Origin: Bacteroidota bacterium | GTDB lineage: Bacteria > Bacteroidota > Bacteroidia > 2-12-FULL-35-15 | Direction of reading: 5' to 3' | DNA length: 64,000 bases | NCBI GenBank assembly: GCA_025963725.1 | Contig: JAOQAE010000002.1 | Span: forward strand, 445,221-509,220 | Part shown: positions 1 to 64,000 of the stretch, piece by piece | How positions within the stretch are numbered: the stretch's first letter is position 1 | How the letters are laid out: each line of letters opens with the position of its first letter | Position numbers and translations under genes: made by a program | The notes under the pieces: model-generated | Told to the model about the DNA's origin: nothing | Seen by the model: only the letters and a program-made list of their open reading frames with translations | Database searches by the model: none

Positions 1-74
1 ACAGAGGGGCTTTTTAATTGCTGATCATTTTATTTCACAGCACTCACAGGAATAAAATTTGTTGTTATAAAATT

Positions 75-695
75 ATGCTGCTACGAATCAATCCGACAAA
101 ACCGAATTACGATGAGATCGCACAGGTGGTGGCCTGCCTTCGCGACGGCGGCGTTGTGATCTACCCCACCGATACTGTTTACGGCATCGGCTGTGATATT
201 ACGCGGCAGCGGGCGGTTGAGCGCGTATGCAAGCTCAAGGGCATTCAGCCGGAGAAAGCGAACTTCTCCTTCATCTGCAGCGACCTGAGCCACCTTTCCG
301 ATTATACCAAGCCTATCGATACCACCACGTTCAAGCTGATGAAGAAGGCGCTGCCAGGGCCATTTACCTTCATCCTTGAAGCCAGCAACAGTGTTCCGAA
401 GCTGTTCAGAAGCAATAAAAAAACGGTGGGGATCCGTATCCCGGATAACCAGATCTGCCTCGAAATGGTAAAGCAGCTGGGCAACCCGGTGATGAGCACT
501 TCCGTACATGACGATGATGAGATCATTGAATATACCACCGATCCCGTCCTTATTTATGAGAAATACAAGAACCTTGTTGACATTGTAATTGCGGGCGGCT
601 TCGGAAATAATGAGCCTTCCACCGTGGTTGACTGCAGCGCCGGCGGCTTCACGATCATTCGCCAGGGACTCGGTGTTCTTGAAGAGTTTTTATAA
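75..695 (+). CDS. tsaC: L-threonylcarbamoyladenylate synthase, TsaC/YrdC/Sua5 family
   Basis: [12 protein letters not shown] motif and YrdC-like length; the first Met of the ORF (18) is unlikely and Met at 75 gives a canonical N-terminus. Confidence 0.75.
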
Positions 696-705
696 TTCGT
701 CCGGT

Positions 706-1140
706 TTATTCAGCTGCCGCTTCTACCGGATAATCTTTCTGCACCCAATCTTCTTTTATACCTGTAGGAATATCAAGGATCTTCGCCTTTTTAAAGCCCT
801 GCTCCACGAGGTATTTGTGCGCGGGACGAATGTTCGGACAATTGGAGGAAGTGCAGCAGCCGCAATACACCACCACTTCGCGGTCCTTTGAGATTTTGGA
901 AACTTCGTAACGGAATTTTTTAAAGCCTTCATCCGTGCTCACAGGGCCGGCCTTGATGGCGGTTTTGATCTGGTCCACAGTGCCAACATTATAAACCACG
1001 GGCTTTACAGCTTTCGGGTCGTTCAGCCTGGCAGCAAGCTCTTTCGGGTCCATCAGGTTTTCTTTTTTGATCGCTTCCTGCTGCATAAATGCGAAGAATA
1101 AGAAAGCAGACGGAATAAGGATGAAGAGGATCTTTTTCAT
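706..1140 (-). CDS. rhodanese-like domain protein with signal peptide
   Basis: N-terminal signal peptide MKKILFILIPSAFLFFAF; a conserved Cys loop (VVVYCGCC) after a beta-alpha pattern typical of the rhodanese fold. Confidence 0.5.
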   Translation of the reverse strand: MKKILFILIPSAFLFFAFMQQEAIKKENLMDPKELAARLNDPKAVKPVVYNVGTVDQIKTAIKAGPVSTDEGFKKFRYEVSKISKDREVVVYCGCCTSSNCPNIRPAHKYLVEQGFKKAKILDIPTGIKEDWVQKDYPVEAAAE

Positions 1141-1223
1141 GGGAATATTTTTCGGCGGCAACAGCAATTTTTATACCGAAAGTATGAGTAACTTTATTCA
1201 GTTGAAAAAAGCACCCTTACCCG

Positions 1224-2615
1224 ATGAAATTCATATACAGTTTTTTTCTTGTGATTTTCGCCCTGGGCGGACTGAAGGCACAGGACCAGGAAAAGGGAAA
1301 TTATCTCGACGACTTTAACATTCTTGTAGGAAGCCTGTTCGAGCTGCATCCCAAGCTGTACACCAACATTACGAAAGATGAATTTGATACGGATGTGGCC
1401 AATATCAGCCAGCGCCTCCTTATCAACTCGTCACGCTCCAAAGCCATTTACATGATGCAGGAGCTGTTCTACAAATTAGGGAACAGTCATGCGGGAAATG
1501 TTTCGGTATTTGAAGACCTCGGCGTTACCAAAGCGCTTCCTTTCAGCGTGTACATCATCGATCATGATCTTTACATTAAGAACTATCCGCGCGACACAAT
1601 GCTGAACGGGACCAAGATCAATGCGATTGAAAATACCAGCGCTGCAAAGCTGATCGACAGCCTTAAAATATTTTTTCCTACCGATGGAAATATTCCGGTG
1701 ATCAGCTGCAATCTGCAGCCACTGTTCAATAACCTGTACGGCTTTTTCTGCAGCGAGAAGGATACCTTCCTGCTTAATACGGAGAAAGGCCCGATGAAGA
1801 TGGCGGCAGCCGTAAGAGGCGATAAAATATTCGAAGAAGTGATCCTGAAAAGGGCTGAAATGTATTTCGGCGCCGACCGCTTCCTGAAAAAAGAGATCCA
1901 CCCGGATTACGGTTACTTTCGTTTTATCGGCTTTGCCCACAGCTACAAGGACTTCGAGATCGAGCAGGAATACGAAGCATTCATCAGGGAAGCAAATGAA
2001 AAGCAGCTGAAAGCGATCGTGATCGACCTGCGCAGCAATAACGGCGGCGATCCCTATGTGATGGGAAGAATGACGGCCTTATTATCGGATCATCCTTTCC
2101 GACTGTTTGAACGGATCCTTATTACTGAAACGGGTGTTCCATTTTACATGCGGTACATGAGCAACCATTCCACTTACCGCGTGCGGCATTTAAAATCAAA
2201 CGAAATGGGCGATCTGCGTGAAGTGGTGAGGCTTGAAAAAGGCCTGAATATTATTCAGCCTTCGCCCGAACGCTTTAAAGGGAAGATCTACATCATTACC
2301 GGATCCATCACGCAATCGTCGGCCACCATGATGTGCAAATACCTGCAGGGACAGCCGAATGTGAGCTTCGTGGGATCAGAGCCCATCGGCGCCATCAACT
2401 ACTTCTGGGCAAGCTCGCATTGCCAGATCACGCTTCCCGAATTAAAAACAAAATTCTCATTCGGCATGGAGCTGCTCGAGCTGAAGCAATACAGCAGCAA
2501 TAAGGAAAAGCCGGGCGGGCTTATTCCCGACCATGTGATCAGCTATACGATTGAAGAGCGGCTGCTGAAGAAGGACAAGGAGATGGAGTTTATCATCCGC
2601 GACCTGCAGCAGTAA
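1224..2615 (+). CDS. S41 family peptidase (tail-specific/C-terminal processing protease-like), secreted
   Basis: Signal peptide; IVIDLRSNNGGD motif characteristic of S41 peptidases. Confidence 0.7.
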   Translation: MKFIYSFFLVIFALGGLKAQDQEKGNYLDDFNILVGSLFELHPKLYTNITKDEFDTDVANISQRLLINSSRSKAIYMMQELFYKLGNSHAGNVSVFEDLGVTKALPFSVYIIDHDLYIKNYPRDTMLNGTKINAIENTSAAKLIDSLKIFFPTDGNIPVISCNLQPLFNNLYGFFCSEKDTFLLNTEKGPMKMAAAVRGDKIFEEVILKRAEMYFGADRFLKKEIHPDYGYFRFIGFAHSYKDFEIEQEYEAFIREANEKQLKAIVIDLRSNNGGDPYVMGRMTALLSDHPFRLFERILITETGVPFYMRYMSNHSTYRVRHLKSNEMGDLREVVRLEKGLNIIQPSPERFKGKIYIITGSITQSSATMMCKYLQGQPNVSFVGSEPIGAINYFWASSHCQITLPELKTKFSFGMELLELKQYSSNKEKPGGLIPDHVISYTIEERLLKKDKEMEFIIRDLQQ

Positions 2616-4565
2616 TTACTTCCCGATCACCTTGAATTCCGTACGCCTGTTTATGGCGCGGTTCGCATCCGAATCATTCTTCACCTTTGGCCTGGTATCG
2701 CCGTAACCCTTATAAGTAAGGCGCTTCGGATCGATGCCGTGAGCAACAAGATAATCATAAACGGTTTTTGCACGATTCTGGGAAAGCGTCATGTTCGATT
2801 TTTTATCGCCCACATTATCCGTATGTCCGCTTAATTCGCCACGGATGGTCTTGTTCACATTGAGGAACTTCACAAGGATGTCGAGCTCGGCATTTGATTC
2901 GGGCTTGAGGTTGAATTTCGCGGTTTCAAAAAACACATTCTTCAGCTCGATAATTCCCGTGTCGATCGGCTGCATCGGCACATCCATGATAAAAGGCTTC
3001 GTTTTATCCGCCAGCTCCTTCAATGCAAAATTTTCCGAATAGAATAAATAACCCGGCTGTGACACGTTCAATAAATAATCCTTATCCACCGGCAATGTCA
3101 CGAGAAACTCGCCATTCCCGCTGTTGGCGTCCGATTCGATCACCGGCTTCCCGGTCGCAAGGTCGATCAGCACAAAGTGAGCGCCAAGCGGCTCACGCGA
3201 TTTTACATCATACACTTTTCCTTTTACATAGGTCACAAGGTCGGGACGCGCTTCCTTGTACAGGTCAAACTTATACATGTCGAGGCCGCCCAGTCCGCCG
3301 TCACGGTTGGAGGCAAAATACGCGATCTCTCCCGAGGCACCCACCAGCAGGCTATTTTCATCCCCATACGTATTGATCGGGTAGCCAAGGTTCACAGGCT
3401 CTCCCCATACGCCTTTCGCATCTTTACGCACTACATAAATATCAAATCCGCCCATGCCGATCCTTCCATTCGAGCTGAAATACAAGGTCCGGCCATCCGG
3501 GTGAATGAACACCGATTGCTCATCCCCTTTCGAGTTCACCTTCTTGCCAAGGTTTACAGGGTGTTTCCAGCTTCCATCGGCATCCAGCTCCGACACATAA
3601 ATATCATGCTCGCCCATTCCGCCCGGACGGTTGCTTACAAAGTACAGGCTCTTTCCATCGGCCGAGAAGGAAGGCTGTGTTTCACGGTATTGCGTGTTTA
3701 CGGAGTTTCCGAGGTTGTATGGCTTCGACCATGCATCCCCAACTTTCTCCGCGTAAAAAATATCACATCCTCCCAATCCCTTTCTTCCAGGGCCGAAGCT
3801 CCCGGTCTGATCCTGGCATACAGTGAAAAACAACACCTGTCCGTCAACCGAAAGGCTTGGCGCACCTTCATTTCCCTGCGTGTTAATTCCTGTGCCGGGG
3901 ATCAGCATAGCTTTCTGCCATACGCCGCCTACTTTTTTACTCACCATGAAATCCTCCTGCGTAGCAGTCCGCTCGGTCCTGTTGTTGCGCGTGAACAGAA
4001 AGGTCTGATCATCGGCAGTGATGGCCGGAAAATATTCATCGAGATTGGAATTGATGCCTTCGCCGAGATTGACCGGCTTGAATGGCTTGGGGTTTTTGGT
4101 TGCCTCGATCGCAAACGTGCAATTCTCTACATTGCGCTCTGCGCTTTCCCTGGAATCGGGATTGATATTCGGATTTTTAAGAAAGCGCTCAAAATCACTT
4201 TTCGCATTTTTATAATCGCCCACTTTCATTTCCAGGCGGGCAATGTTATAAAAATTGCTGCTGCTGAATCCGGGGCTGATGGTGATCGCCTTTTCATATT
4301 CTTTGATCGCCGCAGTATTATTCCCTTTGATCTGGTACAGCTCAGCCATGAGCAAATGCGGCTCAATAAAGTTGCTGTCTTTTTCAATGGCTTTGGTAAG
4401 CGTTGCCATGCATTCATCATCCTTTTGCTGGTTGTACAGCTTCATCGCCTGTTCAAAAAGGGCAACAGCCTTTTTATTTTTGGAAGTGTATTCGCCCGGG
4501 GGCAGCTGTGCCTTACAGGAAAATAAAGCGAGAAGTAAGGCGATGAGAATGAGTGTGTTTTTCAT
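2616..4565 (-). CDS. OmpA-family outer-membrane protein with N-terminal TPR and WD40-like (PD40/TolB) beta-propeller repeats
   Basis: C-terminal OmpA motif (SGHTDNVGD...NRRTEF); repeated PD40-like segments (SxDGKxLYFxSNR); TPR-like N-terminus; signal peptide. Confidence 0.75.
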   Translation of the reverse strand: MKNTLILIALLLALFSCKAQLPPGEYTSKNKKAVALFEQAMKLYNQQKDDECMATLTKAIEKDSNFIEPHLLMAELYQIKGNNTAAIKEYEKAITISPGFSSSNFYNIARLEMKVGDYKNAKSDFERFLKNPNINPDSRESAERNVENCTFAIEATKNPKPFKPVNLGEGINSNLDEYFPAITADDQTFLFTRNNRTERTATQEDFMVSKKVGGVWQKAMLIPGTGINTQGNEGAPSLSVDGQVLFFTVCQDQTGSFGPGRKGLGGCDIFYAEKVGDAWSKPYNLGNSVNTQYRETQPSFSADGKSLYFVSNRPGGMGEHDIYVSELDADGSWKHPVNLGKKVNSKGDEQSVFIHPDGRTLYFSSNGRIGMGGFDIYVVRKDAKGVWGEPVNLGYPINTYGDENSLLVGASGEIAYFASNRDGGLGGLDMYKFDLYKEARPDLVTYVKGKVYDVKSREPLGAHFVLIDLATGKPVIESDANSGNGEFLVTLPVDKDYLLNVSQPGYLFYSENFALKELADKTKPFIMDVPMQPIDTGIIELKNVFFETAKFNLKPESNAELDILVKFLNVNKTIRGELSGHTDNVGDKKSNMTLSQNRAKTVYDYLVAHGIDPKRLTYKGYGDTRPKVKNDSDANRAINRRTEFKVIGK

Positions 4566-4595
4566 ATCAGGTCTTTGGTTCCAATTATCATTCCA

Positions 4596-5234
4596 TTACG
4601 GAATATTCATGTATTTATGCGTTTGCAGGGAAACATTCCACTTAGGGTTCGCCATTACATAATCAACTATGAGAGGCATCATTTCTTTTGCCTTGCTCCA
4701 TTCCGGCTGCAGGAACAGCTTGCATTCAGGACCAACCAGCGCGGCATGCTTCTCCGCCCATTCAAAGTCATGCTTATTATGGACAATGATCTTAAGTTCG
4801 CTTGCCAGCGGATAATTTTCCGGCATGGGCGGACTTGTTTTTTTCGGCGAGAGACATACCCAGTCCCATTCGCCGGTAAGCCTGTAAGCGCCCGAAGTTT
4901 CAATAAAGGTTTGAATACCTTTTCCTTTCAGCTGCTGCGTGATGTACTCCATGTTGTACATGCTCGGCTCCCCTCCCGTTACTACTACCGCTTTGCCCGG
5001 AAAGCGCGATGCGTTTTCAACAACCAGGTCGGTCTTTGTTAAAGGATGCAGCGAGGCATCCCAGCTTTCCTTCACATCACACCAATGGCAACCTACATCA
5101 CAGCCGCCCACGCGGATAAAGTAGGCAGGCTTGCCTGAATGGAAGCCTTCTCCCTGGATAGTATAAAACTCTTCCATCAGCGGCAGCTCCATTCCGAGCT
5201 CCAGTAACGTTTTATTTTTTTCTCCTGTTTCCAA
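4596..5234 (-). CDS. queE: 7-carboxy-7-deazaguanine synthase QueE (radical SAM)
   Basis: FIRVGGCDVGCHWCD radical-SAM cluster motif; TIQGEG N-terminal motif; the likely true start is Met at 5192 (MELPLMEEF). Confidence 0.8.
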   Translation of the reverse strand: METGEKNKTLLELGMELPLMEEFYTIQGEGFHSGKPAYFIRVGGCDVGCHWCDVKESWDASLHPLTKTDLVVENASRFPGKAVVVTGGEPSMYNMEYITQQLKGKGIQTFIETSGAYRLTGEWDWVCLSPKKTSPPMPENYPLASELKIIVHNKHDFEWAEKHAALVGPECKLFLQPEWSKAKEMMPLIVDYVMANPKWNVSLQTHKYMNIP

Positions 5235-5239
5235 ATCTC

Positions 5240-6796
5240 TTAATTCATTTCTATGATCAGCATTTCGTATTCAAAGGGCTTAAAGGCAGCCTTCAATGCC
5301 GGGATCATCTCTTTTCCGTATTTTAAATAATAAGGTATAAAATTATCGTAACGCTCCTGGAGATTGCCTTCCGGGAAAAATTTTTCCTTGAGCTTGCGCA
5401 GCTGATTGATGCTTGTTTCCTGCTTTTGCTTTTCGGAGCGCAGCAGCCTGCTTTCAATATTTTTAATTCCGTTCAGGGTTTTCTGCAGCTCTGCTTCCAC
5501 TGTTCCTTTCAACGTAGGGTCCACCAGTGCTGCTTTTTCAGAAATGCCCGCATACAATAACGCGATCTTATCCTCCTGCTCCTTTAACGAGATCCCGCTT
5601 CCGGCAGCCCTGCTTATGAATTCTTTGATCAGCGCTTCAAGATCCTTAAAAGGGTCGTTCACCGCAAAACCGAATTTCTGAAGCTGCTGGTTTGTTTTTT
5701 CATCCGTGAGCATCGCGAAATTACGCGGTATGAGCACAGGGAATGTGATGCCGTGATGATCGAACATTGCCTTGTATTCGAACCAGTATGCAAACTCTCC
5801 CGGCCCGCCCACGTAGGCGATGTTCGGAAGAATGCGCTGCTGGTATAATGGGCGCAATACAACGTTCGGACTATACTCTTCCGGCTTAAGGCTCAACACT
5901 TCGGCAGAGGCCTGCTCGATGCGCACACGGTCGCTGCCCAGCCGGAATACATTGATCTCCCTCGGATTAACCTGCGCCTTATAACCGGCCTTTTCCAGCC
6001 CGGTTATAGTTGTATTTACAATTTTAAAATTCGTGTTATTGGAAATATCGTCCTTTATAATTTCGATGAACTCCTGCTTAAGGCGCGCATCATCCGGGTC
6101 GATGATCACCAGCCCGTATGCGCCAAAAAGCGCATGAACAAGATAGCGCGTTGCATCGGCAAGGTTCGGATGCTTCAAATAAGCATTATCGAAAAGTGTG
6201 ATCAGCTCTTTTGCATTTGCCGAATCGCCAAGGATAGTGCTCAGCTCTTCCAGCATTGCATTTAAGGAGGAAGTGCTTAATCTTCCCACGGCGCCTTTCG
6301 CTTCCGGGTTATCCCATGAAAGTTTTTTTCCGAACAGGTGGATGGAGCGGATCTCTTCAAAATCGTGATCCTCGGAAGCCATCCAGTATACCGGCACAAA
6401 GTTATTCTCCGGGTATTTTGCTTTCAGCTCCTCTGCAAGGTTAATGGTGGTGATGATCTTGTAAATAAAATACAGCGGCCCTGTGAACAGGCAAAGCTGG
6501 TGACCGGTGCAAACCGTAAAGGTTTTATTATCGGAAAGTAATTCGATGTTTGTATTTGTTGCCTGGAAATCCGCAAGCGGTGATTTGATCTTCGAATTGT
6601 ATTGCTCAAGGATCACTTCCTGCAGCAAAAGGCGGTTGAGAGGCCGGGAAGCGCGATGGGCCATGGCCTCCTTAAACGAACCGGCATGTGGCGCATAGGC
6701 ATAAAACTGATCCACTTTGCCTTCTATGTAATCGAGGAGCAGCTGTGGAAATTGACCTGTATCGGAAAGAGGTATGTTGGTCTTTTTGTATGGCAT
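5240..6796 (-). CDS. bshC: bacillithiol biosynthesis cysteine-adding enzyme BshC
   Basis: About 518 aa with a BshC-like N-terminus (LLLDYIEG) and length typical of the family. Confidence 0.65.
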   Translation of the reverse strand: MPYKKTNIPLSDTGQFPQLLLDYIEGKVDQFYAYAPHAGSFKEAMAHRASRPLNRLLLQEVILEQYNSKIKSPLADFQATNTNIELLSDNKTFTVCTGHQLCLFTGPLYFIYKIITTINLAEELKAKYPENNFVPVYWMASEDHDFEEIRSIHLFGKKLSWDNPEAKGAVGRLSTSSLNAMLEELSTILGDSANAKELITLFDNAYLKHPNLADATRYLVHALFGAYGLVIIDPDDARLKQEFIEIIKDDISNNTNFKIVNTTITGLEKAGYKAQVNPREINVFRLGSDRVRIEQASAEVLSLKPEEYSPNVVLRPLYQQRILPNIAYVGGPGEFAYWFEYKAMFDHHGITFPVLIPRNFAMLTDEKTNQQLQKFGFAVNDPFKDLEALIKEFISRAAGSGISLKEQEDKIALLYAGISEKAALVDPTLKGTVEAELQKTLNGIKNIESRLLRSEKQKQETSINQLRKLKEKFFPEGNLQERYDNFIPYYLKYGKEMIPALKAAFKPFEYEMLIIEMN

Positions 6797-6890
6797 AAAT
6801 ATTATGTAAAGATAACAATTTTGAAGGCATTTTGTTTAGGATAAAAAGTATGAATGCAATTAATTAACTTTGAAAAAAACGAGCTGAGCT

Positions 6891-7454
6891 ATGAGCGATG
6901 AACTGCATAAAAACCCCTGGACCACCTTAACATCAGAGCATATTTATGATTCGCCCTGGGTGAGCCTTACGAAGCATGATGTGCTCAACCCAAACGGGAA
7001 TCCCGGCACTTATTCCGTGGTGCATTTTAAAAATATTGCCATTGGCATATTGCCGCTCGATAAGGACAATAACACGTATATCGTAGGGCAATACCGCTAC
7101 CCGATCAATCAATATTCATGGGAGATCCCGGAAGGCGGCGGAAAGCTGGATGTTCCGCCCCTCGATTCGGCAAAGCGTGAATTGCATGAGGAAACAGGGA
7201 TCTCAGCGGGCAAATGGACAAAGATCCAGGAGATGCACCTGAGCAACTCGGCCAGCGATGAGTTCTGCATCCTTTATCTGGCGCAGGACCTGAGCTTTGG
7301 GGAATCGGAGCCGGAAGACGATGAGAAGCTGGAAGTGCGGAAGCTGCACTTCGATGAATTGTATAAAATAGTGGAGAACGGCGAAGTGACCGACAGCTTA
7401 ACTGTGGCCGCCGTGCTGAAAGTGAAGCTTATGATGATAGAGGGAAAATTGTGA
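6891..7454 (+). CDS. NUDIX hydrolase
   Basis: NUDIX box GGGKLDx7AKRELHEETGI. Confidence 0.75.
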   Translation: MSDELHKNPWTTLTSEHIYDSPWVSLTKHDVLNPNGNPGTYSVVHFKNIAIGILPLDKDNNTYIVGQYRYPINQYSWEIPEGGGKLDVPPLDSAKRELHEETGISAGKWTKIQEMHLSNSASDEFCILYLAQDLSFGESEPEDDEKLEVRKLHFDELYKIVENGEVTDSLTVAAVLKVKLMMIEGKL

Positions 7455-7483
7455 AATCTGCGAGCCGTAACATTGCGTAGAGA

Positions 7484-7527
7484 TTCCGTGTTCCCGGATC
7501 AGGTCCGGGACAGGCATGGCACGGAAT
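7484..7527. terminator. GC-rich nested hairpin between convergent NUDIX gene and rimO (possible bidirectional terminator)
   Basis: attccgtg...cccggatcaggtccggg...cacggaat nested inverted repeat; no clear U-run. Confidence 0.3.
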
Positions 7528-7556
7528 GACGATGACTGCGGTCGGGATGACAAATG

Positions 7557-8882
7557 CTAACTCACAAAGCCGTTAACCACTTCACCATACAGGTCATAAT
7601 CTTCCGCGGAAGTGATCTTCACATTTGCGAAATCGCCAACGCGGACAAAATCCTTATCGGCTTTCACCAGCACTTCATTGTCCACTTCGGGTGAATCGAA
7701 CTCGGTGCGGCCGATAAAATACTCGCCTTCTTTTTTATCGAACAGCACTTTGAATGTTTTTCCCACCTTCTTCTGGTTGAGGTCGAATGAAATTCCCTGC
7801 TGAAGCTCCATTACTGCCTCCGTGCGGGCCTGCTTCACCTTTGCGGGAACATCGTCCTTCAGGCTGTATGCATGCGTATTTTCTTCATGCGAATAGGCAA
7901 AAATGCCAAGGCGCTCAAAGCGGGTTTGTTCCACCCATTCCAGCATTTCTTCGTGGTCACGCTGTGTTTCACCCGGGTAGCCCGCTATCAGCGTGGTGCG
8001 GATAGCGATGCCGGGAACCTTATCGCGGATCTGGTTCACAAGGTCGATCGTTTTTTGCTTTGTGGTGCCGCGGCGCATGCTTTTCAGCATGTTATCGGTG
8101 ATGTGCTGCAAAGGCATATCGAGGTAATTGCAGATATTCTTCCGCTCGTTCATCACATCCAGCACATCCATCGGGAAACCGGCAGGGAATGCATAATGCA
8201 GGCGGATCCACTCGATCCCTTCCACATCGGAAAGATTCCGGAGCAGCTCTGCAAGATTGCGTTTTTTATAAAGGTCGAGGCCGTAATAGGTAAGGTCCTG
8301 CGCGATCATCATCAGCTCCTTGGTACCGTTCTTCGCAAGATGCTTTGCCTCTTTCACCAGCTCTTCAATGGATTTGGAGATGTGGTTCCCGCGCATCAGC
8401 GGAATGGCGCAGAACGAGCAGGGACGGTCGCAGCCTTCGGCGATCTTGAAATAGGAATAATGATGCGGGGTGGTGAGCAAACGCTCGCCCACGAGCTCAT
8501 GCTTGTAATTGGCTTTTAATGTCTTTAGCAAACGGGGCAGCTCGCGTGTTCCGAAATAGCCGTCCACATTCGGGATCTCTTTTTCCAGCTCGGGCCTGTA
8601 GCGCTCGCTGAGGCAGCCGGTAACGTATACTTTATCAACCAGGCCGGCGGTTTTGGCATCGGCGTAACGTATAATGGTATCAATGCTTTCCTGTTTTGCA
8701 TTGTCGATAAACCCGCAGGTATTGATGATCACAATGCTTGCATCCTCATCCGTGCTTTCATGCTCCACCAGGAAATTATTCGCTTTGAGCTGTCCCATCA
8801 GCACTTCACTGTCCACAATATTTTTGGAACAACCAAGGGTCACTACATTTACTTTGTTCTTCTTTAAGGTTTTTGTCTTCAT
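7557..8882 (-). CDS. rimO: ribosomal protein S12 methylthiotransferase RimO
   Basis: MiaB-like methylthiotransferase N-terminal domain, radical SAM core (CxxxCxxC) and TRAM C-terminus; the ORF extends to 8918 but Met at 8882 (MKTKTLKK) is the likely start. Confidence 0.8.
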   Translation of the reverse strand: MKTKTLKKNKVNVVTLGCSKNIVDSEVLMGQLKANNFLVEHESTDEDASIVIINTCGFIDNAKQESIDTIIRYADAKTAGLVDKVYVTGCLSERYRPELEKEIPNVDGYFGTRELPRLLKTLKANYKHELVGERLLTTPHHYSYFKIAEGCDRPCSFCAIPLMRGNHISKSIEELVKEAKHLAKNGTKELMMIAQDLTYYGLDLYKKRNLAELLRNLSDVEGIEWIRLHYAFPAGFPMDVLDVMNERKNICNYLDMPLQHITDNMLKSMRRGTTKQKTIDLVNQIRDKVPGIAIRTTLIAGYPGETQRDHEEMLEWVEQTRFERLGIFAYSHEENTHAYSLKDDVPAKVKQARTEAVMELQQGISFDLNQKKVGKTFKVLFDKKEGEYFIGRTEFDSPEVDNEVLVKADKDFVRVGDFANVKITSAEDYDLYGEVVNGFVS

Positions 8883-8990
8883 TTCGCAAGTATCCTGTTC
8901 ATTTGAAAATGCCTGCAACAGGCTTTAAAACAAGATTTTATTCTATATTTGTTTCTTCCGCAAAGGTAACGAAAATAAGGCGAAACTATT

Positions 8991-10958
8991 ATGAGAACGG
9001 GCAAAACAATCATTTTATTTCTTTTATTGAACAGCTTGTTTTATTCTTTGAAAGGGCAGCAATCGCTTGCTGACAGCCTGATCAGCTATGTGAATACACA
9101 GCAGCCTGCCGATTCGCTGAAGATCAAGGCGTACGGCGATATCAGCTGGGAGCTGATGGGTGTTGACATTAACCGCTCGCTCGAGTATGCAAAAAAGGAA
9201 CTGGAGCTCTCTAAATCCACAAAGCGCAGTGCCGATGAGGCGCAGTCGGAAAGCGACCTCGGGAATGTTTACAACCGCATGGGACTGTATGATTCGGCGC
9301 TCAGCCATTATTTCGGCGGGCTCGGCCTGCGCAAAAAGCTGAAGCAGGAAGAGAAGATGGCCGGCATTTATACCAACATCGCCACGGTGTATATGCGTCA
9401 GAACCGTTTCAAGGAAGCGCTCGATATTAACTTTAAATCGCTGAAGATCTTTGAAAATGTGAAGGACACTGCCAAGCAGGCCAATGTGCTGAGCAACATC
9501 GGTAACATTTATTATGAGCTGGAGCAGTCGAAGCCCGCGGAGCAATTCCTGAGAAGAGGCCTGCAGCTTGCGAATGCCGTGCATAAGCCCGTGATCATGG
9601 GAAATATTCTCGTGAACCTTGGCAGCCTTAAATTCGATAAGCTCGACCTCGATTCGGCATTGTATTATTTCAGGGAAGCCGGCAAGATCATGGAAGAGAA
9701 CCACCTGCCCTACAACCTGGCTGCGGTGTATAACAATATCGGGAAGATCTACCACGAGAAAAAAGAATATGCAAAAGCTGCATCGTATTACGAAAAAGCG
9801 CTAAAGAACCGCGAAGAGCTGAACGACAAATTCGGCATAGGCCTTTCAAACATGAACCTTGGCGAGCTTTACATGGCAACGAACGAGCTGGATAAAAGCA
9901 TCGGGTATCTTGAAAAAGCAATAGAAACATTTTCAGCGACGAGCTCATTCATCAACCTTAAGCAATCGTATGGCTTGCTGGCACAGGCCTACCAGGCGAA
10001 GCAGGATTACAAAGCGGCGATCAAATATTTCCAGCTGTATGCGCAGTACAAGGATTCGGTATATACAAAAGACAATGCCGATAAACTGGCGGAAATGCAG
10101 ACGAGGTTCGAAACAGAGAAGAAAGACCTTGAAATAGCCAAGCAGAATGATGAGATCAGGATCACGAAAGCGGAAGTGGAGCGCAAGAACATCATCACCA
10201 TTATGCTGGTGATCTCCATCCTTCTTGTACTTGTGTTCTCCTACCTGCTTTACAACCGCTACAAGCTGAAGCAGGAAGCCCTGATGCACACAGAGCTTCT
10301 TCATCAGCAGGAGCTCCGCGCCAGGTCCATCATTGAAGCAGAAGAGAAAGAGCGCATGCGCATTGCCCGCGACCTGCACGACGGCGTGGGACAAACTTTA
10401 TCGGCAGCCAAGCTGAACTTAAGCAACCTCGAAAGCAAGCTGCACATTACGGAACCAGAAACACAAACAGCATTAAAAAATGCGATCGACCTGGTGGATG
10501 ATTCGGTGAAGGAAGTGCGTGCCGTTTCCCACAACATGATGCCGAATGCACTGCTGAAATCAGGGCTGGTGGCGGCAGTGAGGGAATTCATTCAAAAGCT
10601 TTCCTCCGCAGGGCAGCTGAAGATCGACCTGGAGATCACCGGCTTGCACGAACGTTTGGAGCAGGCTACGGAAACGGTATTATTTAGGGTGATGCAGGAG
10701 ATCGTGAGCAATATTATTAAACATGCAGGAGCTAACCAGGTAACGATCCAGATCATCAAGCATGAGGATGAGCTTACGGTGATGATCGAGGATAACGGGA
10801 TCGGGTTTGATACCGCGAAGCTGAATGATTTCAACGGGATCGGGCTGAAGAACATTGTTTCCCGGGTTGAATTCCTGAAAGGGAAAGTTGATTTTGATTC
10901 GGCTGCCGGCAGGGGAACTACCGTAACCATTGAAATTCCCTTAGCTGTTACTGCTTAA
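8991..10958 (+). CDS. sensor histidine kinase with N-terminal TPR repeats, one TM helix, HisKA_3 and HATPase_c (NarL/LuxR-partner type)
   Basis: TPR-like repeats in aa 60-330; TM segment IITIMLVISILLVLVFSYLLY; HisKA_3 motif ERMRIARDLHDGVGQ; C-terminal ATPase motifs (DNGIGF, GIGL). Confidence 0.8.
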   Translation: MRTGKTIILFLLLNSLFYSLKGQQSLADSLISYVNTQQPADSLKIKAYGDISWELMGVDINRSLEYAKKELELSKSTKRSADEAQSESDLGNVYNRMGLYDSALSHYFGGLGLRKKLKQEEKMAGIYTNIATVYMRQNRFKEALDINFKSLKIFENVKDTAKQANVLSNIGNIYYELEQSKPAEQFLRRGLQLANAVHKPVIMGNILVNLGSLKFDKLDLDSALYYFREAGKIMEENHLPYNLAAVYNNIGKIYHEKKEYAKAASYYEKALKNREELNDKFGIGLSNMNLGELYMATNELDKSIGYLEKAIETFSATSSFINLKQSYGLLAQAYQAKQDYKAAIKYFQLYAQYKDSVYTKDNADKLAEMQTRFETEKKDLEIAKQNDEIRITKAEVERKNIITIMLVISILLVLVFSYLLYNRYKLKQEALMHTELLHQQELRARSIIEAEEKERMRIARDLHDGVGQTLSAAKLNLSNLESKLHITEPETQTALKNAIDLVDDSVKEVRAVSHNMMPNALLKSGLVAAVREFIQKLSSAGQLKIDLEITGLHERLEQATETVLFRVMQEIVSNIIKHAGANQVTIQIIKHEDELTVMIEDNGIGFDTAKLNDFNGIGLKNIVSRVEFLKGKVDFDSAAGRGTTVTIEIPLAVTA

Positions 10959-11901
10959 ACAGGCTGTCCACAAACTCGTGCTTGTTGAACACCTGCAGGT
11001 CTTCCATCTGCTCGCCAACGCCAATGTATTTCACGGGGATCTTAAATGAATCGGAGATGCCGATCGCAACGCCGCCTTTGGCAGTGCCATCGAGCTTTGT
11101 GAGGGCAAGCGCATTTACATCAGTAGCCGCGGTGAACTGCTTGCACTGCTCGATCGCGTTCTGCCCGGTAGATGCATCCAGCACCAGCAGGATCTCATGC
11201 GGCGCATCAGGAACGATCTTGCGCATTACGTTTTTGATCTTGGTAAGCTCGGCCATCAGGTTCACCTTGTTGTGAAGGCGGCCTGCGGTATCGATGATCA
11301 CAATATCTGCGCCTTTTGCCACAGCGGAACTCAGCGTGTCAAATGCAACGGAAGCCGGATCGGCGTTCATGCCCTGTGAAACCACGGGCACGCCGGTACG
11401 CTCTCCCCATACTTTGATCTGGTCGACAGCGGCAGCGCGGAATGTATCTGCAGCGCCGATGATCACGTTCTTTCCTGTTTTTTTGAACTGGTATGCGAGC
11501 TTGCCGATGGTGGTTGTTTTGCCAACGCCGTTCACTCCCACTACCATGATCACATACGGCTTTTTACCTGTAGGAATCGAGAAATCGGCTTTGTCTTCCA
11601 TGCCATTGGAAACGAGCAGCTCGGCTATTTCGAGGCGGAGGATCTCATTCAATTTGGATGTTTCAACGGAGCGTTCTTTGGCAACGCGCTTTTTGATGCG
11701 CTCGATGATGCGGAGTGAAGTATCCACCCCAACATCGGAAGTAAGAAGGATCTCTTCCAGGTTTTCCAGCACTTCATCGTCGACCGTAGCCTTGCCCATA
11801 ATGGCGCTGGCCAGCTTGCTGAAGAAGCTTTGCTTGGTAACGAAAAGCCCTTTGTTTAAACTTTCTTTTTTTTCCTTGCTGAAGAAACTGAAAATGCCCA
11901 T
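10948..11901 (-). CDS. ftsY: signal recognition particle receptor FtsY
   Basis: SRP GTPase motifs GVNGVGKTTTIGKLA, DTAGR and TKLDG; Met at 11901 chosen over the upstream Met at 11967. Confidence 0.9.
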   Translation of the reverse strand: MGIFSFFSKEKKESLNKGLFVTKQSFFSKLASAIMGKATVDDEVLENLEEILLTSDVGVDTSLRIIERIKKRVAKERSVETSKLNEILRLEIAELLVSNGMEDKADFSIPTGKKPYVIMVVGVNGVGKTTTIGKLAYQFKKTGKNVIIGAADTFRAAAVDQIKVWGERTGVPVVSQGMNADPASVAFDTLSSAVAKGADIVIIDTAGRLHNKVNLMAELTKIKNVMRKIVPDAPHEILLVLDASTGQNAIEQCKQFTAATDVNALALTKLDGTAKGGVAIGISDSFKIPVKYIGVGEQMEDLQVFNKHEFVDSLFKQ

Positions 11902-12034
11902 AAGGGAATTGAAGATTGGTGGTAGGTGAATGACAAACCGGAAATTGAAGCTTCCGGTGCAGGACAAGCTTGCTTAAATAATAAAAGCCCCTTTTGTTGA
12001 GGAGCCTTTAGAATAGGGTATTAGCCTGAAATTA

Positions 12035-12187
12035 TTTAGAAGATAAAAAATCTTTGATGTGATCGTTGTGAACGATCTCTTCTTTAAATGTGTAAGCACC
12101 TGTTTTAGGCGATTTTACCATTTTAATAACTTTAGTAAAGTCTTTTCCTTTACCGGATTTCAGCGTTGCAACTACTTTCTTTGCCAT
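12035..12187 (-). CDS. DUF4295-family small basic protein (rpmG-linked)
   Basis: 50-aa ORF MAKKVVATLKSGKGKDFTKVIKMVKSP... directly downstream of rpmG, the conserved Bacteroidota arrangement; not in the ORF track (<60 aa). Confidence 0.6.
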
Positions 12188-12244
12188 TGTATATAAGTTT
12201 TAAGGTCAGGTTAAAGCCTGAAAACAGGCCGGAACATTGACTAA

Positions 12245-12427
12245 TTATTTAATTTCTTTGTGAACTGTTACTTTTTTCAGGATAGGGTTGTATTTCTTCA
12301 ACTCTAAACGCTCAGTAGTGTTCTTTTTGTTCTTGGTAGTGATGTAACGGGATGTTCCCGGCTTACCGCTGTCTTTATGTTCGGTGCACTCCATGATTAC
12401 CTGAATTCTGTTTCCTTTTGTTGCCAT
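12245..12427 (-). CDS. rpmG: 50S ribosomal protein L33
   Basis: 60 aa with [27 protein letters not shown] matching the L33 consensus. Confidence 0.9.
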
Positions 12428-12544
12428 CGTTGTTTTCTTTTTACTAAATTGGGATGCAAATGTAATAATTTTTAATTGAAACGCACAATATTTTAAGAAT
12501 ATAATTCATGAAATTTCGCCTGCCGCGGCTGCTCATGGCTTATT

Positions 12545-13933
12545 TTATTTATTGAAGAGGCTTTCCTCCTTCATCAGCGCTTCAATTTCCGCTGTCTTTT
12601 TGGGTAATTTCCCTGAAAGCACGTCGGGCTCGCCGGTGGTGATCAGCACATCGTCCTCTATGCGGATGCCGATGTTCCACCACTTCGGGTCGCAGGGAGA
12701 GCCGGCAGGAATATAGATGCCGGGCTCCACCGTAATGATCTGGCCGGCGGCAAGCTTCCCGTAATTTCCGGCATCATGCACATCGAGGCCTAAATAATGG
12801 GAGGTGCCGTGAAAAAAATATTTCATAAAATCGTTCGCTTCCTTAATGATCCCAAGCTCCATCAGGCGCTTCTGCACCACTGCCACCGCCGCTTTGTGCG
12901 TGGCCCTGAACTCCGCTCCCGCCCTACAGGCTTTAATCCCGGCCTCCTGCGCCTCCAGCACTATGTTGTAGATCGCTTTCTCTTCGGGGGAAAATACGCC
13001 ATCTACGGGCAGCGTACGGGTCACATCGGCGGTATAGCCATGGTATTCCGCCCCGGCATCGATCACCAGCAGGTCGCCGCCCACCAGCATTTTGCGGTTG
13101 GTTTCATAATGCAGGATGCAGGAGTTTTCGCCCCCGCCAACAATGGATGGGTAACCCACATATTCCGAGCCTTCTTTCCTGAACATGTACTCCACTACAG
13201 CCTGGGCCTGGTATTCCTTCATGCCCGGAACCAGCGAACGCATTACTTCCATGTGCGCCAGGCAGGTCATGTCGATGGCCTTGCGCATCAATACCAGCTC
13301 TTCCGGTTGTTTGATCTCGCGCAGGCTGGCCATGAGCCCGTACAGGTTAAAACCGTCGGTATTCTTGCGCTTGTAGGTTGTTTTATCTTTAAAATGACTG
13401 ATCAGGCTGGCCAGATCGCCTTTATCATCCTTATCGTCATGGGCATCATCAAACAGCCCGAGGTGATATACCTTGTAGAATTTAGAAAAATCGATCTTAA
13501 AATCGGCGAATTGCTCATTCAGCAGCACACTGCCGAAGCCAAGCTGCTGCTTCACCCCTTCCCTGCCCATGATCTTGCCGGTCCATGATTCCTGCATCGG
13601 GTTGCGATTTTGCACAAAGATCAGCTCGTTGGTGGTGATGCTGTCGTAAAACGTTTGGGGCTCCTTGAAAATGATGAGCATGGAATTGGGCTCATCCAGC
13701 CCTGTGAGGTAATAAAAATTGGGATCCTGGTGATAAATGAACTTTGTATCATTCGCCCTTGCGCGCTCCGGGTTGGAAAAGAACACGGCGCAGGCGCTGT
13801 CGGGAAGCCCCTGACGAAGCGCTTCACGCCTGCTTTTATGAAACTCCTTTGTAAGCAGGTCGGTATCGTAGCTTTGGGAAAGGGCAGCGCTTACAGGTAA
13901 AAGAAAGAGCAAACAGAGGATGTTACGTATCAT
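12545..13933 (-). CDS. Xaa-Pro aminopeptidase (M24B, aminopeptidase P family), secreted
   Basis: Signal peptide; aminopeptidase-P N-terminal domain; M24 metal ligands (HGTSHYLGLDVHD, EPG...IRIEDD). Confidence 0.8.
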   Translation of the reverse strand: MIRNILCLLFLLPVSAALSQSYDTDLLTKEFHKSRREALRQGLPDSACAVFFSNPERARANDTKFIYHQDPNFYYLTGLDEPNSMLIIFKEPQTFYDSITTNELIFVQNRNPMQESWTGKIMGREGVKQQLGFGSVLLNEQFADFKIDFSKFYKVYHLGLFDDAHDDKDDKGDLASLISHFKDKTTYKRKNTDGFNLYGLMASLREIKQPEELVLMRKAIDMTCLAHMEVMRSLVPGMKEYQAQAVVEYMFRKEGSEYVGYPSIVGGGENSCILHYETNRKMLVGGDLLVIDAGAEYHGYTADVTRTLPVDGVFSPEEKAIYNIVLEAQEAGIKACRAGAEFRATHKAAVAVVQKRLMELGIIKEANDFMKYFFHGTSHYLGLDVHDAGNYGKLAAGQIITVEPGIYIPAGSPCDPKWWNIGIRIEDDVLITTGEPDVLSGKLPKKTAEIEALMKEESLFNK

Positions 13934-14023
13934 TCTTGGTTCATTTTTAAAATCGGGGCACCGGGAGAAGATGCTTCGGCTCCGCTCAGCATGACAACAA
14001 TGATCTGCTGTCAGCGGGATAAT

Positions 14024-14059
14024 GAAAACTTAGCTTTTGAAAAACAAAAGCTAAGTTTC
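14024..14059 (-). terminator. putative stem-loop downstream of rpmB
   Basis: Inverted repeat aaacttagctttt/aaaagctaagttt with a 7-nt loop; weak U-tract. Confidence 0.3.
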
Positions 14060-14125
14060 ATTAAAAGCAGAAAACGTCACTACGAATGCAGCAACGTTTT
14101 CCAATAAAAGTATGTTAATGAAAAA

Positions 14126-14368
14126 TTATTTCTTTTTCAAAAAGCCCAGAGCCCTTGCTTCTTTTACCACAGCAGAAATACCATTCTTGTTGATGGTTTT
14201 CAGCGCTGAAGTGGAGATCTTGAGGGTGATCCACTTATCTTCTTCCGGAAGGAAGAATTTTTTAACCTGCAGGTTCACATTGAACTTACGTTTGGTCTTT
14301 GCATTCGAGTGAGATACTTTGTTACCCACAATTGCTTTCTTTCCTGTGATTTCGCAAACTCTTGACAT
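14126..14368 (-). CDS. rpmB: 50S ribosomal protein L28
   Basis: MSRVCEITGKKAIVGNKVSHSNAKTKRKFNVNLQ matches the L28 consensus; Met at 14368 is taken as the start (the ORF track extends upstream). Confidence 0.9.
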   Translation of the reverse strand: MSRVCEITGKKAIVGNKVSHSNAKTKRKFNVNLQVKKFFLPEEDKWITLKISTSALKTINKNGISAVVKEARALGFLKKK

Positions 14369-14535
14369 TGTATGTTGTATTAATTGGTCTTTTAAAAAAT
14401 TTCGGACTGCAAATAACGTAAATTTTATTGAATCCGCCAAATAGATTGAAAAAAAATTGGCTTTTCTGAAAGATTCCGCTTTTCAGCGGAATAAATGAAA
14501 CTATAATTTTATCTGCAATAAAAATATTGTTTTCA

Positions 14536-16026
14536 TTAAAACTGCAAATAGATCGGCATTACCTGGTCGGCCTGCTTCACCTGGATGATGATCCAGATAA
14601 ACACGAGGATCACCGCGATCCGGCCGGCCAGCGTGATCTTTGCCAGCACCATCTCCGAAAAGCGCTGGTAGGCTCCCGGGATGAAATGGATGATGTAGCC
14701 CAGCAGCATTACGGCAAACACCGTCCCGTAGGCTTCCAGCATCGGCCGCCATGCCGCCCCGTTAAAATTGGTGAAGATCTGGCTGATGATCACCCCGGCA
14801 TCGTGAAAAGAAGAGGCTTTGAAGAAAATCCAGCAGAAACAGACGAAATGAAAGGTGATGATCACTCCTGCTATTTTTGTCAGTTTTGGAATGCGGAATT
14901 TCGATTTCGGAAGTTTGGAAGCAATTGTCATTCTGACCTTATCAAGCGCGAGCGCTGCGCCGTGCATTCCGCCCCAGACAATGAAATTGAAGGATGCACC
15001 GTGCCAGAGTCCGCCGATGAGCATGGTAAGCATTAAATTGAAGTATTGCCGGAACTTCCCTACCCTGTTGCCTCCCAGTGAAATGTATAAATAATCCTTG
15101 AGCCAGGAGGAGAGCGACATGTGCCACCTGCGCCAGAATTCGGTAATGCTGCTCGACTGATAGGGCGAATCGAAATTCTCATTGATGGTGAAGCCCATCC
15201 ATTTCGCCATCCCGATGGCCATGTCGGAATAGCCCGAAAAATCGCAGTAGATCACCATCGCATAGCCGTAAACTCCCAGCAGGCACTCGATGCCCGAATG
15301 CCGGGATGGGTCGTCAAAAATGTACTGCACATAGTTCACATAAATAAAATCGGAGATCACCACTTTCTTGAAAAGCCCGCCCAGGATCAGGTACATGCCT
15401 CTTGCAATGTCGTGCTCGGTCACAAAAATATCTTTCCTGATCTGCGGGATAAAGTCGGAAGCCCTCACGATCGGCCCCATTACAAGCTTCGGAAAAAAGG
15501 TGAGGAAAAAGCAGTAATCGAGGAAACTGGTCACCGGCTTGAATTTGCCGCGGTACACATCAATGGTATAGCTAAGGTTCTCAAAGGTGTAAAAGGAGAT
15601 CCCGATCGGCAGGATGAGCTTCAAGGGCTGGATGTGCCCCAGCTGCAGGTCGTTGATGATCTCGATAAAGAAGTTGGTGTATTTAAAATAGAACAGCAGG
15701 CTCAGATTAATAAGAATGCTGATCACAAGAATGATCTTCTTGTTCCCTTTTCCCTTCACGCGGTACATGAGGTTGGAGAGGTTAAAGTCGACCACCGCGG
15801 AAAGCAGGATGAACAAAAAATAAAACCCGCAGGCCTTGTAAAAAAAGTACAATGAAAAGAGCGTAAAATAAGCTACCCTCGAGACCTTGCGCTTGTACAG
15901 GAATTGATAGCCGAGCAAAAACACGAGAAAGAAAAACAGGAAAAACCCGCTGTTGAACAAAAGCGGATCTTTTGAATTATAGGCCAGCTGGCCGAGGAGT
16001 TTTTGTATGTCGATGTTGTTGAACAT
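14536..16026 (-). CDS. MBOAT family membrane O-acyltransferase (AlgI/PatA/DltB-like)
   Basis: Polytopic protein; conserved MBOAT His region (GGLWHGASFNFIVWGGMHG); size about 496 aa. Confidence 0.85.
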   Translation of the reverse strand: MFNNIDIQKLLGQLAYNSKDPLLFNSGFFLFFFLVFLLGYQFLYKRKVSRVAYFTLFSLYFFYKACGFYFLFILLSAVVDFNLSNLMYRVKGKGNKKIILVISILINLSLLFYFKYTNFFIEIINDLQLGHIQPLKLILPIGISFYTFENLSYTIDVYRGKFKPVTSFLDYCFFLTFFPKLVMGPIVRASDFIPQIRKDIFVTEHDIARGMYLILGGLFKKVVISDFIYVNYVQYIFDDPSRHSGIECLLGVYGYAMVIYCDFSGYSDMAIGMAKWMGFTINENFDSPYQSSSITEFWRRWHMSLSSWLKDYLYISLGGNRVGKFRQYFNLMLTMLIGGLWHGASFNFIVWGGMHGAALALDKVRMTIASKLPKSKFRIPKLTKIAGVIITFHFVCFCWIFFKASSFHDAGVIISQIFTNFNGAAWRPMLEAYGTVFAVMLLGYIIHFIPGAYQRFSEMVLAKITLAGRIAVILVFIWIIIQVKQADQVMPIYLQF

Positions 16027-16069
16027 TATTTTTTACTGCCTGCGACTATTCTTTATAATTGTTGTTGTT

Positions 16070-16322
16070 ACACACCCCTTGCCCCTCTCGAGAGGGGAAT
16101 CGACCCTGCAAGCATGTTAAATCAATTTCTATTTTAAAATTCCTGTTCGATTAAAAACTCGCATAAATTCATTTAGAAAAGATACTTCTCCTTTCTATAG
16201 GGGAATTCCGATCCTGCAAACATTTTAAATCAATTTCTATTTTAAAATTTCTGTTCGATTAAGAACTCCTCAAATTCATTTAGCGCGATCCACTCCCTTC
16301 TTGAGAGGGGCCGGGGGTGTGT
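16070..16322. repeat. composite repeat: two tandem units of about 115 bp flanked by inverted GC-rich hairpin motifs (ACACACCCC..GCCCCTCTCGAGAGGGG / CCCTCTTGAGAGGGGCCGGGGGTGTGT)
   Basis: Direct comparison of 16103-16190 with 16218-16283 (about 85% identical); the 16070-16097 terminus is the reverse complement of 16293-16322. Confidence 0.7.
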
Positions 16323-16336
16323 TATAAATACATTCC

Positions 16337-17656
16337 TTACTTTTCCTTCTTCCCCTTATACCCTTCATATCCTTTCAAAAAAGCCTGGTACAGCAGGTCT
16401 CCCTGGATCTGGTAGCCTTTGCCGCTGAAATGCACCTTGTCCTTGGCCGATAATTTTGCGGCGTACCACTTCGCCATGGAGCCGTAGCCGCCCATCACCT
16501 CATACAGGTCCCAGTATGCGAGATTATGATCGAGGGAATATTTGATGATCGCCTCGCGGGCCAGCTTCATGTCGGGATTTTTCACCCTGCCCTTCTTGCT
16601 CTTCCTGAACGAATCGCCGGGAGTGGTGAGTAAGATCGCAGTGTTGGGATTGGCATTCTTAAGGCTGGTGATAAGGGTATCGATATTGCGGTAAAAAAGC
16701 TCCTTGTCGAATCCCCCGTAAAATGCTTCATTCGTGCCCATCGAGATGATCACGAGGTCGGCATTCAAATACGAGAACTGCTGCAAAAAGTATTTCGACA
16801 TGTTGTAATGCCTGTATTCAGCGCCATTCACGCCGATCATATCGTAGAGCACGCCGGCGGAATCGTTCTCGAGCATCATCCCGTAAATGCGGGTGGAGTG
16901 CTGCATGGCAGTGTCGGCAGCCTTGTTCCGCAGGTAGATCTGGCGCATAGGCTTGCTGAACTTCAATTCGGAAACAAATGGATTTGCCGATTTATCGATC
17001 GGGCGGATGGTGCCGATCTCGCAGTTAAGGTCGTCGCATACGGTGAGCTCGTAATTGGAAGGGCCTTTTTCATGGAAGAGCGTAAACTTCGTAAAGCTGT
17101 ATCCGAGCTTTGGCTGGTCCTTCACCATGATGCTGATCTCCGCCACCGAATCCTTTGTTTCTACGGTAAAGCCTGAAATACCGATGGGCAGCGGCTTGTC
17201 ATAGAATACATTCCGCTTGGCATCCCAGGCAACATTGGTTACGGTTTTATAGCTGCTGGGCTCATTGCTTTTTGCAACACGGTACGGAAAGATCAATCCG
17301 CGGCCTGCATTCCCGAATTTCAGCTGCATCTTCTGCCGCACGCTGCCTGAAAGAATATCCGCCTGAATATGCGAATCGCCAATGTGCACAATGTTCACGC
17401 GTCCCTGCTTCGTTGTTTCGAGCTGGTACAACTTCTCATACACAAAAGCGAGCGAGCTGCTGTCGTTCTCAATTTTATTGAGGTCGGTGCGGATGAACTT
17501 GTACAGCTTGTAGGAAGCGCTGTCGACTGTTTGCGCCTTTGAATGAAAAGCAAAAGCAATGAGGGCGGCAATAGCTACCACACACTGCTTCCAGTACGAA
17601 GCAGGCTGAGCCATACGCGGGGCTGACCTTCTAATTATGCTTTTTGTTATAATCAC
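16337..17656 (-). CDS. SGNH/GDSL hydrolase family protein (AlgX/AlgJ/PatB-like O-acetyltransferase/esterase), secreted
   Basis: GDSH block (IVHIGDSHIQADI) and a second SGNH block; signal peptide; possible alternative start at 17614. Confidence 0.6.
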   Translation of the reverse strand: MIITKSIIRRSAPRMAQPASYWKQCVVAIAALIAFAFHSKAQTVDSASYKLYKFIRTDLNKIENDSSSLAFVYEKLYQLETTKQGRVNIVHIGDSHIQADILSGSVRQKMQLKFGNAGRGLIFPYRVAKSNEPSSYKTVTNVAWDAKRNVFYDKPLPIGISGFTVETKDSVAEISIMVKDQPKLGYSFTKFTLFHEKGPSNYELTVCDDLNCEIGTIRPIDKSANPFVSELKFSKPMRQIYLRNKAADTAMQHSTRIYGMMLENDSAGVLYDMIGVNGAEYRHYNMSKYFLQQFSYLNADLVIISMGTNEAFYGGFDKELFYRNIDTLITSLKNANPNTAILLTTPGDSFRKSKKGRVKNPDMKLAREAIIKYSLDHNLAYWDLYEVMGGYGSMAKWYAAKLSAKDKVHFSGKGYQIQGDLLYQAFLKGYEGYKGKKEK

Positions 17657-19022
17657 CGTATTCGCTCATTAATTTAGTGTACAATAATTTTCCAACCTTG
17701 TGGGCGCCCCTGAAATTGAAATGCGTGTAGTCCTTATTTGCAAGCACTGTATCGCCTTCCACCCATTTAACCATGGAACCTTCACCGCCCATGGCATCGT
17801 AGAGGCTCCAGTACGCGCAGCCGGTTTGCTCCGCCATTTTCCTCTGCACGTTCACCATCAGCGGAACGCTTGGATCGGTCTGGTAAACGCCATCCTTGCG
17901 GTAACCTTTATCGCCTACGCTGATGAGCAGGATGCTGGCATTGGGAAAGCTTGCCCTGATGTGCCTGATCACATTGAGCATGCCGCGCTCATACCAGGAA
18001 AAATCGGTAACATCCGGGCTTACGGCATTGAGGCCATATTCGAGTACTATTAAGTCGTAACCGAGGTATTGGTTTGTACCCGAATAAATGCTCTGCGGCA
18101 CTTTCACCAGCGGAAATCCGGAATTTCCACGGAATGAAAAATTATCGACAAAGGCGCCGCTGTCGCTTTCCATGCTTAAGCCGAAAATATCCATAGAGCT
18201 TGTGCATTGAAATTTCGCGCTCAGCGACTGCACGCCTTTTCCGTTATCGATCAGCACTTCGTTCACAGGCTCTTTTCCATCGAGCTTGTAATTATTATTG
18301 TTTACGGTCACCGAATTTGCGCCTTCGCTTTTGCCGTAAAGGATGCGTGTTTTATAGAAGCGGTCGAGATGCTTTTGCTTCACGGCAATATATTTCACCC
18401 AACTTTCATTCGCGGTATTGCTGGTATCGGCTTTGCCTGAAACCTGCGGCACAAAGCTGTAGCCGGAGATCCCGAGCACATGGTTCGCTGGCATATTCTC
18501 GAGGAGCGTGTGGGTGGTCCAGCCGCCAAACTGGTGCATTATACTGGTGCGGAAGCCTGCCACAATGGAAGTAATGGGCACAAACCCTACGCCCGCTCCG
18601 CCGAACACATCCTGCATTTCATTGCGCAGGTCCTGGGTGATGAGGTCGCCCTCGATCATGGAATCGCCGAAATAGGCAATGCGTACTTTTTTCTTTTTCT
18701 TAATTTCATTGAGCGCGCCGAAGAAGTGTGCGAGCGCGGAAGTGCTGTCATTCGGGAAATCAATGATGTTTGCAGGATCGGTTGTGCGGACCGCAACGGC
18801 GGTGCTGTCTTTCGCGATCACAGAATCATTCACCACTATAACCGACAACGGAAAGTTCTTCGCTTTTCCCTTGAGGATGATATCGCCGAGCGGATCCACT
18901 TTTTTTGTCTTATGGCCAAAGAGATTGAACTCGGTGCTGAATTGTGAAAGAACGAGCAATACAATGGTAACTGCAAGTACCATTATAAAAGGTTGGGAAT
19001 GCCTGTTTGTATTGTCGTTCAT
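17631..19022 (-). CDS. SGNH/GDSL hydrolase family protein (paralog), secreted
   Basis: GDS block (RIAYFGDSMIEGDL) and DxxH-like C-terminal block; TM/signal segment; adjacent to its paralog and to the MBOAT gene. Confidence 0.6.
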   Translation of the reverse strand: MNDNTNRHSQPFIMVLAVTIVLLVLSQFSTEFNLFGHKTKKVDPLGDIILKGKAKNFPLSVIVVNDSVIAKDSTAVAVRTTDPANIIDFPNDSTSALAHFFGALNEIKKKKKVRIAYFGDSMIEGDLITQDLRNEMQDVFGGAGVGFVPITSIVAGFRTSIMHQFGGWTTHTLLENMPANHVLGISGYSFVPQVSGKADTSNTANESWVKYIAVKQKHLDRFYKTRILYGKSEGANSVTVNNNNYKLDGKEPVNEVLIDNGKGVQSLSAKFQCTSSMDIFGLSMESDSGAFVDNFSFRGNSGFPLVKVPQSIYSGTNQYLGYDLIVLEYGLNAVSPDVTDFSWYERGMLNVIRHIRASFPNASILLISVGDKGYRKDGVYQTDPSVPLMVNVQRKMAEQTGCAYWSLYDAMGGEGSMVKWVEGDTVLANKDYTHFNFRGAHKVGKLLYTKLMSEYGDYNKKHN

Positions 19023-19197
19023 AGAGGCTGGAAAAGCGCTGCAAAGATAGTGTTTTGACAGCGCGGATGCAGCTGGTGATACAATAAATAAAAATCAATT
19101 ACCTCAGCCTCGCAATGATGTCAGAACTATTCATAAATTAAACTGTCATCCCGTGCTCCGACACGGGATCTGTTCAAAACAACCCTTTACCAAACCT

Positions 19198-19229
19198 GAG
19201 ATTGCTTCGCCGTACCTCCTCGCAATGAC
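19198..19229. repeat. 32-bp intergenic element GAGATTGCTTCGCCGTACCTCCTCGCAATGAC (copy 1 of 4)
   Basis: Near-identical copies at 38311-38342, 51025-51056 and 52381-52412. Confidence 0.8.
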
Positions 19230-19231
19230 CC

Positions 19232-19266
19232 ATAAAAAAACGTCCCCCGGTTCCGGAGGACGTTCT
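19232..19266 (-). terminator. rho-independent terminator downstream of the FKBP gene array
   Basis: Minus-strand RNA would form the hairpin acgtcc-uccggaaccggg-ggacgu followed by UUUUUUU. Confidence 0.6.
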
Positions 19267-19288
19267 CTATTATTTGTGTTATTTATTA

Positions 19289-20488
19289 TTAGTGCTTTGG
19301 CGCTCCGTCCTTCACATCCACCAGCTCCACATCAAATGTAAGGTCGGCTTTTGCGGGGATCATCGGCGGGCGGCCTGCTTCACCATACGCAAGCAGATAA
19401 GGGATCACGAGCCTAAGCTTGTCACCAACGTTCATCAGCGCAATGCCTTCTTCCCAGCCCTGGATCACGTATGCCTGGCCCAAAGGGAATTCGATCGGCT
19501 CACCGCGCTCAACCGATGAATCGAACATAGTTCCATCGGCAAGGTAACCGGAATAATGCACCTTTACCGTTTTACCGGCTTCGGCTTTCACGGTGCTTCC
19601 GCTTCTTTTTACTTCGTAATAGGTAATTCCGGATGCTGTTTTCTTCGCTTCCAGGCCTTTGATGTCATACGCCACCGGCGGGATCACCTTTTGCACATCC
19701 ACCATCTCCACATCGAAAATAATGTCGGCATTCGGCGGGATCGGGCCGCTGCCTTTTTCACCGAAAGCAAGCTTCGAAGGAATAATGATGCGGGCTTTTT
19801 CACCTTTATGCATGAGCGCGAGGCCTTCTTCAAGGCCTGCAAACAACTGCCCTTTGCCGATGTTCGCTTTCAGGGGCTGTCCGCGTTCGATGGATGAATC
19901 AAACATTTTTCCATCGAGCAGGAAAGCGCTGTAGTTCGCAACTACCTTAGTACCGCTTACTGCCTGCTCTCCCGACTTGTTTGCTTTCACAAGAATGTAC
20001 TGAAGGCCGCTTGCCGTTTTCACGGTATCTTTTCCTTTAGTATCGAAAGGCCTTACGCCTTCTATCACTTCTATCAGCTCCACATCGAAGATCAGCGGGG
20101 AGTTGGCGGGGATCTTGCCCATTGCGCGCTCTCCGTAACCCAGCTCGGGGCCAAACTTGATGGTGGCTTTATCGCCTTCCTGCAGCAGCTGGAATGCTTC
20201 ATCCCAGCCTTTGATCACCTGGCCTGCCCCAACTTTGAACTCGAAGGGCTGGCCTCTCTGTACAGAGCTGTCGAATATGGTATCGTTCAACAATTTGCCG
20301 GTATAATGCACTTTTACTTTATCGCCGGCCTGCGCTTTTTTACCATTTCCTTTGGAGGTAATGGTGTATTCTAATCCTGAAGCTGTTTTCACTGTTTTAG
20401 GCTTTTTTACTGGTACGCTTTTTATTTTTTCCTGGGCGTTCGCTCCGAAGGCCAGTATCACTAAAAGCGCGGTTACTATTCTTTTCAT
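19289..20488 (-). CDS. FKBP-type peptidyl-prolyl cis-trans isomerase, three tandem FKBP domains, secreted
   Basis: Three repeats of the FKBP signature (HYxGxLxDGxxFDSSxxRGxPxxF...GW...G....IP..LAYG); signal peptide. Confidence 0.85.
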   Translation of the reverse strand: MKRIVTALLVILAFGANAQEKIKSVPVKKPKTVKTASGLEYTITSKGNGKKAQAGDKVKVHYTGKLLNDTIFDSSVQRGQPFEFKVGAGQVIKGWDEAFQLLQEGDKATIKFGPELGYGERAMGKIPANSPLIFDVELIEVIEGVRPFDTKGKDTVKTASGLQYILVKANKSGEQAVSGTKVVANYSAFLLDGKMFDSSIERGQPLKANIGKGQLFAGLEEGLALMHKGEKARIIIPSKLAFGEKGSGPIPPNADIIFDVEMVDVQKVIPPVAYDIKGLEAKKTASGITYYEVKRSGSTVKAEAGKTVKVHYSGYLADGTMFDSSVERGEPIEFPLGQAYVIQGWEEGIALMNVGDKLRLVIPYLLAYGEAGRPPMIPAKADLTFDVELVDVKDGAPKH

Positions 20489-20496
20489 TTTTAATT

Positions 20497-21444
20497 TTAT
20501 TTAGATGGTACAATGCTCAGGACCTCCACCTCAAAAACCATCGGGGAATACGGTGGGATCGGCCCGCCGCCTCTTTCTCCGTATGCAAGCGACGAAGGCA
20601 GCACAATAGTTGCTTTGCTGCCGGGGCTCATCATTTTCAATGCTTCATTCATTCCCGGTACCAATCCGCCGACAGTGAATTCAACCGGCTCGTATGGCCT
20701 TCTTTCGTCGAAGATGTTGGCTTTTTGCGCTTCTTCTTTGCTGTTGGTATCAAAAACAGTTCCGTCGAGCAGGCGGCCGGTATAATTTACCATTACTTTT
20801 TCGCCGTCTTTCGGGTGCTGGCCTTTTCCTTTTGTTTTTTCAATGAAGTAAAGCCCGCTTTCTGTAGGCTTTACAGTGATCTTGTTATCTTCGAGGTATT
20901 TTGCAAGCACTTTTCCTTCTTCATTCTTGCGTGTTTCCATCATGATCTGCTGCTCTTCCATCTGCTTCTGGCGCTCTTTCTCCACTACTTCTTTCGTAGT
21001 GATCTTCTGCAGCTTCACATCGTAAACCAGCATAGAGCCCTTTTTCAGGAACGGAGGGATCTCTTTGCCTTTGTACATCGAGTCGATGCTTACCATAAAG
21101 CTGGCGCTGTCGCCAACGGCCATTGTGGAAAGAGCTTCTTCAAAGCTTCCGCCGAATTCCGATTTCATCAACGGGAATTCCACGTAAGGCGCTCCCTGGC
21201 GGTTCACCTTCGGATCTTTTGAATCAAACAGGACGGAATCCTTATCCGTTTTCACGGCAAGCATTACCTGCATCACATCTCCTTCTTTCGGGATCACGCC
21301 TTTTTCGTCGTGCGTGTAAAATTTGGAGTATAAGCCGGTTTCAGATTTATCATAACCGGGGTGATCGGATTTTTCACAGGCAGTGAAGGCAACTACAGTT
21401 CCTACGGCAGCAAGTGCAAGTTTTTTAGAAAATGAATTTGTCAT
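20497..21444 (-). CDS. FKBP-type peptidyl-prolyl cis-trans isomerase (lipoprotein, two FKBP-like domains)
   Basis: FKBP signature VNYTGRLLDGTVFDTN...LAYGERGGGPIPPYSPMVFEVEVL; lipoprotein-like signal with Cys. Confidence 0.8.
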   Translation of the reverse strand: MTNSFSKKLALAAVGTVVAFTACEKSDHPGYDKSETGLYSKFYTHDEKGVIPKEGDVMQVMLAVKTDKDSVLFDSKDPKVNRQGAPYVEFPLMKSEFGGSFEEALSTMAVGDSASFMVSIDSMYKGKEIPPFLKKGSMLVYDVKLQKITTKEVVEKERQKQMEEQQIMMETRKNEEGKVLAKYLEDNKITVKPTESGLYFIEKTKGKGQHPKDGEKVMVNYTGRLLDGTVFDTNSKEEAQKANIFDERRPYEPVEFTVGGLVPGMNEALKMMSPGSKATIVLPSSLAYGERGGGPIPPYSPMVFEVEVLSIVPSK

Positions 21445-21453
21445 GTTTGATTT

Positions 21454-22341
21454 TTATTTTTTATTGATACTTAAGAGTTCTATTTCATAGATAACAGTGC
21501 TGTAAGGAGGGACAATTCCCGTTGAAGAACCTGCCTCCCCAAAAGCGAGCTGCGAAGGTATAATAAATTTTGCTTTAGCGCCTTCGTTCAATAAACTTAT
21601 TCCCAATTCAACGCCTTTGAGCACCTGCCCCTGCTCCCCGAGCCTGAACTCGAGAGGCTGTCCGCGCTCATAAGTGGATTCGAAAGGCCTGCCATCGAGG
21701 AAGCTCCCCTTGTAATTCACCTTCACCAGATCACCTGCTTCCGCATTGTTGCCGGCACCCTGCACCAGCGGCATGTAATACATCCCGGCAGAGAAAAAAG
21801 AGAAATGCGCCTGGCTGGTATCGAGAAAGGTCTGCAGCTTCCGCTGCTCTTCAATATCACGGTCAGCAATCATGTCCTGGAATTCTTTCACCGCATTTGC
21901 ATATTCCGCCTGGTCCATGATGCGGTTGAGCTTTACTTCCATCTTTACCACATCGCCGTTCTTCAGGAAGATGGGCAGCTCGGAACGGAAAAAATTTTTG
22001 AACAGCTCTGCCGCATCCACTATAAAGGAAACGCTGTCGCCCTCGTTCATAGATGTCAGCCCTTCCTCAAAGCTGCCTTTAAAGGAAGAATGATTGAAGG
22101 GAAGAATGACCATGCCGGTTTCGTTGCTGGAATAGGAATCGAGAAAGATGGAATCCTTGCCGGTTTTGTAGGTAATCCGGAGCTGGAGATAATCGCCGAT
22201 CGAGGGCTTTTTTTTGCCGTCGCCGATCACGCGCAATTTATAATAAAGCCCGGTGTCGGTTTCCGTATACCCTTTGTAAACGGGATCGGTGCAGGAATAA
22301 ACAAACACTGCAAATAATATATATAGTATCCTTACTTTCAA
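21454..22341 (-). CDS. FKBP-type peptidyl-prolyl cis-trans isomerase (two domains)
   Basis: FKBP signature VNYKGSFLDGRPFEST...LAFGEAGSSTGIVPPYSTVIYEIELL. Confidence 0.8.
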   Translation of the reverse strand: MKVRILYILFAVFVYSCTDPVYKGYTETDTGLYYKLRVIGDGKKKPSIGDYLQLRITYKTGKDSIFLDSYSSNETGMVILPFNHSSFKGSFEEGLTSMNEGDSVSFIVDAAELFKNFFRSELPIFLKNGDVVKMEVKLNRIMDQAEYANAVKEFQDMIADRDIEEQRKLQTFLDTSQAHFSFFSAGMYYMPLVQGAGNNAEAGDLVKVNYKGSFLDGRPFESTYERGQPLEFRLGEQGQVLKGVELGISLLNEGAKAKFIIPSQLAFGEAGSSTGIVPPYSTVIYEIELLSINKK

Positions 22342-22345
22342 CTTA

Positions 22346-22891
22346 CTACTGAATTGAAATAAGTTTTATCTCATAGATAACGGAAGCCTTTGCAGGGATC
22401 TTGTTCCCATCCCCGAGGAGGCCATGCGCCAGGTGTGAAGGAAGTATAAAAGTAGCTTCATCGCCGGCATGCAGGTATTGAATCCCTTCATGCAGCCCCG
22501 ATTCAATATTATCCTTTCCTACAATAAATTCCTTCGGCCCTTCCTTTTCGGAGGAATAGCAAAGGGTGCCATCCAGCAGGCTGATCCTGTAATCCACTTT
22601 TACCCGCTGCTCGGGCTGCGCTGTGGCCGTTCCCGTGCCTTTTTTCGTGATCATGTACCGAAGCCCGGTGCCGGTTGTGTTCATTTTCCAGCCGTGGTGC
22701 GCCACGTACTGGTCGATTTCGTCGCTTTCCCGTTTCACGTACATTTTATTCGCCTCCACGAGGCTGCTGTCGAGGTTCTTCGTTTGCGGATGCGAGTTCT
22801 GCTTGTTGCCGTTGCCGCATGATTCCACTACTCCCAATGCCACCAGCACTATTAAACAGGTCTTGATCATATATAGCTTATTTTTTAGCAT
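22346..22891 (-). CDS. FKBP-type peptidyl-prolyl cis-trans isomerase (single domain, lipoprotein-like)
   Basis: FKBP signature VDYRISLLDGTLCYSS...HLAHGLLGDGNKIPAKASVIYEIKLI; the ORF extends to 22936 but overlaps nrnA, so an internal Met is preferred. Confidence 0.75.
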   Translation of the reverse strand: MLKNKLYMIKTCLIVLVALGVVESCGNGNKQNSHPQTKNLDSSLVEANKMYVKRESDEIDQYVAHHGWKMNTTGTGLRYMITKKGTGTATAQPEQRVKVDYRISLLDGTLCYSSEKEGPKEFIVGKDNIESGLHEGIQYLHAGDEATFILPSHLAHGLLGDGNKIPAKASVIYEIKLISIQ

Positions 22892-23897
22892 TGAGTTGCT
22901 TTTTGTATTGGGGAAGCAGGGATAACAGCTTATCAATGGTCTTGGGCAGTGACAGCTCGCTCATTCCGCCGGCTGCATTTGCATGTCCGCCGCCGCCAAA
23001 ATGCGCCCTGGCAAACTTGTTCACATCAAAGCTGCCTTTTGAGCGGAAGGATATTTTGATGATGCCGTCGCGCTCCGCGAGAAACGCGGCAAAGCGGATC
23101 CCGGCAATAGAAAGCGCATAATTCACAACGCCTTCGGTATCGCCTTTTCTATAATTGAAACGCGTTAATTCTTCCGCGCTCAATGAAAAGAACGCCATTT
23201 TATATTCCGGCAGCACCCTCAGCTTTTCGTTCAGGCAAAAGCCGAGCAGCTTTAACCTGCTTTCGGTATTGTCATCGTAAATGCGGTTGTGGATCGCTGC
23301 GTTTTCCGCTCCGGCCTTAATAAGATCGGAAAGGATCAGGTGCGTTTTTGCCGTGGTGGACGGAAAACGGAATGAGCCGGTATCGGTCATGATCCCCGTG
23401 TAGAGGCAATTTGCGATGTCTTTATCGAGGAGCTTTTTATCGCCCATAAGGCCCATGAAATCGTAGATCAGCTCGCAGGTGGAACATGCTTCCACGCTGT
23501 GAAGCATGTAATCTGCAAAGTCTTCAGGCTGCAGGTGATGATCGATAATGAGCTTGATGGCCGGAGCAGCCGATACTTCCTCGCCGAGCTTATCGATCCG
23601 CTTCAGGGAATTAAAATCGAGGCAGAAAATAAGATCCGCCTTTGCTACCAGCTTTTTAGCAGCGCTGTGCTTTTTCTGAAAATTGAGGATCTTCTTCTCG
23701 CCTTTCATCCAGCTGAGGAAAGTGGGATAATCGTTGGGCGTGATCACGGTGATGCTGTGCCCCTTCTTCAGCAGGTAATTGTACAGGCCGAGTGAAGAGC
23801 CGATGGCATCGCCGTCCGGCGACCAATGCGTTACGATCACAATATTCTTTGGCTTGCTGAGCAGCGCCTTTACTTTTTTTACCTCGGTCGGATTCAA
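22878..23897 (-). CDS. nrnA: DHH-family phosphoesterase, bifunctional oligoribonuclease/pAp phosphatase NrnA-like
   Basis: DHH motif ([13 protein letters not shown]), DHHxxP-like motif, DHHA1 C-terminal GGGH motif. Confidence 0.75.
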
Positions 23898-24087
23898 AAT
23901 TTATTTTTTTAGAAAGGCGAATTTACAATTATTTCCGCTGTTCCGGAATTCATATTTGCAGATGGTGGAAAACAGGATTTGCGCGGCATCGAAATTATTT
24001 AGCATTATTCTCACAGTTCAAAGCCTATTTTTTCTAATTTCGCACCCGATTTCAACGAATCTTAAATCAATTAATTACACACAAAGA

Positions 24088-24507
24088 ATGGCAACAAACA
24101 GAACATTTACAATGATCAAACCTGATGCAGTGGCAAACGGTTCTATCGGAGGAATTTTAAAAATGATCAACGAAGCGGGATTCCGTATCGTGGCAATGAA
24201 ATACACAAAGCTTTCGGCTGAGGCTGCAGGCAGCTTTTATGAAGTTCACAAAGAGCGCCCGTTCTACGGAGAGCTGGTTGATTATATGTCATCGGGCCCT
24301 ATCGTTGCAGCGATCCTTGAAAAAGAGAACGCCGTGGCTGATTTCAGGAAGCTGATCGGCGCAACCGACCCTACAAAAGCAGAAGAAGGAACGATCCGCA
24401 AGATCTACGCTAAATCCATCGCAGCAAATGCTGTTCACGGATCCGACAGCGATGAGAATGCAGAGATCGAAGGAAACTTTTACTTCTCCGGACTCGAGCG
24501 TTTCTAA
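24088..24507 (+). CDS. ndk: nucleoside diphosphate kinase
   Basis: [18 protein letters not shown] and other NDK motifs; about 139 aa from Met at 24088 (the ORF track starts too far upstream). Confidence 0.95.
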
Positions 24508-24522
24508 AAAAGAAAAACAATG

Positions 24523-24560
24523 GCAGCCCTTCTTTATAGCAAAGAAGGGCTGCTTTTTTT
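24523..24560 (+). terminator. rho-independent terminator of ndk
   Basis: gcagcccttcttt-atagc-aaagaagggctgc followed by TTTTTTT. Confidence 0.8.
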
Positions 24561-24696
24561 ATCTTCGCGGGGAATCAATTCCTCATTCCCTTCACCCTAC
24601 CTCTTCCTGAAACGCGCGCCAACAGGCATTTTTAGTCTCCGCACAACAGGGAACAAAGTTTTATTTACGTTTTGAAACCATAAAAAACCAAAACGT

Positions 24697-24867
24697 ATGA
24701 AAAAGCAATATTTATTATTATCGACACTCGGACTGCTTGCAATGAGCCTTACAGGCTGTGAAGTGGTTGGCGGAATTTTTAAAGCCGGCATGGTCTGGGG
24801 AATCATCCTTGTGCTGCTGGTGGTATTCGGACTGATCTATCTCTTTACACGCGGCGGAAGAAAATAG
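24697..24867 (+). CDS. small membrane/lipoprotein-like peptide (56 aa)
   Basis: MKKQYLLLSTLGLLAMSLTGC... followed by a TM helix (GMVWGIILVLLVVFGLIYLF); below the ORF-track size cutoff; start/stop positions may be off by one. Confidence 0.35.
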   Translation: MKKQYLLLSTLGLLAMSLTGCEVVGGIFKAGMVWGIILVLLVVFGLIYLFTRGGRK

Positions 24868-24881
24868 TTTAAACTCAACTT

Positions 24882-26072
24882 ATGTTACTTACTGAACAAC
24901 GGGCAACCAAATTACCTGCCTACATTGCATTTTCGCAGATTACGATAGGCATCCTGGCATTTTTCTACATCATTTACATCGGCCAGGATATTCTTATCCC
25001 GCTTGTTTTTGCGCTGATCATCTCCATCCTGCTGAACCCGGTTGTTAATTTCCTGCTCCGGATCGGCATTAACAGAGTGATCGCTATTCTTTTCAGCATT
25101 ACGCTGCTGATCGTTGTGGTAGGCGGGATCCTCTTTTTTATAGGATCCCAGCTTACCCTTTTCAGCGACGCCCTGCCGCAGCTGAAGGAAAAATTCAACT
25201 CGCTTACCGCAGAGGCGCTGAACTGGTGCTCGCAAACATTCAAGATCAGCAAGCCGAAGCTTAATTCCTGGATCACCGATAAAAAAGGCGAGACCATGAA
25301 CAATGCCGGAAGCATGATCGGCGGTGCGCTTACCACGATCAGCGGGTTCTTTATCCTTGTATTCCTGATTCCCGTTTACATTTTCATGTTCCTTTTTTAC
25401 AAGCCGCTGCTGCTCGATTTTGTATCGCAGATCTTTAAAAAGGACAGCCACAGCGCTGTTGCGGAAGTGCTGGCAAACACAAAATCACTCATCCAGAGCT
25501 ATCTCGTGGGGCTTCTGATCGAAATGCTGATCATCGCCACCATGAACTCCGTAGCATTGCTGATCATCGGCGTTGATTATGCCATCCTGTTCGGGATCAT
25601 CGGCGCTATCCTTAACCTCATTCCATACATCGGGGGCGTGGTGGCTATCGCGCTGCCAATGACCATGGCCTTTATCACGGGAACACCTATGAAGGCGCTG
25701 CTGGTGCTTGTGGCGTATTGCGTGGTGCAGCTGATCGACAACAATTTCCTGATCCCGAAAATAGTAGCTTCCAAGGTAAAGGTGAATGCGCTGATCTCGA
25801 TCGTGGTGGTGCTGATCGGAGGAGCGCTCTGGGGCATTGCGGGCATGTTCCTTTCCATTCCGCTTACGGCGATCTGCAAGGTGGTGTTCGACAAGATCCA
25901 GCCGCTGAAGCCGCTTGGCTTCCTCATTGGCGATACCATGCCGCCGATCGGGCACGACCTGTTGAAAGTATACAAGGTGAAGCCGCCGGAAGATGTAAAG
26001 AAGACGGAGGAGGAAAAGAAAAAAGCGCCGGAGCCGGATCCGAAGAAACGAAAAAGGCCATTCAAAAAATGA
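24882..26072 (+). CDS. AI-2E family transporter (PerM/YhhT, UPF0118)
   Basis: Eight predicted TM segments; conserved AI-2E C-terminal region; Lys-rich tail. Confidence 0.8.
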   Translation: MLLTEQRATKLPAYIAFSQITIGILAFFYIIYIGQDILIPLVFALIISILLNPVVNFLLRIGINRVIAILFSITLLIVVVGGILFFIGSQLTLFSDALPQLKEKFNSLTAEALNWCSQTFKISKPKLNSWITDKKGETMNNAGSMIGGALTTISGFFILVFLIPVYIFMFLFYKPLLLDFVSQIFKKDSHSAVAEVLANTKSLIQSYLVGLLIEMLIIATMNSVALLIIGVDYAILFGIIGAILNLIPYIGGVVAIALPMTMAFITGTPMKALLVLVAYCVVQLIDNNFLIPKIVASKVKVNALISIVVVLIGGALWGIAGMFLSIPLTAICKVVFDKIQPLKPLGFLIGDTMPPIGHDLLKVYKVKPPEDVKKTEEEKKKAPEPDPKKRKRPFKK

Positions 26073-26293
26073 TCCTGCAGCTAAACCCGGGCATCCTGGT
26101 TGAAACCCCGCTGGGTACAGGCTATGCCCTTTTCATCATCGATTACGGGATGCACCAGAATACCTGCTGGATAGTGGCGCTGCAAAAAAACGGTGTGATC
26201 AAGCATTTCGACTGCAACGATGTGATCCTCTCCACCAATTACACGTACGGGCTGAACCTCATGAAGAACAGCAACCACCCGCCGGAAGAATGA
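26069..26293 (+). CDS. hypothetical small protein (74 aa), start overlaps the stop of the upstream transporter (ATGA)
   Basis: In-frame Met at 26069 inside ORF 25718..26293; the upstream part of that ORF overlaps the transporter in another frame. Confidence 0.35.
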   Translation: MILQLNPGILVETPLGTGYALFIIDYGMHQNTCWIVALQKNGVIKHFDCNDVILSTNYTYGLNLMKNSNHPPEE

Positions 26294-27778
26294 TCAGTCC
26301 CTGGAACCTGCTTCCAGCACTTCAAACACCTTCACCATCGCAAGCGTATCCATTTTGCAGTATTCAAGCAGCTGCTCGCGTACCTCAAGTATTTTGAACA
26401 TATCGGTTTCACGCTGCAGCTTTTCAAAGGTGATCATGGCAATGCTTCCGCTGGAGATCTTCAGATCTGCGTAGCTCAGCTCAGGAGCAATAGCCGGCAG
26501 CAGGTTCTTGATGGAGAAGGAATTCTTCATGGCGGGGTGATAGAAGCTCTTTTCCTGGAAAGGCTGCATCAGGTCGACGATCCGGCCCAGCCGCTCATCA
26601 ATGGCAGCGCCGTGTTGAGGAAAATCTTTCTTTAAGCCGTTGAGCACATTCCTTTCCATCAGCGCATCGAACACGAGGATGGTGCCTTCGCCTTCCGTAT
26701 GCTTCAGCAGGCTTTCAATGAATGCCTTTCTCGGATCGAAACCCTGCTCCGCAAGGAATTCGATATGCTGTGCCTCTGCTTCCGCGCTTGTTTTAAAATG
26801 CAGTGAGAACTGGAAAGGCAGGTGCTGGTATGGACGGGTACCGTTGTAAATGGGGATAGCCGGCATGAAGGTCTCAAAATCCATAAAATAAACAGGATAC
26901 GAGATCTTTTGCATGAACCGCTTCAGCGCCGGCTTATCGATCAGCGGCTGGCCCGTTTTAACGGCATTGATGTGGAGGTTCGCATTTTTATTCAGCACGT
27001 TCTCCTCCGGGATCTCGGGGATGGTGCGGTAACCGGCATCATAGAGCGCAAACTGGTCGGCTTTGGAAATGCCCGTGATCTCGAACACCGAATTGGCGGG
27101 AACATGCTTCCAGCAGGTATTCATAAAATCGCAGTTGTAAGGGCTGAAGCAATGCTCACCGATCTTCATCTCCGGCATTCTCGCATCGGCAGCCACCAGC
27201 TTCGACTGTGCTATCTTTTCCGAGATCATGGCCTGGTTGGAAAGCGCTTCTTTTTTTACCGAACGGAAAGCGAACAGCCCATGGGGGTCTACATCGCCAT
27301 GCCTCACGTACTGGTTGTTGATGGTGATGAGCGAAATATCCTCGAGCCGGAGGCCGGAATTGGTGATCACCCAATACTGGAGGGAAGCATCGAGCAGGTA
27401 GGTTTGCGAGATCTTGGTCGAGCTTTTTACTTCATAGGCATACCAGAGGCCTTCCTTTTTCACAAGAATGTCGAGAATGGCGAGCACCTGCTCGAACTGG
27501 AAAGCAGCTTCATAAATGATCTCTGCGCCGGATGCGATCAGCTCCTGCGTGCGTTCCACTGCAGCGGGATTATCGGAGCGCTTTGCGGGAGTAGCATCGG
27601 TACCGCCGGGAAACAGCTGCTGCGCAACCACGCCTACATTGCTTCCGCGGTTAAAGATGGATTGCTGCTCGGCCGAAGGCGCATCCCGCAATTGGATGAA
27701 ATTCTTGTACAGGTACAGGGATTTGGCGCACTGGAGCCCGCGCAGGAAGGTTGATTTACTAAGAATATGCTTTTCCAA
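26294..27778 (-). CDS. Cas4/RecB-like PD-(D/E)xK nuclease domain fused to a DUF2779-type (DnaQ/RNase H-like) domain
   Basis: N-terminal YEVKSS E-x-K motif with a Cys cluster (CFSPYNCDFMNTCW); central YFMDFETF DEDD-like motif; family assignment is from memory. Confidence 0.5.
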   Translation of the reverse strand: MEKHILSKSTFLRGLQCAKSLYLYKNFIQLRDAPSAEQQSIFNRGSNVGVVAQQLFPGGTDATPAKRSDNPAAVERTQELIASGAEIIYEAAFQFEQVLAILDILVKKEGLWYAYEVKSSTKISQTYLLDASLQYWVITNSGLRLEDISLITINNQYVRHGDVDPHGLFAFRSVKKEALSNQAMISEKIAQSKLVAADARMPEMKIGEHCFSPYNCDFMNTCWKHVPANSVFEITGISKADQFALYDAGYRTIPEIPEENVLNKNANLHINAVKTGQPLIDKPALKRFMQKISYPVYFMDFETFMPAIPIYNGTRPYQHLPFQFSLHFKTSAEAEAQHIEFLAEQGFDPRKAFIESLLKHTEGEGTILVFDALMERNVLNGLKKDFPQHGAAIDERLGRIVDLMQPFQEKSFYHPAMKNSFSIKNLLPAIAPELSYADLKISSGSIAMITFEKLQRETDMFKILEVREQLLEYCKMDTLAMVKVFEVLEAGSRD

Positions 27779-28007
27779 AACCGTGTAAGATAAGGCTGCA
27801 AAATTACGAATTTTACGGGCTGCCGGCTGTTAATAATTTTAATCTTTAAAATGCGCTGGTTTGTCTGGAAAAAACAACCACAAAACGATAAAAGTCGTGT
27901 TTCACAGTGTTTCCGGCAAAGAGTTCATCCACAATTGCAACTTAATTTAAACATCCTACGTCTTAATTTTATATATTGTTATCCGAAATTATTAGCTTTA
28001 GCTAACT

Positions 28008-28370
28008 ATGAAAAAACAGTTCCTCCTATTTATCCTCTGCTGTTCATTTTATTTTTGCAGCATTGGCCGGATCCACTCACAAACCGCAGCGCCTGCACTC
28101 TCCGAACTTATTTTAAGCGTGCCTTCCATCACCGATAAAACGTATGACGATGTAAGGCTGATCCTGGCAGGGATTGAAGGCGTTACGCTCAGCGGCTACT
28201 GCGAGCAGTACAAATGTTTCCTGATCTATTATGACCCTTCCAAGATAAAGAACGGGGAAGCCATTGCCTACGCTGTGCAGGCAGCCAATCCTTCGTATGC
28301 TACCGAAGTAAAAACAGGCGCAAGCATCGCCCAGCTCACTTCCGGCTGCACCGCATTCGGCGTAAGGTAA
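28008..28370 (+). CDS. hypothetical secreted protein (120 aa)
   Basis: Signal peptide MKKQFLLFILCCSFYFCS; no recognised motif; immediately upstream of the giant T9SS protein. Confidence 0.4.
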   Translation: MKKQFLLFILCCSFYFCSIGRIHSQTAAPALSELILSVPSITDKTYDDVRLILAGIEGVTLSGYCEQYKCFLIYYDPSKIKNGEAIAYAVQAANPSYATEVKTGASIAQLTSGCTAFGVR

Positions 28371-28389
28371 AACTCACATTCAGCTATTT

Positions 28390-31300
28390 ATGAAAAAGTC
28401 ACTACTCTTTCTTTCCCTCATTACGTCGGCGTTTGCCTCGGATGCACAAACTACGCTCATAGGAGCTGCCAACAATGGCAATTTTGAGAATGCAACACCG
28501 GGCACCAACTGGACCATCGTTAACCCAGGAACCAACTCGCTATGGTTCTGCGGCACCACTTCCAAATGTGCCGGAACCAACGGAGCTTATATTGGCACTG
28601 CCGTGGGCAATAACAATTACAATACGGGAACAAACAGGATCGCGCATATATACCGCGATGTTACCTTTCCCGCAGGTGAAACGCAGATCACGCTTACGTT
28701 CGACTGGAAAGGCCAGGGAGAAAGCACATACGACGGGTTAAAAGTCTTCATCGGCTCGGCAAGCGCCACGCCCGTAGCCAACACGGCATTTACAACAACC
28801 GATGCAACCGCATCGCAGATCGGCAGCACATGGTATAACCTGCAGGCAGCATGCGGCTCGGCAAGCATTACCATTACGGCTGCACAGGCCGGCAACTCAG
28901 CTGCTGCAAGCACAAGGCGCATCGTCTTTTCATGGCAGAATGATAACCTCAGCGGAACAACGCCTGCGGCAACATTCGACAATGTAGTGCTCACGAGCGC
29001 CATACCACCTGCGCCTAACTGCGCCACGTACACATCGCCTGCAAACGGCGCAACCGGGATCTGCAATACAAGCGCTTCGCTTAACTGGACCGCGCCTGCC
29101 ACCGGAGGCACGCCAACAGGCTATTTGCTGTATTTCGGTACGGATGCGGCCGCCACTAATATTGTGAACGGTACCAACATTGGAAACGTGCTCACGTACA
29201 ATCCGGGAGCACTCACTGCAAGCACCACCTATTACTGGAAAATAGTGCCTACCAACGGCGGCGGTTCCGCCAGCGGCTGTACGATCTATTCGTTTACAAC
29301 AAACGCCGGATGCTATCCCCAGGCAACGGCTTCCTACACGGCCTGCGGCGGCACATACTACGATTCAAATATTTCAGGGAATTATGCAAGCAGTGAAAAC
29401 AGCACCATCACCTTCTGCCCCAGCGTTGCCGGGCAAAAAGTATCTGTGCTGTTCAGCGCTTTCAATACCGAAGCTACTTATGATATCCTCACGGTGTACA
29501 ACGGGCCAAGCACCGCATCTCCTGTGCTGGCGAGCTTATCCGGAACCACGGTGCCTTCCTGCGCATACACGTCCACAGATGCAGGCGGCTGCTTAACTTT
29601 CCGCTTTGTTTCCGACGGATCATTTAACTATTCGGGCTGGACTGCAGCCATCAGCTGTGTGGCATCGGCGCCGGTGCCTAACTGCTCTGCTATTACATCC
29701 CCCTCGGCAGGCGCAACCGGGATCTGCAGTACCAGCGCATCGCTCAACTGGTCGGCACCAACGGGTTGCGGCATTCCCACGGGATACCTGCTTTACTTCG
29801 GAACGGATGCGGCGGCTACCAACATTGTGAACGGCACCAACATCGGGAATGTGCTTACCTACAACCCCGGAGCACTTTCGTCGAGCACCACTTATTACTG
29901 GAAAATAGTGCCTACCAGCTCGGCAGGCAGCGCCAGCGGCTGTGCGATCAATTCCTTTACCACATCGGCCGGCTGCTTTACACAGCAAACCGGATCGTTC
30001 AGCTCCTGCAGCGGAAGTTATTACGATTCCAGCCCTACCGGCAACTACGGGAACAGCGAGAACAGCACCATTACTTTTTGTCCCTCTACGGCAGGACAAA
30101 AAGTGCAGGTGCTCTTTAATACCTTCAATACAGAAAGCGGCTTCGATATTTTAACTGTATACGATGGGCCAACCACGGCCTCGCCTGTGCTTGCAACCCT
30201 TTCAGGAAGCAGTGTTCCAAGCTGTCCGTATATTTCCACCAATGCCGGCGGATGCCTTACCTTCCGCTTTGTTTCCGATGGTTCTGCTACCTACTCCGGC
30301 TGGGATGCCAGCATCAGCTGTGTGGCCTCCGCACCACTGCCGGGCTGTGCAACACTTACAGCCCCGGTGGACGGCCTTACAGGAGTTTGCAATACCAGCA
30401 TGAGCCTCAACTGGACCGCACCTTCGGGATGCGGCGTTGTTACGGGGTATCTATTGTACTTCGGAACTGATCCGGCTGCAACAAACATTATCAACGGCAC
30501 CAACATCGGGAATGTGCTTACCTATAATCCGGGCATACTTTCAGCGAGCACCACCTATTACTGGAGGGCTGTGCCGGTAAATTCGGTGGGAAGCGCAACA
30601 GGCTGCCCTATCTATTCATTTACCACCAGCGCCGGATGCTATACACAGCAAACCGGAACATTCAGCGCCTGCGGAGGAAATTATTACGATTCAAACCCTA
30701 CGGGCAACTATGCAAATAACGAGAACAGCACCATTACATTCTGCCCGAGCGTTGCCGGCCAGTTCGTTCAGGTGAACTTCAGCTCCTTTGTAACCGAAAG
30801 CGGCCTCGACATCCTTACCGTGTATAACGGGCCTACCACTGCTTCTCCCGTGCTTGGAACGCTTTCTGGAAACATTATCCCCTGCACCTACACATCCACC
30901 GACGCAGGCGGATGCCTTACCTTCCGCTTTGTATCCGACGGATCCACACGCTATGCAGGATGGAATGCGCTCATCAGCTGCGTTTCCACACCTCCGGGGC
31001 CCCTGGCCGGAAGCACCTGCGCCAATGCGCTTTCGATCACGCTTCCCTACAGCGCCACTTCGCAAACCACCGCCTGCTACGGAAATGATTATACAAATGC
31101 CAGCACCGGCTCCTGCGCCACCCTGTATGAATCAGGAGAAGACCATGTGTATGCGTACACAGCCAGCGGCGCCGAATGTATCGGCATCACCCTTTCAAAC
31201 ACCAGCACCAACTCCATCGGCTACCAGGTGTACAGCGGCTGCCCGGGATCTGCGGGAGCAAGCTGCATCGGCTCGGCAGGAGGCGCAACTTCGTCGACCC

Positions 31301-34158
31301 TCACCGGGAATGTTACGTTACCGGCTGCAGGTACCTATTACCTCGTAGTGGATACCTGGTCGACCCCGCTGAATGCAAATTATGATCTTTCCGTTTCTTC
31401 CTTCGGCTCGGGCCCTGCAAACGACCTGCCCTGCAGCGCCACTCCAATGACGCTTGGCGTTACTGAAACCGGCGACAATACCTGCAGCGGAAGCTCGGGC
31501 GAGCCGGCGGCACCGGCCTGCTGGACAGTTGGAAACAACAATTCCGTATGGTACAGCATAGTGCCTGCAGGTACCACCCTTAAAATAAGGACCAGCCTCG
31601 GAACACTAAGCAATACACAGATCGCCGTGTACAGCGGCACCTGCGGGCCAACGCTGACAATGGTTGCTTCCGCCTGTAACGACAATGGCCCTAACTGCGG
31701 ATCTACCACCGATTATGCCTCCACCTTATCGCTCACCGGCTTAACTGCCGGAAGCACCTATTACATCCGCGTAGACGGCTATACCAACCTTACGGGGACA
31801 TTCGGCATTGTTGCGATCGACGGTGCTTCCAGCTTCCCTCCTGTTGCGGGGCAGGATTGCAGCCTCGGAAATCCTGTATGTAATTCCACCATGTCGGTGA
31901 GCAATCCCGGCTACCAGGGCATCGGCTCCACCTGCGATATTCCTTCCAGCTACTGCCTCTTATCGGCTGAACGAGGATCGGCATGGTATACCTGGACCAC
32001 CAATGCGGCGGGTAACATTAACTTTGATATTGTGCCGAACGACTGGCCGGGATCACCAAGCACTACCAGCACCGATTATGACTTTGCATTATGGAAAGTA
32101 TCCGGCGGGGTTTCCTGCGCCACCATCCTTGCAGGAACATCTACGCCTGTAGCATGTAACTACAGCGGGCTTGGCGTAACCGGCCTCAGCCCTACCGGCA
32201 ATTCACCCGCTGCATACCCGGGCTTCAACGCCTCCTACGAGCCGCAGGTAGCCTGCGCGAGCGGCGACACCTGGATATTGCTGATCAACAACCACAGCAC
32301 CAGCACACAGGGCTTTACGATCAACTTTGCCACAGGCGCGGGCGGAGCACCTATCAACTATACACCTTCGCCTACTTCCATTACGTGGTCGGGCGGAACA
32401 AACACTGCCTGGAACCTTGCCAGCAACTGGGGCGGATGCGCCGTTCCTGTATGCGGCATCGATGCGGTTGTAAATCCTTTCACCACGCAGCCAAACATTA
32501 CTGCCGCAATGGGCGCGCAATACGTGAAGAACCTTACGATCAACCTGGGCGCCACCCTAACGCTGGGCGCGGGAAGCATCCTGCACATCTGCGGAAACCT
32601 GCTGAACAACGGGACCATTATCGCTTCTCCTACCTCCACGATCATTTTCGACAATGCAGCTTCGGCGCAGACCATGACGGGTAACTTTACAGGCACAAGC
32701 ACACTCGGAAACCTTACCGTTACTAAAACAGGCAGCTCGCTGTTCACGTCCGACGATGTGAGCATGAGCGGCAGCTTTACAACGTCGAACAGCACCAGCA
32801 CATTCGACAGCAATGGCAAATACATCAAGGTGGCAGGGAACTTCGTGAATGCAGCAGGAAACACCACCTTCAGCAATACCGGCACAACCGGAACGCTGGA
32901 ATTTAACGGTACTTCCGCCCAAACCTTTACGCAGGGAAGCAGCCAGCTCGACCTGAACAACGTGCTCATGAACCATACCAGCACGGGGGTTACCCTGCTT
33001 ACCGATATGAACATCAAGGCAAGCACCGGAACGCTCACGCTGACACTTGGCAAGATCACAACGGGCGCATTCAAAGTAGTGGTGAGCAACGCTTCCACCA
33101 CCTGTGTAACTGCCGGGAATACGAGCAGCTATGTGAACGGATTTCTGAGAAGGTATATCAATAACTCCACCGGCTCATTCGATTTCCCTGTGGGAACATC
33201 GAGCGCTTACCAGCGTGCGAATGTGAATTTCACGACCGCACCTACCATCACATACCTTACTGCCGATTTCCAGGTGTACGGAACCGTTCCGGGCCCTCTC
33301 GGCTCCAGCGAATGCGGATCGACGTACAACATGAATGCGCTGGACAACGGCTTCTGGAACATTGATGCAAACACTCCTAACAACAATACCGGCGTGTACA
33401 ACATGACCCTGTACAACCGCTCCTACACCAATGCGGCAAGCGGCTGGACGGTGATGGCACGCCATAACGGAAGCGCCACATGGGACATTGTGAACGGCGA
33501 CGGAAGCATGGGAACCTGCGTTGCAGGCGCTGTGACCGCAGTTGTACGAAACAACATGAAAGGCTTCTCGAGGTTTGGAACAGCGCAGTCGGACAATCCG
33601 CTGCCGATCGAGCTGATCTCGTTCACGGGCAAAAATGAAGGCGCAAAGAATAAGCTGGAATGGACTACTGCTTCAGAAGTGAACAATGATTATTTCTCGC
33701 TCGAGCATTCGGCCGACGGCAGCTCGTTTGAAACATTTGTTACGAAGGAAGGCGCAGGCAACAGCTCCGTAAGGATCAACTACGATGCCTATGACTATTC
33801 GCCATACAACGGCACCACGTATTACAGGCTGAAGCAAACGGATTACAACGGAAAATACAGCTACTCCTCCATCATTTCGATCGAGAACAAGCTTGACATG
33901 GTGGCTGTGAGCAATGTGCATCCGAACCCTACCACGGACGACCTGAACTTTGATTTCTATTCGCCGGTGAAGGGCACCGTAAGGATCATGATCATGGATT
34001 ATACGGGCAGGATAGTGGCTGATAAGGTGCAGACGGTTGAAGAAGGAAAATCGAGCCTCAACACACAGATGGGCGAGCTTGCAAAAGGCGTGTATGCCCT
34101 GAAGGTTGAATTCAGCGAAGGCGGATTTAAATCGATCACGAAAGTGGTAAAATATTAA
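28390..34158 (+). CDS. giant T9SS-secreted surface protein (1922 aa): signal peptide, three FN3-like+CUB-like modules, PPC-like beta-sandwich domains, beta-helix-like region, T9SS type A C-terminal sorting domain
   Basis: C-terminal Por/T9SS CTD (NVHPNPTTDDLNFDFY...GVYALKV); three copies of about 220 aa repeated (LNWTAP...YYWK...CPSVAGQ...LTFRFVSDGS). Confidence 0.8.
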   Translation: MKKSLLFLSLITSAFASDAQTTLIGAANNGNFENATPGTNWTIVNPGTNSLWFCGTTSKCAGTNGAYIGTAVGNNNYNTGTNRIAHIYRDVTFPAGETQITLTFDWKGQGESTYDGLKVFIGSASATPVANTAFTTTDATASQIGSTWYNLQAACGSASITITAAQAGNSAAASTRRIVFSWQNDNLSGTTPAATFDNVVLTSAIPPAPNCATYTSPANGATGICNTSASLNWTAPATGGTPTGYLLYFGTDAAATNIVNGTNIGNVLTYNPGALTASTTYYWKIVPTNGGGSASGCTIYSFTTNAGCYPQATASYTACGGTYYDSNISGNYASSENSTITFCPSVAGQKVSVLFSAFNTEATYDILTVYNGPSTASPVLASLSGTTVPSCAYTSTDAGGCLTFRFVSDGSFNYSGWTAAISCVASAPVPNCSAITSPSAGATGICSTSASLNWSAPTGCGIPTGYLLYFGTDAAATNIVNGTNIGNVLTYNPGALSSSTTYYWKIVPTSSAGSASGCAINSFTTSAGCFTQQTGSFSSCSGSYYDSSPTGNYGNSENSTITFCPSTAGQKVQVLFNTFNTESGFDILTVYDGPTTASPVLATLSGSSVPSCPYISTNAGGCLTFRFVSDGSATYSGWDASISCVASAPLPGCATLTAPVDGLTGVCNTSMSLNWTAPSGCGVVTGYLLYFGTDPAATNIINGTNIGNVLTYNPGILSASTTYYWRAVPVNSVGSATGCPIYSFTTSAGCYTQQTGTFSACGGNYYDSNPTGNYANNENSTITFCPSVAGQFVQVNFSSFVTESGLDILTVYNGPTTASPVLGTLSGNIIPCTYTSTDAGGCLTFRFVSDGSTRYAGWNALISCVSTPPGPLAGSTCANALSITLPYSATSQTTACYGNDYTNASTGSCATLYESGEDHVYAYTASGAECIGITLSNTSTNSIGYQVYSGCPGSAGASCIGSAGGATSSTLTGNVTLPAAGTYYLVVDTWSTPLNANYDLSVSSFGSGPANDLPCSATPMTLGVTETGDNTCSGSSGEPAAPACWTVGNNNSVWYSIVPAGTTLKIRTSLGTLSNTQIAVYSGTCGPTLTMVASACNDNGPNCGSTTDYASTLSLTGLTAGSTYYIRVDGYTNLTGTFGIVAIDGASSFPPVAGQDCSLGNPVCNSTMSVSNPGYQGIGSTCDIPSSYCLLSAERGSAWYTWTTNAAGNINFDIVPNDWPGSPSTTSTDYDFALWKVSGGVSCATILAGTSTPVACNYSGLGVTGLSPTGNSPAAYPGFNASYEPQVACASGDTWILLINNHSTSTQGFTINFATGAGGAPINYTPSPTSITWSGGTNTAWNLASNWGGCAVPVCGIDAVVNPFTTQPNITAAMGAQYVKNLTINLGATLTLGAGSILHICGNLLNNGTIIASPTSTIIFDNAASAQTMTGNFTGTSTLGNLTVTKTGSSLFTSDDVSMSGSFTTSNSTSTFDSNGKYIKVAGNFVNAAGNTTFSNTGTTGTLEFNGTSAQTFTQGSSQLDLNNVLMNHTSTGVTLLTDMNIKASTGTLTLTLGKITTGAFKVVVSNASTTCVTAGNTSSYVNGFLRRYINNSTGSFDFPVGTSSAYQRANVNFTTAPTITYLTADFQVYGTVPGPLGSSECGSTYNMNALDNGFWNIDANTPNNNTGVYNMTLYNRSYTNAASGWTVMARHNGSATWDIVNGDGSMGTCVAGAVTAVVRNNMKGFSRFGTAQSDNPLPIELISFTGKNEGAKNKLEWTTASEVNNDYFSLEHSADGSSFETFVTKEGAGNSSVRINYDAYDYSPYNGTTYYRLKQTDYNGKYSYSSIISIENKLDMVAVSNVHPNPTTDDLNFDFYSPVKGTVRIMIMDYTGRIVADKVQTVEEGKSSLNTQMGELAKGVYALKVEFSEGGFKSITKVVKY
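28999..30985 (+). repeat. three tandem direct repeats of about 660 bp inside the adhesin gene (FN3+CUB-like modules)
   Basis: Long identical nucleotide runs (e.g. ggaacggatgcggcggctaccaacattgtgaacggcaccaacatcgggaatgtgcttacctacaaccccggagcactt) recur at about 29100, 29790 and 30460. Confidence 0.8.
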
Positions 34159-34173
34159 GAGCAGATCAATGGC

Positions 34174-34208
34174 AGGGGCTTCACTGAATGTGAAGCCTCT
34201 TTGCTTTT
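34174..34208 (+). terminator. rho-independent terminator of the adhesin gene
   Basis: aggggcttcac-tgaat-gtgaagcctct followed by ttgctttt. Confidence 0.65.
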
Positions 34209-34306
34209 AAACGGTTCCGAAAACTAAGTTTCCGCCTTCTTTTGAATGGAGCATTTTGAAAATAAATCTTTACATTCGTAACGTTTTTACAAAACACCCT
34301 AAAAAA

Positions 34307-35362
34307 ATGCTGATCAAAAGGTGCCTTGTGTTTCTGATTTGTATTTCCGCCGGCAGCTCCTGCTTTGCGCAATTGAATGCAAGCGCAGGGAATGATAAAG
34401 TGATCTGCCCCGGATTCGGCATTGTGATCGGCGGCTCGCCTACCGCATCGGGAGGCCTCGCGCCATACACCTATTCCTGGCAGCCGACCACCGGATTAAG
34501 CGCAACCAATACATCAAATCCTACAGCCACTCCAGGTTCCAACATCAGCTATACTGTTACCGTTACCGATGATACCGGGGCGGTAAGGACGGATGTAGCC
34601 ACTGTTTTCATCAATGACATTACCTACATCACCGCCGGAAGGGATACAAGCATCTGCGTGAACAGCTTTGCAGGCATCGGTTCGGGCGGAAATAATTATC
34701 CGGGCATCACTTATTCATGGTCACCGGGAAGCACGCTCGACGATTCCACCAGCGGGGCGCCGGTATCATCACCGGGCTTATCGAGCGTTACGTATACATT
34801 AACGGCAACAACGGCTGGGTGTCCGCCGAAAACCGACCAGGTGACAGTTACCGTGATCCCGACACCTCCTATTAATGCAGGCCCGGACACAGTCATACAG
34901 GAAGGCGCCGTAGCCATCCTCCACGGTTCGGGAGGTGCAGCATACGCCTGGGGAAACACCCCGGAGATCATGTACATTTATTCTTCCAGCTGCGATGTGG
35001 AGCCGGTGGTAACCACCACGTATTACCTTTACGGAACCGATCCCACGGGGAAATGCCCGGGCTACGACAATGTTACCGTATTTGTTGAAGCGAATGATGA
35101 AGTAGTGATCTATAATACATTTACGCCGAACAACGACGGCAACAACGATACCTGGTACATCGGTAATATTCAGAAGTACCCCGACAATCAACTGGAAGTA
35201 TACAACCGCTACGGCAAGCTGGTTTATAAAACGAGCGGCTATGCGAATACCTGGGACGGACGGGTTTCGGGGGATGAGCTTCCGGCAGGGACTTATTTTT
35301 ATGACCTTAATCTCGCGCCGGGGCTTCCAAAGCATCACGGCACACTCACCATACTCAGGTAA
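34307..35362 (+). CDS. T9SS type B C-terminal domain (gliding-motility-associated CTD) protein, SprB-like small cargo
   Basis: C-terminal FTPNNDGNNDTWYI...YNRYGKLVY...WDGR motif; Ig-like repeats; signal peptide from Met at 34307 (the ORF starts at 34256). Confidence 0.75.
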   Translation: MLIKRCLVFLICISAGSSCFAQLNASAGNDKVICPGFGIVIGGSPTASGGLAPYTYSWQPTTGLSATNTSNPTATPGSNISYTVTVTDDTGAVRTDVATVFINDITYITAGRDTSICVNSFAGIGSGGNNYPGITYSWSPGSTLDDSTSGAPVSSPGLSSVTYTLTATTAGCPPKTDQVTVTVIPTPPINAGPDTVIQEGAVAILHGSGGAAYAWGNTPEIMYIYSSSCDVEPVVTTTYYLYGTDPTGKCPGYDNVTVFVEANDEVVIYNTFTPNNDGNNDTWYIGNIQKYPDNQLEVYNRYGKLVYKTSGYANTWDGRVSGDELPAGTYFYDLNLAPGLPKHHGTLTILR

Positions 35363-35365
35363 GAA

Positions 35366-36325
35366 ATGAAAAAGATACTGGCATGCTGCTATTTGCTTAT
35401 TGTGTTCGCGGGCGCTTCGCCTGCGCAGCAAATGCCATACTATTCACAGTTCCGGAGCAATCTTTACATGATCAACCCGGCGGTTACAGGAACTAAAAAG
35501 CTGGTGGATGCGCGCCTTAATTACCGCGCCCAGTGGATGGGTTATGAAGATGCGCCGCGCACGGCGAACATGAGCCTTCACAGCCGCTTCCTGAAAGGGA
35601 AGATGGGCGCCGGGCTTTACCTGATGCAGGATAAGGTAGGGCCGTTCAAGCAAATGAACCTCGGGCTGAGCTATGCCTATCACATTCGCTTTCCCGATGT
35701 GGAGCTTTCCGCAGGTGTAGCCGGGAATTTTTCAAAACAGACCCTCATCGGCGATAAAATTTACCTTCACAATTCGCAGGACCCTTCCATCAACCAGTAT
35801 GTGACCAACAGCACCTGGGCTTCGGATGCACACGCGGGGATCTACCTGTACAACGACCGCTTTCATGTTGGGCTCAGCGCCCTGCACATGATGGAAACCA
35901 CTGCTGAATTTTACAAGAAGGACACTACAAAAAAGGGATTCCTGAAATATGCCGACCACGTAAATTTTACGCTGGGCTACAATTATTCCCAGAACCCTGA
36001 TTATGTTCTGGAAAGCACCCTGTACGGGATCTACGTTGCGGGCACCCCGTTCAATCTTGATTACACGCTGCGCGTACATTACAAGCAGATGATCTTCGCG
36101 GGATTTTCAGTACGCCTGCGGGATGCGGTAGCATTGCATGTAGGCGCCACGTTCATGGAAGAATACCAGGTGAGCTATTCGTACGACCTGCTGATCGGCA
36201 AGATGAAGAACTACAGCAGCGGCTCGCATGAGATCATGATCGCGTTCAGCAGCAGCATCTTCAAGCAGAAGCGCGGAAGGGCGAACGACAAGTTCCTGCA
36301 CCAGCGCTACGGCTATATGTTCTAA
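35366..36325 (+). CDS. PorP/SprF family T9SS outer-membrane protein
   Basis: N-terminal QQMPYYSQFRSNLYMINPAVTG resembles PorP/SprF; beta-barrel-like alternation; 4-bp gap after the type-B cargo gene. Confidence 0.7.
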   Translation: MKKILACCYLLIVFAGASPAQQMPYYSQFRSNLYMINPAVTGTKKLVDARLNYRAQWMGYEDAPRTANMSLHSRFLKGKMGAGLYLMQDKVGPFKQMNLGLSYAYHIRFPDVELSAGVAGNFSKQTLIGDKIYLHNSQDPSINQYVTNSTWASDAHAGIYLYNDRFHVGLSALHMMETTAEFYKKDTTKKGFLKYADHVNFTLGYNYSQNPDYVLESTLYGIYVAGTPFNLDYTLRVHYKQMIFAGFSVRLRDAVALHVGATFMEEYQVSYSYDLLIGKMKNYSSGSHEIMIAFSSSIFKQKRGRANDKFLHQRYGYMF

Positions 36326-36327
36326 AG

Positions 36328-37095
36328 CTATTCCACAATTTTATATTTCAGCACCGCTTCATTCCTTGAGCAGGAATTGAAATGCCACCATTCCGTGGTG
36401 ATGCCTGTAAATCCGGCGGCCTGCATGGCCTCCCGTAAGATCTCCCTGTTAAAAAGCTGCTTGTGTGTAAGCCTTCCCTCGCGGATCATGCGCTGCTCCT
36501 CACGCGGATATGCAAGCTCCCCGAAAAAATCATAGGGTGTTCCCATATCGAGCAGGATCCCGTTCTCGTCAATGATGCTGAGGTCGACAGCAGCGCCGAA
36601 ATTATGCAGGGAGCCATTCTGCGGATTGGAAACATACTTGGAGCGTTCGTAGGCAGGAACCGCAATGGTGTCCCACATCCTCGCCTGGATGCTGCGCGGC
36701 CTCACACCGTCGAAAACGATCAGCGAATAATACGGGTATTTCTCCTTCAGCAGCTCCTGCGCCTTTTTCAGCTTTAATGCCACATCCGGCTGCAGGTAAC
36801 ATTTTTCAAGGTCGCCATACATATCAGCGAACAGGAAATTATCGCAGCTGGAATATTTCAGGTCAACGGAGATGCTGCTGTCTGCAGAGGCAATCTCCAC
36901 CAGCCCTGCGGCAATGAGCTGCTGCTCGATGGCTGCGGTGTCAGGAACGATCTTGTTCCCGGTACTGACTTCGGCTGGCTTTGCAGCGGCAGAATCGGCA
37001 ACAGCCAGGGGAACATCTGTACGCTCCTTTGCCTTCTCCTTGCAGGCAGCAAGCAGCGCTGCTAAAAACAATATGGATAAAAAGTTCTTCCCCAT
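36328..37095 (-). CDS. M15 family D-Ala-D-Ala dipeptidase (VanX/DdpX-like), lipoprotein
   Basis: VanX-like motifs (SxHxxGxAVDL, ...EWWHF); lipoprotein signal LLAACKE. Confidence 0.7.
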   Translation of the reverse strand: MGKNFLSILFLAALLAACKEKAKERTDVPLAVADSAAAKPAEVSTGNKIVPDTAAIEQQLIAAGLVEIASADSSISVDLKYSSCDNFLFADMYGDLEKCYLQPDVALKLKKAQELLKEKYPYYSLIVFDGVRPRSIQARMWDTIAVPAYERSKYVSNPQNGSLHNFGAAVDLSIIDENGILLDMGTPYDFFGELAYPREEQRMIREGRLTHKQLFNREILREAMQAAGFTGITTEWWHFNSCSRNEAVLKYKIVE

Positions 37096-37135
37096 GTGAA
37101 GCGGCAAAGTTACGGATAATTAATACTTTTGTGAG

Positions 37136-38092
37136 ATGAACGCACATGCTTCCAAAATACTCATGATCCGCCCGGTACAGTTCGGCTTCAACGAGGAAAC
37201 CGCCGGAAGCAATTCGTTTCAGAACAAGGCGGCGGAAGCAGCTGAGCAGATCCAGCAGAATGCCTTAGAAGAGTTTGATGCCTTTGCGCAGAAGCTCCGG
37301 GATGCCGGAATAGATGTTGAGCTCTTTAGCGATACGCCTCTGCCCTATACTCCCGATTCCATATTTCCCAACAACTGGATCTCCTTTCACAGCAATACGA
37401 TCGTGCTTTACCCGATGCTGGCGGAGAACAGGCGCTTTGAAAGGCGTCAGGACATCATTTCCCGCTTCAGCGACAGCGTAACAACAATGATCGACCTTTC
37501 GGAAAACGAAAGAAAGAACATTTATTTAGAAGGTACCGGCAGCATTGTTTTCGATTATGAGAACCGCATTGCCTTTGCTAATCTCTCAGCGCGTACAAAT
37601 AAAACATTATTATCGGAGCTCTGCTTCCGTCTTAATTACAGGCCTGTGGCCTTTAAGGCGGTAGACCTTGCAGGCGCCGATATTTATCATACCAATGTGC
37701 TGATGTGCATCGGGAAAAAATTTGCAGTGCTTTGCAGCGAATGCATCCCGGATGCGGAAGAGCGTAAACTGCTGATCAGCGAGATTGAAAGAACCGGCAG
37801 GGAGATCATTTTCATCAGCTATGCGCAGATGAATTCCTTTGCAGGAAATATGTATGAGCTGTTCAATGATAAAAAGGAAAGCATCATTGTGATGAGTGAA
37901 CAGGCTTATAAAGCATTAACAAAAGAGCAGGTTACCCGGCTTGAAAAATACGGCAGCATCCTGCATTCACCGCTTTATACCATTGAAAAGCATGGCGGCG
38001 GCAGCGCAAGGTGCATGATAGCGGATGTGAGGTGGCAGCCGGCGGGATTTATTGATGATGTATTTGAGTTTGTGAGTGATGTTTTTTTGTAA
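37136..38092 (+). CDS. amidinotransferase/arginine deiminase-superfamily hydrolase (CtlX-like)
   Basis: N-terminal KILMIRPVQFGFNEET and C-terminal GGGSARCM catalytic-Cys motif typical of the superfamily. Confidence 0.55.
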   Translation: MNAHASKILMIRPVQFGFNEETAGSNSFQNKAAEAAEQIQQNALEEFDAFAQKLRDAGIDVELFSDTPLPYTPDSIFPNNWISFHSNTIVLYPMLAENRRFERRQDIISRFSDSVTTMIDLSENERKNIYLEGTGSIVFDYENRIAFANLSARTNKTLLSELCFRLNYRPVAFKAVDLAGADIYHTNVLMCIGKKFAVLCSECIPDAEERKLLISEIERTGREIIFISYAQMNSFAGNMYELFNDKKESIIVMSEQAYKALTKEQVTRLEKYGSILHSPLYTIEKHGGGSARCMIADVRWQPAGFIDDVFEFVSDVFL

Positions 38093-38400
38093 TGGGGAGT
38101 TAGTAGCTGGTAGTTCGGAGATCGGAGATGGTTAACCTGATGATAGAAGTTTAAAATCAAGATTGGAATTATAAAACAGTGCAGTAACAATTCCCCTCTT
38201 GAGAGGGGTTAGGGGTGTGTCTATCGGAATCGCTCGACAAGCGCAGCCACACAGATTCGTAAATTCGTACAGATTCGCGATCCGTACACAAATTCGTAAA
38301 TTCGAAGAATGAGATTGCTTCGTCGTACCTCCTCGCAATGACGTTCCCGGAATGGCAATTAGAACAATTCGTATATTCGTAAAAATTAGTATTCGTAGTT
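38093..38400. repeat. composite intergenic repeat block: G-rich tract, GACGGTTAAC-like motif, GC hairpin CCCCTCTTGAGAGGGGTTAGGGGTGTGT (38193-38220), ATTCGTAA arrays and the 32-bp element (38311-38342)
   Basis: The same module order recurs at 52259-52488 and partly at 50829-51133 and 53053-53286. Confidence 0.8.
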
Positions 38401-38892
38401 ATGGCTTCATTCGATATTGTAAACAAAGTAGATGCGCAATTGCTGGACAATGCCATCAATGTGGCGCGCAAGGAGATCCTGAACAGGTTTGACTTTCACG
38501 GCTCCAAAAGCGAGATCAATTATGACAAGAAAAACCTGAGCCTGCAGATCCTCACGGAAAATGAGATGCGGCTGGAGGCGATCACCGATGCGATCCGCTC
38601 GAGGATGATCAAGCAGCACCTGAACCCGCTTTGCCTCGATATGGGCAAGGAAACCGCAGCATCGGGAAATATGATCCGGAAAGAGATAAAAGTGCGTGAA
38701 GGGATCGACAAGGAGGTTGCGAAGAAGATCGTGAAGGATATAAAAGATTCAAAGCTGAAGGTACAGGCTTCCATCATGGAGGACCAGGTACGGGTTACAG
38801 CCAAAAAGATCGACGACCTGCAGGCGGTGATCTCACTCATGAGACAAGGCAGCTATGACCTGCCGCTGCAGTTCGTGAATATGAAGAGCTGA
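38401..38892 (+). CDS. yajQ: YajQ family cyclic-di-GMP-binding protein (UPF0234)
   Basis: MASFDIVNKVD...RFDFHGSKSEI N-terminal signature; 163 aa. Confidence 0.8.
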   Translation: MASFDIVNKVDAQLLDNAINVARKEILNRFDFHGSKSEINYDKKNLSLQILTENEMRLEAITDAIRSRMIKQHLNPLCLDMGKETAASGNMIRKEIKVREGIDKEVAKKIVKDIKDSKLKVQASIMEDQVRVTAKKIDDLQAVISLMRQGSYDLPLQFVNMKS

Positions 38893-38898
38893 GCGGTA

Positions 38899-39300
38899 TT
38901 ACTGGCACTGGGCGCCTGCAGAAAGCCAGTAAGGCGGAAGATCCGACTTGCCTGTGACATTCGCTTTCAATACATTGTTGATCCAGATCTTACAGGTATA
39001 CACATGCGAAGTATCATGATCAAACAGAAAAATATTTACATCCGAATTCACATCCCCGCAAAAGTTTGTGCTGTCGGTAAGTGTAAGTGAGGGAGAAATG
39101 AAATTGTGAATATAATCTATCATGTTAATATTAAGATGCACCGAATCGGGGACGGTGGTGCCCGACACCTCGTATTTTACATTCCAGCATCCCTGCGGCC
39201 ATCCAGGGGTTCCCGTACTTGTCCCTGTTTTTAACACAGGATCTTTTTTGCAGGCTGAAAACAGAACAAAAGTAAAAAGCACTATCCCGATTTGTTTCAT
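38899..39300 (-). CDS. hypothetical lipoprotein (133 aa)
   Basis: Lipoprotein signal MKQIGIVLFTFVLFSAC; last gene of the membrane operon. Confidence 0.5.
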   Translation of the reverse strand: MKQIGIVLFTFVLFSACKKDPVLKTGTSTGTPGWPQGCWNVKYEVSGTTVPDSVHLNINMIDYIHNFISPSLTLTDSTNFCGDVNSDVNIFLFDHDTSHVYTCKIWINNVLKANVTGKSDLPPYWLSAGAQCQ

Positions 39301-39321
39301 GACTGAATTTTTTTTTAATTG

Positions 39322-40428
39322 TTATTGTCCAGGCTCTCTCTTCGCGCTCAATAATTTTCTATCCTCAGCTGAGAGATACTGTCTCGCGATCCTGTTCTCC
39401 GGCCTGCGATCGAAGGTGTAAAGCACCAGCAGAAAAAACCACTCCAGGGGCTTCATTAATACGTAAACAGCATCCGCAACCAGCTTGTTATTAAATAAGA
39501 CGTAGTGACGGTGTACAAGGTTGCCTACCTTGTTATAATTATGCCGGACCACTTTATGAATCTTCGGGATCTTCTGCTCCATCAGCTCCTCGAATGCATT
39601 GGAAACAAGCAGCTGCCTGTTGCAGATGATCTTCCCTCCACCCCTTTCACCGTAACGTTCGGGCTTTACAAATCCTTTATGGCCGTTGGCAGCAACCGAG
39701 CATAAGAAATGTCCGCCGCATTCCACGTTATCGCACATATAATCCAGCTGTGAAAATCCATGCTTGTAGGTATCTGTAAATGCCCGAACAATGGAATCGG
39801 GCTTTTGTCCGAACAGCAGCAGCACAGCTGTAACAATCACCATTAACGGCAGGCAGAGCACCAGCAGTACCGGCACCTTCAGGAAAGGATGGAGCTTTAA
39901 CAATTTCCAGGCGAGCCTTACGATCATGCCGCCGGAAGCAGGATCCATATCCCTGCTGTAGAGCATAAACTGCCTGTGATTCTCAACAAGCCGGATGGTA
40001 AAAAGGAAAATAATGGGCATGTTCCATACCGTGGCAACAGGAAATCCCACTTGGTAACAGATCAGAGCGTTGAGCGGAAGAGCGATCAGCAGGAAGCAAT
40101 TGCAGAGCACTTCGAGCACAGGGCTGCCTACACTTTTCTTAAAGCCGGAATAAAAGTAAAAGACCACACACAGGAAGATGAGCACATAAATAGTGAGGCG
40201 GTGCTCTGGCGAAAACACTGCGCTTTCGCTGCAGCAGTCGTTGCTGGCTTCATCGAGAAAGAGCAGGCAGAGAGAAGGATAAACAATAACGGCAGCAAAA
40301 TCCAGGAAGGCCTGCATTTTTTTGTTGTAAAACCTTTTTCCTTTAAAGAGAAAGTATATAAAGTCAATTGTGATCATAAGGCCGGGGATCCAAAAGCAGC
40401 TGGTGATCAGCCAAATGGTTATTTCCAT
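39322..40428 (-). CDS. hypothetical membrane protein with C-terminal soluble Cys/His-rich domain
   Basis: Five or six TM helices, then CDNVECGGHFLCSVAANGH and a C-terminal domain; family unknown. Confidence 0.5.
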   Translation of the reverse strand: MEITIWLITSCFWIPGLMITIDFIYFLFKGKRFYNKKMQAFLDFAAVIVYPSLCLLFLDEASNDCCSESAVFSPEHRLTIYVLIFLCVVFYFYSGFKKSVGSPVLEVLCNCFLLIALPLNALICYQVGFPVATVWNMPIIFLFTIRLVENHRQFMLYSRDMDPASGGMIVRLAWKLLKLHPFLKVPVLLVLCLPLMVIVTAVLLLFGQKPDSIVRAFTDTYKHGFSQLDYMCDNVECGGHFLCSVAANGHKGFVKPERYGERGGGKIICNRQLLVSNAFEELMEQKIPKIHKVVRHNYNKVGNLVHRHYVLFNNKLVADAVYVLMKPLEWFFLLVLYTFDRRPENRIARQYLSAEDRKLLSAKREPGQ

Positions 40429-40430
40429 TA

Positions 40431-40799
40431 TCAGAAAAATTTGGGATAAAAAATAAAAATGCCGATCAGCGCGGCGCCTGCAGCGGCAATAAGCACAGCG
40501 GCAGCGGAAACATCCTTCACCTTTTTAACCTGCGGATGAATATTGGGTGAAACAATATCCGAGAGAAATTCGATAGCCGTATTGAACATCTCCGCCATGA
40601 ACACCAGCACGATCGCGGAAACGATCCAGCACCATTCGCCCGAAGAAAGCCCGGTGTACCAGCCCAGGCAAAGCGCAGTCAGCGCGGCGGTCAAATGCAG
40701 CCAGGCATTGTGCTGTGTTGAAAAGAAGGTACGGAGCCCTTCGAGCGCGAAGCCAAAGCTCTTTATGCGTTCTGCGATGCTAAATCTTTTTTTGTCCAT
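40431..40799 (-). CDS. dgkA: diacylglycerol kinase family protein (DgkA/undecaprenol kinase)
   Basis: 122 aa, three TM; DgkA signature around EMFNTAIE and a GxS-rich C-terminal helix. Confidence 0.75.
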   Translation of the reverse strand: MDKKRFSIAERIKSFGFALEGLRTFFSTQHNAWLHLTAALTALCLGWYTGLSSGEWCWIVSAIVLVFMAEMFNTAIEFLSDIVSPNIHPQVKKVKDVSAAAVLIAAAGAALIGIFIFYPKFF

Positions 40800-41448
40800 G
40801 GCTTTCTGTATTAAAATTCCTGATAAGCGCAGCTAATGTACAATATGCCGCTATTAAAAATAAGGAAAAGAAAAACGTTACGCCAACCATCCTTGTATTT
40901 TGAGTGGGATGCAGCAGCATATTGAAAATATCGGCGAACAGCGCGACCGGATTGCTGATGATGTCCCAGCTGTTCCAGCGGGGATAGCGGCCCAGGTAGA
41001 TCCCGAAGCTGCAGAGGATCATGAGGAAAACGGTAAATGCGTTTACGATCACGGAATTTAAATAAGAGCTAAGAAAACGCCTGACCTCGAAGAGCGACGC
41101 AAAGCCCAGCAGCAGTCCATTCCAGGCGAATGACAGGATCAGCACGAGGTCGAACCACAGCGGGATGCCTTCCTTTGCACGCAGATGGAACAGGTCGGTG
41201 ACGATGTACGGCGAGTTGGGAAAGAACAGCAGCCAGCCTCCGAACAGCAGCAGCATTAAGTATTTCGGCCTCTTGTTCTCCTTCGCTTCTGCGAGAAGCA
41301 CGGAGCAGAGAAATGGGATCCATGCAAGAAAGAGGTTCCATACAAGGAACACGTAGAAGAGATGTCCGCTCCATTGCATGCGCAGGATCAGTAAAAGAAT
41401 ACATAAGGCAGAGGAGATTGCCATTGTTTTAACGAGGCGGTTTATCAT
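40780..41448 (-). CDS. DUF1361-like polytopic membrane protein
   Basis: Six TM; PNSPYIVTDLFHL motif recalled from DUF1361; overlaps dgkA by 20 nt. Confidence 0.45.
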   Translation of the reverse strand: MINRLVKTMAISSALCILLLILRMQWSGHLFYVFLVWNLFLAWIPFLCSVLLAEAKENKRPKYLMLLLFGGWLLFFPNSPYIVTDLFHLRAKEGIPLWFDLVLILSFAWNGLLLGFASLFEVRRFLSSYLNSVIVNAFTVFLMILCSFGIYLGRYPRWNSWDIISNPVALFADIFNMLLHPTQNTRMVGVTFFFSLFLIAAYCTLAALIRNFNTESHGQKKI

Positions 41449-41458
41449 ATTTGCTTTT

Positions 41459-42172
41459 TTATTTTTGTTTTTTATACCTTCTGTAAATTGAAAAGACGGA
41501 GATGAGGATCAGGCCCTGCCCGGCCCAGAACAAGCCCCAGTTGAAGTGGACCGGCACATACTGCCGCACTTCATCGAACATGTTCTTGTTGCTCGATAAG
41601 GTCCATACGCCAATATCGTCGCCATAATTGGAAACATAAATGATGTAATCCCACATGAAGGAAACAATGGCGGTGATGCTTCCGAAGATCAGTAAAAGCC
41701 ATTCGTGAAAGCTGATGAACACCTTCTTTCCCTGCTCCTGGAAGTACACCACCACGAACGTAAGGAGGATCATGGAAAGGGAAACGAGGCATGGCGCTAT
41801 CACCGGGCCAACCCAGGGCACGGGGATCAAAAAGAGAATATCCCATGTGAAAAGTGATTCCGGCCAGCAGAGCAGCACTTTCAGGAACACATAATAAAAG
41901 AGATCCCAGATGGCGAAGGAATACAAAAAGAAAACGAAGCGCTGCAACGGATTTTTTCCGCACATCACTCCTGCTCCTATCAGCATGATGATGGTGGCCG
42001 CTTCGCGCCAGAACTCGGTAACGGCAATATCGCGGGTAACGGGAATGAGCGGGAATTTAAATCCGCCGGGATAGTACAGCTTGCGCAGGTAAACAACCAC
42101 GGAGGTTTCGAGGTAGCCCATAGCGATGCTGAAGATAGTGAGCCAGAGAATTGTTTTGAGGATCGGTTTCAT
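41459..42172 (-). CDS. hypothetical polytopic membrane protein (237 aa)
   Basis: Seven or eight hydrophobic segments; no recognised motif. Confidence 0.5.
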   Translation of the reverse strand: MKPILKTILWLTIFSIAMGYLETSVVVYLRKLYYPGGFKFPLIPVTRDIAVTEFWREAATIIMLIGAGVMCGKNPLQRFVFFLYSFAIWDLFYYVFLKVLLCWPESLFTWDILFLIPVPWVGPVIAPCLVSLSMILLTFVVVYFQEQGKKVFISFHEWLLLIFGSITAIVSFMWDYIIYVSNYGDDIGVWTLSSNKNMFDEVRQYVPVHFNWGLFWAGQGLILISVFSIYRRYKKQK

Positions 42173-42179
42173 AAGCAGT

Positions 42180-44120
42180 TTAGTTAAGTACGTTGCCTTC
42201 TATTTTGACCTGCGGATAAGTATCGCGAAGCAGGTTAAGCCCTTTTTGAGTGATCAGTCCGATTTTCAAATGCCTGAGCTTTTTAAGATCCGAAATAACG
42301 GCAAAGCTCCTGATCCTGTTGTTGCCTTCCATGTTAAGCTCTTCAAGGTTAGGAAGCTTGCGCAGGGAGAAAATATTTACGAGGTCGTTATTGGAAATAT
42401 CGAGGCTTCGCAATTCTTCCATTGCCGGTAAGCGGGTGATGTCCCTGGCCGAGCCATTGATCAACACAAGGCTTCTTAGTTTTGGAAAATAGTGCAGCTC
42501 ATAACAATCGGCGAAAGCAGCACCATTCAGCTCCAGCGAATCGAGGTTGGAAAGATCACGGAGGCTGAGCCCTGAAAAATCCGTTCCTAAGAATTTAAGG
42601 CTCTTTACCTTGTGCTGCTCATTCATTTCAAGGAGCTTCCGGTATGTTTCAGAATCCGAAATATTCATGGAACGCCAGTCTTTGTTATGCATTCTATCCA
42701 TAAAGCCTGACAGCTTCGACGATAATTCTGCCTGGAAATCACGTTCGTCATACAGCGTTCCACCGCTTATATTGCGGTAATTATAATCAGTATCATTCAT
42801 TGTTTCATGCTTTATGGAATCGTCCAAAGACAGCAATTGCGGGAGATTAACATCGGAGAGCGACAGCAGGTAAAATTTATCAAGCGCCTTATCCCTGCTC
42901 AGCGACCTGTTGATATTGAAATTGGTAACCAGCAGATCCCAGTTCACGAAACAGCTGATCACCAGCAGGCCGTAGAACAGCCAGCTGTTTGAACGGAAAA
43001 GGAACCAGTTCGTTTTTGAGCGCATGATCTTCACAAAGGTTGTAACAAGCCCGATGAGCGCCAGCAGCAGCCACACGTACACGCCGATGCGCTTATAGGT
43101 AAGGCTGTATTCATTCACATACAGGCTGTTGCGGAACGCTGTGGAGATGATCATAAAAGCGTTCTGGATGATCCAGGCATACGCAAGCATCTTGATGGTT
43201 TTATTTTTCTCATAAAAATTCACCCTTCCGCGGAAGTAAAACATGATGATGAGAATGGCAATGATGATGGACAGGATCAGCAGGCCTGTGCCCTGGTGCA
43301 CAAAAACAGAATAGCTCATGCCTTTGGGAAGCGTACCATCGCCCCAGAGATAATTCAGGTCGAGCATATTCACCAGCAACAGCAGTCCGTTCAGCAATAT
43401 CAGCAGAATAACGCCGGAGCGCACTTCGTTCTCGATCCCGAGATTGCGCGCAAACCAGGAATCGGTGCGGAGCATGCCCGGGGAAAGGTCATTCGGGATC
43501 GACCTGTCTTTTGCGGCCATTGCCGGAATGGTTTTGTGGTACATGAATCCGTACATGAGGAAGGTTCCTCCAAGCGTAAAGAAGACCCAGCCTGCGGAAA
43601 TAAAATCGAGGTTGATGTTCTTGGTGAATTCGTCGAACAGCGGATTGGAGCCTTTGTATAAAAAGAAAAACACCAGCACAACAGTGAACGGCACAATATA
43701 GATCATGAAGCGTAGAAAAGAAGAATTGCCGGAAGCCGCAGCCACTCTTTTTCCCGCGCGCTCCACGGCATCGAGGATCATGAACACAAAAGATGCGCAG
43801 GTGGAATAAGCGGAGAAGAAAAGTGAAGTGATCACCGAAGTTCCCGGCCCCACGCTGAATGCCGACAGAAGCATTAAGGAGATAATGTTTGCCGTGAGCG
43901 ACAAGCCATTGCCGATGTAGAATACGCAGAATGACGATGCAAGGGCACCTGCCGCTGCAATGAGCCAGGGCTTGTTCCTTTGGAGTGTCCTGTCTTTCAG
44001 CAGCAGCAGGAAAACCAGCAACGCGGAGAAAATAAGGAAATTGATCCCTGTTCCCTGCCTGTAAAATAAAAAGCTGTATGCGAATACCGATGACAGCAAG
44101 ATCCAATCATTCTTTTTCAT
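42180..44120 (-). CDS. polytopic membrane protein with C-terminal leucine-rich-repeat domain
   Basis: About 480-aa multi-TM N-terminal region, then LRR units (LxxLxxLxLxxN, e.g. LRSLDISNNDLVNIFSLRKLPNLEELNMEGN); Met at 44120 overlaps the upstream stop (ATGA). Confidence 0.6.
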   Translation of the reverse strand: MKKNDWILLSSVFAYSFLFYRQGTGINFLIFSALLVFLLLLKDRTLQRNKPWLIAAAGALASSFCVFYIGNGLSLTANIISLMLLSAFSVGPGTSVITSLFFSAYSTCASFVFMILDAVERAGKRVAAASGNSSFLRFMIYIVPFTVVLVFFFLYKGSNPLFDEFTKNINLDFISAGWVFFTLGGTFLMYGFMYHKTIPAMAAKDRSIPNDLSPGMLRTDSWFARNLGIENEVRSGVILLILLNGLLLLVNMLDLNYLWGDGTLPKGMSYSVFVHQGTGLLILSIIIAILIIMFYFRGRVNFYEKNKTIKMLAYAWIIQNAFMIISTAFRNSLYVNEYSLTYKRIGVYVWLLLALIGLVTTFVKIMRSKTNWFLFRSNSWLFYGLLVISCFVNWDLLVTNFNINRSLSRDKALDKFYLLSLSDVNLPQLLSLDDSIKHETMNDTDYNYRNISGGTLYDERDFQAELSSKLSGFMDRMHNKDWRSMNISDSETYRKLLEMNEQHKVKSLKFLGTDFSGLSLRDLSNLDSLELNGAAFADCYELHYFPKLRSLVLINGSARDITRLPAMEELRSLDISNNDLVNIFSLRKLPNLEELNMEGNNRIRSFAVISDLKKLRHLKIGLITQKGLNLLRDTYPQVKIEGNVLN

Positions 44121-44620
44121 AGTGATGATGTATTTAAGTTTAAGAGTTCCAATTGTTTGATATGCCTGTAGCAGAAATACAGCGGGAAGAAGCCAATGAC
44201 GCCGAAAGAGCAATCGATCAGCTGCCAGTAAACGGGAATGTGGCGGATAGGGCCGGCGATCATAGCCAATGGAAAGATCATTACACAGGCGATCATCCCG
44301 AACTGGATGCACCAGATGTTCCTTACGGGATCACGGAGCGGGCCGATGAACACGACCGCGATCACAAGATGCGCAAAGGCCAGCCAGTCGGTGCCATACG
44401 ATAAATACGGATAAGTGTAATTGGTGCTCCGCACGGAAAGATAAATGGTCTGCAGCCAGTTCTGGATCACATGCGGCAATGCCGAAGAGTGAGCGGTAAG
44501 GAATGCCAGCTCCGCTTCGATGGGGAAAGCAGTGATGCCGCTGAGAATGAGAAATACAATGAAGAGGATGATCCAGTTGCGGATCCGCCTTTTAAGCTGT
44601 TGTTCGCTGAGGGTTTTCAT
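44117..44620 (-). CDS. hypothetical membrane protein (167 aa)
   Basis: Four TM segments; translationally coupled to the downstream gene. Confidence 0.5.
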   Translation of the reverse strand: MKTLSEQQLKRRIRNWIILFIVFLILSGITAFPIEAELAFLTAHSSALPHVIQNWLQTIYLSVRSTNYTYPYLSYGTDWLAFAHLVIAVVFIGPLRDPVRNIWCIQFGMIACVMIFPLAMIAGPIRHIPVYWQLIDCSFGVIGFFPLYFCYRHIKQLELLNLNTSSL

Positions 44621-44632
44621 ATACTTTATTTT

Positions 44633-45121
44633 TTATAATGTTTGTTTTGCAATGCAATAGGCTTCCCGGAGCCATGCTGTGTTATGCAGCACCGCGCTGC
44701 TGTAATCCATCTCTGCAAATTCCCCCGATCTTTTTCCTTTCCTGAACGCGTTGTAAAAATCTTTCCAGTGATCGGGCATGAGGAAAATGCAAAGCACTAC
44801 CGTCATGAACACGGGAAATGTATAATGGCGGTTGCCGAGGAACCAGAACTGCATGCAGGCTTCGCCCTGTTCATCCATTTCGTAGCCGAGCAGGATGTGC
44901 TTGCAGTCGTGCCGCACATAGCCAGGAGCCAGCCGGAAGCCCTTCTTCTGAAGATAGTTTGCGAGCTCGTTGCCAAGCGTATGCTCCGGCAGTGCAAGCA
45001 GCTGTTCCATGGTGTATGGAAAGGGCCGGCTGTGCCTTACGCGAAGCATTAAAGGCAATGCTATTTTGTGCGTGAGCAGCTCCAGCAATTGTGATCTTTT
45101 ATTTTTCAGTATGCTGATCAT
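44633..45121 (-). CDS. Coq4-like protein (HDxxH-x11-E zinc-binding motif)
   Basis: HDCKHILLGYEMDEQGE fits the COQ4 family HDxxHx11E signature exactly; about 160 aa. Confidence 0.5.
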   Translation of the reverse strand: MISILKNKRSQLLELLTHKIALPLMLRVRHSRPFPYTMEQLLALPEHTLGNELANYLQKKGFRLAPGYVRHDCKHILLGYEMDEQGEACMQFWFLGNRHYTFPVFMTVVLCIFLMPDHWKDFYNAFRKGKRSGEFAEMDYSSAVLHNTAWLREAYCIAKQTL

Positions 45122-45852
45122 AGGTCGAATGATGAATAAGGCTTTGAAAAAATAAATCCGGAAGATTCCCTGAAAGCTTTGATGATGCTGTCGGCATCCT
45201 GTCCAAGGCTGTATAACAAAGCAACCTGCAGCGCAACTGCGATCGCAAGCAGCGCGGAATAAACCGCGAGCCTTGGCAGCAGGGGCAGCTGGACCACCTG
45301 TAATGGCAAAGGAATAAAGCCGAGCTCTTCGCGGTATGGAAGCAGCTCAGCCGGAACAGCGGCCGTTTGATTGTAGAAATAAAATTCGCGGAGCAGCAGG
45401 AAAAAAGCGACCAGCGGGCAAAGCAGCTCGAAGCCTTGAAAAGGAAAAACGATCCCAAGCACGAAGTAGTTCAGGAAATGAATGCTGCAGGCAAAGCAGA
45501 GGATGATGCCCTGCAGCATGCCTACGGAGAAAAGAATGCGCAAAAAAGGATTGCGTGTTCCGGAAGTTAAGCGGGCGCACCAGAAGGAAGCAGATGAAAC
45601 CATCACGAGCAGGATAATGCTGATCACATGGCGCTTTGAGAATGGCATGTCAAACCCGTACGCATCGAAGCGGCAAAACCCGATCGCAGGCGCTATGAGC
45701 GTAAAAACAAAATCGGCGGTGAGCATGGAAGCCTGGCCGTACCCGCTTAACTGATTATCGTTCCTCTTCATTGTACGGATGGCTGTGACGATCACATACA
45801 GGATGTACAAAATGTAAGGGATGCCGAGAAGGAGCAAAAAAAAGAAGATCAT
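45118..45852 (-). CDS. hypothetical polytopic membrane protein (244 aa), first gene of the operon
   Basis: Six or seven TM; 4-nt overlap with the Coq4-like gene. Confidence 0.5.
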   Translation of the reverse strand: MIFFFLLLLGIPYILYILYVIVTAIRTMKRNDNQLSGYGQASMLTADFVFTLIAPAIGFCRFDAYGFDMPFSKRHVISIILLVMVSSASFWCARLTSGTRNPFLRILFSVGMLQGIILCFACSIHFLNYFVLGIVFPFQGFELLCPLVAFFLLLREFYFYNQTAAVPAELLPYREELGFIPLPLQVVQLPLLPRLAVYSALLAIAVALQVALLYSLGQDADSIIKAFRESSGFIFSKPYSSFDL

Positions 45853-45921
45853 ATTTTTATTTTTTTAATTAAAAGTACTTTGTGTTTCAAAGTTAAAGCA
45901 CAAAAAAAAGGTGCATCATCA

Positions 45922-46221
45922 TTAATCCCTTTGCTTCAGCAGCTTCTCTAATGCATCCAGGTGCTCGTTGAATGCCTTCTTCCCTGCCTTTGTTACCGAG
46001 TATGTTGTGTTCGGCTTTTTGCCGATGAACTGTTTCTGCACTTCAATGTATTCCAGCTTCTCCAGAGCGGAAATATGCGAAGCGAGATTACCATCGGTAA
46101 TGTCGAGCATTTCCTTCATGGAGCTGAATTCCACCTTGTCGTTCACCATGAGGATGCTCATGATGCCCAACCGGATGCGGTTTTCAAATGCCTTGTTTAA
46201 ATGTTGAATATAATTTTTCAA
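45922..46221 (-). CDS. winged-helix transcriptional regulator (HTH_34/ArsR-like)
   Basis: 99 aa; pattern ...LGIMSILMVNDKVEFSSMKEMLDITDGNLASHISALEKLEYIE... typical of small wHTH regulators. Confidence 0.55.
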   Translation of the reverse strand: MKNYIQHLNKAFENRIRLGIMSILMVNDKVEFSSMKEMLDITDGNLASHISALEKLEYIEVQKQFIGKKPNTTYSVTKAGKKAFNEHLDALEKLLKQRD

Positions 46222-46356
46222 GCTGCTAATTACGAATCTATACGAATTTACGAATTGTACTAATTATCATTCTCACTGGATGTCATCCTGAGCGAAGCGA
46301 ATGGATCTTTCCAAACAACCTCCCCGAACTCCTAACGTCTCCCTCCTATCTAACAG

Positions 46357-47001
46357 CTACCCTCTCTCATATTTAAAATACATCACTGCGCCATATATAA
46401 TGTGCAGAATACCGAATCCGACTGCCCAGAAATACAGTCCGTAGCCAATGTACAGCGAAGCCGTTAAGCCAAGAATGATCTCGCAGATCCCAAGATAGCG
46501 AATATCATTGAATGTATATTTACTTGCGTTGATCAGCGACAAACCATAAAAGATGAGCGTCGCCGGAGCGACGAGCCCGATATCGCCGTGATACAGCATA
46601 ATAAGGCAGAACAATCCGCCGGTGCCAAGCGGGATCGCGAGGTTGATCAGCAGCCGCTGCCCGGTGCTGTCCCAGATCCTGAGCCCTTTTTTTCTCGAAT
46701 TGCGCATTGTTAAAAGAGTGCCTACCAGCAGGGAAGCGATCAGCACGCCAGCCGCAACAGAGAACAGGTAAATGATCAGCTCGTTCGCTACTTCCACCCT
46801 GCCGTGGATATCCATCTGAAGCATCGAGCGGTAGTTTTCGGTATAAGAGCCGATCTTCACATACGCGAGGTACGCTCCTATCAGTGCAAACACACCGGCA
46901 AAAACACCGGAAAGGCCGCTCAGGGAAATAAAACGGGAAGAGCGCTCCATCATGGAGCGGATGTCGGACAGTGCCTGTAAATGTTCTTTTTGATCTGCCA
47001 T
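46357..47001 (-). CDS. hypothetical membrane protein
   Basis: Five TM; start taken at MADQKEH (the ORF extends to 47064). Confidence 0.45.
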   Translation of the reverse strand: MADQKEHLQALSDIRSMMERSSRFISLSGLSGVFAGVFALIGAYLAYVKIGSYTENYRSMLQMDIHGRVEVANELIIYLFSVAAGVLIASLLVGTLLTMRNSRKKGLRIWDSTGQRLLINLAIPLGTGGLFCLIMLYHGDIGLVAPATLIFYGLSLINASKYTFNDIRYLGICEIILGLTASLYIGYGLYFWAVGFGILHIIYGAVMYFKYERG

Positions 47002-47207
47002 AGTTAAGGAGCTATTAAAAGTACTTTGTAACGCAAAGTAATGGTAAATTATTGTAAGCGCCAAAAGAAAATGAAATTATTTTTATGACTGTCGGAAAAA
47101 CTGCTCTTATTTAAGGATCGCAATGATGTTCAAATTTATCCTTCTGAAACTCAGGGAGGCGCTGTGGGCGATTATTAAATCCGGCAGAAAAACCTTATAC
47201 TTGTGGT

Positions 47208-47993
47208 ATGGTAAACCTGGCCATTTATACCTTTATAACAGTCCACCTGATCGATGTGGTGGACGTGCTATTGGTGGCGCTGCTCATTTACCAGCTTTAC
47301 TACCTGATCAAAGGAACTGCAGCCATCAATATCTTTATCGGCATCCTCCTCTTCTACCTTTTATGGATCCTTGTAAAAGCCCTGAACATGCAGCTTTTCG
47401 GCAGCATCCTCGGGAAGTTCATCGATGTGGGCTTCATTGCCCTGCTCATCGTTTTCCAGCAGGAGCTGCGGCGCTTCCTGCTTTTCATCGGCACTTCCGA
47501 TATTTTCACCAAAGGGAAGATCTTCGATTTCAAATGGAACATGAACCCCACGCATAAAATGGACATCAACGCCATTGTGAAGGCCTGCAAGAACATGAGC
47601 GAAAGCAAAACCGGCGCGATCATTATCATTACCAGGAACAACGAGCTGAAATTCTACGCAAATACGGGAGATGCCATTGAAGCAAAAGTATCGGTGCGGA
47701 TGATCGAAAGCATTTTTTATAAGAACTCCCCGCTGCACGACGGTGCATTGATCATCTCCGGTAACGAGATCGTGGCTGCCCGCTGTGTGCTGCCTGTTAC
47801 CGAGAACAATGAGTTTCCGGCACACCTGGGCATGCGGCACCGGGCTGCGGTAGGGATCACTGAAAATTCGGATGCGATCGCCGTGGTGGTTTCCGAACAA
47901 ACGGGGGAAATTTCCTTTTCCAAAGAAGGAGAGCTGAAGCATGGCGCTACGCCGGAACGCCTGCGCGAAATGCTTGAAAAAGAGTTTGCGTAG
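47208..47993 (+). CDS. cdaA: diadenylate cyclase CdaA (c-di-AMP synthase)
   Basis: N-terminal TM helices; DAC domain motifs (DGALIISGNEIVAARCVLP, RHRAAVGITE, SEQTGEIS). Confidence 0.85.
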   Translation: MVNLAIYTFITVHLIDVVDVLLVALLIYQLYYLIKGTAAINIFIGILLFYLLWILVKALNMQLFGSILGKFIDVGFIALLIVFQQELRRFLLFIGTSDIFTKGKIFDFKWNMNPTHKMDINAIVKACKNMSESKTGAIIIITRNNELKFYANTGDAIEAKVSVRMIESIFYKNSPLHDGALIISGNEIVAARCVLPVTENNEFPAHLGMRHRAAVGITENSDAIAVVVSEQTGEISFSKEGELKHGATPERLREMLEKEFA

Positions 47994-48023
47994 TACGGAT
48001 AACAATATTGTAATCTGCGCGTT

Positions 48024-48064
48024 GTCATTTCGAGTTCGACCGAAGGGAGAGTATCGAGAAAGTG
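48024..48064. repeat. truncated copy of the 12-bp-TIR miniature element (GTCATTTCGAGT...), between convergent genes
   Basis: gtcatttcgagttcgaccgaagggagagtatcgagaaagtg is the reverse complement of 50910-50950. Confidence 0.7.
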
Positions 48065-48076
48065 GGTGAGCAAGTC

Positions 48077-48637
48077 CTACTTCTTCCTTTTGTTCTTCTT
48101 CTCAAACTCCCTGATCAGCTCCTCATCCGACTTGCCAAGGTTCCGGATCGCAGCCTTTGCATCGGCAGCATACGGAAGCTTCGGATATTTTTCGATCACC
48201 TGCTCATAAACGAGCTTTGCTTTCGCATCATCATTCAGGAAATTGTCGAGGAGATAACCCTGCAGGTACAGGCTTTCCGGAACGAGCTTAAAGGCCGGAT
48301 ATTTTGAGGTGATCATTTCGTAATACATCAGCGCCTGGGTATACTGTTGATTGGCCGTTGAAATTTCTGCGGCTTTGAAAATGAAATCAGGGCTCAGGGA
48401 ATCATCGGGGAATGCCTTTACAAAATCATCATAAGCTTTCACGGCTATGGTCGCTGTATTGGGATCGAGCGTTTGCGACTGGTGCATTTCCTTTTCGTAA
48501 CGGCTGATCTGCTTCAGGTACAGCTCGCGGGGCGTTTCTTTGGGCCTGACAACCGCAGCCGGCTTTTCTTCATTATTTCCGCACGACATGGCGCCACACA
48601 GCAGCGCAGCAAAAAAAACACCTTTTACAGTTTTCAT
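48077..48637 (-). CDS. TPR-like lipoprotein
   Basis: Lipoprotein signal ...LLCGAMSCGN; TPR-like helical repeats. Confidence 0.5.
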   Translation of the reverse strand: MKTVKGVFFAALLCGAMSCGNNEEKPAAVVRPKETPRELYLKQISRYEKEMHQSQTLDPNTATIAVKAYDDFVKAFPDDSLSPDFIFKAAEISTANQQYTQALMYYEMITSKYPAFKLVPESLYLQGYLLDNFLNDDAKAKLVYEQVIEKYPKLPYAADAKAAIRNLGKSDEELIREFEKKNKRKK

Positions 48638-48679
48638 AATGTGATCTTGATTTGAACCGGGGATGATTTTAACCGAAAA

Positions 48680-49276
48680 TTATTTCTTGTTCGGGAAGCG
48701 CATTTTGTAATCCACCTTGATGTTGCCTTTGGAAATATCCGTAAGCTTGCCCTTCAGCAGCCTTCTCCGCAACGGGTTGATATGGTCCACAAAAAGCTTT
48801 CCTTCAATATGGTCGTACTCATGCTGGATCACGCGGGCAACAATGCCTTCGTAGGTCTCATCATGAAATTTAAAATCCTCATCGTAATACTGGATGTGCA
48901 CTTTCGGCTTGCGGTACACATCCTCACGGATCTTCGGGATGCTGAGGCAACCTTCGTTGAATGCCCATTCCTCGCCTTCCTCTTCTATGATCTGCGCGTT
49001 GATGAAAGTCTTTTTAAAGTTCTCCATCATGGCCAGCTCATCTTTCGTGTATTCGCTTTCCTCATCATCCGGCACATCGGAAAAAGGCTTGGCATCCACG
49101 ATGAACAGGCGGATCGCTTTTCCGACCTGCGGTGCTGCGAGGCCTACGCCGGAAGAATTGTACATGGTTTCGTACATATCGTCGATCAGCTTGCTGAGGC
49201 CGGGATACTCCTTATCGATCTCCGCTCCTGTTTTTCTCAACACAGGATCGCCGTATGCTACAATTGGTAATATCAT
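48680..49276 (-). CDS. def: peptide deformylase
   Basis: GVGLAAPQVG, EGCLSIP and HEYDHIEG motifs; start at MILPIVAYGDPVLRK. Confidence 0.9.
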   Translation of the reverse strand: MILPIVAYGDPVLRKTGAEIDKEYPGLSKLIDDMYETMYNSSGVGLAAPQVGKAIRLFIVDAKPFSDVPDDEESEYTKDELAMMENFKKTFINAQIIEEEGEEWAFNEGCLSIPKIREDVYRKPKVHIQYYDEDFKFHDETYEGIVARVIQHEYDHIEGKLFVDHINPLRRRLLKGKLTDISKGNIKVDYKMRFPNKK

Positions 49277-49292
49277 AAAATAATAATGTGAA

Positions 49293-49712
49293 TTAAAAAT
49301 TATTCTTTTTCTTTTCCATAAAGCTTTGCAGGATGATCGTCGCGCTGATCTCATCCACAAGCTCCTTGTTCTGCCGGTCCTTTTTCTTCAGCCCGCTGTC
49401 GATCATGGTTTGAAAAGCCATCTTCGATGTAAAGCGCTCGTCCATCCGCTCCACTTTGATCCCCGGGAAGCTGCGCTTGAGGTGCAGCACAAAGGGCTCG
49501 ATGAACCGCGCCGAATCGGAAGGCTCGTTGTTCATGCGTTTCGGCTCACCCACCACAATGCATTCTACCTCTTCCTTCGCGATGTAATCCTTCAGAAAAA
49601 CGATCAGGTCCTTTGAATGAACGGTGGCCAGCCCCCTGGCGATGATCTGCAAAGCATCCGTAACGGCAATGCCAACACGTTTGCTTCCATAATCAATTGC
49701 CATGATCCTTGC
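49293..49712 (-). CDS. ruvX: Holliday junction resolvase-like RuvX/YqgF
   Basis: MARIMAIDYGSKRVGIAVTD N-terminus; about 139 aa. Confidence 0.85.
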   Translation of the reverse strand, partial: ARIMAIDYGSKRVGIAVTDALQIIARGLATVHSKDLIVFLKDYIAKEEVECIVVGEPKRMNNEPSDSARFIEPFVLHLKRSFPGIKVERMDERFTSKMAFQTMIDSGLKKKDRQNKELVDEISATIILQSFMEKKKNNF

Positions 49713-49860
49713 CATGCTGCAAAAGTAGTAAAAAAGCCCGCAAATTCCTTGTCTGTCAACAGAAAAAACCTGCTTCTGCAACCTAAAATTTGAATATCTT
49801 TGCTCACTCAGTTTAAGGCGGGCAATTGTCGAAAATGTTGAATTCTATTTTCAGCAATAA

Positions 49861-49973
49861 GTCACTTCGAGTGCGTAACGCTTGAAGCCCTTCGACTCCG
49901 CTCAGGATAAACTTCTCGAGAAGTAGAGCAGTTCTCGATACTTTCGCCAGAAAAGGCGAAAACTCGAACTGAC
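49861..49973. repeat. full-length miniature element with 12-bp terminal inverted repeats GTCACTTCGAGT / ACTCGAACTGAC (113 bp)
   Basis: The termini are reverse complements; contains the 12-bp perfect palindrome cttctcgagaag and the shared core ttctcgatact. Confidence 0.7.
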
Positions 49974-50021
49974 TTAGAGGTTCAACATTTATAATGAACG
50001 TATATTAAAATTTAAATCTAT

Positions 50022-50828
50022 ATGCAGGAAATCATTGAAGCAGCGTGGGAGAACCGCGAGCTGCTGAAGGACGAAAAAACACTTTCCACCATCCGTGAGG
50101 TGATCGAACAGCTCGACAAAGGCGCACTGCGCGTGGCTGAGCCGAAGGGTAACGACTGGCAGGTAAACGAATGGGTAAAAAAGGCAGTGATCCTATATTT
50201 CCCGATCCAGAAAATGGAAACCATTGAAGCGGGCATTTTCGAGTACCACGATAAAATGAAACTGAAAACGGGCTATGCTGCGCTTGGCGTTCGCGTAGTG
50301 CCGAATGCCGTTGCACGCTATGGCGCATTCCTCGCAAAAGGCGTGATTATGATGCCGAGCTATGTGAACATCGGCGCGTATGTAGACAGCGGTACCATGG
50401 TGGATACCTGGGCAACGGTTGGCTCCTGCGCACAGATCGGGAAAGACGTGCATTTAAGTGGCGGCGTTGGCATTGGCGGCGTGCTCGAGCCTGTGCAGGC
50501 TGCACCGGTGATCATCGAAGACGGATGCTTTATCGGCTCCCGCTGCATTGTGGTGGAAGGCGTAAGGGTTCAGAAGGAAGCGGTGCTCGGCGCAAACGTG
50601 GTGCTCACCAAATCTACAAAGATCATTGATGTTACCGGCAATGAGCCGAAGGAATACAAAGGCATTGTGCCGCCGAGATCCGTAGTGATCCCCGGTTCTT
50701 ACACGAAGAAGTTCCCTGCCGGCGAGTTCCAGGTGCCCTGCGCGCTGATCATCGGGCAGCGGAAGGAAAGCACCGACCTTAAAACTTCGTTGAACAATGC
50801 ATTGAGGGAGTATGATGTGGCGGTATAA
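50022..50828 (+). CDS. dapD: 2,3,4,5-tetrahydropyridine-2,6-dicarboxylate N-succinyltransferase DapD
   Basis: Left-handed beta-helix hexapeptide repeats; N-terminus MQEIIEAAWENRELLKD typical of Bacteroidota DapD. Confidence 0.8.
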   Translation: MQEIIEAAWENRELLKDEKTLSTIREVIEQLDKGALRVAEPKGNDWQVNEWVKKAVILYFPIQKMETIEAGIFEYHDKMKLKTGYAALGVRVVPNAVARYGAFLAKGVIMMPSYVNIGAYVDSGTMVDTWATVGSCAQIGKDVHLSGGVGIGGVLEPVQAAPVIIEDGCFIGSRCIVVEGVRVQKEAVLGANVVLTKSTKIIDVTGNEPKEYKGIVPPRSVVIPGSYTKKFPAGEFQVPCALIIGQRKESTDLKTSLNNALREYDVAV

Positions 50829-50850
50829 TTCGTAGTTGGGCTGCATAGCG

Positions 50851-50950
50851 TCAGTTCGTCCCGATACTATCGGGAAGCAAGGCACGAGCATATCGAGAAC
50901 AAGCGCACGCACTTTCTCGATACTCTCCCTTCGGTCGAACTCGAAATGAC
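50851..50950. repeat. miniature TIR element copy (GTCAGTTCG...ACTCGAAATGAC)
   Basis: Shares core cactttctcgatactctcccttcggtcgaactcgaaatgac with 53130-53170. Confidence 0.7.
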
Positions 50951-51024
50951 GGCACACTGATCCAATTCGCAGATTCGTAAAAATTCGTAATTCGTAATTA
51001 GTATAAATTCGTAATTAGTAGAGT

Positions 51025-51056
51025 GAGATTGCTTTGTCGTACCTCCTCGCAATGAC
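51025..51056. repeat. 32-bp element GAGATTGCTTTGTCGTACCTCCTCGCAATGAC (copy 3) embedded in ATTCGTAA arrays
   Basis: One mismatch relative to the other copies. Confidence 0.8.
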
Positions 51057-51133
51057 GTTCAATTCGTAGATTGGTAAAGATTCGTAATTCGCAAATTAGT
51101 ATAGATTCGTAATTAGTAGATCGTAAATTAGTA

Positions 51134-52258
51134 ATGAATATAGGATTTGACGCAAAAAGAGCTTATTTGAATACCAGCGGGCTTGGCAATTATGCGAGGA
51201 CGCTGATCAAATCATTGAATGAATATTACCCTGAGAATACCTACTCGCTTTTCACCACAAGGCTTACCGACAATGATTTTCAGAAGCAGGCCGCAGCCTT
51301 CAGCAATATACATGTGTATGAGCCGCAAAGCTTTATCGATAAAAAGCTGCGCTCCCGCTGGCGCTCATACGGGATCACCAACGTTTTAAAGGAACAGTCC
51401 GTTAATGTGTATCACGGACTGAGCAATGAGCTGCCTTTTAATATCGATGAATTCAAAGGGAAAAAGATCGTTACTATTCATGATCTCATCTTCGTCCGTT
51501 ACCCGAAATTATATCCTTACCTCGACCGGAAGATCTACAATAAGAAATTCCGTCATGCCTGCGATGTGGCTGATACCATCATCGCCATCAGCGAGGAGAC
51601 CAAGCGCGACATTGAAAAATATTATTTCGTCCCTGAGAATAAAATAAAAGTGATCTACCAGAGCTGTGATGAAGCTTTTTACAAAGACTATTCCGCCGGG
51701 GAATCAAAAAGCATTGCGGAATCATACCAGCTGCCGGCCAATTTTTTATTGTACGTGGGCACCATCGAGGAGCGCAAAAATTTATTGTCGATTGTAAAGG
51801 CCCTGAAGCAGGTGAAGGACATTCCGCTCGTAGTGATCGGGAAAAAGAAAAGCTATTTTGAAAAGGTAAAGGACTTCATTGAAAAAAACCAGCTGACGGA
51901 GCGGGTCATTTTTCTGGAGAATGTAGACAACAACCATTTGCCGGTGATCTACCGCATGGCATCGGTCTTTATTTTCCCTTCTCTTTTTGAAGGCTTCGGC
52001 ATTCCGATCATCGAAGCGCTGGTAAGCAGAACGCCGGTGATCACATCGAAGGGCGGCTGCTTCCCCGAAGCCGGCGGCCCCGGTTCACTGTACATCGATC
52101 CGCTGAATGAAAATGAGCTGGCTGAAAAGATCAACCTGCTGCTGGGCTCGGAACAGCTCCGGAAGGAGATCGCGGAAAAAGGGATTGAATATGCAAAACG
52201 CTTTCACCCGAAAGTGGTGACTTCGCAAATGATGGAGGTTTATAAAGGGAGCTTGTAG
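51134..52258 (+). CDS. glycosyltransferase family 4 (GT1-group)
   Basis: GT4 C-terminal E-x7-E region (FIFPSLFEGFGIPIIEALVSRTPVI). Confidence 0.8.
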   Translation: MNIGFDAKRAYLNTSGLGNYARTLIKSLNEYYPENTYSLFTTRLTDNDFQKQAAAFSNIHVYEPQSFIDKKLRSRWRSYGITNVLKEQSVNVYHGLSNELPFNIDEFKGKKIVTIHDLIFVRYPKLYPYLDRKIYNKKFRHACDVADTIIAISEETKRDIEKYYFVPENKIKVIYQSCDEAFYKDYSAGESKSIAESYQLPANFLLYVGTIEERKNLLSIVKALKQVKDIPLVVIGKKKSYFEKVKDFIEKNQLTERVIFLENVDNNHLPVIYRMASVFIFPSLFEGFGIPIIEALVSRTPVITSKGGCFPEAGGPGSLYIDPLNENELAEKINLLLGSEQLRKEIAEKGIEYAKRFHPKVVTSQMMEVYKGSL

Positions 52259-52488
52259 TTGGGAGGTAGGAGTTGGGAGTTGGGAGGTAGGAGTTGGGAG
52301 TTGGGAGTTGGCAGACGGTTAACGTGATGATTATTACAACTATTCGTAATTCGTACATTCGTAAAGATTCGTAATTAGCAGGGATTGCTTCGTCGTACCT
52401 CCTCGCAATGACGTTCAATTCGTAATTCGTAGATTCGTAAAAAATTCGTATTTCGTAAATTAGTATAGATTCGTAATTCGTAGCTACT
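52259..52488. repeat. composite intergenic repeat block: (GGAGTTGGGAG)n G-tract, GACGGTTAACGTGATGATTATT, ATTCGTAA arrays and the 32-bp element (52381-52412)
   Basis: Starts at the first base after the GT4 stop codon; same organisation as 38093-38400. Confidence 0.8.
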
Positions 52489-53052
52489 ATGGAGGAAGAA
52501 ATAAAAAATGCGCTTGAAGTGCTTCGCAAAGGAGGCACCATCCTCTACCCTACCGATACGGTTTGGGGCATTGGCTGTGATGCGCGGAACAAGGATGCAG
52601 TAGCGAAAGTATTTAAGATCAAGCAGCGGGCCGAATACAAAAGCATGGTCACGCTCGTTTGCGATAACACCATGCTGAACCGCCATGTGAAGGAAGTCCC
52701 GGAAGTGGCCTGGGACCTGATAGAAGCTGCCGACAGGCCCCTCACAATTATTTATCCCGGTGCGCGCATGCTTGCCGAGAACGTGATCGCAGCTGACGGA
52801 AGTGTTGGTATACGGATGGTACAGGATGAGTTTTGCAAAAACCTGATCCATAAGTTCGGGAAGCCCATCGTTTCAACTTCCGCAAATATCAGCGGCGAGG
52901 AAGCGCCTTCCTCCTTCAACGAGATCAAGATCGACATTTTGAATAACGTGGATTACATTGTAAATTTACGCAGGAATGATAACAGCAGCATTCAGCCATC
53001 TACGATCATCAAAGTAGCGATGAACGGGGAATTCAAGATCATCAGGAAGTAG
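52489..53052 (+). CDS. TsaC/YrdC-family L-threonylcarbamoyladenylate synthase paralog (187 aa)
   Basis: ILYPTDTVWGIGCD motif; the second YrdC-fold gene in the window. Confidence 0.7.
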   Translation: MEEEIKNALEVLRKGGTILYPTDTVWGIGCDARNKDAVAKVFKIKQRAEYKSMVTLVCDNTMLNRHVKEVPEVAWDLIEAADRPLTIIYPGARMLAENVIAADGSVGIRMVQDEFCKNLIHKFGKPIVSTSANISGEEAPSSFNEIKIDILNNVDYIVNLRRNDNSSIQPSTIIKVAMNGEFKIIRK

Positions 53053-53078
53053 TTGGGGAGTTAGGAGTTGGGAGTTTT

Positions 53079-53170
53079 CATAGCGTCAGTTCGAGTAGCG
53101 AGGCACGAGCGTATCGAGAACAAGCTCACACACTTTCTCGATACTCTCCCTTCGGTCGAACTCGAAATGA
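53079..53170. repeat. miniature TIR element copy (GTCAGTTCGAGT...ACTCGAAATGAC), preceded by a G-rich tract at 53053-53076
   Basis: Perfect 12-bp TIR; core identical to 50910-50950. Confidence 0.75.
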
Positions 53171-53286
53171 CCAGCACACCGATTAGCATTTCGCCCAGGA
53201 TGAGAGTGCAGTTCGTAATTCGTATATTCGTAACAATTCGTATTTCGAAGATAGATTAGTAATTCATATAAATTCGTATCCGTACC

Positions 53287-53739
53287 ATGGAGAGCCTATT
53301 CAACCTGAACGACAGCCAGAAATTAATTGACCGGATCAATTCCCTCAGCGCCTCCTCACAGGCACAATGGGGAAAAATGAACGTATCCCAAATGCTTGCG
53401 CATTGCCAGGCTCCTTTGGCAGTGGCCTTCGGAGAGCATAAGCTGAAGCGCGGACTGATCTCCATCCTGTTTGGCAAAATGATCAAGAACAAGCTGATGA
53501 AGGATGAAAAGCCCTTCGACCGCAACCTGCCTACCGACAAATCATTTATCGTGGTGGACCAGCGCGAGCTTGATAAAGAAAGAGATATCCTCATCGGACT
53601 TATTAAGCGCTTCCGCGAAACAGGCGAGAGCGGGCTGACGAAAGATCCACACCCTTTTTTCGGTAAGCTTACCGGCCATGAATGGGATGTGCTGCAGTGG
53701 AAACACCTCGATCATCATTTAAGGCAGTTTGGGGCATAA
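53287..53739 (+). CDS. DUF1569/DinB-superfamily protein
   Basis: 150 aa four-helix-bundle-like protein; C-terminal WDVLQWKHLDHHLRQFG pattern. Confidence 0.5.
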   Translation: MESLFNLNDSQKLIDRINSLSASSQAQWGKMNVSQMLAHCQAPLAVAFGEHKLKRGLISILFGKMIKNKLMKDEKPFDRNLPTDKSFIVVDQRELDKERDILIGLIKRFRETGESGLTKDPHPFFGKLTGHEWDVLQWKHLDHHLRQFGA

Positions 53740-53742
53740 AGC

Positions 53743-55152
53743 GTGAAAACAAAACTTACTCACCCCGTATTTTCAATTGTATCCGCATGCGCAGAGGAAA
53801 TGAATGTGAAAGCATTTGTGATCGGCGGATGGGTGCGCGACCTTCTTCTTGAGCGTCCCTGCAAGGACATCGACATAGTTGCAATCGGCAGCGGCATCGA
53901 GCTCGCGGAGCGGGTTGCAAAAAAGCTGGGCGGACAGTACAATGTAAATACCTTCAAAAATTTTGGCACCGCACAGATCGTATACGAAGATTATGACATT
54001 GAATTTGTAGGCGCAAGAAAAGAATCGTACCGCGCAGAAAGCCGGAATCCGTCCGTGGAGAACGGCACGCTGGAAGATGATCAGAACCGCCGCGACTTTA
54101 CGATCAATGCGCTTGCTATATCACTCAATGCCGGCAGCTACGGCGAGCTCCTCGATCCGTTCAACGGGCTGAAGGATATGGAAGCGAAGATCATCCGCAC
54201 GCCGCTGAACCCCGACATTACCTATTCCGACGACCCGCTCCGGATGATGCGCGCCATCCGATTTGCAACTCAGCTGAACTATACGATAGACCCCGCTTCT
54301 ATCGAAAGCATTTCAAAGAACAAAGAACGGATCAAAATAATTTCCAAAGAGCGGATCACCACCGAGCTGAACAAGATCATCCTCGCAAAGCAGCCGTCCA
54401 TCGGCTTTAAGCTCCTGTTCGATACAGGCCTGCTGCATTTTATTTTTCCTGAGATGGTAGCGCTGCATGGCGTGGAAGTGCGGAACGGGAAATCGCACAA
54501 GGATAATTTTTATCATACGCTCGAGGTGCTTGATAACATTTGCCGTACAACCGACGACCTCTGGCTGCGCTGGGCGGCCATCCTGCACGATATTGCCAAG
54601 CCGCCTACAAAGCGCTTCGAGCCGGAGCATGGCTGGACCTTCCACGGACATGAGGACAAAGGCTCACGCATGGTGCCGAAGATCTTTGCAGACCTGAAGC
54701 TGCCGCTGAATGAGAAAATGAAATATGTGCAGAAGCTCGTGCTCCTGCACCTGCGACCTATCGTTCTTGCAAAAAGCGAAGTGAGCGACAGCGCTGTGAG
54801 GCGCCTGCTGTTTGAGGCCGGCGACGACATCGATGACCTCATGAAATTATGCGAGGCCGATATTACTTCCAAAAATGAATACAAGGTGCAGAAGTACCTG
54901 AAAAATTTTGAGCTGGTGCGGCAAAAGCTGAAGGACATCGAAGAGAAAGACAAGGTACGGAACTGGCAGCCTCCCATTAGCGGCGAAGACATTATGAAAG
55001 CCTTCTCCATTCCTGCCGGCCGCGAAGTGGGCATCCTCAAAAATGCCATCCGGGAAGCCATACTCGATGGCGTCATTCAAAACGATTTTAATGAAGCATT
55101 CGGCTTTATGATAAAGGAAGCGGAAAAGCTCGGATTGAAAATAAAAGAATAA
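53743..55152 (+). CDS. cca: CCA tRNA nucleotidyltransferase / poly(A) polymerase family with HD domain
   Basis: GGxVRD nucleotidyltransferase motif ([10 protein letters not shown]) and DIDIV; HD domain; GTG start assumed at 53743 (alternative ATG at 53800). Confidence 0.75.
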
Positions 55153-55262
55153 TGGGCTGGAAATGAATATTTAGCCTGGTCATCTCCCTTTTCACAGTAT
55201 TTTAATTCAATAATTCGTATTTTCGTACAACAATTTAAATTCTTACTCTTAATACATTACCG

Positions 55263-55871
55263 ATGGTTTACCGTTTTAAAGTAACTTTTGAGGACAACGA
55301 GGACGTATATCGTGAGATCGAAATAAAATCCACCCAGAATTTTGAAGATTTTCACAATGTGATCATGCAATCCATCGGGTTTGATAACATGCACGACGCT
55401 TCATTTTTCATCAGCGATGATTACTGGAGAAAAGGCGAAGAGATCAGGCTGAAGCCGGCAGAAGGCAAAAGGCAGATGAACAAGTGCAAGATGGCGCTGC
55501 TGATCGATGATCCGCACCAGAAATTTGTTTATACCTACGATCCCAAAGCCGTCTGGACATTCCTGATCGAGCTGCTGAAGATCGTTCCGGATGATGCAAA
55601 AGCGACGTACCCGAAATGCGCAAAATCAGTAGGTGAAGCGCCGAAGCAGCACAAGGCAAGCGCTGTTGTGCCGCCTGTTGGCGAGGAGGAAGAATTTGAC
55701 GAAGAGCCGCACAGCGATGATGAGGCCTATACGCATGCCCACAGCGAAGATGAAACGGCCTTACTTGAAGGTGAAGAAGGTGAAGTGGAAGAAACAGAGG
55801 AAGAAGAAGTGCATGATGATGAGGCTGCGGATTTTGAAGCGGGCGCTGAACACGAAGGCGATGATTTTTAG
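55263..55871 (+). CDS. PRiA4b ORF3-like (PF07929-like) protein with poly-acidic C-terminal tail
   Basis: N-terminal YRFKVTFED...YREIEI...FEDFHNVIMQSIGFDNMHDASFF pattern; C-terminal 70 aa is about 50% D/E. Confidence 0.45.
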   Translation: MVYRFKVTFEDNEDVYREIEIKSTQNFEDFHNVIMQSIGFDNMHDASFFISDDYWRKGEEIRLKPAEGKRQMNKCKMALLIDDPHQKFVYTYDPKAVWTFLIELLKIVPDDAKATYPKCAKSVGEAPKQHKASAVVPPVGEEEEFDEEPHSDDEAYTHAHSEDETALLEGEEGEVEETEEEEVHDDEAADFEAGAEHEGDDF

Positions 55872-55970
55872 TTGGTAGTCTGGAGTTCGTAGTTTGTAGA
55901 CGGTTAACATGATAATTATTTGCGTGTAACGAACGTCATCTGCATTTTTTAATTTGACAGTTACTCCCTG

Positions 55971-56885
55971 GTGAAAACAAACAAGTATCTTATTGTAGTT
56001 GCAGGCCCTACCGCCATAGGTAAAACAGCCCTTGGCGTGCGGCTTGCAAAAACATTCGGCACAGTGGTGCTCTCCGCCGATTCCCGGCAATTCTTCAGGG
56101 AAATGAGCATCGGCACGGCCAAGCCTTCTGCAGAAGAAATGCAGGGCATCCCCCATTATTTTATCGATTCGCATTCGGTGGCTGAGCCCTACAACGTAGG
56201 AAAGTATGAAGCCGAAGCGATCGCGCTGCTCGAAAAATTATTTTCAGGGCACGATGTGGTGGTCATGGCCGGCGGCTCCGGGCTGTACATCGATGCCGTT
56301 TGCAAAGGCTTTGATGAGCTTCCGGAAGCTGATGACTTGATCCGGAAGCAGATCGATGATCTCCTCGAACATGAAGGCATTGGGGCGCTGCAGGAAAAGC
56401 TGAAGCAGCTCGATCCCGTTTACTACGCGCAGGTCGACCTGAAGAACCCGCAGCGGCTGGGCAGGGCGCTGGAAGTATGCATCAGCAGCGGAATGCCGTA
56501 CTCCAGCCTGCGTGAAGGAAAAATAAAGACAAGGGATTTCAATTGCATAAAGATCGGCCTCGACACCAGCCGTGAGCTGCTATACGAACGCATCAACAAC
56601 CGCGTTGATAAAATGATGCACGAAGGCTTGCTGGAAGAAGTAAGATCGCTGGTCCCGTTCAAAGCTGCCAACGCCCTGCAAACCGTTGGATACAAAGAGC
56701 TGTTCGATCACCTTGAAGGAAAGAGCAGCCTGCAGGCAGCCATCGAGCTGATAAAGCAGAACACGCGAAGGTTTGCGAAGCGGCAGCTTACCTGGTTCCG
56801 CCGCGACGCAGGAATAAAATGGTTTGAGCCGGATGAAACGGAAAAAATAATTGAATATATAAAAGCAACGATCGACCACCCCTAA
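55971..56885 (+). CDS. miaA: tRNA dimethylallyltransferase MiaA
   Basis: P-loop VVAGPTAIGKT; conserved SADSRQFFREMSIGTAKP. Confidence 0.9.
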   Translation: MKTNKYLIVVAGPTAIGKTALGVRLAKTFGTVVLSADSRQFFREMSIGTAKPSAEEMQGIPHYFIDSHSVAEPYNVGKYEAEAIALLEKLFSGHDVVVMAGGSGLYIDAVCKGFDELPEADDLIRKQIDDLLEHEGIGALQEKLKQLDPVYYAQVDLKNPQRLGRALEVCISSGMPYSSLREGKIKTRDFNCIKIGLDTSRELLYERINNRVDKMMHEGLLEEVRSLVPFKAANALQTVGYKELFDHLEGKSSLQAAIELIKQNTRRFAKRQLTWFRRDAGIKWFEPDETEKIIEYIKATIDHP

Positions 56886-56945
56886 CCCCTCCTGGAAGGA
56901 GGGGAACCGGATCGTTCCTCCCCTTCCAGGGGAGGCAAGGAGGGG
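56886..56945. repeat. two GC-rich hairpins (CCCCTCCTGGAAGGAGGGG; CCTCCCCTTCCAGGGGAGG) of the CCCCTC...GAGGGGTTAGGGG family, right after the miaA stop
   Basis: cccctaacccctcc is the reverse complement of ggaggggttagggg seen at 38205-38218. Confidence 0.65.
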
Positions 56946-56953
56946 TACATACT

Positions 56954-58192
56954 ATGACCTCCATCATTAAAGAATATACAAAGCTCGACCGCTCTATCCT
57001 CAATATCATTGTGGTGGAATTCTTTGTGCAGATGATCAACGTTTCCTTTATGTCGATCCTTCCCTTGTACATGAAGGTGGAAGGCTACAGCGATTCGGAA
57101 TACGCGCATTTCACTTCTTACCGTTATCTCGGCATGCTGGCGCTGGCGCTCGCTTTAGGAATGTATATCAAAGGCCGGAAGATCCTTCCGATGTTCTACA
57201 TTGCCGCCGTTGGCGTTCCCCTGTTCGGCTTGCTGATCCTCATCGGTGTGCATATCCACTCCACTTCATTGCTCATGGTTTCGCACCTGCTCTGGGGCAC
57301 CGCCTATACATTTATCCAGATCCCGATACTTCCCTACATCCTTCGCAATGTGCCGGTGCACCAGCATACTTCCGCCATTACGCTGAACTTCGCCACATGG
57401 AGCATCGCCAGCATCCTCAGCTTTTTATTCATCGGCGTTTTTAACACCATCAACCCTGAGCTCTTCAATGAGAAGCACCTGCTTTTCGGCATTGTGACCC
57501 TGAGCTTCAGCGGCATTTATTTTATTATGAAGGTAAGCAGGCAGGAGCATGTGCCGGCGCTGGAGGAAAAAAGAAGCAGCATGAAAGGCTACGACTGGAA
57601 AATAATTTTCAAAGCGCTCATTCCAACTTCCATCATTGCACTCGGAGCCGGATTCACCATTCCATTCATCAGCCTGTTCTTTTCAAATGTGCATGGCATG
57701 ACGACCGCGGAATTTTCATACATGTCGTTCGCCGCGTCGTTCATCGTTGCCTACGCGGCCTTGTGGGTGCCGAAGATCAAGCAGGGCATCGGCTACAGGC
57801 GTGCGGTGCCGCTTACGCAATCGCTCGCGATCATGGCCCTCGTGGTAATGGCCACCACGCAGTATTACAGCGATGTGAGCACAGCCGTGGTGATCGCCAT
57901 CGTATTTTACCTGGTCCGCCAGCCGCTCATGAACATTGCTGCGCCAATGACCTCCGACATTACCATGAAATATGTGGGTGCCCGTAACCGGGAAATGACC
58001 AGCGGCCTTACCTCTGCGATCTGGTCGGGCTCCACCTTTTTCTCCGCCATTATTTTCGGGATCCTCCGCCACCTTGATGTGGACTATGTGAATATTTTTT
58101 TGATCACTGCAGCGCTGTACAGCATCGGCGTGGTGTGGTACATCATTCTTATCCATGATTATGATAAGCGGGAAAAAGCGGGACTGATATAA
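56954..58192 (+). CDS. MFS transporter
   Basis: Twelve TM helices with two-fold symmetry. Confidence 0.7.
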   Translation: MTSIIKEYTKLDRSILNIIVVEFFVQMINVSFMSILPLYMKVEGYSDSEYAHFTSYRYLGMLALALALGMYIKGRKILPMFYIAAVGVPLFGLLILIGVHIHSTSLLMVSHLLWGTAYTFIQIPILPYILRNVPVHQHTSAITLNFATWSIASILSFLFIGVFNTINPELFNEKHLLFGIVTLSFSGIYFIMKVSRQEHVPALEEKRSSMKGYDWKIIFKALIPTSIIALGAGFTIPFISLFFSNVHGMTTAEFSYMSFAASFIVAYAALWVPKIKQGIGYRRAVPLTQSLAIMALVVMATTQYYSDVSTAVVIAIVFYLVRQPLMNIAAPMTSDITMKYVGARNREMTSGLTSAIWSGSTFFSAIIFGILRHLDVDYVNIFLITAALYSIGVVWYIILIHDYDKREKAGLI

Positions 58193-58197
58193 CAAAC

Positions 58198-59112
58198 TTA
58201 AAACCCCAGCCAGCTTCCCTTCACTCCGTTCTTATTAAACTCCAGCGCAGGCGCAGGAAATTTAATGAAGCCCACCGAATAGACAACGGCTTTCAGAAAT
58301 TTTGATCTTGTTTTTATGCGGGTAAGATCAACATCCAGCGAAAGGTAGAATTGCCGGTAGCGGTCGAAATACAGCTGGTTGCCATTTGCATCAATATACG
58401 GCGGGTTGAAATCACCGCCCGTCATACCATCCGCTCCATAGCCAACTGCAACATTCAGCCATTTCGGAAACCGTGTTTGCTTACTCATAAAGGAAGCGGG
58501 GTTCACCGACAGCCAGTAGGTCTGCCCGTTGTAATCCTTCAGAAGGTTCTCCTGTAAATTACTGCCCAGCAGGTTGGGGCGGTATTTCGAATATTCGCTT
58601 TGCCGGAAAGAATACTTGAGCACGATCCGCTGCTCATTCCATGCAAGCTGCTGCCCGACACAGAATAAAGAGCCTGCCGTGTTCGCTGCAAGATCGCCGA
58701 TCGAAAATCCCCAGCCGGAAGAATAGCCATCCAGTATTTCAATCGTTGTTTGATAAACAGAACCGAGCATTCCGCCATACCATGCTGCTTTTTTAGATGA
58801 TACGCCTGTCCAGCTCATAAAGCCGGTCCCGATCCTTCCGATATAATAGGAAGTGGTGAAATGACCTGCCTTGTCCATCTGCAGCCATTCGTTGCTGTCA
58901 TCAAAAAAATGAAAGGAAGAGCGCGGATAATCTTTGTACCACAGTTCATTCAGGCCTATGAGGGAACCGGTATATAACACGGCTTCGGAAGAAACGACAA
59001 GTGCAAGGCGGTCTTTTCTGAACACTTTCTTTTCCAGCGAATCCTGCTGGGAAAAGCATGTGCTCATAACAAAGCACAAGCAGAACAACAGGTATTTTTT
59101 TGAGGAAAGCAC
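58198..59112 (-). CDS. DUF2279-like secreted/outer-membrane-associated protein
   Basis: Signal peptide; Gly/Tyr-rich beta-rich composition; LNELWYKDY motif recalled from DUF2279. Confidence 0.4.
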   Translation of the reverse strand: MLSSKKYLLFCLCFVMSTCFSQQDSLEKKVFRKDRLALVVSSEAVLYTGSLIGLNELWYKDYPRSSFHFFDDSNEWLQMDKAGHFTTSYYIGRIGTGFMSWTGVSSKKAAWYGGMLGSVYQTTIEILDGYSSGWGFSIGDLAANTAGSLFCVGQQLAWNEQRIVLKYSFRQSEYSKYRPNLLGSNLQENLLKDYNGQTYWLSVNPASFMSKQTRFPKWLNVAVGYGADGMTGGDFNPPYIDANGNQLYFDRYRQFYLSLDVDLTRIKTRSKFLKAVVYSVGFIKFPAPALEFNKNGVKGSWLGF

Positions 59113-59148
59113 TGTTAAAGGTACTAAATTAAAGGAAAAGCATATCCT

Positions 59149-61806
59149 TTAATGGCTTTGCTTTACTAATTTCCCCTTGCTTACAGATCCGTCAGTACCC
59201 TCGATCGAATAGATGTATACACCGTTTGTAAAGCCTTCCATATTCAGTTTCAGGGAGCCGGTAAACCACTGCTCCATCAATTTTCTTGAAGTGAGATCAT
59301 AAATAACTATGATAAATGAGCTCGCGTCATTCCCTTCAATATTCACAACATTGTCGAAAGGATTCGGATAGATCCCAACTCCTGGAGGTCCTTCTATTTC
59401 ATTAACTGAAGGTACGTAAGCACCCGGATATTCATAAGCGCCAATATCGATGCGGCCATTCCAATACCTGTCAGCACCGGCAAAATCAACCATAGGAACA
59501 AGGCTGTTGATAAGTGTATCACCAGCATCAATGCAAAGTGAGCTTTGCTTTATTGCCCAGTTATAAGAGCCTATATTGTACATGAACCCTATGGAATCGG
59601 TTGGATCAACAAACTGAGGTGGAACGTCAATGACCGCAATTCCGGTATAACCGCCCTGGACATTACAAAATGAAATATCTTCCGAACCCCATGCCGGGGA
59701 AGCATAACTGACCTCTCCTCCTGTATTATTGTATACAATATCATTTAATATGAAAGCATGGGTGCTGCTGCTGGATGCGCTATATATGCCTCCACCTTCA
59801 AGAAAAGCATAATTGTTACAGATAGTATTGTTAATTATAGAAGGATGTCCGAAAAAGCAATAGATCCCTCCTCCATACGATTCGGACATATTATTAAAGA
59901 TCACATTCTGAATGATCCGTGGATAAGGCATATCATCATTCATCGAACAAAAAATACCCGAATTCCGGTTATTATAAATCTCATTATTTAAGATCAAGGG
60001 GCCGCCGGAATATATATCTATCCCTCTCCCCGAGTTATTATATATCTTGTTGTTGCGTATAACAGGTGAGCTGCCGGCAATAAAAATGCCTTGTCCCCAG
60101 TAATAGGCTCCTCCGGTGCTATAACAAACTGAACTGCTGTCGACAACTGCATTGGAATAATTCGTAAACATTAATCCCCCTGAAACATAGGGAGCACTGG
60201 GCAAATTATACGTTTTGCAGTATTCAACGCTACAAAACCGAAGGACGGAAGTATCAGGCGAAGTATTATTATAAAACTGGATCCCATTCCACCGTGCATT
60301 GACCTTGTCATAAGGAGTAAAAACGATGGAGTCGTTCCTCAACCCGATTGCTTCTAAAATGCCATAGACCTGCATTCCATAATGTCCCATGAAAAGCACA
60401 GTAGTACCCGGGCAAATAATTATTTTTGCACCCGGAAGAATTACAACCTCACCCGTTACTTTTATTATACCTCCGCAATAAGTATGGGTTCCGGATAGCA
60501 CACCGGCGATATTGTCCGTGCCTTTACCTTTCAGGCTTACTATCACATCCGATGTATTTGTTGAACTGATCACCAGAGAATCGGAATGCCACAGGGTATC
60601 CGACGGTAGAAAGCGAACAGCGAGGAAGGTATCTTTTTGGGGCAAAAGTAAAAATGAAGCAGACGGTGAGTACACCGAATCGGCCATGCTTACCTGAAAA
60701 GTGGAAGAAGAGCTTACACTAACATTTAAATTCATATTGCCTTTGTTACTGATTTTTACTCTCCTCACTTTATATGCCCCGGCTGTAACTTCATTGAAAT
60801 TGACAGAGTCAGGTAGTACAACAATCCTATATACACTATCGGGATAAAGGTTCTCAATAATATGTTTTTTGAGAATGACCCCATTTACCCCAATGGCAAA
60901 CATTTCTTTTTTATGATCGTTCAGGATCCTGTTTAATAATGAAGGATGAGTGAGGTCCGGATCCCATAAAACACCCTCTGTTGAAGTTGTATAAATATTG
61001 TTTCCGCTCAACAGGTACCCATCAATTCGATTGATAAATGAAATATCGCTTGGAACAATTCCGACATTTGCAGCCAAGACTGTTGATGCCCCATTCATTT
61101 TATAGAATCGGCCTGCGTCTGTCATCAGGTAACTTAATGTATCATTTACAAATGAGAACCTGGCATTATAACCCGGAACAGCCACATTGTACCATACCTG
61201 ACCACGGTTAGTGGTTTTGAATCCTCTTGTATAAGGTGCCGGAGCGCAGCCTCCCATTGGGAGATGTACAGTGCCGAATACGTAAGCACTACTATCGTTG
61301 ATTATTTGAAACTGGCTAAGCGCGTCCATGTAATCACCTTTATACTGCCAGGTTAAGCCATAGTCAGAAGTGGCATAAATGCGACAATTTGTAATCGGTA
61401 TAGTACCGCAGGAATAAGTATAGTGCTCAATATAGAGCCCTTCCTTTGCATTAAAGAACTGCAGATCAGTAGCTGCCAGGGCCAGTGTGCTTACAATGCT
61501 CCAGGTGCTTCCGCCATCATCGCTGCGGTAAATTTTATTTCCCCCTGCAAAAACCGTATCAGTGCCAACGCTGCAAACAGAGGTGATCACTCCGCCAAGA
61601 TTTGCAACAGTATTCCAGGTAGTTCCCTGATCTGTCGTTTTTAAAACCGTTCCGCTGTCGCTCACAGCATATCCGATCGAGTCCGTGGGAAAACAAATGT
61701 CAACGAGATTTTCGGAGGTACCGGAAGGTACAAGGTTCCACTGAGAAAATGCAAAACCGATGTTCAGGAAAAAAAACACAATCAGAGATAAGCGCTGAGC
61801 TTTCAT
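59149..61806 (-). CDS. T9SS type A sorting-domain protein with BNR/Ycf48-like N-terminal region and right-handed parallel beta-helix repeats
   Basis: C-terminal Por CTD (GIYPNPFDNVVNIE...GVYIYSI); repeated NNxIxxN beta-helix units; signal peptide. Confidence 0.75.
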   Translation of the reverse strand: MKAQRLSLIVFFFLNIGFAFSQWNLVPSGTSENLVDICFPTDSIGYAVSDSGTVLKTTDQGTTWNTVANLGGVITSVCSVGTDTVFAGGNKIYRSDDGGSTWSIVSTLALAATDLQFFNAKEGLYIEHYTYSCGTIPITNCRIYATSDYGLTWQYKGDYMDALSQFQIINDSSAYVFGTVHLPMGGCAPAPYTRGFKTTNRGQVWYNVAVPGYNARFSFVNDTLSYLMTDAGRFYKMNGASTVLAANVGIVPSDISFINRIDGYLLSGNNIYTTSTEGVLWDPDLTHPSLLNRILNDHKKEMFAIGVNGVILKKHIIENLYPDSVYRIVVLPDSVNFNEVTAGAYKVRRVKISNKGNMNLNVSVSSSSTFQVSMADSVYSPSASFLLLPQKDTFLAVRFLPSDTLWHSDSLVISSTNTSDVIVSLKGKGTDNIAGVLSGTHTYCGGIIKVTGEVVILPGAKIIICPGTTVLFMGHYGMQVYGILEAIGLRNDSIVFTPYDKVNARWNGIQFYNNTSPDTSVLRFCSVEYCKTYNLPSAPYVSGGLMFTNYSNAVVDSSSVCYSTGGAYYWGQGIFIAGSSPVIRNNKIYNNSGRGIDIYSGGPLILNNEIYNNRNSGIFCSMNDDMPYPRIIQNVIFNNMSESYGGGIYCFFGHPSIINNTICNNYAFLEGGGIYSASSSSTHAFILNDIVYNNTGGEVSYASPAWGSEDISFCNVQGGYTGIAVIDVPPQFVDPTDSIGFMYNIGSYNWAIKQSSLCIDAGDTLINSLVPMVDFAGADRYWNGRIDIGAYEYPGAYVPSVNEIEGPPGVGIYPNPFDNVVNIEGNDASSFIIVIYDLTSRKLMEQWFTGSLKLNMEGFTNGVYIYSIEGTDGSVSKGKLVKQSH

Positions 61807-61890
61807 AAAGTTTGAATAAAATAAGCGGGGATGTAATGGCTTTACTCAAAACTAAATATTCCTGCCCGCATTTCAAAGCTTTATTCAGAA

Positions 61891-63069
61891 TTACTCCTGC
61901 CTGAAATAGCTCAATGCCGAAAGATCCACGAGATGTACATCTTTGTAGTAGAAACTGAGGATGCTTTTATAGGAATACTTCAGCTTCGCCATGCGCATGG
62001 CGCCTTCCTGGCAAAGGCCAACACCATGGCCGTAACCGCGGCCGTTGAAAATAATATTATCGCCCTGCTGCTCCACCGAGAAATAAGTGGATTTCAATTG
62101 AAAATCGGCGCGGATCACCTTCAGCGGGATCTTCAGGTCCTTGTCCACAAAATAGATCGCACGGCCGTTATTCTGTGAAAAACTGCTTGCGGTGTTCATC
62201 TTCACCGTATCATCAACCGGGTATTTGTGCTTCAGCTGGAGGTAAGCTTTCCAGTCTTCCTGCGGAATGCTCCGCTGCCATTTCGCATGCGGCTGCTTCA
62301 GGCAGAATGTATCCTTCACCGATTTTAAATAGCTGGTGGAAATGCTCCATACATCCTGCGAGTTCACAGTCTGTCCGCCGCAGTTGGAATGAAATGCGGC
62401 TGTGATCAGGTTAAGGTCATTGTCGACCACAACCAAACCCTTCGTATCCATTACTGCGATCCTGATGTCCTCTTCCCTGCTCTTGCTCAGGTAAGCCTGG
62501 CAGTGCACATCGTCGCACACCTGGTAGCCGTCAGCAATGTGGCGGTTGAGGTTTGCAAGCAGGTAAGTGCGGCATAAGATCGCCTGCAGCTTGTAATATT
62601 CAAGGCTTGTTTTTGTGCCCGATTCCGATTCAACAACGCCGGCAATGTATTTTTCAAGGTCCACCTTGTTCACCAGCAAAAACTGCTTCCTATCCGTTGA
62701 AAGGCTTACTTCAAGATCATCGTCGTAGGTCCTCACTTTGCTTTCCGGGATCACCGCTTTGATCTTAAATGCGGAGCCGGGATCTTTCCCGTAAATTTTT
62801 ATCGAGGCAAATTTACCGATCGTCCGCTCGAATGTTTTGAGCAGGATGGAATCGCCTGCAATGCTCATCTGGAATATGCCCGAGCCATCTGCCGAATCGG
62901 AAACAATGCGGCCATCGCCTACGAGCTTGTAGGAGCCCGACAAAGGAGAAAATATAAACGTGTTGATCACCCGGCTGGTGAGGATGCGGACAGTGACAAC
63001 ACCTGCTTCCGAAAAGCTGATCCCGGAAAATAAAAACAACAGGACAAAACAAATTTTCTTACGCGTCAT
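61891..63069 (-). CDS. SpoIID/LytB domain protein
   Basis: AQAILCRTYLLANLNRH...YQVCDDVHCQAY SpoIID signature. Confidence 0.75.
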   Translation of the reverse strand: MTRKKICFVLLFLFSGISFSEAGVVTVRILTSRVINTFIFSPLSGSYKLVGDGRIVSDSADGSGIFQMSIAGDSILLKTFERTIGKFASIKIYGKDPGSAFKIKAVIPESKVRTYDDDLEVSLSTDRKQFLLVNKVDLEKYIAGVVESESGTKTSLEYYKLQAILCRTYLLANLNRHIADGYQVCDDVHCQAYLSKSREEDIRIAVMDTKGLVVVDNDLNLITAAFHSNCGGQTVNSQDVWSISTSYLKSVKDTFCLKQPHAKWQRSIPQEDWKAYLQLKHKYPVDDTVKMNTASSFSQNNGRAIYFVDKDLKIPLKVIRADFQLKSTYFSVEQQGDNIIFNGRGYGHGVGLCQEGAMRMAKLKYSYKSILSFYYKDVHLVDLSALSYFRQE

Positions 63070-64000
63070 ACTTCTTTAAATAAGCGGTCATTAATTCTGC
63101 AGCTTTGGCCGATGCTCCTGCCCCACCCAGCTTTTCCTTTAGCGCTGCATAATCATTCAGCAGGCGCTCACGCGAAGCGCCATCGAGCAGCTTATCCAGC
63201 TCGGCCTTCAGGTTCTCCTCGTTGAGCTCGTTCTGGATCAGCTCCTTCACAATTTCGCGGTCCATGATCAGGTTCACAAGTGAAATGTATTTTACTTTTA
63301 TCAGCTGCCGGGCGATCAGGTAGGATACCGCTCCGCCTTTGTAGCAAACCACTTCGGGCACACCGAACAAAGCTGTTTCCAGTGTTGCCGTTCCGGATGT
63401 TACAAGCGCTGCTGTGGATTCCTGCAGCAGCTGATAGGTTTGATTGTAAACGATCTCCACATCGGCATCCTTAATAAAAGCTTTGTAATATTCTTTTGTT
63501 TGCGAAGGCGCACCTGCGATTACAAAGCGATATCCCGGATAATACTTTTTAACGCTCAGCATCATCGGGAGCATGGTAGCGATCTCCTGCTTCCTGCTTC
63601 CCGGAAGCAATGCGATCACTGGCTTTCCGGGGGGAAGGTTCAATACCGAAGACTGCACCGCATGCCCTGCAACGGCATCCAGCAAAGGATGTCCGACAAA
63701 GTCGACCTTGTAATCGAACTTTTTATAGAAGTCTGCTTCAAAAGGAAGGATCACGAACATTTTATCCACGAGCCGCTTGATCTTGTGAACGCGTGATTGC
63801 TTCCATGCCCAGATCTGTGGTGAGATATAATAGAACACTTTTATCTGCCGCTCTTTTGCGAATTCGGCGATGCGGAGGTTAAAGCCGGGATAATCAACGA
63901 GGATAAGCACATCCGGCTTGTGAGCGGCAATATCCTTTTTACAGAATTCAATATTCCCGAGGATGGTCCGCAGGTTCATCAGCACTTCCGTAAAGCCCAT
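63059..64000 (-). CDS. lpxB: lipid-A-disaccharide synthase LpxB (N-terminus lies beyond the window end)
   Basis: GT19 motifs (YISPQIWAW, LPGSR); the ORF runs off the window at 64000. Confidence 0.85.
   Translation of the reverse strand: MGFTEVLMNLRTILGNIEFCKKDIAAHKPDVLILVDYPGFNLRIAEFAKERQIKVFYYISPQIWAWKQSRVHKIKRLVDKMFVILPFEADFYKKFDYKVDFVGHPLLDAVAGHAVQSSVLNLPPGKPVIALLPGSRKQEIATMLPMMLSVKKYYPGYRFVIAGAPSQTKEYYKAFIKDADVEIVYNQTYQLLQESTAALVTSGTATLETALFGVPEVVCYKGGAVSYLIARQLIKVKYISLVNLIMDREIVKELIQNELNEENLKAELDKLLDGASRERLLNDYAALKEKLGGAGASAKAAELMTAYLKKYDA

Follow-up and report, generated by a model that had tools for sequence, protein, structure and literature searches.

The 32-bp element that recurs in the window, by which we mean the whole 64-kb stretch of DNA analyzed, is a real repeat found across bacterial phyla; it is not a site of local regulation, nor is it a small RNA. 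By analogy with the SsnA nuclease and its target, it is likely to represent an ATTGC-type arm of the CGTC-REP/Ssn-related repeat family, which would serve as the cognate single-stranded DNA (ssDNA) site of an Ssn-like nuclease and spread in a REP- or MITE-like manner.

A mismatch search of the window, allowing up to three mismatches, retrieved exactly four matches, all on the + strand and each with no or one mismatch, versus none in 100 dinucleotide-preserving shuffles; the window holds no further match at this threshold. The search and the shuffles bear out the initial annotation, which had reported four copies at 19198, 38311, 51025 and 52381 with at most one mismatch, and the inverted pentamer ATTGC...GCAAT that it described is present in the copies. 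Read on the minus strand, which we call the tag strand, the element has the form (C/T)GTC-ATTGC-GAGGAGGTACGACGAA-GCAAT-C-T. The copies and the related repeats near copy 1 are the following.

Element, tag strand (minus strand): CGTCATTGCGAGGAGGTACGACGAAGCAATCT.
19198-19229, tag strand (-): copy 1, one mismatch, GGTC-ATTGC-GAGGAGGTACGGCGAA-GCAAT-CTC.
38311-38342, tag strand (-): copy 2, no mismatch (identical to the consensus), CGTC tag, 59 nt upstream of yajQ (38401-38892).
51025-51056, tag strand (-): copy 3, one mismatch (G23>A), CGTC tag.
52381-52412, tag strand (-): copy 4, one mismatch, CGTC tag.
19144-19173, + strand: TGTCATCCCGTGCTCCGACACGGGATCTGT, with an 8-bp stem (DNA z = -3.7).
19100-19118, + strand: TACCTCAGCCTCGCAATGA, a decayed partial copy corresponding to the tag-proximal half of the element.

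Copy 1 carries a single substitution (A21>G in tag-strand numbering) and the tag GGTC in place of YGTC. It is located between two minus-strand genes, with the terminator-like hairpin of 19289-20488 on one side and the start of 17631-19022 on the other, and it adjoins another tagged hairpin repeat (19144-19173). Copy 1 and this repeat form a tags-outward hybrid doublet with a spacer of 24-28 nt, depending on the motif ends chosen, and copy 1 is alone among the four in forming such a (hybrid) dimer. The partner is the sole window match to the published search pattern for Ssn-related motifs (SRMs), so that the window inventory consists of solo arms plus one hybrid doublet with a canonical motif. 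Copy 3 lies 78 nt upstream of a GT4 glycosyltransferase gene (51134-52258), and copy 4 lies 123 nt downstream of the same gene and 77 nt upstream of a Sua5/YrdC-family gene (52489-53052); copies 3 and 4 are thus direct repeats bracketing the glycosyltransferase gene. Alignment of the four window regions reveals a sharply conserved block, (A/G)GATTGC...GCAATGAC plus G, which is slightly longer than reported in the initial annotation and is followed by GTTC in three of the four copies.

Copies 3 and 4 have about 12 nt of additional flank in common on each side and are 1.3 kb apart, as might be expected of a chance match or a purely local duplication, an outcome that the initial annotation had linked to absence of the element from the rest of the genome and from relatives. 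The motif search instead detected it in relatives and, as an exact 29-mer, in more than 118 stretches of other genomes, in a scan with one genome per species. With no copy in the shuffles, the 29-mer in these other genomes and copy 2 shared by relatives at an orthologous site (see below), chance or local duplication is refuted, and we give it next to no credence. Bacteroidota hosts form the majority among the matches listed and include Pedobacter, Mucilaginibacter, Sphingobacterium, Saprospiraceae, Flavobacterium, Prolixibacteraceae, Prevotellaceae, Segetibacter and Hymenobacter. The exact 29-mer is also carried by Cyanobacteria, CPR lineages and Proteobacteria, on chromosomes or long contigs. 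Phages are no obvious vector, since 2.9 million viral contigs yielded two matches. A literature search with the sequence string returned unrelated primer matches only.

Comparison of the copies from these genomes defines the motif frame. At the flank positions not forced by the search (131 copies), the tag-side position is C in 96% of copies, which corresponds to the G of GTC on the tag strand. One position further out, G (65%) or A (29%) gives a CGTC or TGTC tag, C and T together accounting for 94%. The opposite, tail-side flank is A in 83%, so that the tail on the tag strand reads C-T, and the C following the palindrome is invariant in 50 near-variants. The family frame can therefore be written as YGTC-ATTGCGA...GAAGCAAT-C. 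An inverted family partner of the form GTCATTGCGA...GCAATC is found 3-55 nt upstream of 65 of 136 exact copies (48%), with the tags pointing outward. These 65 partners comprise 45 different sequences, and the exact arm is usually the right-hand member of the resulting heterodimers. The interiors of the partners are mostly small hairpins with compensatory changes (GCGAAGC, ACGCAGT, GTGAAAC, GCCGCCGCAGCGGC), while the GCGA...GAAGC frame is kept throughout the family.

As DNA, the doublet folds into a long hairpin of -30.1 kcal/mol (z = -11.7). The solo element has five Watson-Crick pairs around a 16-nt interior, and neither the solo copy nor the pentamer stem has a significant fold with standard parameters (DNA z = 0.03, 0.86; RNA z = 0.23, -0.04). 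The interior could be organized by two tandem 5'-GA/5'-GA steps, pairing positions 10-11 with 23-24 and 13-14 with 20-21, which would be separated by the G:C pairs 12-22 and 15-19, with A25 bulged and G16-N17-A18 forming the triloop. We infer this G.A-stabilized fold from the pattern of variation and from the stability that GNA triloops and tandem sheared G.A pairs are known to have in DNA. In 38 of the 50 near-variants, which the search pattern does not force, the middle base of the triloop is changed (N17 to C in 27, A in 10, and G in 1), against 0-8 changes at each of the other interior positions. This concentration of variation at N17 fits the G-N-A triloop model.

The genomic placement of the element was assessed with intergenic classes derived from crude ORF calls, using element-free regions of the same loci as the comparison set. 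The 91 element-bearing intergenic regions are convergent in 41 cases, tandem in 44 and divergent in 6, compared to 50 convergent, 312 tandem and 83 divergent element-free regions (chi-square 62.9, p = 2e-14). In tandem regions, the element is oriented at random with respect to transcription, 25 copies being sense and 26 antisense. Orientation relative to GC skew is not significantly biased either (41 vs 54), which makes the shared + strand of all four window copies uninformative. In Rfam, the window has no matches above the gathering threshold, and no relevant matches by E-value are seen around copies 3 and 4. Together, the placement, the random orientation and the lack of an Rfam match speak against both a promoter operator and a strand-specific RNA.

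The small RNA proposed in the initial annotation can be considered together with other RNA-level roles, such as an mRNA 3' stabilizer, a terminator-like hairpin or a 5'-UTR element. Doublets fold as RNA into very stable hairpins (-42.6 kcal/mol, z = -10.4), convergent regions show an enrichment of the element at the 3' ends of genes, and copies 2-4 are sense-oriented, 59-78 nt upstream of + strand genes; Di Nocera et al. also argue that many REPs are transcribed (PMC3733652). However, solo copies, the form present in the window, have RNA z values of about 0, copies are oriented at random relative to their flanking genes, Rfam offers no counterpart, and SsnA is inactive on RNA (PMC11893778). 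The small RNA proposal is thus not supported, and a role at the RNA level is unlikely in general; any RNA effect would be a side effect and not the reason for the conservation of the sequence.

The turnover of the element among relatives bears on a second possibility, a duplex operator through which a transcription factor would control yajQ, the glycosyltransferase gene and the Sua5-family gene as a regulon. The gene order dapD - GT4 glycosyltransferase - Sua5/YrdC is kept in relatives, with glycosyltransferases 89%, 82% and 80% identical, and the element is absent from the sites orthologous to copies 3 and 4 in all three (L120, L122 and L123), which have shorter spacers or other small hairpin insertions. 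In the spacer between the DDAH gene and yajQ, relatives with 98% and 96% identical YajQ carry the element at the same position, where it is identical in two loci (L127 and L128) and has two substitutions in two others (L129 and L130); it is absent in a more distant relative (L131, YajQ 92% identical). Between the window and the relative with 98% identical YajQ, the element block is identical at 38 of 38 positions, and the next 58 nt differ at about 13. The copy at the yajQ site was already in place before three lineages split, and in two relatives it has changed less than its flanks, either through selection or through conversion between copies. This conservation is compatible with an operator, as is the fact that three of the four copies in the window precede start codons by 59-78 nt. 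On the other hand, only 6 of the 91 element-bearing intergenic regions across genomes are divergent, the element is missing upstream of the orthologous glycosyltransferase and Sua5 genes in the three relatives, the 29-mer is identical in several phyla beside unrelated genes, and copy 1 is oriented opposite to its downstream gene. We therefore regard an operator as very improbable.

Since its presence varies at orthologous sites, the element is gained or lost over periods comparable to those in which species diverge. The initial suggestion of a recently spreading element is consistent with these gains and losses between close relatives, although it does not describe the yajQ copy, which is older than the three-lineage split and outconserves its surroundings.

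The closest known parallel is the NTS, a dRS3-containing repeat (CGTCATTCCCGCGMAVGCGGGAATCYRG) identified as the cognate site of SsnA (Chenal 2025, Nat Commun, PMC11893778). SsnA is a 94-aa single-domain GIY-YIG nuclease (CDD cd10448) with the catalytic residues Y6, Y17 and E64, which were mutated in that study. It binds the repeat only as ssDNA and on one strand only, and its cut falls a few nucleotides upstream; cleavage depends most on the three bases that precede the palindrome on its 5' side, and binding on the C that directly follows it (PMC11893778). The genes encoding such nucleases (ssn) are typically flanked by SRMs, and 81% of genomes with >200 SRMs encode one (PMC11893778). The element resembles the NTS in several respects. 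Its CGTC-ATT...AAT-C matches CGTCATTCCCGCG..GCGGGAATC of the NTS, with a YGTC tag, AT(T) arms and a C after the palindrome, and the oriented motif is present, with GTC 5' and C 3' of the palindrome. Its copies are mostly intergenic, clusters and doublets are common, and copies 3 and 4 around the glycosyltransferase gene resemble the NTS-gene-NTS arrangement discussed for Neisseria.

The second parallel is the family of CGTC-tagged REPs, divided into CGTC-1 to CGTC-4, of which Neisseria dRS3 represents CGTC-1 (Di Nocera, De Gregorio and Rocco 2013, BMC Genomics, PMC3733652). These repeats have an unpaired CGTC/TGTC (or CCTC) tag, a stem started by an A-T pair and a short tail; inverted dimers predominate, their intergenic location is convergent or unidirectional, and no transposase is known for them (PMC3733652). 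The element shares with them the unpaired CGTC/TGTC tag, the stem starting with A-T pairs and the short unpaired tail. Further common features are the abundance of inverted dimers, hetero- and hybrid dimers among them, with spacers of 20-100 bp, the preference for convergent and unidirectional intergenic regions, and the occurrence in mosaic intergenic regions mixing repeat families. It differs in its stem and loop (5 bp and 16 nt, compared to the described 8-9 bp and 4-5 nt) and in its tail, CTN instead of CCA. It also differs in that PMC3733652 found no associated enzyme, whereas a GIY-YIG gene is associated with the ATTGC family.

This association was examined from both sides. Three small GIY-YIG ORFs noticed in the loci served to build an HMM, which was run on the 118 element-selected loci among the matches listed; eight of these loci contain small GIY-YIG ORFs. 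Repeats of the ATTGC family directly flank seven of the eight genes, six on both sides, and the exact 30-mer is among these repeats; the eighth (L096) is flanked by a different tagged repeat, GTCATTTCGA... The genes beside the element are only about 50% identical to each other, so the exact arm does not follow one enzyme lineage. From the protein side, 80 metagenomic loci encoding relatives of the GIY-YIG protein were searched for repeats. The ATTGC family is found within 300 nt of the gene in 54 of these loci, on both sides in 38, and some GTC-AT..AT-C element occurs in 71. The repeat density is 4.7 per kb near the gene versus 0.41 per kb further away. Upstream repeats are mostly oriented with the gene and downstream repeats mostly against it, which places the tags mainly outward. 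The exact 30-mer adjoins the gene in none of the 80 loci.

The neighboring proteins are about 95 aa long, with GIY-YIG as their only Pfam domain. An NCBIfam search of the GIY-YIG protein gave a weak match, below cutoff, to a group I intron endonuclease model, and a PDB sequence search gave a distant one, to the UPF0213 structure 1zg2 (E = 1.7e-7). A tblastn search against PLSDB, which through a curation error includes whole N. gonorrhoeae chromosomes (2.17 Mb) labeled as plasmids (for example L212, NZ_CP119140.1), returned one match per gonococcal genome (51% identity, E = 1e-18). The gonococcal ORF encodes 94 aa, has Y6, Y17 and E64 and is flanked by NTS copies, and we thus identify it as the SsnA orthologue. 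Direct comparison with this ORF gave 44% identity over 91 residues and an hhalign probability of 99.7%. The neighboring proteins are 44-51% identical to the orthologue over their full length, with Y6, Y17 and E64 conserved, and the likeness to the SRM/NTS system extends to a gene of the same type, often bracketed by the repeats on both sides. Other tblastn matches are on replicons of Sinorhizobium, Azospirillum, Novosphingobium and Sphingobium, and several of these four genera are among the CGTC-repeat hosts named in PMC3733652 and PMC11893778. The HMM detected no ssn homologue in the window (64 kb) or across some 80 kb of relatives' loci (L119-L131).

Ssn homologues beside the element include those at L021 6862-7317, L066 2474-2857 and L022 5885-6193. 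Some loci show particular arrangements. In a Saprospiraceae MAG (L021, 6398-7740), an ssn-like gene is located amid ten copies of the 30-mer, including GTA and GCA triloop variants, which form two near-identical blocks, one on each side of the gene; this layout suggests a tandem duplication of the whole cassette. Exact copies also occur inside long ORFs (L087 around 3686, in a 1131-aa ORF; L034 around 1709; L060 around 1834), and they may be in-frame intragenic insertions (translation EIASSYLLAMT), as reported for other REPs.

The element also departs from the SRM/NTS system. It has five Watson-Crick pairs and a 16-nt interior, apparently held by G.A pairs and a GNA triloop, compared to the 8-bp stem and 3-4 nt loop of the NTS. 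Its hosts are mainly Bacteroidota, which are not mentioned in the main text of PMC11893778, and the window contains solo arms and no ssn gene. Moreover, the published SRM pattern, HGTCWYN(0-2)YYVSBRHN(0-5)WNVSBRGN(0-2)RNCYNB (PMC11893778), matches the NTS and the repeat at 19144-19173, but neither the element nor its 24-nt relative, and it has no match near the gene in any of the 80 ssn-relative loci. It is therefore unfit as a membership test for the ATTGC branch.

Mobilization of a REP/REPIN by a RAYT (Y1/HUH tyrosine transposase), with doublets as the replicative unit and the window copies as decayed singlets, would account for part of the pattern. Like REPs and REPINs, the family consists of short repeats, with inverted doublets forming long hairpins, variable doublet spacers and many singlets; it prefers convergent and tandem intergenic regions, and it accompanies a single gene for an ssDNA-acting enzyme flanked by repeats. 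RAYT subclasses 2.4 and 2.6 also occur in Bacteroidetes (PMC6006769). However, REPINs are GTAG-tagged and depend on an HUH/Y1 transposase, whereas the tag here is YGTC and the associated gene encodes a GIY-YIG nuclease. REPINs are lineage-specific and vertically inherited, whereas the exact 29-mer is common to several phyla. CGTC repeats were reported without an associated transposase (PMC3733652), and the orientation of the element shows no significant bias relative to GC skew. A regex scan of the 118 loci listed found a single RAYT-like ORF (L032). It lies at a distance of 4.6 kb from the element, and the palindrome that flanks and interrupts it is a different one, of the GTAG type. RAYT mobilization is accordingly improbable. 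In L032, from a Magasanikbacteria MAG (6480-7250), the RAYT-like gene (NHVH ... YIINNP) contains an in-frame GNGGG repeat insertion, and the palindrome gtagagacgcagcaatgctgcgtctac is present both upstream of and inside the gene.

Small dispersed repeats (SDRs) of 21-27 nt were reportedly described in heterocystous cyanobacteria by Elhai et al. (2008, in Genome Res), and are said to appear inserted into other repeats, including tandem heptamer arrays. We know of no enzyme associated with SDRs, and regard the resemblance to the element as a lead only.

The comparisons favor the reading of the element as an arm of an Ssn-related repeat, for which we propose the following mechanism. ATTGC-type repeats normally form tags-outward doublets and bracket genes for small single-domain GIY-YIG nucleases of the Ssn type, and such tagged hairpin repeats are probably cut as ssDNA by the nucleases that they surround. 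By analogy with NTS and SsnA, the minus strand of each window copy, once single-stranded at a replication fork, in incoming transforming or conjugative DNA or in repair intermediates, would fold into a hairpin with five Watson-Crick pairs, two tandem sheared G.A steps parted by G:C pairs, and a G-N-A triloop. This hairpin may then be bound by an Ssn-like nuclease whose gene lies elsewhere in the genome. The predicted nick is a few nucleotides away from the GTC tag on its 5' side, which in + coordinates is just to the right of 19229, 38342, 51056 and 52412. The outcome may be modulated recombination of ssDNA spanning the sites, propagation of the repeats as REP/MITE-like non-autonomous elements, or both. 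The protein-binding site proposed in the initial annotation would be retained in this form: the family brackets Ssn-type GIY-YIG genes and is most likely a recognition site, but putatively one in ssDNA and not a duplex operator.

More tentatively, the ATTGC repeats and the ssn gene could constitute an active, horizontally transferring mobile system, a view to which we attach modest weight. The autonomous unit would be [doublet]-ssn-[doublet], gene-less doublets would be MITE-like derivatives and solo arms footprints, and the driver would be a GIY-YIG ssDNA nuclease instead of an HUH or DDE enzyme. Such a system would explain how a letter-identical 30-nt arm comes to be present in Bacteroidota, Cyanobacteria, CPR lineages and Proteobacteria with varying flanks and partner arms.

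The element was initially described as always embedded in ATTCGTAA-type arrays. The ATTCGTAA motif is indeed over-represented in the window, with 21 exact matches compared to 1.9 expected, and related arrays surround copies 2-4 as follows.

50964-51133, + strand: AATTCGT-type period-7/8 arrays on both sides of copy 3 (context, not part of the element).
52342-52364 and 52417-52483: AATTCGT-type arrays around copy 4.
About 38250-38305 and 38366-38396: AATTCGT-like units around copy 2.

TRF detected AATTCGT arrays with a period of 7 flanking copies 3 and 4 on either side, while the units around copy 2 are below its threshold and were recognized by exact matches and by eye. The description thus holds for copies 2-4 but not for copy 1 (19198), which has no ATTCGTAA-type array around it. 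AATTCGT arrays also occur without the element in the window (46226-46267 on the minus strand and 53212-53233), and upstream of orthologous genes in relatives that lack it. They are therefore a trait of the gene-upstream regions of the lineage and not a part of the element. The AATTCGT(A) arrays, with a period of 7 or 8, lie just 5' of start codons and are oriented with the genes, at the two element-free sites as well as at 27804 (-) and 34274. They are also seen in the intergenic regions of L120-L131, with or without the 32-bp element, and relatives retain a 'ATTCGTATATTCGT' motif 25-45 nt before the ATG. The Bacteroidota -7 box has the consensus TAnnTTTG, and the arrays look like reiterated promoter modules resembling this box.

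Other repeats are found in the same intergenic regions. AGTTGGG-type heptamer arrays start directly after stop codons (52257-52311, 53053-53076 and 38093-38129), and a conserved GAYGGTTAACSTGATGAT motif follows such arrays at 38127-38144 and 52314-52331, as it does at the same place in two relatives (L120 and L122). A second tagged family is represented by two tags-outward doublets of about 100 nt, at 50850-50950 and 53085-53171 (GTCAGTTCG...CTCGAAATGAC), the former with an additional small hairpin (tcccgatactatcggga); the repeat flanking the GIY-YIG gene in L096 is related to this family. More short hairpin repeats are present at 46282-46307 (+), 13995 (-) and 38193-38208 (GTCATCCTGAGCGAAGCGAATGGATC, TGTCATGCTGAGCGGAGCCGAAGCATC and the palindrome CCCCTCTTGAGAGGGG). 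Several repeat families are thus intermingled in the intergenic regions of the window, a mosaic structure also described for Neisseria.

Ssn nucleases, the first site-specific nucleases that cut ssDNA only, entered the literature as recently as 2025, and the few enzyme-motif pairs known are all from Proteobacteria. The findings in the window point to a large branch of the Ssn system that is carried mostly by Bacteroidota. Its putative cognate repeat escapes the published search pattern, and its recognition structure appears to be based on sheared G.A pairs and a GNA triloop instead of a long Watson-Crick stem. This branch offers new candidate specificities for ssDNA tools, as well as an annotation rule for thousands of mini-ORFs and intergenic repeats regarded as 'junk' in environmental genomes, and its letter-identical arms across phyla provide a test case for repeat mobility. 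Within the window, the copies are dispersed repeats of a kind already described and not local regulators of yajQ or of the glycosyltransferase gene.

What the first reader, a model, noticed from the sequence alone, without database searches (positions are those of the whole stretch)
28390..34158. 1,922-aa T9SS adhesin with three near-identical 660-bp internal repeats
The FN3-like+CUB-like modules are repeated with long stretches of 100% nucleotide identity. That indicates very recent duplication or ongoing concerted evolution. Such repeats cause assembly collapse and copy-number variation. Downstream are PPC-like domains and a beta-helix region, so function is probably adhesion or substrate binding.
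Basis: seen in the sequence. Interest (0 to 1): 0.5.

Follow-up and report, generated by a model that had tools for sequence, protein, structure and literature searches.

The report
Modular T9SS surface protein, old repeats
This is a real 1,922-residue secreted surface protein of a soil Bacteroidota bacterium, built from binding-type modules that include three FN3–CUB repeats; those repeats are only about 70% identical in DNA and are ancient, so the find is fairly ordinary apart from a small unknown partner gene that always travels with it.

Summary
The ORF (28390–34158, +, 1,922 aa) and three tandem 663/663/660-nt repeats are real. The repeats are not near-identical: 67–72% nt identity, 73–76% aa identity, longest shared exact run 32 nt. 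Synonymous divergence is saturated (dS 1.3–2.3) and ω is 0.10–0.15, so the duplication is old and under purifying selection. It is neither recent nor undergoing concerted evolution, and assembly collapse is not a concern.

Supported domain calls: CUB ×3, FN3 ×3, T9SS type-A CTD, and a β-helix (by fold). PPC is only sub-threshold on sequence, and CARDB is absent. The N-terminal domain is a MAM/CBM-like jelly roll. No catalytic domain was found.

Orthologues carry 1, 2 or 3 FN3–CUB units. Unit 1 is the original copy; expansions arose independently in different lineages.

The best reading is a non-enzymatic, T9SS-exported surface binding protein, with a variable head on a conserved PPC-like/β-helix core.

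Outside the finding's coordinates, a small secreted protein of a rare unnamed family (28008–28370) lies directly upstream in 8 of 9 loci checked. The exact big protein is already in NCBI as "hypothetical". Verdict: new member of a known kind, low-to-moderate interest.

The parts
28008..28370 (+). Small secreted partner protein (120 aa). It has a signal-peptide-like N-terminus and a conserved domain of about 85 aa with two invariant Cys. It ends 19 nt before the big gene.
   Evidence: ORF listed. Homologous ORFs lie directly upstream on the same strand in 8 of 9 loci checked. No Pfam or NCBIfam match. Family of 43 representatives among 1.84 billion proteins.
28390..34158 (+). The 1,922-aa ORF (stop codon included): T9SS type-A cargo and multidomain surface protein.
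   Evidence: An identical protein is in NCBI as MAG hypothetical protein JWO09_449.
28390..28446 (+). Sec-type signal peptide (residues 1-19, MKKSLLFLSLITSAFASDA), followed by a conserved Gln.
   Evidence: Read from the sequence. Orthologues keep a hydrophobic N-terminus followed by Q-T-T. No signal-peptide predictor was available.
28447..29004 (+). N-terminal MAM/CBM-like jelly-roll beta-sandwich (residues 20-205).
   Evidence: AlphaFold model pLDDT 88.9. Foldseek hits to meprin and neuropilin MAM domains, CBM61/16/27 and gingipain cleaved-adhesin domains, E about 1e-5, TM about 0.55. An internal copy of the same domain family in P0057 coincides with its best Pfam MAM stretch; the whole-protein MAM score is 52 bits over 4 stretches. 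No Pfam hit on the query itself.
29005..29667 (+). Repeat unit 1: FN3 (29005-29310) plus CUB (29311-29667). This is the ancestral copy.
   Evidence: Its FN3 is 82% identical to the single FN3 of the closest relative P0002, which exceeds its identity to units 2 and 3.
29668..30330 (+). Repeat unit 2: FN3 plus CUB.
30331..30990 (+). Repeat unit 3: FN3 plus CUB (one codon shorter).
30991..31833 (+). Two PPC-like beta-sandwich domains, M1 (residues 868-1008) and M2 (residues 1009-1148).
   Evidence: PF04151 at 18.9 and 19.6 bits, sub-threshold. The orthologue P0042 reaches the cut-off with 26.0 bits for the whole protein, its best stretch lying in the equivalent domain. PF23759 GBD_T9SS_assoc hits the same region in P0011.
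31834..32391 (+). M3 (residues 1149-1334): the most conserved domain, a beta-sandwich with an invariant acidic cluster (PNDW...TDYDFALWK).
32392..33084 (+). Right-handed beta-helix / beta-solenoid stalk (about residues 1335-1565).
33085..33909 (+). Beta-sandwich domain (about residues 1566-1735) followed by an FN3/Ig-like domain (about residues 1736-1840) preceding the CTD.
33916..34155 (+). T9SS type-A C-terminal sorting domain (residues 1843-1922).
   Evidence: PF18962 at 35.1 bits (cut-off 27) and TIGR04183 at 25.5 bits (cut-off 23).
34174..34200 (+). Terminator-like hairpin (11-bp stem, 6 G-C pairs, T-rich tail), 16 nt after the stop codon.
   Evidence: It is the strongest such site in 27700-36400, although the total count of sites is not above the shuffled expectation.
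34256..35362 (+). Neighbour: small T9SS type-B-CTD protein. The true start is probably the internal ATG near 34307.
   Evidence: PF13585 CHU_C 5.3e-26 and TIGR04131 1.3e-21. The gene is syntenic at the P0002, P0021 and P0030 loci but absent at the P0003, P0005 and P0049 loci.
35366..36325 (+). Neighbour: PorP/SprF-family outer-membrane protein, the presumed cognate shuttle of the type-B protein just upstream.
   Evidence: PF11751 1e-60 and TIGR03519 1.5e-65. The arrangement is as described for type-B substrates in PMC12618676.

Best explanation
The gene encodes a large, non-enzymatic binding protein (adhesin-like) that the type IX secretion system exports to the surface of a Bacteroidota cell.

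Steps shown by evidence here:
- It has a Sec-type signal peptide at the N-terminus and a type-A T9SS sorting domain at the C-terminus.
- Between them lies a chain of beta-rich modules. A MAM/CBM-like jelly roll sits at the distal tip. Three FN3-CUB units follow; their CUB halves keep the acidic E/D/D positions that align with the corresponding acidic positions of cubilin and PCPE-1 CUB domains. Then come three PPC-like beta-sandwiches, a right-handed beta-helix, a beta-sandwich and an FN3-like domain.
- No catalytic domain is detectable.

Steps inferred from published T9SS biology:
- After Sec export, the CTD is recognised by the T9SS and handed to the PorV shuttle.
- The CTD is then removed, and the protein is either anchored on the surface or released.

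Steps inferred from the anatomy:
- The conserved C-terminal core (PPC-like domains, beta-helix, sandwich) acts as a rigid stalk.
- The variable N-terminal head (MAM-like domain plus 1-3 FN3-CUB units) carries ligand specificity.
- Tripling the FN3-CUB unit adds two more binding sites and extends the reach.

The triplication is ancient. Unit 1 is orthologous to the single unit of the closest relative, units 2 and 3 were added later, and all three are kept by purifying selection. The gene is probably co-transcribed with the small secreted protein just upstream, which is a conserved partner of unknown role.
For: T9SS cargo: PF18962 and TIGR04183 are above their curated cut-offs. The N-terminal signal sequence is visible. 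A PorP/SprF gene, a type-B cargo and a second type-A cargo lie in the same window.

No enzyme: the only above-threshold Pfam/NCBIfam hits are CUB, fn3 and the T9SS CTD, and PDB-sequence searches hit nothing catalytic. The beta-helix has no invariant or near-invariant charged residue in 42 homologues.

Old, selected repeats: dS 1.3-2.3 and omega 0.10-0.15.

History of the units: orthologues have 1, 2 or 3 units. Unit 1 FN3 is 82% identical to the FN3 of P0002. The query's units are monophyletic in 76% of bootstraps and those of P0003 in 88%. P0003's latest duplication is phase-shifted.

Variable head on a conserved core: relatives sharing only the C-terminal 50-70% carry other heads, such as GEVED, Ig_7 or GBD domains.

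Fate of type-A cargo: PorV is the shuttle, and cargo ends either statically anchored or released (PMC12618676). Covalent linkage to anionic LPS is described in PMC9143113 (abstract).

Operon: a 19-nt gap separates the small ORF from the big gene, and a terminator-like hairpin follows the big gene.
Against: No ligand is identified. 'Adhesin' rests on domain types and fold neighbours only. MAM, PPC and beta-helix assignments are at fold level or sub-threshold, not family-level sequence matches. The Ca2+-site inference for CUB comes from alignment alone. Several beta-helix neighbours are enzymes (tailspikes, pectate lyase, pectin methylesterase). Core T9SS genes are not in the window, and secretion is untested. 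No promoter was located.
Confidence: 0.6

Rival explanations
1. It is a secreted carbohydrate-active enzyme. The beta-helix (or M3) would be a divergent polysaccharide lyase or hydrolase, and the MAM/CBM-like, CUB and PPC-like modules would serve as substrate-binding modules.
Against: No Pfam Beta_helix, Pectate_lyase or other catalytic family hit, even at E <= 5. A family profile finds no enzyme among PDB sequences. The beta-helix has no invariant or near-invariant D/E/K/R/H in 42 homologues. The best fold matches with long aligned lengths are adhesins or passenger domains; the pectate lyase match covers only 91 residues at rmsd 9.1.
Confidence: 0.12
2. It is a mobile gliding-motility adhesin of the RemA type: a type-A-CTD cargo with a lectin-like head that the gliding machinery propels along the cell surface.
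For: RemA is a type-A CTD adhesin with a lectin domain involved in gliding (PMC12618676). The gene sits next to a type-B-CTD/SprF-like pair in several genomes. It has a long modular architecture with a lectin/CBM-like head.
Against: No sequence homology to RemA or SprB was detected or tested. The downstream type-B/PorP pair is absent from three homologue loci and is separated from the big gene by a terminator-like hairpin. In F. johnsoniae the type-A CTD tested gave static anchoring or release rather than helical movement. It is unknown whether the host glides.
Confidence: 0.12
3. One reading: the three units are products of a very recent duplication, or are being homogenised by ongoing gene conversion. 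The copy number would therefore be unstable and possibly mis-assembled.
For: The units of the query group together rather than with the positional counterparts in P0003. One 32-nt identical run between units 2 and 3 is longer than the codon-shuffle expectation (P about 0.0015), and synonymous codon sharing is slightly raised.
Against: Nucleotide identity is 67-72% and dS is 1.3-2.3, which is saturated. There is no exact repeat longer than 32 nt. Unit 1 FN3 is closer to the orthologue P0002 (82%) than to its sister units, so homogenisation has not erased orthology. P0003's expansion has a different register, so within-protein grouping is explained by independent duplication.
Confidence: 0.03

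Closest known systems
RemA of Flavobacterium johnsoniae (type-A CTD, lectin-domain surface adhesin)
   Same: A T9SS type-A CTD cargo. It is a large modular surface protein with a lectin/CBM-like binding head and no enzymatic domain (PMC12618676).
   Different: No sequence relationship was shown here. RemA has no CUB/FN3 array or beta-helix core as far as I know (own knowledge). A motility role is untested for this protein.
Beta-solenoid adhesins: L. reuteri SRRP binding region, Haemophilus Hap, Caldicellulosiruptor Tapirins, pertactin/UpaB autotransporter passengers
   Different: Sequence identity is only 8-12%. The secretion routes differ (sortase/LPXTG, type V, unknown) from T9SS. Here the helix is an internal module flanked by beta-sandwiches.
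Animal Ca2+-binding CUB domains (cubilin CUB5-8, PCPE-1, neuropilins, MASP-1, TSG-6) and MAM domains (meprin, neuropilin)
   Same: The CUB halves match Pfam CUB and cubilin (E = 4.6e-26). Their conserved E, D and (S)D residues align with acidic residues at the corresponding positions of cubilin and PCPE-1; that those positions form the Ca2+ site is my own knowledge. The N-domain has a MAM/CBM-like fold. The co-occurrence of MAM, CUB and FN3 recalls neuropilin, meprin and enteropeptidase.
   Different: Bacterial context. The E-to-D spacing is 4 residues shorter and lacks the usual intervening Cys. MAM is not detected by sequence on the query. Ca2+ binding was not tested.
Database-annotated 'CUB domain-containing protein' / 'T9SS type A sorting domain-containing protein' of uncultured Bacteroidota
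   Same: The exact protein is deposited as a hypothetical protein. About 40 orthologues share the same architecture.
   Different: Most orthologues have one FN3-CUB unit. Only this protein and P0003 have three, and none is characterised.
Type-B CTD cargo with its cognate PorP/SprF shuttle (SprB/SprF, Fjoh_3952/3951)
   Same: The two genes just downstream (34256-36325) have exactly this arrangement.
   Different: That pair is a separate module. The big protein carries a type-A CTD, not a type-B CTD, so it should use PorV and not the neighbouring SprF-like protein.

Membership tests
T9SS type-A CTD cargo | C-terminal sorting domain matching TIGR04183 / PF18962 above the curated cut-off | tested here: met
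   PF18962 35.1 bits against 27; TIGR04183 25.5 bits against 23; residues 1843-1921.
T9SS type-A CTD cargo | N-terminal Sec signal peptide | tested here: met
   MKKSLLFLSLITSAFASDA|QTT, judged by inspection only. The pattern is conserved in orthologues. No predictor was available.
T9SS type-A CTD cargo | Host encodes a T9SS (SprA/Sov, PorK/L/M/N, PorV, PorU) | tested here: inconclusive
   The window holds a PorP/SprF-family gene, a type-B cargo and another type-A cargo. None of the core machinery genes is in the window, and the rest of the genome was not examined.
T9SS type-A CTD cargo | T9SS-dependent export and CTD removal | not testable with these tools
   Needs secretion assays or proteomics.
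CUB domain (PF00431) | Sequence match above the gathering score, in each repeat | tested here: met
   77.6 bits against 21.4, 3 stretches. A profile of the CUB halves hits cubilin 3kq4 at 4.6e-26, PCPE-1 and neuropilins.
CUB domain (PF00431), Ca2+-binding subtype | Conserved Glu/Asp/Asp (plus Tyr, Ser) of the Ca2+ and ligand site | tested here: inconclusive
   E54, D102, S101 and Y25 are invariant, and D58 and S104 are at least 90% conserved, in 16 aligned CUB halves. The E/D/D positions are also at least 90% conserved across the 47-unit alignment. E/D/D align with the corresponding acidic positions of cubilin and PCPE-1. The identity of the site residues comes from my own knowledge, and metal binding was not tested.
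Fibronectin type III (PF00041) | Sequence match above the gathering score | tested here: met
   45.5 bits against 25. Neogenin FN3 structures at E = 2e-5. A custom HMM finds one FN3 per unit.
PPC, bacterial pre-peptidase C-terminal domain (PF04151) | Sequence match above the gathering score (25.9 bits) | tested here: not met
   M1 18.9 bits and M2 19.6 bits on the query. Orthologues score 25.4 (P0011) and 26.0 (P0042) for the whole protein, with best stretches in the equivalent domains. So it is 'PPC-like', not a certified member.
PPC, bacterial pre-peptidase C-terminal domain (PF04151) | PPC / collagen-binding-domain beta-sandwich fold | tested here: inconclusive
MAM domain (PF00629) | Sequence match above the gathering score | tested here: not met
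   No hit on residues 20-205 even at E <= 5. An internal copy of the same domain family in P0057 (771-939) coincides with that protein's best Pfam MAM stretch (779-938); the whole-protein score is 52 bits over 4 stretches.
MAM domain (PF00629) | MAM/CBM-type jelly-roll fold | tested here: met
   Model pLDDT 88.9. Foldseek hits to meprin alpha/beta MAM (E = 2e-5, TM 0.54-0.57) and neuropilin-1 MAM (E = 4.5e-4), alongside CBMs and gingipain adhesin domains. The fold does not discriminate MAM from CBM.
Right-handed parallel beta-helix (pectate-lyase-like fold) | Beta-solenoid fold | tested here: met
Right-handed parallel beta-helix (pectate-lyase-like fold) | Sequence membership (PF13229 Beta_helix or similar), or conserved catalytic residues | tested here: not met
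   No Pfam hit. No invariant or near-invariant charged residue in the helix.
   Absent from all Pfam scans of the query and its segments.
Recently duplicated or concertedly evolving tandem repeat | Near-identical DNA copies with low synonymous divergence | tested here: not met
   67-72% nt identity, dS 1.3-2.3, longest exact run 32 nt.

The most novel reading that the evidence does not exclude
The small secreted protein encoded directly upstream (28008-28370) is a dedicated, previously undescribed accessory of this family of T9SS beta-helix surface proteins. It could be, for example, a periplasmic chaperone or holdase for the very long cargo, or a co-displayed subunit. If so, the real functional unit is a two-gene module: a small partner, plus a conserved PPC-like/beta-helix core with swappable binding heads. 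The family would diversify by module duplication and domain-level recombination.
Probability: 0.45. Interest if true: 0.45.

Novelty: new member of a known kind. Interest (0 to 1): 0.27.

Why it matters
For genome annotation, a 'hypothetical protein' becomes a mapped, 12-module T9SS surface protein. It also removes a false alarm: the internal repeats are diverged enough that short-read assembly and the copy number here can be trusted.

Biologically, it is a clean example of how Bacteroidota surface proteins diversify. Variable binding heads (1-3 FN3-CUB units, MAM-like, GBD or GEVED domains) sit on a conserved stalk, and the tandem expansions arose independently and are kept by selection.

The one lead that could matter more widely is the tightly linked small protein of a rare, unnamed family. 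No dedicated accessory for a type-A T9SS cargo came up in the T9SS papers consulted here, where type-A cargo is described as relying on the general PorV shuttle.

Tried and rejected
- Tandem Repeats Finder found nothing. Its longest period is 500 nt, shorter than the 663-nt unit, so this null result says nothing about how diverged the copies are.
- Pfam on isolated segments gave nothing for the N-domain, M3, the helix, the sandwich or the pre-CTD domain.
- NCBIfam gave only the CTD.
- The word-indexed protein search for the small ORF found only one relative. The single-sequence search worked.
- The sigma-70 promoter scan was not above background. The Bacteroidota -7 motif TAnnTTTG is absent from the three relevant intergenic regions, so the promoter was not located.
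- I considered and rejected a functional link between the big protein and the downstream PorP/SprF gene. That shuttle type serves type-B CTDs, the pair is missing at three homologue loci, and a terminator-like hairpin intervenes.
- There are no tRNA genes or Rfam families anywhere in the window.
Full report
OBSERVATION. The window contains a single ORF at exactly the stated coordinates, 28390..34158 on the + strand, encoding 1,922 aa. Inside it are three head-to-tail repeat units at 29005-29667, 29668-30330 and 30331-30990. They measure 663, 663 and 660 nt, or 221, 221 and 220 aa.

The description of the repeats as 'near-identical', with 'long stretches of 100% nucleotide identity', is wrong.
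- Pairwise identity is 67-72% in DNA and 73-76% in protein, and third codon positions are only 44-52% identical.
- The longest exact runs shared by two copies are 32, 26 and 25 nt.
- Tandem Repeats Finder reports nothing, but its longest period (500 nt) is shorter than the 663-nt unit, so that null result carries no weight.

AGE OF THE REPEATS. Nei-Gojobori estimates between copies give dN 0.19-0.23 and dS 1.3-2.3, so synonymous sites are essentially saturated. ω is 0.10-0.15. These are old duplicates maintained by purifying selection.

I also shuffled synonymous codons within each unit.
- Codon sharing at conserved residues is only slightly raised: 0.49-0.54 against 0.39 ± 0.03.
- Only the 32-nt run between units 2 and 3 is clearly longer than expected (P ≈ 0.0015).
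- This is compatible with residual common ancestry, or with one tiny old conversion tract. It does not indicate ongoing homogenisation.
- With no shared word longer than 32 nt, assembly collapse is not a realistic concern.

WHAT THE PROTEIN IS MADE OF. Above-threshold sequence matches are:
- CUB: 77.6 bits against a 21.4 cut-off, three stretches.
- fn3: 45.5 bits against 25.
- The T9SS C-terminal sorting domain: PF18962 35.1 against 27, and the type-A model TIGR04183 25.5 against 23.

HMMs built from the repeat halves find exactly one FN3 and one CUB per unit.

A profile of 16 CUB halves hits cubilin CUB5-8 at E = 4.6e-26, and also PCPE-1, neuropilins, enteropeptidase, TSG-6 and MASP-1. The invariant or near-invariant E, D and (S)D of the bacterial domains align with the corresponding acidic positions of cubilin and PCPE-1. 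That those positions form the Ca2+/ligand site is my own knowledge. Metal binding itself is therefore an inference.

The N-terminus (MKKSLLFLSLITSAFASDA|QTT) looks like a Sec signal peptide followed by a conserved Gln.

Residues 20-205 have no Pfam hit. They do model confidently (pLDDT 88.9) as a jelly-roll β-sandwich. The nearest solved folds are meprin and neuropilin MAM domains, CBM61/16/27 and the gingipain 'cleaved adhesin' domains (E ≈ 1e-5, TM ≈ 0.55). An internal copy of the same domain family in the relative P0057 (771-939) coincides with that protein's best Pfam MAM stretch (779-938); the whole-protein MAM score is 52 bits over four stretches.

Residues 868-1148 form two domains with sub-threshold PPC hits of 18.9 and 19.6 bits against a 25.9 cut-off. 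The orthologue P0042 reaches the cut-off with a whole-protein score of 26.0 bits, its best stretch lying in the equivalent domain.

Residues 1149-1850 model at pLDDT 87.3. The model contains a β-sandwich (M3), then about 230 residues of regular short strands with block mean pLDDT mostly 94-98, then another β-sandwich and an FN3/Ig-like domain.
- Foldseek found little for this multi-domain model.

No catalytic family is detected by Pfam, NCBIfam, or single-sequence or profile searches of PDB sequences. The helix has no invariant or near-invariant charged residue across 42 homologues.

RELATIVES AND HISTORY OF THE REPEATS. The exact protein is already in NCBI as 'MAG: hypothetical protein JWO09_449 [Bacteroidetes bacterium]', on a 1.74-Mb contig.

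About 40 proteins from uncultured Bacteroidota share the full architecture. Most have one FN3-CUB unit. A small clade (P0005, P0007, P0008, and the truncated P0040) has two. Only the query and P0003 have three. More distant relatives carry arrays of 12-15 CUBs, or long FN3-CUB alternations.

In a tree of 47 units:
- The two-unit clade groups by position (98% and 97% bootstrap), so that duplication predates those species.
- The units of the query and of P0003 group within each protein (76% and 88%).

Splitting the units into halves resolves the history.
- The FN3 of unit 1 is 82% identical to the single FN3 of the closest relative P0002. That exceeds its identity to units 2 and 3 (79% and 74%). 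Unit 1 is therefore the ancestral copy, and orthology has not been erased by conversion.
- In P0003 the youngest duplication is phase-shifted: CUB1≈CUB2 at 85% and FN3-2≈FN3-3 at 90%. That expansion was independent and more recent.
- Similarity rankings also change from domain to domain. The β-sandwich is 76-78% identical to P0002 and P0010 but 48-49% to P0004 and P0006. M3 and the helix show the reverse ranking for P0010. This indicates domain-level recombination within the family.

Copy number thus does vary, but between species and over long time scales.

SURROUNDINGS. A 120-aa ORF at 28008-28370, on the same strand, ends 19 nt before the big gene. It has a signal-peptide-like N-terminus and a conserved domain of about 85 aa with two invariant cysteines.

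A homologue occupies the same position, 9-70 nt upstream, at the loci of P0002, P0003, P0005, P0021, P0030 and P0049. The same holds at a locus found starting from a 26%-identical small protein. There, the downstream ORF of more than 1,300 aa is 48% identical to the query over 989 aa, from the PPC-like domains through the β-sandwich, but it lacks FN3-CUB. Only the Flexibacter flexilis locus lacks the small gene immediately upstream.

The small protein matches no Pfam or NCBIfam model. It belongs to a family of just 43 representatives among 1.84 billion proteins, nearly all 110-135 aa. It is therefore linked to the conserved core, not to the repeats.

Sixteen nt after the big gene's stop lies the strongest terminator-like hairpin of the region, at 34174-34200. 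This suggests a two-gene transcription unit.

Downstream are a 368-aa T9SS type-B-CTD protein and a PorP/SprF-family gene. The literature describes this as the standard substrate-plus-cognate-shuttle arrangement for type-B cargo (PMC12618676). The pair is syntenic at three homologue loci and absent at three. I treat it as a neighbour, not a partner.

The rest of the window is ordinary chromosome. It includes another type-A cargo with a Pfam Beta_helix domain at 59149-61806. There are no tRNA or Rfam matches.

MECHANISM. Shown: the signals for Sec export and type-A T9SS sorting, the module chain, the absence of a recognisable enzyme, and selection on all three units.

Taken from published work:
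- Type-A CTDs are collected by the PorV shuttle, and cargo ends up statically anchored or released (PMC12618676).
- In P. gingivalis anchoring is by covalent linkage to anionic LPS (PMC9143113 abstract).

Inferred:
- The conserved PPC-like/β-helix/sandwich core is a stalk.
- The MAM/CBM-like tip and the Ca2+-type CUB modules, spaced by FN3, form a multivalent binding head.
- Triplication increases valency and reach.
- The small upstream protein is a dedicated partner of unknown role.

I put about 0.9 on 'T9SS type-A cargo' and about 0.6 on 'non-enzymatic surface binding protein'.

Rivals:
- A β-helix or M3 enzyme (0.12).
- A RemA-like mobile gliding adhesin (0.12).

COMPARISON AND NOVELTY. Functionally the closest analogues are type-A T9SS adhesins such as RemA, and β-solenoid adhesins of other secretion routes. 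The modules are related to animal CUB, MAM and FN3 domains.

The protein passes the membership tests for T9SS type-A cargo (sequence features), CUB and FN3. It fails the sequence thresholds for PPC, MAM, Beta_helix and CARDB, while matching the PPC-like, MAM/CBM-like and β-helix folds.

It is a new member of a known kind and is already present, uncharacterised, in public databases. The repeats are not remarkable. The tightly linked small gene is the only feature that might lead somewhere new.

VERDICT. Observation partly confirmed. Interpretation partly supported: the architecture and the probable role hold, but recency, concerted evolution and assembly risk do not. Interest 0.27.

Noticed in passing
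window 28008-28370 (+); also L001 5587-5979, L002 5595-5978, L004 4045-4377, L006 5515-5928, L009 4545-4988, L010 4543-4977, L011 989-1348: A small secreted protein of 110-147 aa, from a rare unnamed family (43 representatives in 1.84 billion proteins), sits directly upstream on the same strand of the big T9SS protein in 8 of 9 loci. It tracks the conserved PPC-like/beta-helix core, not the FN3-CUB head. It has two invariant Cys, and no Pfam or NCBIfam match.
   Followed up: partly
window 34256-36325 (+): A T9SS type-B-CTD protein (CHU_C/TIGR04131; its annotated TTG start is probably too far upstream) followed 3 nt later by a PorP/SprF-family gene. This is a classic substrate/shuttle pair. It is syntenic at the P0002, P0021 and P0030 loci and absent at the P0003, P0005 and P0049 loci.
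   Followed up: partly
window 34174-34200 (+): A strong terminator-like hairpin (11-bp stem, T-rich tail) lies 16 nt after the big gene's stop. It separates that gene from the downstream type-B/PorP pair.
   Followed up: partly
window 31834-32391 (protein residues 1149-1334, domain M3): The most conserved part of the protein (91% identical to P0002). It carries an invariant acidic/aromatic cluster (motif PNDW...TDYDFALWK) and several invariant cysteines. This could be a Ca2+ site or a ligand site; it was not resolved.
   Followed up: no
P0003 (loci L002/L003), residues about 259-925: The other three-unit protein has an extra leading FN3. Its youngest duplication is in a shifted register (CUB1 vs CUB2 85%, FN3-2 vs FN3-3 90%). 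That expansion was therefore independent of, and more recent than, the one in the window.
   Followed up: partly
family-wide (P0002, P0004, P0006, P0010 compared with window residues 868-1922): Mosaic similarity. The beta-sandwich (residues 1566-1735) is 76-78% identical to P0002 and P0010 but 48-49% to P0004 and P0006. M3 and the helix are 74-78% to P0004 and P0006 and 46-62% to P0010. The CTD also switches affinities. This suggests domain-level recombination.
   Followed up: partly
P0044, P0084, P0091 (relatives returned): Relatives with 12-15 consecutive CUB domains and no FN3 spacers, and others (P0045, P0046) with long FN3-CUB alternations. These are extreme versions of the same expansion tendency.
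   Followed up: no
window 59149-61806 (-): A second T9SS type-A cargo (885 aa) with Pfam Beta_helix/NosD, a BNR-like N-terminal region and Por_Secre_tail.
   Followed up: no
window 36328-38092; L010 11515-13214; L006 12819-13577: An M15 D-Ala-D-Ala dipeptidase and a 'eukaryotic-type' DDAH (PF19420, 3.8e-97) follow the locus. The M15 gene is syntenic in L006 and L010, and the DDAH gene in L010 only. The block small ORF - big gene - type-B - PorP - M15 (- DDAH) is thus conserved among fairly distant genomes.
   Followed up: no
L008 1-9383 (Flexibacter flexilis DSM 6793): Two tandem paralogues of the family (at least 1,566 aa, and 1,460 aa). Only an unrelated 70-aa ORF lies between them, and the small partner is not seen immediately upstream of the second copy. 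This is the only cultured-organism member examined.
   Followed up: no

Follow-up and report, generated by a model that had tools for sequence, protein, structure and literature searches.

The minus-strand interval 38899–47039 of the window, i.e., the whole 64-kb stretch of DNA analysed here, is read as a Bacteroidota regulon of two units that share an operator-like site, in which a small winged-helix protein (REG) would repress, a membrane protein (MEM) would signal, and a cargo of membrane proteins would maintain the envelope. We give this reading a probability of roughly one half. It draws on the gene structure and protein families of the interval, a duplicated site, the positions of that site, its linkage with MEM and REG, and a variable, membrane-rich cargo. 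The first unit would comprise MEM and REG and the second the nine cargo genes g1–g9, each headed by the same site (Table 1). A REG dimer placed on the inverted half-sites would repress both promoters, its own included, while MEM would be produced in step with REG, sense a disturbance in or at the inner membrane, and relieve the repression. The simplest form of relief would be that the conserved cytoplasmic N-terminal helix of MEM holds REG at the membrane, in the manner of SdpI/SdpR. The induced cargo would be a lineage-variable inner-membrane toolkit for envelope and membrane upkeep, which in the window is made up of two DUF6688 proteins, a Coq4-like metal protein, g3, a DUF4153-LRR protein, g5, a DUF1361 protein, a DgkA lipid kinase, and a lipoprotein, and which in most other carriers would include CreD.

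Table 1. Features of the interval, listed in the direction of transcription.
Feature	Position	Strand	Description
Operator-like site 1 (class 1)	47017..47039	(-)	ACTTTGCGTTACAAAGTACTTTT; 15 nt before MEM ATG
MEM	46357..47001	(-)	214-aa six-helix membrane protein, upstream of REG; no Pfam family
MEM/REG spacer	46222..46356	(-)	135 nt; three direct ATTCGTA copies at 46231-46255
REG	45922..46221	(-)	99-aa HTH_34 winged-helix protein, TTG start
Operator-like site 2 (class 2)	45871..45893	(-)	ACTTTGAAACACAAAGTACTTTT; T-run precedes; 18 nt before g1 ATG
g1	45118..45852	(-)	244-aa polytopic, DUF6688 N-domain only; PF20394 42 bits, above cut-off; JWO09_463
g2	44633..45121	(-)	162-aa soluble Coq4-like protein, HDxxH-x11-E metal motif
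g3	44117..44620	(-)	167-aa, ~4 TM helices, no family
g4	42180..44120	(-)	646-aa: DUF4153 (~10 TM helices) + C-terminal internalin-type LRR
g5	41459..42172	(-)	237-aa, 7-TM, no family; very widely conserved
g6	40780..41448	(-)	222-aa DUF1361 membrane protein; PF07099 165 bits, above cut-off
g7	40431..40799	(-)	122-aa DgkA-family lipid kinase; overlaps g6 by 20 nt
g8	39322..40428	(-)	368-aa DUF6688 N + Cys-rich DUF6688_C; PF20394 70 bits, PF23543 151 bits, above cut-offs
g9	38899..39300	(-)	133-aa putative lipoprotein, lineage-specific, last gene; JWO09_455

The 23-bp site, ACTTTG-N5-CAAAGTACTTTT, occurs in exactly two copies in the 64 kb, before MEM and before the nine-gene run. An exact 16-nt string, ACAAAGTACTTTTAAT, is likewise found twice in the 64 kb, at 45868–45883 and 47014–47029, which are the two promoter positions; both this string and the MEM gene were overlooked in the first-pass annotation. 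Related loci totalling 1.26 Mb contain the core AAAGTACTTT 43 times, where approximately 1.2 copies would be expected, and almost all copies are placed either immediately ahead of MEM or directly behind REG and before the first cargo gene. The site was present in all 24 loci containing MEM and in 2 of the 58 loci without it. An independent sample of metagenome loci anchored on MEM gave the site before MEM in 68 of 74 cases and a class 2 site after REG in 40 of 49; an equivalent site precedes MEM in the genome loci too, and two class consensus sequences (class 1 and class 2) were derived. In L036 the same site stands before a detached g5, and in L051, where neither MEM nor REG was called as a gene, it stands before g3–g5. 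Its inverted half-sites are spaced 11 bp from centre to centre, and their outer bases are invariant. The Bacteroidota sigma-A −7 box has the consensus TAnnTTTG at −12 to −5 (PMC9723704), and half-site 1 overlaps the position expected for it; the remainder would cover the predicted transcription start, from about −10 to +13. Such a placement over the predicted −7 box and start is typical of repressors. Site 2 is the putative promoter-operator of the nine-gene run.

The candidate reader of this site is REG, for which homologues carry an ATG where its start is placed, in support of that start. PF13601 (HTH_34) covers residues 16–95 of its 99 and scores 108.3 bits (cut-off 27); among solved structures, PH1061 is the closest (1UB9, E = 2e-10). 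The recognition-helix region, TDGNLASH, is invariant. ArsR profiles remained below threshold (HTH_5, 18 bits with a cut-off of 22; NF033788, 20 bits with a cut-off of 55). The small winged-helix gene directly upstream of the run and co-directional with it was described correctly at first pass; it forms, however, a unit of its own with the upstream MEM, and the two units share the operator-like site. REG is proposed, from sequence, as the repressor of both promoters. REG might instead be an activator, or another factor might read the site, which might itself belong to an unusual promoter; MEM would then be just the first, non-signalling cargo gene. We regard this as improbable, considering the repressor-like position of the site and two properties of MEM described below.

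MEM shares 100% identity with the MAG protein JWO09_465. A Pfam search with MEM and 41 homologues yielded no family at E ≤ 1 beyond noise, and the SdpI family was not matched. The AF2 model (pLDDT = 77.8) gave no real match in the PDB. The order MEM then REG was observed in 23 of 24 genome loci and in at least 58 of 78 metagenome loci, and in many other genomes the two genes overlap or are separated by fewer than 20 nt. This order, often with overlapping frames, is kept family-wide while all other genes vary, and the most conserved part of MEM is its N-terminal cytoplasmic helix, HLxALxDIRxMMERSSRFISLSGLSG. Both properties argue against a different relation between REG and the site, and MEM is proposed as the signal-input partner of REG. 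Polar residues conserved inside the membrane (D111, C132, D166, E174, and H200) could equally mark an enzyme or a transporter, and MEM could be ordinary cargo with no sensor role.

A precedent for the proposed signalling is SdpI/SdpR of Bacillus subtilis, in which a membrane protein sequesters a small winged-helix autorepressor (PMC2910880). The window is predicted from sequence to hold a similar co-transcribed and autoregulated unit, i.e., a small winged-helix repressor with a polytopic membrane protein of ~210 residues, and capture of the repressor at the membrane is proposed here by analogy. It differs in that REG belongs to HTH_34 rather than ArsR/SdpR, that the membrane gene comes first, which is the reverse of sdpRI, and that a second promoter with the same site precedes a large variable cargo operon; no toxin partner is known. 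A comparable arrangement is that of BlaI/BlaR1 and MecI/MecR1, where the gene for a membrane sensor comes ahead of one for a small winged-helix repressor in an autoregulated unit, with the same type of operator on a second unit, as proposed here. MEM, however, contains no M56 peptidase or penicillin-binding domain, REG is not a Penicillinase_R protein, and there is no sign of proteolysis.

The likeness to sdpRI also allows the cargo to be understood as proteins that confer immunity to, or tolerance of, membrane-acting toxins or antimicrobials, induced by MEM-REG as a toxin sensor of the SdpI/SdpR type. The autoregulated pairing of a small winged-helix protein with a ~210-aa membrane protein agrees with this idea, as does a variable cargo dominated by polytopic membrane proteins, and raised creD expression is linked to colicin E2 tolerance in E. 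coli. On the other hand, the cargo families are strongly conserved (g5 shows 70–94% identity among its 120 best-scoring homologues, many from MAGs), and the locus, unlike fast-evolving immunity islands, is syntenic and chromosomal; it shows no compositional anomaly. No toxin gene was seen nearby, and MEM lies outside the SdpI family. Hence, such an immunity array is judged unlikely. The anti-phage defence models of PADLOC gave only a generic winged-helix similarity for REG and no match for the nine other proteins scanned, g7 (DgkA) being left out.

The site-MEM-REG-site-cargo unit recurs in approximately 100 loci from other genomes and metagenomes. Conservation of the neighbourhood extends far past close relatives. 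The cargo was counted in 71 loci, which gave CreD 25 times, DUF4153 20, g5 and DUF1361 10 each, g3 9, and g2 and DgkA 8 each; DUF6688 also recurs as cargo in related loci. Genes with three or more TM helices make up 61% of the cargo, compared with 11% of the flanking genes. Because the first locus set was collected through g5, the frequencies of g5 in it are biased. CreD is the commonest cargo elsewhere, and arrays with CreD only are common. Both content and order are free to change, which points to a regulon of interchangeable inner-membrane proteins rather than to a fixed lipid pathway. Loss of CreD in S. maltophilia compromises envelope integrity (PMC4689548), and the presence of this inner-membrane protein in the output is what the regulon shares with CreBC-CreD of Proteobacteria. 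The proposed control is different, as it uses MEM, an HTH_34 protein, and a palindromic site in place of a two-component system; no two-component Pfam domains were found in the genes adjoining the cluster in the window. Furthermore, no ORF resembling CreD (PF06123) was found within the 64 kb, where DUF6688, DUF4153, g5, DUF1361, DgkA, and others stand in its place. The envelope-maintenance reading depends on DgkA and on one characterised cargo family, CreD, that is absent from the window.

The literature searched contains no description of the MEM-REG-site unit, nothing linking its families, and no described function for DUF4153, DUF1361, or DUF6688; together with the lack of a solved structural relative for MEM and g5, this agrees with the suggestion made at first pass of an uncharacterised envelope or inner-membrane system. 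The control unit is widespread in Bacteroidota, and its cargo set probably serves cell-envelope upkeep. A bolder and rather doubtful extension is that MEM-REG may be an unrecognised phylum-wide envelope-stress device, in which MEM directly controls the HTH_34 repressor at the membrane and the cargo proteins are new inner-membrane repair or remodelling enzymes. If true, CreD and several large DUF families would for the first time gain a regulatory handle, and the cargo (CreD, DUF4153, g5, g3, DUF1361, DUF6688, and the Coq4-like protein) would define a new set of such enzymes.

The first-pass annotation had suggested a dedicated isoprenoid- or lipid-handling module. In its full form, the nine genes would encode one pathway in which a polyprenyl-binding Coq4-like protein, a DgkA that phosphorylates undecaprenol or diacylglycerol, and membrane enzymes act in sequence. 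The Coq4-like protein, g2, is indeed present with its metal motif. H71, D72, H75, and E87 do not vary among 44 members of the family and line up with the motif region in a Nostoc Coq4-like protein (Alr8543-type, PDB 3MSQ), with which g2 also shares a PEGTLG-like segment. Its family profile matches 3MSQ with E = 8.5e-6, covering 3MSQ residues 73–189 only. The Pfam Coq4 profile (PF05019), by contrast, gave 18.8 bits against a cut-off of 22.9 and matched only residues 37–62; g2 falls short of the full-length Coq4 fold of ~220 residues (224 in the 3MSQ chain and 221 positions in the Coq4 profile), and only 60 homologues were found. Bacteroidota use menaquinone, not ubiquinone. The DgkA assignment of g7 was verified with PF01219 (109.9 bits, cut-off 22.3), three predicted TM helices, and a match to E. 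coli DgkA structures at E = 1e-7. Its closest known counterparts are E. coli DgkA, a diacylglycerol kinase, and a Gram-positive undecaprenol kinase that belongs to this family. For catalysis and binding, E. coli DgkA uses E28, E34, E69, N72, E76, D80, K94, and D95; in the HMMER alignment, g7 keeps the last six, while E28 aligns with Q29 and E34 with H35.

A lipid pathway would also accommodate the genes adjoining g2 in other arrays, which encode MpaB/Lcp-type oxygenases (L094, L109), a ferritin-like protein (L001, L003), or a metallophosphoesterase (L129), and the invariant charged intramembrane residues of enzyme type in g5 and g3. Nevertheless, the gene set is not fixed: g2 occurs in 5 of 24 arrays and DgkA in 10 of 24 in addition to the counts above, which makes g2 an occasional cargo gene rather than a core part, and g3 occurs in 17 of 24. 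The order varies as well, with g5 located before or after g4. Housekeeping genes are the only neighbours of g5 in 56 of 80 genomes, and the families are mutually unrelated. One dedicated pathway thus has a low likelihood, and the suggestion of a lipid-handling module was not sustained; the operator-sharing regulon with interchangeable cargo remains the preferred reading.

For this regulon, the second unit was delineated as a tightly packed, co-directional run on the minus strand, from 45852 down to 38899, located 69 nt downstream of the REG gene. The run had been described as ten genes; it contains nine, which carry nine consecutive tags in the source MAG annotation (JWO09_455 to JWO09_463), and ten is reached only when the regulator is counted. 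The junctions from g1 to g9 are, in order, −4 (ATGA), 12, −4 (ATGA), 7, 10, −20, 2, and 21 nt. The second ATGA is formed by the g4 start, an ATG at 44120 overlapping the g3 stop. The two ATGA overlaps and the 20-nt overlap suggest coupled translation, and such tight junctions would fit a stable multi-subunit membrane machine, e.g., a transporter or secretion device, built from all nine proteins. This is highly improbable, since the subunit sets differ even in close relatives (L083 and L084 are without DUF1361, and L001 and L002 without g8 and g9), Pfam revealed no ATPase or other energising component in the run, and none of its proteins matched a transporter family.

Six polytopic proteins without a family had initially been listed; there are five besides DgkA and the LRR protein, of which g1, g8, and g6 have Pfam DUFs, and only g3 and g5 are without family. 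Invariant motifs of g3 are SGxTAFPxxxE, YGTDWLAFAH, and IDCSFG, and the invariant intramembrane residues of g5 are E22, E53, R56, E57, W89, and D90. The AF2 model of g5 (pLDDT = 82.7) matched no fold in the PDB. The membrane protein with a C-terminal LRR was identified as g4, in which PF13687 (DUF4153, 153 bits) is above the cut-off and LRR_4 reached 37.9 bits; residues 520–622 match internalin A with E = 2e-15, and only 22 of 45 g4 homologues have the LRR. The DUF6688 protein g8 is a paralogue of g1. Finally, no homologue of g9 was found among the loci searched (L001–L082); its N-terminus (…LFSAC) is lipoprotein-like, in line with the first description, and its end lies 6 nt from a convergent yajQ.

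Nine minus-strand ORFs (g1–g9) fill the interval from 45852 down to 38899, which had been described in the first-pass annotation as a run of ten genes. The tight co-directional arrangement was borne out, with junctions of −4, 12, −4, 7, 10, −20, 2, and 21 nt from g1 to g9 and ATGA at both 4-nt overlaps, but the count reaches ten only when the regulator gene is included. The annotation of the source soil-type Bacteroidota MAG lists these nine as well (JWO09_455 to JWO09_463), with all but DgkA labeled "hypothetical". The regulator gene (REG), encoding an HTH_34 winged-helix protein, is located 69 nt upstream of the run, and its long form starting from TTG is backed by homologues that carry ATG at the equivalent position. 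The annotation was largely right in its observation, but overlooked a membrane-protein gene (MEM) upstream of REG and an operator-like site. Judged from sequence, MEM, REG, and this site appear to form a membrane-linked winged-helix autoregulatory module with a regulon; its protein families are uncharacterised, and it occurs widely across Bacteroidota.

Features of the MEM–REG region and of related loci (L-numbers) discussed in the text
Feature	Position	Strand	Length	Best match or remark
1,922-aa ORF region	28390-36325	+		ORF, then a type IX secretion cargo protein (CHU_C), then PorP/SprF
g9	38899-39300	-	133 aa	no Pfam family
g8	39322-40428	-	368 aa	DUF6688 N + DUF6688_C, 70 + 151 bits
g7	40431-40799	-	122 aa	DAGK_prokar, 110 bits
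g6	40780-41448	-	222 aa	DUF1361, 165 bits
g5	41459-42172	-	237 aa	no Pfam family
g4	42180-44120	-	646 aa	DUF4153, 153 bits, plus LRR_4
g3	44117-44620	-	167 aa	no Pfam family
g2	44633-45121	-	162 aa	Coq4, 18.8 bits, below the 22.9 cut-off
g1	45118-45852	-	244 aa	DUF6688 N-domain, 42 bits
Site before g1	45871-45893			class 2
REG	45922-46221	-	99 aa	HTH_34, 108 bits; TTG start
MEM/REG spacer	46222-46356		135 nt	
Direct ATTCGTA copies	46231-46255	-		AATTCGTA-AATTCGTA-TAGATTCGTA
MEM	46357-47001	-	214 aa	six helices; no Pfam family
Site before MEM	47017-47039			class 1
cdaA	47208-47993	+		c-di-AMP synthase, DAC + CdaA_N
Soluble protein, L001	6275-7108			two ExxH motifs
Soluble protein, L003	6314-7186			two ExxH motifs
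HD-PycTM protein, L094	14887-16173			cargo gene
CRISPR array, L096	11700-20051			metagenome contig

The sequence ACAAAGTACTTTTAAT is present exactly twice in the 64 kb, before the ATG of MEM and before that of g1. The full element, ACTTTG-N5-CAAAGTACTTTT, contains a single half-site three times, the middle copy inverted and the outer two direct. The consensus of the element was tTaACTTTG.A.t.CAAAGTACTTTTaa before MEM (class 1) and TTTTTTTg..tatt.ACTTTGAAAT.CAAAGTACTTTTaAa after REG (class 2). The first half-site together with its 5′ TA/TT matches TAnnTTTG, the Bacteroidota sigma-A −7 box located at positions −12 to −5 (PMC9723704). Transcription starts were therefore predicted near 47029 and 45883, giving leaders of approximately 28 and 31 nt, and the element would span approximately −10 to +13, which is a repressor-type position. 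The inverted half-sites have their centres 11 bp apart, a spacing that would fit a winged-helix dimer. The putative recognition region of REG (TDGNLASH) and the outer bases of the half-site are all invariant, with the central dinucleotide as the sole drifting part; no signal of covariation between REG and the operator was obtained, because the recognition helix does not vary. A reading of the site as an RNA hairpin was set aside: the invariant half-sites leave no covariation and the predicted start falls inside the spacer, so that a DNA site is favoured over an RNA structure. No RNA family was detected by Rfam between 38000 and 48000 of the window, and a generic promoter/terminator scan was uninformative (11 promoter-like sites versus 12.3 expected).

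The linkage of this DNA site to MEM and REG was observed in related genomes. A scan for g5 using one genome per GTDB species gave us 80 loci, in 24 of which g5 was located downstream of MEM and REG, accompanied by g4 (20 loci), g3 (17), g6 (12), g7 (10), DUF6688 (6–8), and g2 (5). The core AAAGTACTTT occurred 43 times in the 1.26 Mb of g5-anchored loci against approximately 1.2 expected, nearly always close in front of MEM or, behind REG, ahead of the first cargo gene, the cargo being the variable gene set downstream. The site was present in all 24 MEM loci versus 2 of 58 other loci, in which it immediately precedes a detached g5 (L036) or g3–g5 (L051). Carriers of the MEM–REG–site architecture include the cultured Rhodocytophaga aerolata and Xanthocytophaga flavus. 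Gene order and content vary among these arrays, which also contain extra small proteins of 3–4 TM helices, and even close relatives of the window differ: L083 and L084 lack DUF1361, whereas L001 and L002 lack g8 and g9. A reading of the cluster as a fixed isoprenoid or lipid module is hence unsupported.

To remove the bias of g5-anchoring, metagenome contigs were scanned with a divergent MEM alignment. The site–MEM–REG–site–cargo unit recurred in these MEM-anchored loci, with the site found before MEM in 68 of 74 and after REG in 40 of 49. Three or more TM helices were found in 61% of the cargo genes versus 11% of the flanking genes. In 71 of these loci, the cargo comprised CreD (PF06123, scores up to 476 bits) in 25, DUF4153 in 20, g5 and DUF1361 in 10 each, g3 in 9, g2 and DgkA in 8 each, and DUF6688 in 6; CreD is not found in the 64-kb window. 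Occasional members were MpaB/Lcp oxygenase, DUF2809, VIT-domain membrane proteins, HD-PycTM, and metallophosphoesterase. The cargo ORFs left unclassified proved heterogeneous when surveyed with Pfam, and they partly run on into unrelated genes.

In the best-supported reading, we infer that REG binds the shared site to repress both its own MEM–REG unit and the cargo operon. MEM may supply a membrane input; in the simplest case, it would hold REG by means of its cytoplasmic N-terminal helix, which is strongly conserved (HLxALxDIRxMMERSSRFISLSGLSG), as SdpI holds SdpR at the membrane (PMC2910880). The layout resembles sdpRI and blaR1-blaI, but the unit belongs to neither: MEM is no SdpI protein and no M56 sensor, REG is an HTH_34 protein and not one of the ArsR or Penicillinase_R type, and, compared with sdpRI, the two genes come in the opposite order. 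CreD is common to this unit and to proteobacterial CreBC, whereas the controller differs. The cargo would be a lineage-variable toolkit of inner-membrane proteins for envelope upkeep, as suggested by the lipid kinase DgkA and by CreD, without which the envelope of S. maltophilia loses integrity (PMC4689548). The earlier proposal of an uncharacterised envelope system is supported as an interpretation. In the literature searched, the DUFs of the cluster appeared in no functional context (DUF4153 only as removed from the Cache clan), and nothing relevant was found for HTH_34, the motif, or CreD in Bacteroidota. A PADLOC scan of REG and nine other proteins (g7 left out) matched no defence-system model.

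How Bacteroidota sense envelope stress is much less well understood than the corresponding systems of Proteobacteria and Firmicutes, and the present unit offers a clear, testable DNA site with two conserved partner proteins. It ties CreD and at least six uncharacterised membrane-protein families, including several large DUFs, to one control circuit, so that the physiological roles of all these proteins could be worked out in a single series of experiments. The putative operator–repressor pair is compact and might also find use as a genetic tool for Bacteroidota, whose promoters are unusual.

Among the cargo proteins, the g2 family profile (44 members) matched the Nostoc Coq4-like structure 3MSQ (E = 8.5e-6), and H71, D72, H75, and E87 of its HDxxH-x11-E motif were invariant in these members; Coq4 is longer than g2 by approximately 60 residues, and the homologues of g2 that were found number only 60. 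In an HMMER alignment of g7 with E. coli DgkA, the key residues E69, N72, E76, D80, K94, and D95 of the latter are retained, while E28 and E34 align with Q and H, respectively, which could reflect an alignment shift or a genuine active-site change. The LRR of g4 is internalin-like (E = 2e-15) and is carried by only 22 of 45 homologues; a crude positive-inside count favours neither membrane side for it. The invariant motifs of g3 (SGxTAFPxxxE, YGTDWLAFAH, and IDCSFG) appear enzyme-like, and no relatives were found in Pfam or PDB. The g5 family gave more than 7,900 matches (1,613 clusters at 50% identity) with invariant intramembrane residues E22, E53, R56, E57, W89, and D90. AlphaFold models of g5 (pLDDT 82.7) and MEM (pLDDT 77.8) found no real match and no relative, respectively, among solved structures. 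Lax-threshold Pfam scans of the g5, MEM, and g3 families gave only noise, and NCBIfam added nothing beyond Pfam for the cluster proteins. The families appear unrelated to one another: hhalign detected no relationship among MEM, REG, DUF6688, and g2–g7, or between CreD and the eight protein families other than REG.

In the other 56 g5-anchored loci, mostly of Bacteroidales, g5 stands alone with housekeeping genes around it, repeatedly beside rplM-rpsI-tsf and an ABC ATPase or beside mutS2 (L017, L034, L050, L064, L079, and other Bacteroidales). Such surroundings suggest that the g5 family has a housekeeping function.

MEM immediately precedes REG, often with overlapping reading frames; the spacer of the window is regarded as lineage-specific, since in many other genomes the two genes overlap or are separated by fewer than 20 nt. 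This spacer contains three direct ATTCGTA copies just before the TTG of REG. The divergent cdaA adjoins MEM only in close relatives (L001–L004, L083–L085), an adjacency that therefore seems to reflect synteny and not a functional association. Elsewhere in the window, the stretch of the 1,922-aa ORF has a G+C of 0.53–0.55 versus approximately 0.47 elsewhere. A soluble protein of 277–290 aa is encoded just upstream of the Coq4-like gene in the two closest relatives (L001 and L003, in the latter between g1 and g2); it is ferritin/di-iron-like with a weak Rubrerythrin match, and is absent from the window. The Coq4-like gene adjoins MpaB/Lcp-type oxygenases in L094 and L109. The L094 cargo also encodes an HD-domain protein fused to PycTM, the membrane domain of Pycsar effectors, which is unusual company for envelope proteins. 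In L096, a long CRISPR array (repeat ATTTCAATTCCAACATGGTGCGATTAAAAG, period approximately 65) directly follows MEM–REG in place of cargo.

Follow-up and report, generated by a model that had tools for sequence, protein, structure and literature searches.

A short-form Coq4-superfamily protein in a conserved, putatively HTH_34-regulated membrane-protein cluster of Bacteroidota

Since COQ4 belongs to ubiquinone biosynthesis, whereas menaquinone is general in Bacteroidota, a Coq4-like gene in DNA of this phylum raises the question of what its product could act on. We examined this question for one stretch of 64,000 nucleotides from a Bacteroidota bacterium (hereafter the window), in which a sequence-only reading had found a COQ4-type metal-binding motif in a small ORF. 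The host phylum that it took for granted agrees with the type IX secretion genes of the window (CHU_C, PorP/SprF, Por_Secre_tail) and with the named relatives of the protein, which are exclusively Bacteroidota. The motif, HDxxH-x11-E, is present exactly as it had been read, with H71, D72, H75 and E87 as the four ligand positions (Table 1). It occurs once only in the six-frame translation of the window, where 0.12 matches are expected from the amino-acid composition, so that taken by itself the motif merely suggests a Coq4 relationship.

The assignment to the Coq4 family was therefore examined with profiles and alignments of relatives. The Pfam model PF05019 scored the window protein alone at 18.8 bits (E=0.001), below the gathering score of 22.9 bits, but it matched 27 of the 29 close homologues and 99 of the 109 diverse relatives (E<=0.01 in both sets; best E 6.4e-13), and the PF05019 check thus came out positive for the family and borderline for the single sequence. 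A word-indexed search returned 60 homologues of 120-173 aa, some of them labelled 'ubiquinone biosynthesis protein Coq4' by JGI, and a precomputed PF05019 match was listed for 19 of the 60 close homologues. A profile was also searched exhaustively against 1.84 billion cluster representatives, which gave 416 relatives with E<=1e-3 (299 with E<=1e-10); nearly all of these relatives are 150-240 aa in length. In the 29-sequence alignment of close homologues (A1), the four ligands are invariant together with ~25 other positions; in the 109-sequence alignment of diverse relatives (A2; 21-43% identity to the window protein), they are the sole invariant columns. Among the best 150 cluster representatives, 143 have the exact motif; the other seven are mostly shorter sequences that look incomplete. 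The profile made from the 109 sequences matched two solved cyanobacterial Coq4-like structures, 3MSQ (4.5e-13) and 6E12 (Alr8543; 5e-10), with the HDxxH helix aligned, and the window protein has the Coq4/Alr8543 helical fold. NCBIfam holds no model for the Coq4-like protein or for its membrane-protein partners. Because of the family-level PF05019 matches, the matches to 3MSQ and 6E12 and the invariant ligands (29/29 and 109/109), the identification of the window protein as a true Coq4-superfamily homologue with a conserved metal motif is secure in spite of the sub-threshold single score, and neither of the outcomes that would have spoken against the sequence-only reading, a lack of PF05019 matches or a lack of motif conservation in orthologues, was obtained.

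The homologue is a short form. Its length of ~160 aa compares with 210-265 aa for full-length Coq4, the architecture of which it lacks, and the sub-family as a whole measures ~155-175 aa. In the alignment with the 224-aa chain of 3MSQ, positions 27-158 of the profile cover residues 62-218 and leave a gap opposite residues 102-124; relative to the solved Coq4-like structures, ~35 N-terminal residues and a ~16-residue loop before the HDxxH helix are missing, and for this reason the lipid tunnel may differ. No hydrophobic segment is predicted in the window protein. One sub-clade of ~236 aa carries a C-terminal pair of transmembrane helices, which suggests that the family works at the membrane. 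The idea that this C-terminal anchor arose by fusion with the small membrane protein whose gene frequently follows was tested and found no support, as no HMM match was obtained. Cluster look-ups gave few organism names, with no cultured isolate among them, and all were Bacteroidota (Bacteroidia, Saprospiraceae/Lewinellaceae, and MAGs labelled Chitinophaga, Arcticibacter or Flavobacteriales); judged by these sequences, the short-form sub-family appears so far to be confined to Bacteroidota. We file the window protein as a short-form variant of the Coq4 superfamily and not as a Coq4 of ubiquinone biosynthesis.

Table 1. The Coq4-like gene, its neighbours and the palindromes in the window (positions of the window; genes in order of transcription)
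Feature	Position	Strand	Remarks
Second palindrome copy ACTTTGTAACGCAAAGT	47023..47039	.	21 nt upstream of TM235 ATG
Membrane protein 'TM235', 214 aa from ATG at 47001	46357..47001	-	Constant HTH_34 partner; ~5 transmembrane segments; without Pfam family
HTH_34 winged-helix regulator, 99 aa	45922..46221	-	PF13601 2.1e-31
Operator-like palindrome ACTTTGTGTTTCAAAGT	45877..45893	.	24 nt upstream of DUF6688N ATG (DUF6688N/Coq4-like operon)
DUF6688 N-terminal-domain polytopic membrane protein (DUF6688N), first operon gene	45118..45852	-	PF20394 8.6e-11; transmembrane segments
Coq4-like short-form protein, 162 aa	44633..45121	-	ATG-to-stop ORF; without predicted transmembrane segment
HDxxH-x11-E metal-binding motif (H71, D72, H75, E87)	44861..44911	-	Peptide HDCKHILLGYEMDEQGE
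Membrane protein 'TM167'	44117..44620	-	12 nt downstream of Coq4-like gene; without Pfam or PDB relative
DUF4153 polytopic membrane protein, C-terminal leucine-rich repeats	42180..44120	-	PF13687 2e-44, LRR_4 1.6e-9
Membrane protein 'TM237', without known family	41459..42172	-	Conserved position in 24 genome loci
DUF1361 membrane protein	40780..41448	-	PF07099 2.5e-48
DgkA-type lipid kinase (prokaryotic diacylglycerol/undecaprenol kinase family)	40431..40799	-	PF01219 6.4e-32; E. coli DgkA structures 1.2e-7
Second DUF6688 protein, N- and C-terminal domains	39322..40428	-	PF20394 2.4e-19, PF23543 1.8e-44; last clearly linked same-strand gene

As shown in Table 1, at least eight genes that overlap or are separated by very short gaps follow one another on the same strand, the Coq4-like gene being the second. 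The stop of the DUF6688N gene overlaps the Coq4-like start (ATGA), the likely start of the DUF4153 gene (ATG 44120) overlaps the TM167 stop in the same manner (ATGA, read directly), and beyond these overlaps and the 12-nt gap, three junctions are gaps (7, 10 and 2 nt) and one is an overlap of 20 nt. All products of the eight-gene run are polytopic except the Coq4-like protein, and the membrane-protein operon described for this ORF is borne out as a tight same-strand operon of polytopic membrane proteins. The genes for TM235 and HTH_34 lie upstream of this operon on the same strand; the closest solved structure to the HTH_34 protein is PH1061 (1UB9, 2e-10). Pfam was run on the ORFs of the window, all gene-sized ones apart from one of 1922 aa and a few short ones, and among these no ubi, coq, men or mqn family was found; UbiA, UbiG, UbiE, UbiD, UbiX and UbiH were all absent from this set. 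CreD, a neighbour of related genes elsewhere (see below), was likewise not found among the scanned ORFs of the window, and no CreBC-type pair adjoins the cluster. A sigma-70 promoter/terminator scan, which does not model Bacteroidota promoters, gave nothing above the shuffled background.

Conservation of this arrangement was examined in two sets of loci. A scan at one genome per species gave 33 loci, all from Bacteroidota MAGs, and by tblastn essentially all 33 keep the order TM235, HTH_34, (DUF6688N), Coq4-like, TM167, DUF4153, (TM237), DUF1361, DgkA. The loci L001-L027 are close relatives, in which ruvX, def and cdaA are conserved as well, and some of their synteny is owed to this relatedness; the gene order is kept, though, even where the Coq4-like proteins share 28-38% identity and this outer synteny (ruvX, def, cdaA) is broken. 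DUF6688N lies upstream of the Coq4-like gene in 18 of the related genome loci, and the second DUF6688 protein is present only in the closest relative (L001). In five loci (L028-L032) two Coq4-like paralogues, both of them motif-bearing, flank TM167. The metagenome set was obtained by scanning with a degenerate DNA pattern and comprised 120 loci; a true family member is encoded in 93 of them, and the other 27 are chance or non-family matches; since the pattern needs the motif, these loci were used for context only and never for motif conservation. Where enough flanking DNA was available, TM235/HTH_34 was found upstream on the same strand in 31 of 47 metagenome loci, and DUF1361, DUF4153, DgkA, TM167 or TM237 was found downstream in 27 of 62. 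Clustering of the unassigned neighbours showed that CreD (PF06123, 7e-144) adjoins the gene in 27 related metagenome loci and that a membrane protein of ~100 aa recurs in 18 loci. In other Bacteroidota lineages, CreD is found downstream of the Coq4-like gene more often than any other neighbour. The loci are typically arranged as TM235, HTH_34, Coq4-like, (small membrane protein), CreD and/or DUF4153, DUF1361, DgkA. The gene order agrees with independent gene calls on two long JGI contigs.

Across 126 related loci the recurrent neighbours are TM235, HTH_34, CreD, DUF1361, DUF4153 and DgkA, with HTH_34 immediately preceding the Coq4-like gene in the majority of related loci and DUF4153 recurring 3' of it, while no ubi, coq or men gene recurs beside the Coq4-like gene in the same 126 loci. 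About a quarter of the evaluable loci (12) show none of the cluster neighbours, and the membrane-anchored sub-clade as well as some high-GC, probably non-Bacteroidota, Coq4-like genes lie in different contexts. TM235, to which at least 7996 clusters are related and of which a 100% identical copy is encoded in a Bacteroidetes MAG (JWO09_465), and HTH_34 have many more relatives than the Coq4-like gene has, which makes the latter a frequent but optional cargo of the regulon.

The intergenic regions that head the two transcription units share an identical 16-mer, ACAAAGTACTTTTAAT, which contains the palindrome ACTTTG-N5-CAAAGT. With one mismatch allowed, the palindrome has only these two matches in the 64-kb window. 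In 1.24 Mb of DNA from 153 related loci, 131 exact copies were found against 0.07 expected, all of them at operon heads, and exact copies stand 6-30 nt upstream of TM235 (38), the Coq4-like gene (37) and DUF6688N (18). Sites with at most one mismatch precede 39/57 TM235 genes, 45/114 Coq4-like genes and 19/19 DUF6688N genes. Because the Coq4-like gene served to retrieve the loci, they do not sample its association with the palindrome independently. Among the internal genes of the cluster (HTH_34, DUF1361, DUF4153, DgkA, TM237 and TM167), none of 267 is preceded by a site with fewer than three mismatches. Variants of the palindrome are one-sided and not compensatory, and distant lineages share the sequence itself, which makes a protein-binding DNA operator more likely than an RNA hairpin, in which pairing alone would be kept; an Rfam scan of 38800-47400 also gave no match. 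The adjacent HTH_34 repressor probably uses the palindrome as its operator, and by inference a dimeric HTH_34 protein, whose gene lies between both copies, would control the Coq4-like operon as well as its own. The left half-site, TtACTTTG, also resembles TAnnTTTG, the -7 promoter element of Bacteroidota, which would fit repression by promoter occlusion. This layout is like that of the autoregulated PadR/MarR/ArsR wHTH modules, in which a wHTH protein of ~100 aa is likewise encoded beside a membrane protein and one palindrome likewise stands before the regulator's own operon and before a divergently regulated target operon; the Bacteroidota cluster has the wHTH gene as well as the palindrome in front of both its own and the target operon.

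COQ4 was recognised as a decarboxylase only in 2024. The eukaryotic protein binds ~2 Zn, a mutant of its metal site loses function and keeps its partners, and in E. coli it substitutes for UbiD and UbiH (PMC10680789). Reconstructed COQ4 carries out Zn-dependent decarboxylation of prenylated hydroxybenzoate in vitro, and double mutants of the motif, H/H and D/E, have no activity (PMC7615680). With human COQ4 and yeast Coq4p the window protein shares HDxxH-x11-E with its four invariant ligands and, as judged via the bacterial structures, the helical fold; it may also be likened to them as a membrane-peripheral protein with membrane-bound partners, its own location being predicted. In contrast to them, it is ~100 residues shorter, is without a targeting sequence and has no CoQ-synthome or ubi partners nearby. 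The bacterial ubiquinone C1 decarboxylase system is UbiD/UbiX, which uses a prenylated FMN cofactor; it does the reaction that COQ4 performs in eukaryotes, but its fold and cofactor are unrelated and it has no homology to the window protein. Alr8543 (PDB 6E12, formerly 3KB4) and Npun02000094 (PDB 3MSQ), at 16-18% identity to the window protein, are to our knowledge Coq4 homologues of unknown function from cyanobacteria that make no ubiquinone. There is thus precedent for a Coq4 homologue in an organism that uses menaquinone, and the finding is less surprising than the sequence-only reading implied. In Alr8543 the Asp and Glu of the motif hold two Mg2+ beside a hydrophobic cleft, the lipid of which was at first built as geranylgeranyl monophosphate and is now modelled as oleic acid (PMC9774615). 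For the cluster as a whole, the CreBC/CreD envelope-integrity regulon of Proteobacteria offers a comparison, since CreD stands beside Coq4-like genes in other Bacteroidota and suggests a shared theme of envelope maintenance; the Bacteroidota cluster, however, is apparently under a one-component HTH_34 regulator and a palindromic operator and not under a two-component system. Literature searches on DUF4153, DUF1361 and HTH_34/PF13601 found no functional paper and no characterised HTH_34 member, and in a search pairing Coq4 with Bacteroidota terms no top-ranked paper mentioned Coq4.

Since the gene belongs to a conserved, putatively repressor-controlled membrane-protein operon in Bacteroidota, the window protein probably acts on some membrane lipid other than ubiquinone. 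We propose, with our confidence evenly divided, that it is a metal-dependent, lipid-directed enzyme of an HTH_34-controlled envelope/lipid-homeostasis regulon, because the COQ4/Alr8543 residues are kept, a lipid kinase is co-encoded and some relatives are membrane-anchored. The Coq4-like protein would be a soluble or peripheral helical protein that works as a divalent-metal-dependent enzyme at the inner membrane, on its cytoplasmic side. Its gene would be expressed as part of the second of the two palindrome-headed transcription units, together with those of its partners DUF6688, TM167, DUF4153, TM237, DUF1361 and DgkA, joined in other lineages by CreD, and the whole set would form an envelope or lipid-homeostasis regulon of Bacteroidota. 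As target we envisage an anionic head group, with a carboxylate or a phosphate, on a lipid or isoprenoid that is embedded in the membrane and is not a ubiquinone precursor, and the reaction could be a decarboxylation as in COQ4 or a hydrolysis as in binuclear metallohydrolases. By way of speculation, DgkA makes undecaprenyl phosphate species attractive as substrates, and the amino-acid lipids of Bacteroidota are attractive for their carboxylates. Of the earlier claim that the setting implies a different aromatic or isoprenoid substrate, the non-ubiquinone part is likely in view of the scanned ORFs, in which no ubi, coq or men gene was found, and of the 126 loci, in which none recurs beside the Coq4-like gene, while the restriction to aromatic or isoprenoid compounds is not established.

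Other explanations were weighed against this proposal. A true quinone-biosynthesis enzyme, that is, a Coq4-type decarboxylase acting on a prenylated aromatic acid on the way to menaquinone or to an undescribed benzoquinone or naphthoquinone, would account for the retention of fold and motif, and COQ4 is a Zn-dependent prenyl-hydroxybenzoate decarboxylase that needs exactly the same four residues (PMC10680789, PMC7615680). We nevertheless regard it as distinctly unlikely. No prenyltransferase, methyltransferase, hydroxylase or men/mqn/ubi gene was found in the scanned ORFs of the window or recurs in the 126 loci, and the partners that do recur are a regulator and membrane proteins of envelope type. 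The named members, furthermore, come from some Bacteroidota lineages only, whereas menaquinone is general in the phylum, and this subset distribution argues against a core quinone step. Also unlikely, though less so, is a non-enzymatic role, in which the protein would bind lipid or metal as an adaptor or sensor and would scaffold the membrane proteins or signal to TM235/HTH_34. Yeast Coq4 was long thought to be a scaffold of the CoQ synthome, which provides a parallel; the Coq4-like gene is the one most often found directly after the regulator; and the paralogue pairs flanking TM167 in some lineages suggest hetero-oligomers. The solved homologues, moreover, have bound lipids and no demonstrated activity (PMC9774615). 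Against a purely adaptor-like function stands the fact that the sole invariant residues are the four metal ligands required for COQ4 catalysis, and the Coq4-like gene has its own putative operator, as expected of a regulated target, and is not co-transcribed with the regulator.

A module for metal homeostasis, with an ArsR/SmtB-like regulator controlling a Zn-binding protein and membrane transporters, is highly improbable in our estimation. The weak matches of the HTH_34 protein to ArsR/SmtB metalloregulator models (NF033788, E 3.6e-4) and the ~2 Zn bound per COQ4 (PMC10680789) speak for it, but the HTH_34 protein has no cysteine and no ArsR/SmtB-type metal-site motif was seen by reading its sequence, none of the membrane partners matched a transporter family in Pfam or NCBIfam, and DgkA and CreD point to lipid and envelope functions. 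As for a chance motif in an unrelated small helical protein, which the expected number of matches in the window and the sub-threshold single-sequence Pfam score might have favoured, it is already refuted by the profile, the fold and the conservation, all of which are specific to Coq4-like structures.

A bolder form of the proposed lipid-enzyme role can be offered tentatively, and we hold it to be possible while doubting it: the Coq4 fold may have been recruited as the lead effector of a previously undescribed, phylum-wide envelope regulon, made up of TM235, the HTH_34 repressor and its operator, in which it would act with its partners DgkA, DUF1361, DUF4153 and CreD on a non-quinone lipid, e.g. 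undecaprenyl phosphate/pyrophosphate or an acyl-amino-acid lipid. If this is true, the locus would give the first functional route for bacterial Coq4 homologues and for several membrane-protein DUFs. Automated pipelines already label such Bacteroidota proteins 'ubiquinone biosynthesis protein Coq4', a label that could falsely suggest ubiquinone synthesis in metabolic reconstructions of Bacteroidota. What appears to be new is the distinct short-form sub-family with its so far Bacteroidota-restricted distribution, the conserved placement of its gene as the lead gene of a two-unit membrane-protein cluster, and the operator-like palindrome. The locus is a widely conserved non-ubiquinone setting for a Coq4 homologue; it gives testable hypotheses on the lipid substrate, on the operator and regulator and on the membrane partners, and thereby a practicable way of finding out what bacterial Coq4 homologues do. 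With regard to these partners, profile searches found no solved relative of DUF1361 or TM167, and the AF2 model of DUF1361 (pLDDT 86) gave no specific fold match. TM167 has the invariant motifs YGTDWLAFAH, PIRHIP and DCSFG, and DUF1361 has many invariant polar residues (WN, PNxxYxxTDxxH, GRxxRxNSWD).

The palindrome ACTTTG-N5-CAAAGT(ACTTT) stands ahead of both transcription units, that of the Coq4-like operon and that formed by the genes for the membrane protein TM235 and the winged-helix regulator HTH_34. In the related loci collected via the Coq4-like gene (L001-L153, 1.24 Mb), 131 copies were found versus 0.07 expected, and every copy is located at the head of an operon; the palindrome probably serves as the operator of HTH_34. 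The spacer between TM235 and HTH_34 is unusually long in the window (135 nt), while these genes are nearly contiguous in most related loci, and a short tandem repeat, TACGAATTA, is present within it in about four copies. Divergent from TM235 is cdaA, encoding a diadenylate cyclase (DAC and CdaA_N), and this divergent arrangement is kept in many related genomes.

Two DUF6688 paralogues enclose the Coq4-like operon, the upstream one consisting of the N-terminal membrane domain only and the downstream one carrying the cysteine-rich DUF6688_C domain as well. The DUF1361 protein, whose gene is frequently adjoined by that of the lipid kinase DgkA, has many invariant polar residues in or beside its membrane helices (WN, PNxxYxxTDxxH, GRxxRxNSWD). 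Its confident AF2 model gave no specific fold match in the PDB, and the protein looks like an uncharacterised integral-membrane enzyme.

Elsewhere in the family, the gene of the membrane protein TM167 is flanked in more distant Bacteroidota (L028-L032) by a pair of Coq4-like paralogues, each of which has the HDxxH-x11-E motif. This arrangement may hint at a hetero-oligomer with TM167. One sub-clade of ~236 aa (proteins P0081, P0091, P0108, P0120, P0130 and P0203; loci L041, L045, L046, L050, L068, L134 and L145) is extended at the C-terminus by a stretch that contains two conserved transmembrane helices (…GMLFCLPFLFSS..ADLVGAGFPFVGGAIL…), and its members are found in differing gene contexts without TM235/HTH_34. 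In lineages other than that of the window, the neighbour most often found downstream of the Coq4-like gene is CreD (PF06123), an envelope-integrity inner-membrane protein, which was found in L107 and 26 other metagenome loci, often with a small membrane protein of ~100 aa encoded between the two.

Coordinates of the features described (window unless a locus is named)
Feature	Position	Strand
Palindrome, Coq4-like operon	45877-45893	
Palindrome, TM235/HTH_34 unit	47023-47039	
Tandem repeat	46226-46267	
cdaA	47208-47993	
DUF6688, upstream	45118-45852	
DUF6688, downstream	39322-40428	
DUF1361	40780-41448	
Coq4-like paralogue pair, L029 (example)	10007-10471 and 11048-11551	
CreD, L107	2086-3930	
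1922-aa ORF to PorP/SprF	28390-36325	
FKBP-type genes	19289-22341	-
GDSL/MBOAT genes	14536-19022	
BshC homologue	5240-6796	
Sua5/YciO/YrdC family	18-695 and 52489-53052	

Among the other genes of the window, those for a CHU_C protein (type IX secretion signal) and PorP/SprF come after an ORF of 1922 aa, and the group is probably a cluster for type IX secretion cargo. Two GDSL-like lipase/acylhydrolase genes adjoin a gene for an MBOAT membrane O-acyltransferase, a group resembling a polysaccharide or envelope O-acylation set. Three FKBP-type peptidyl-prolyl isomerase genes lie in a row, the first with three FKBP domains, and the window also holds a homologue of BshC (bacillithiol biosynthesis) and, within its 64 kb, two separate genes of the Sua5/YciO/YrdC family.
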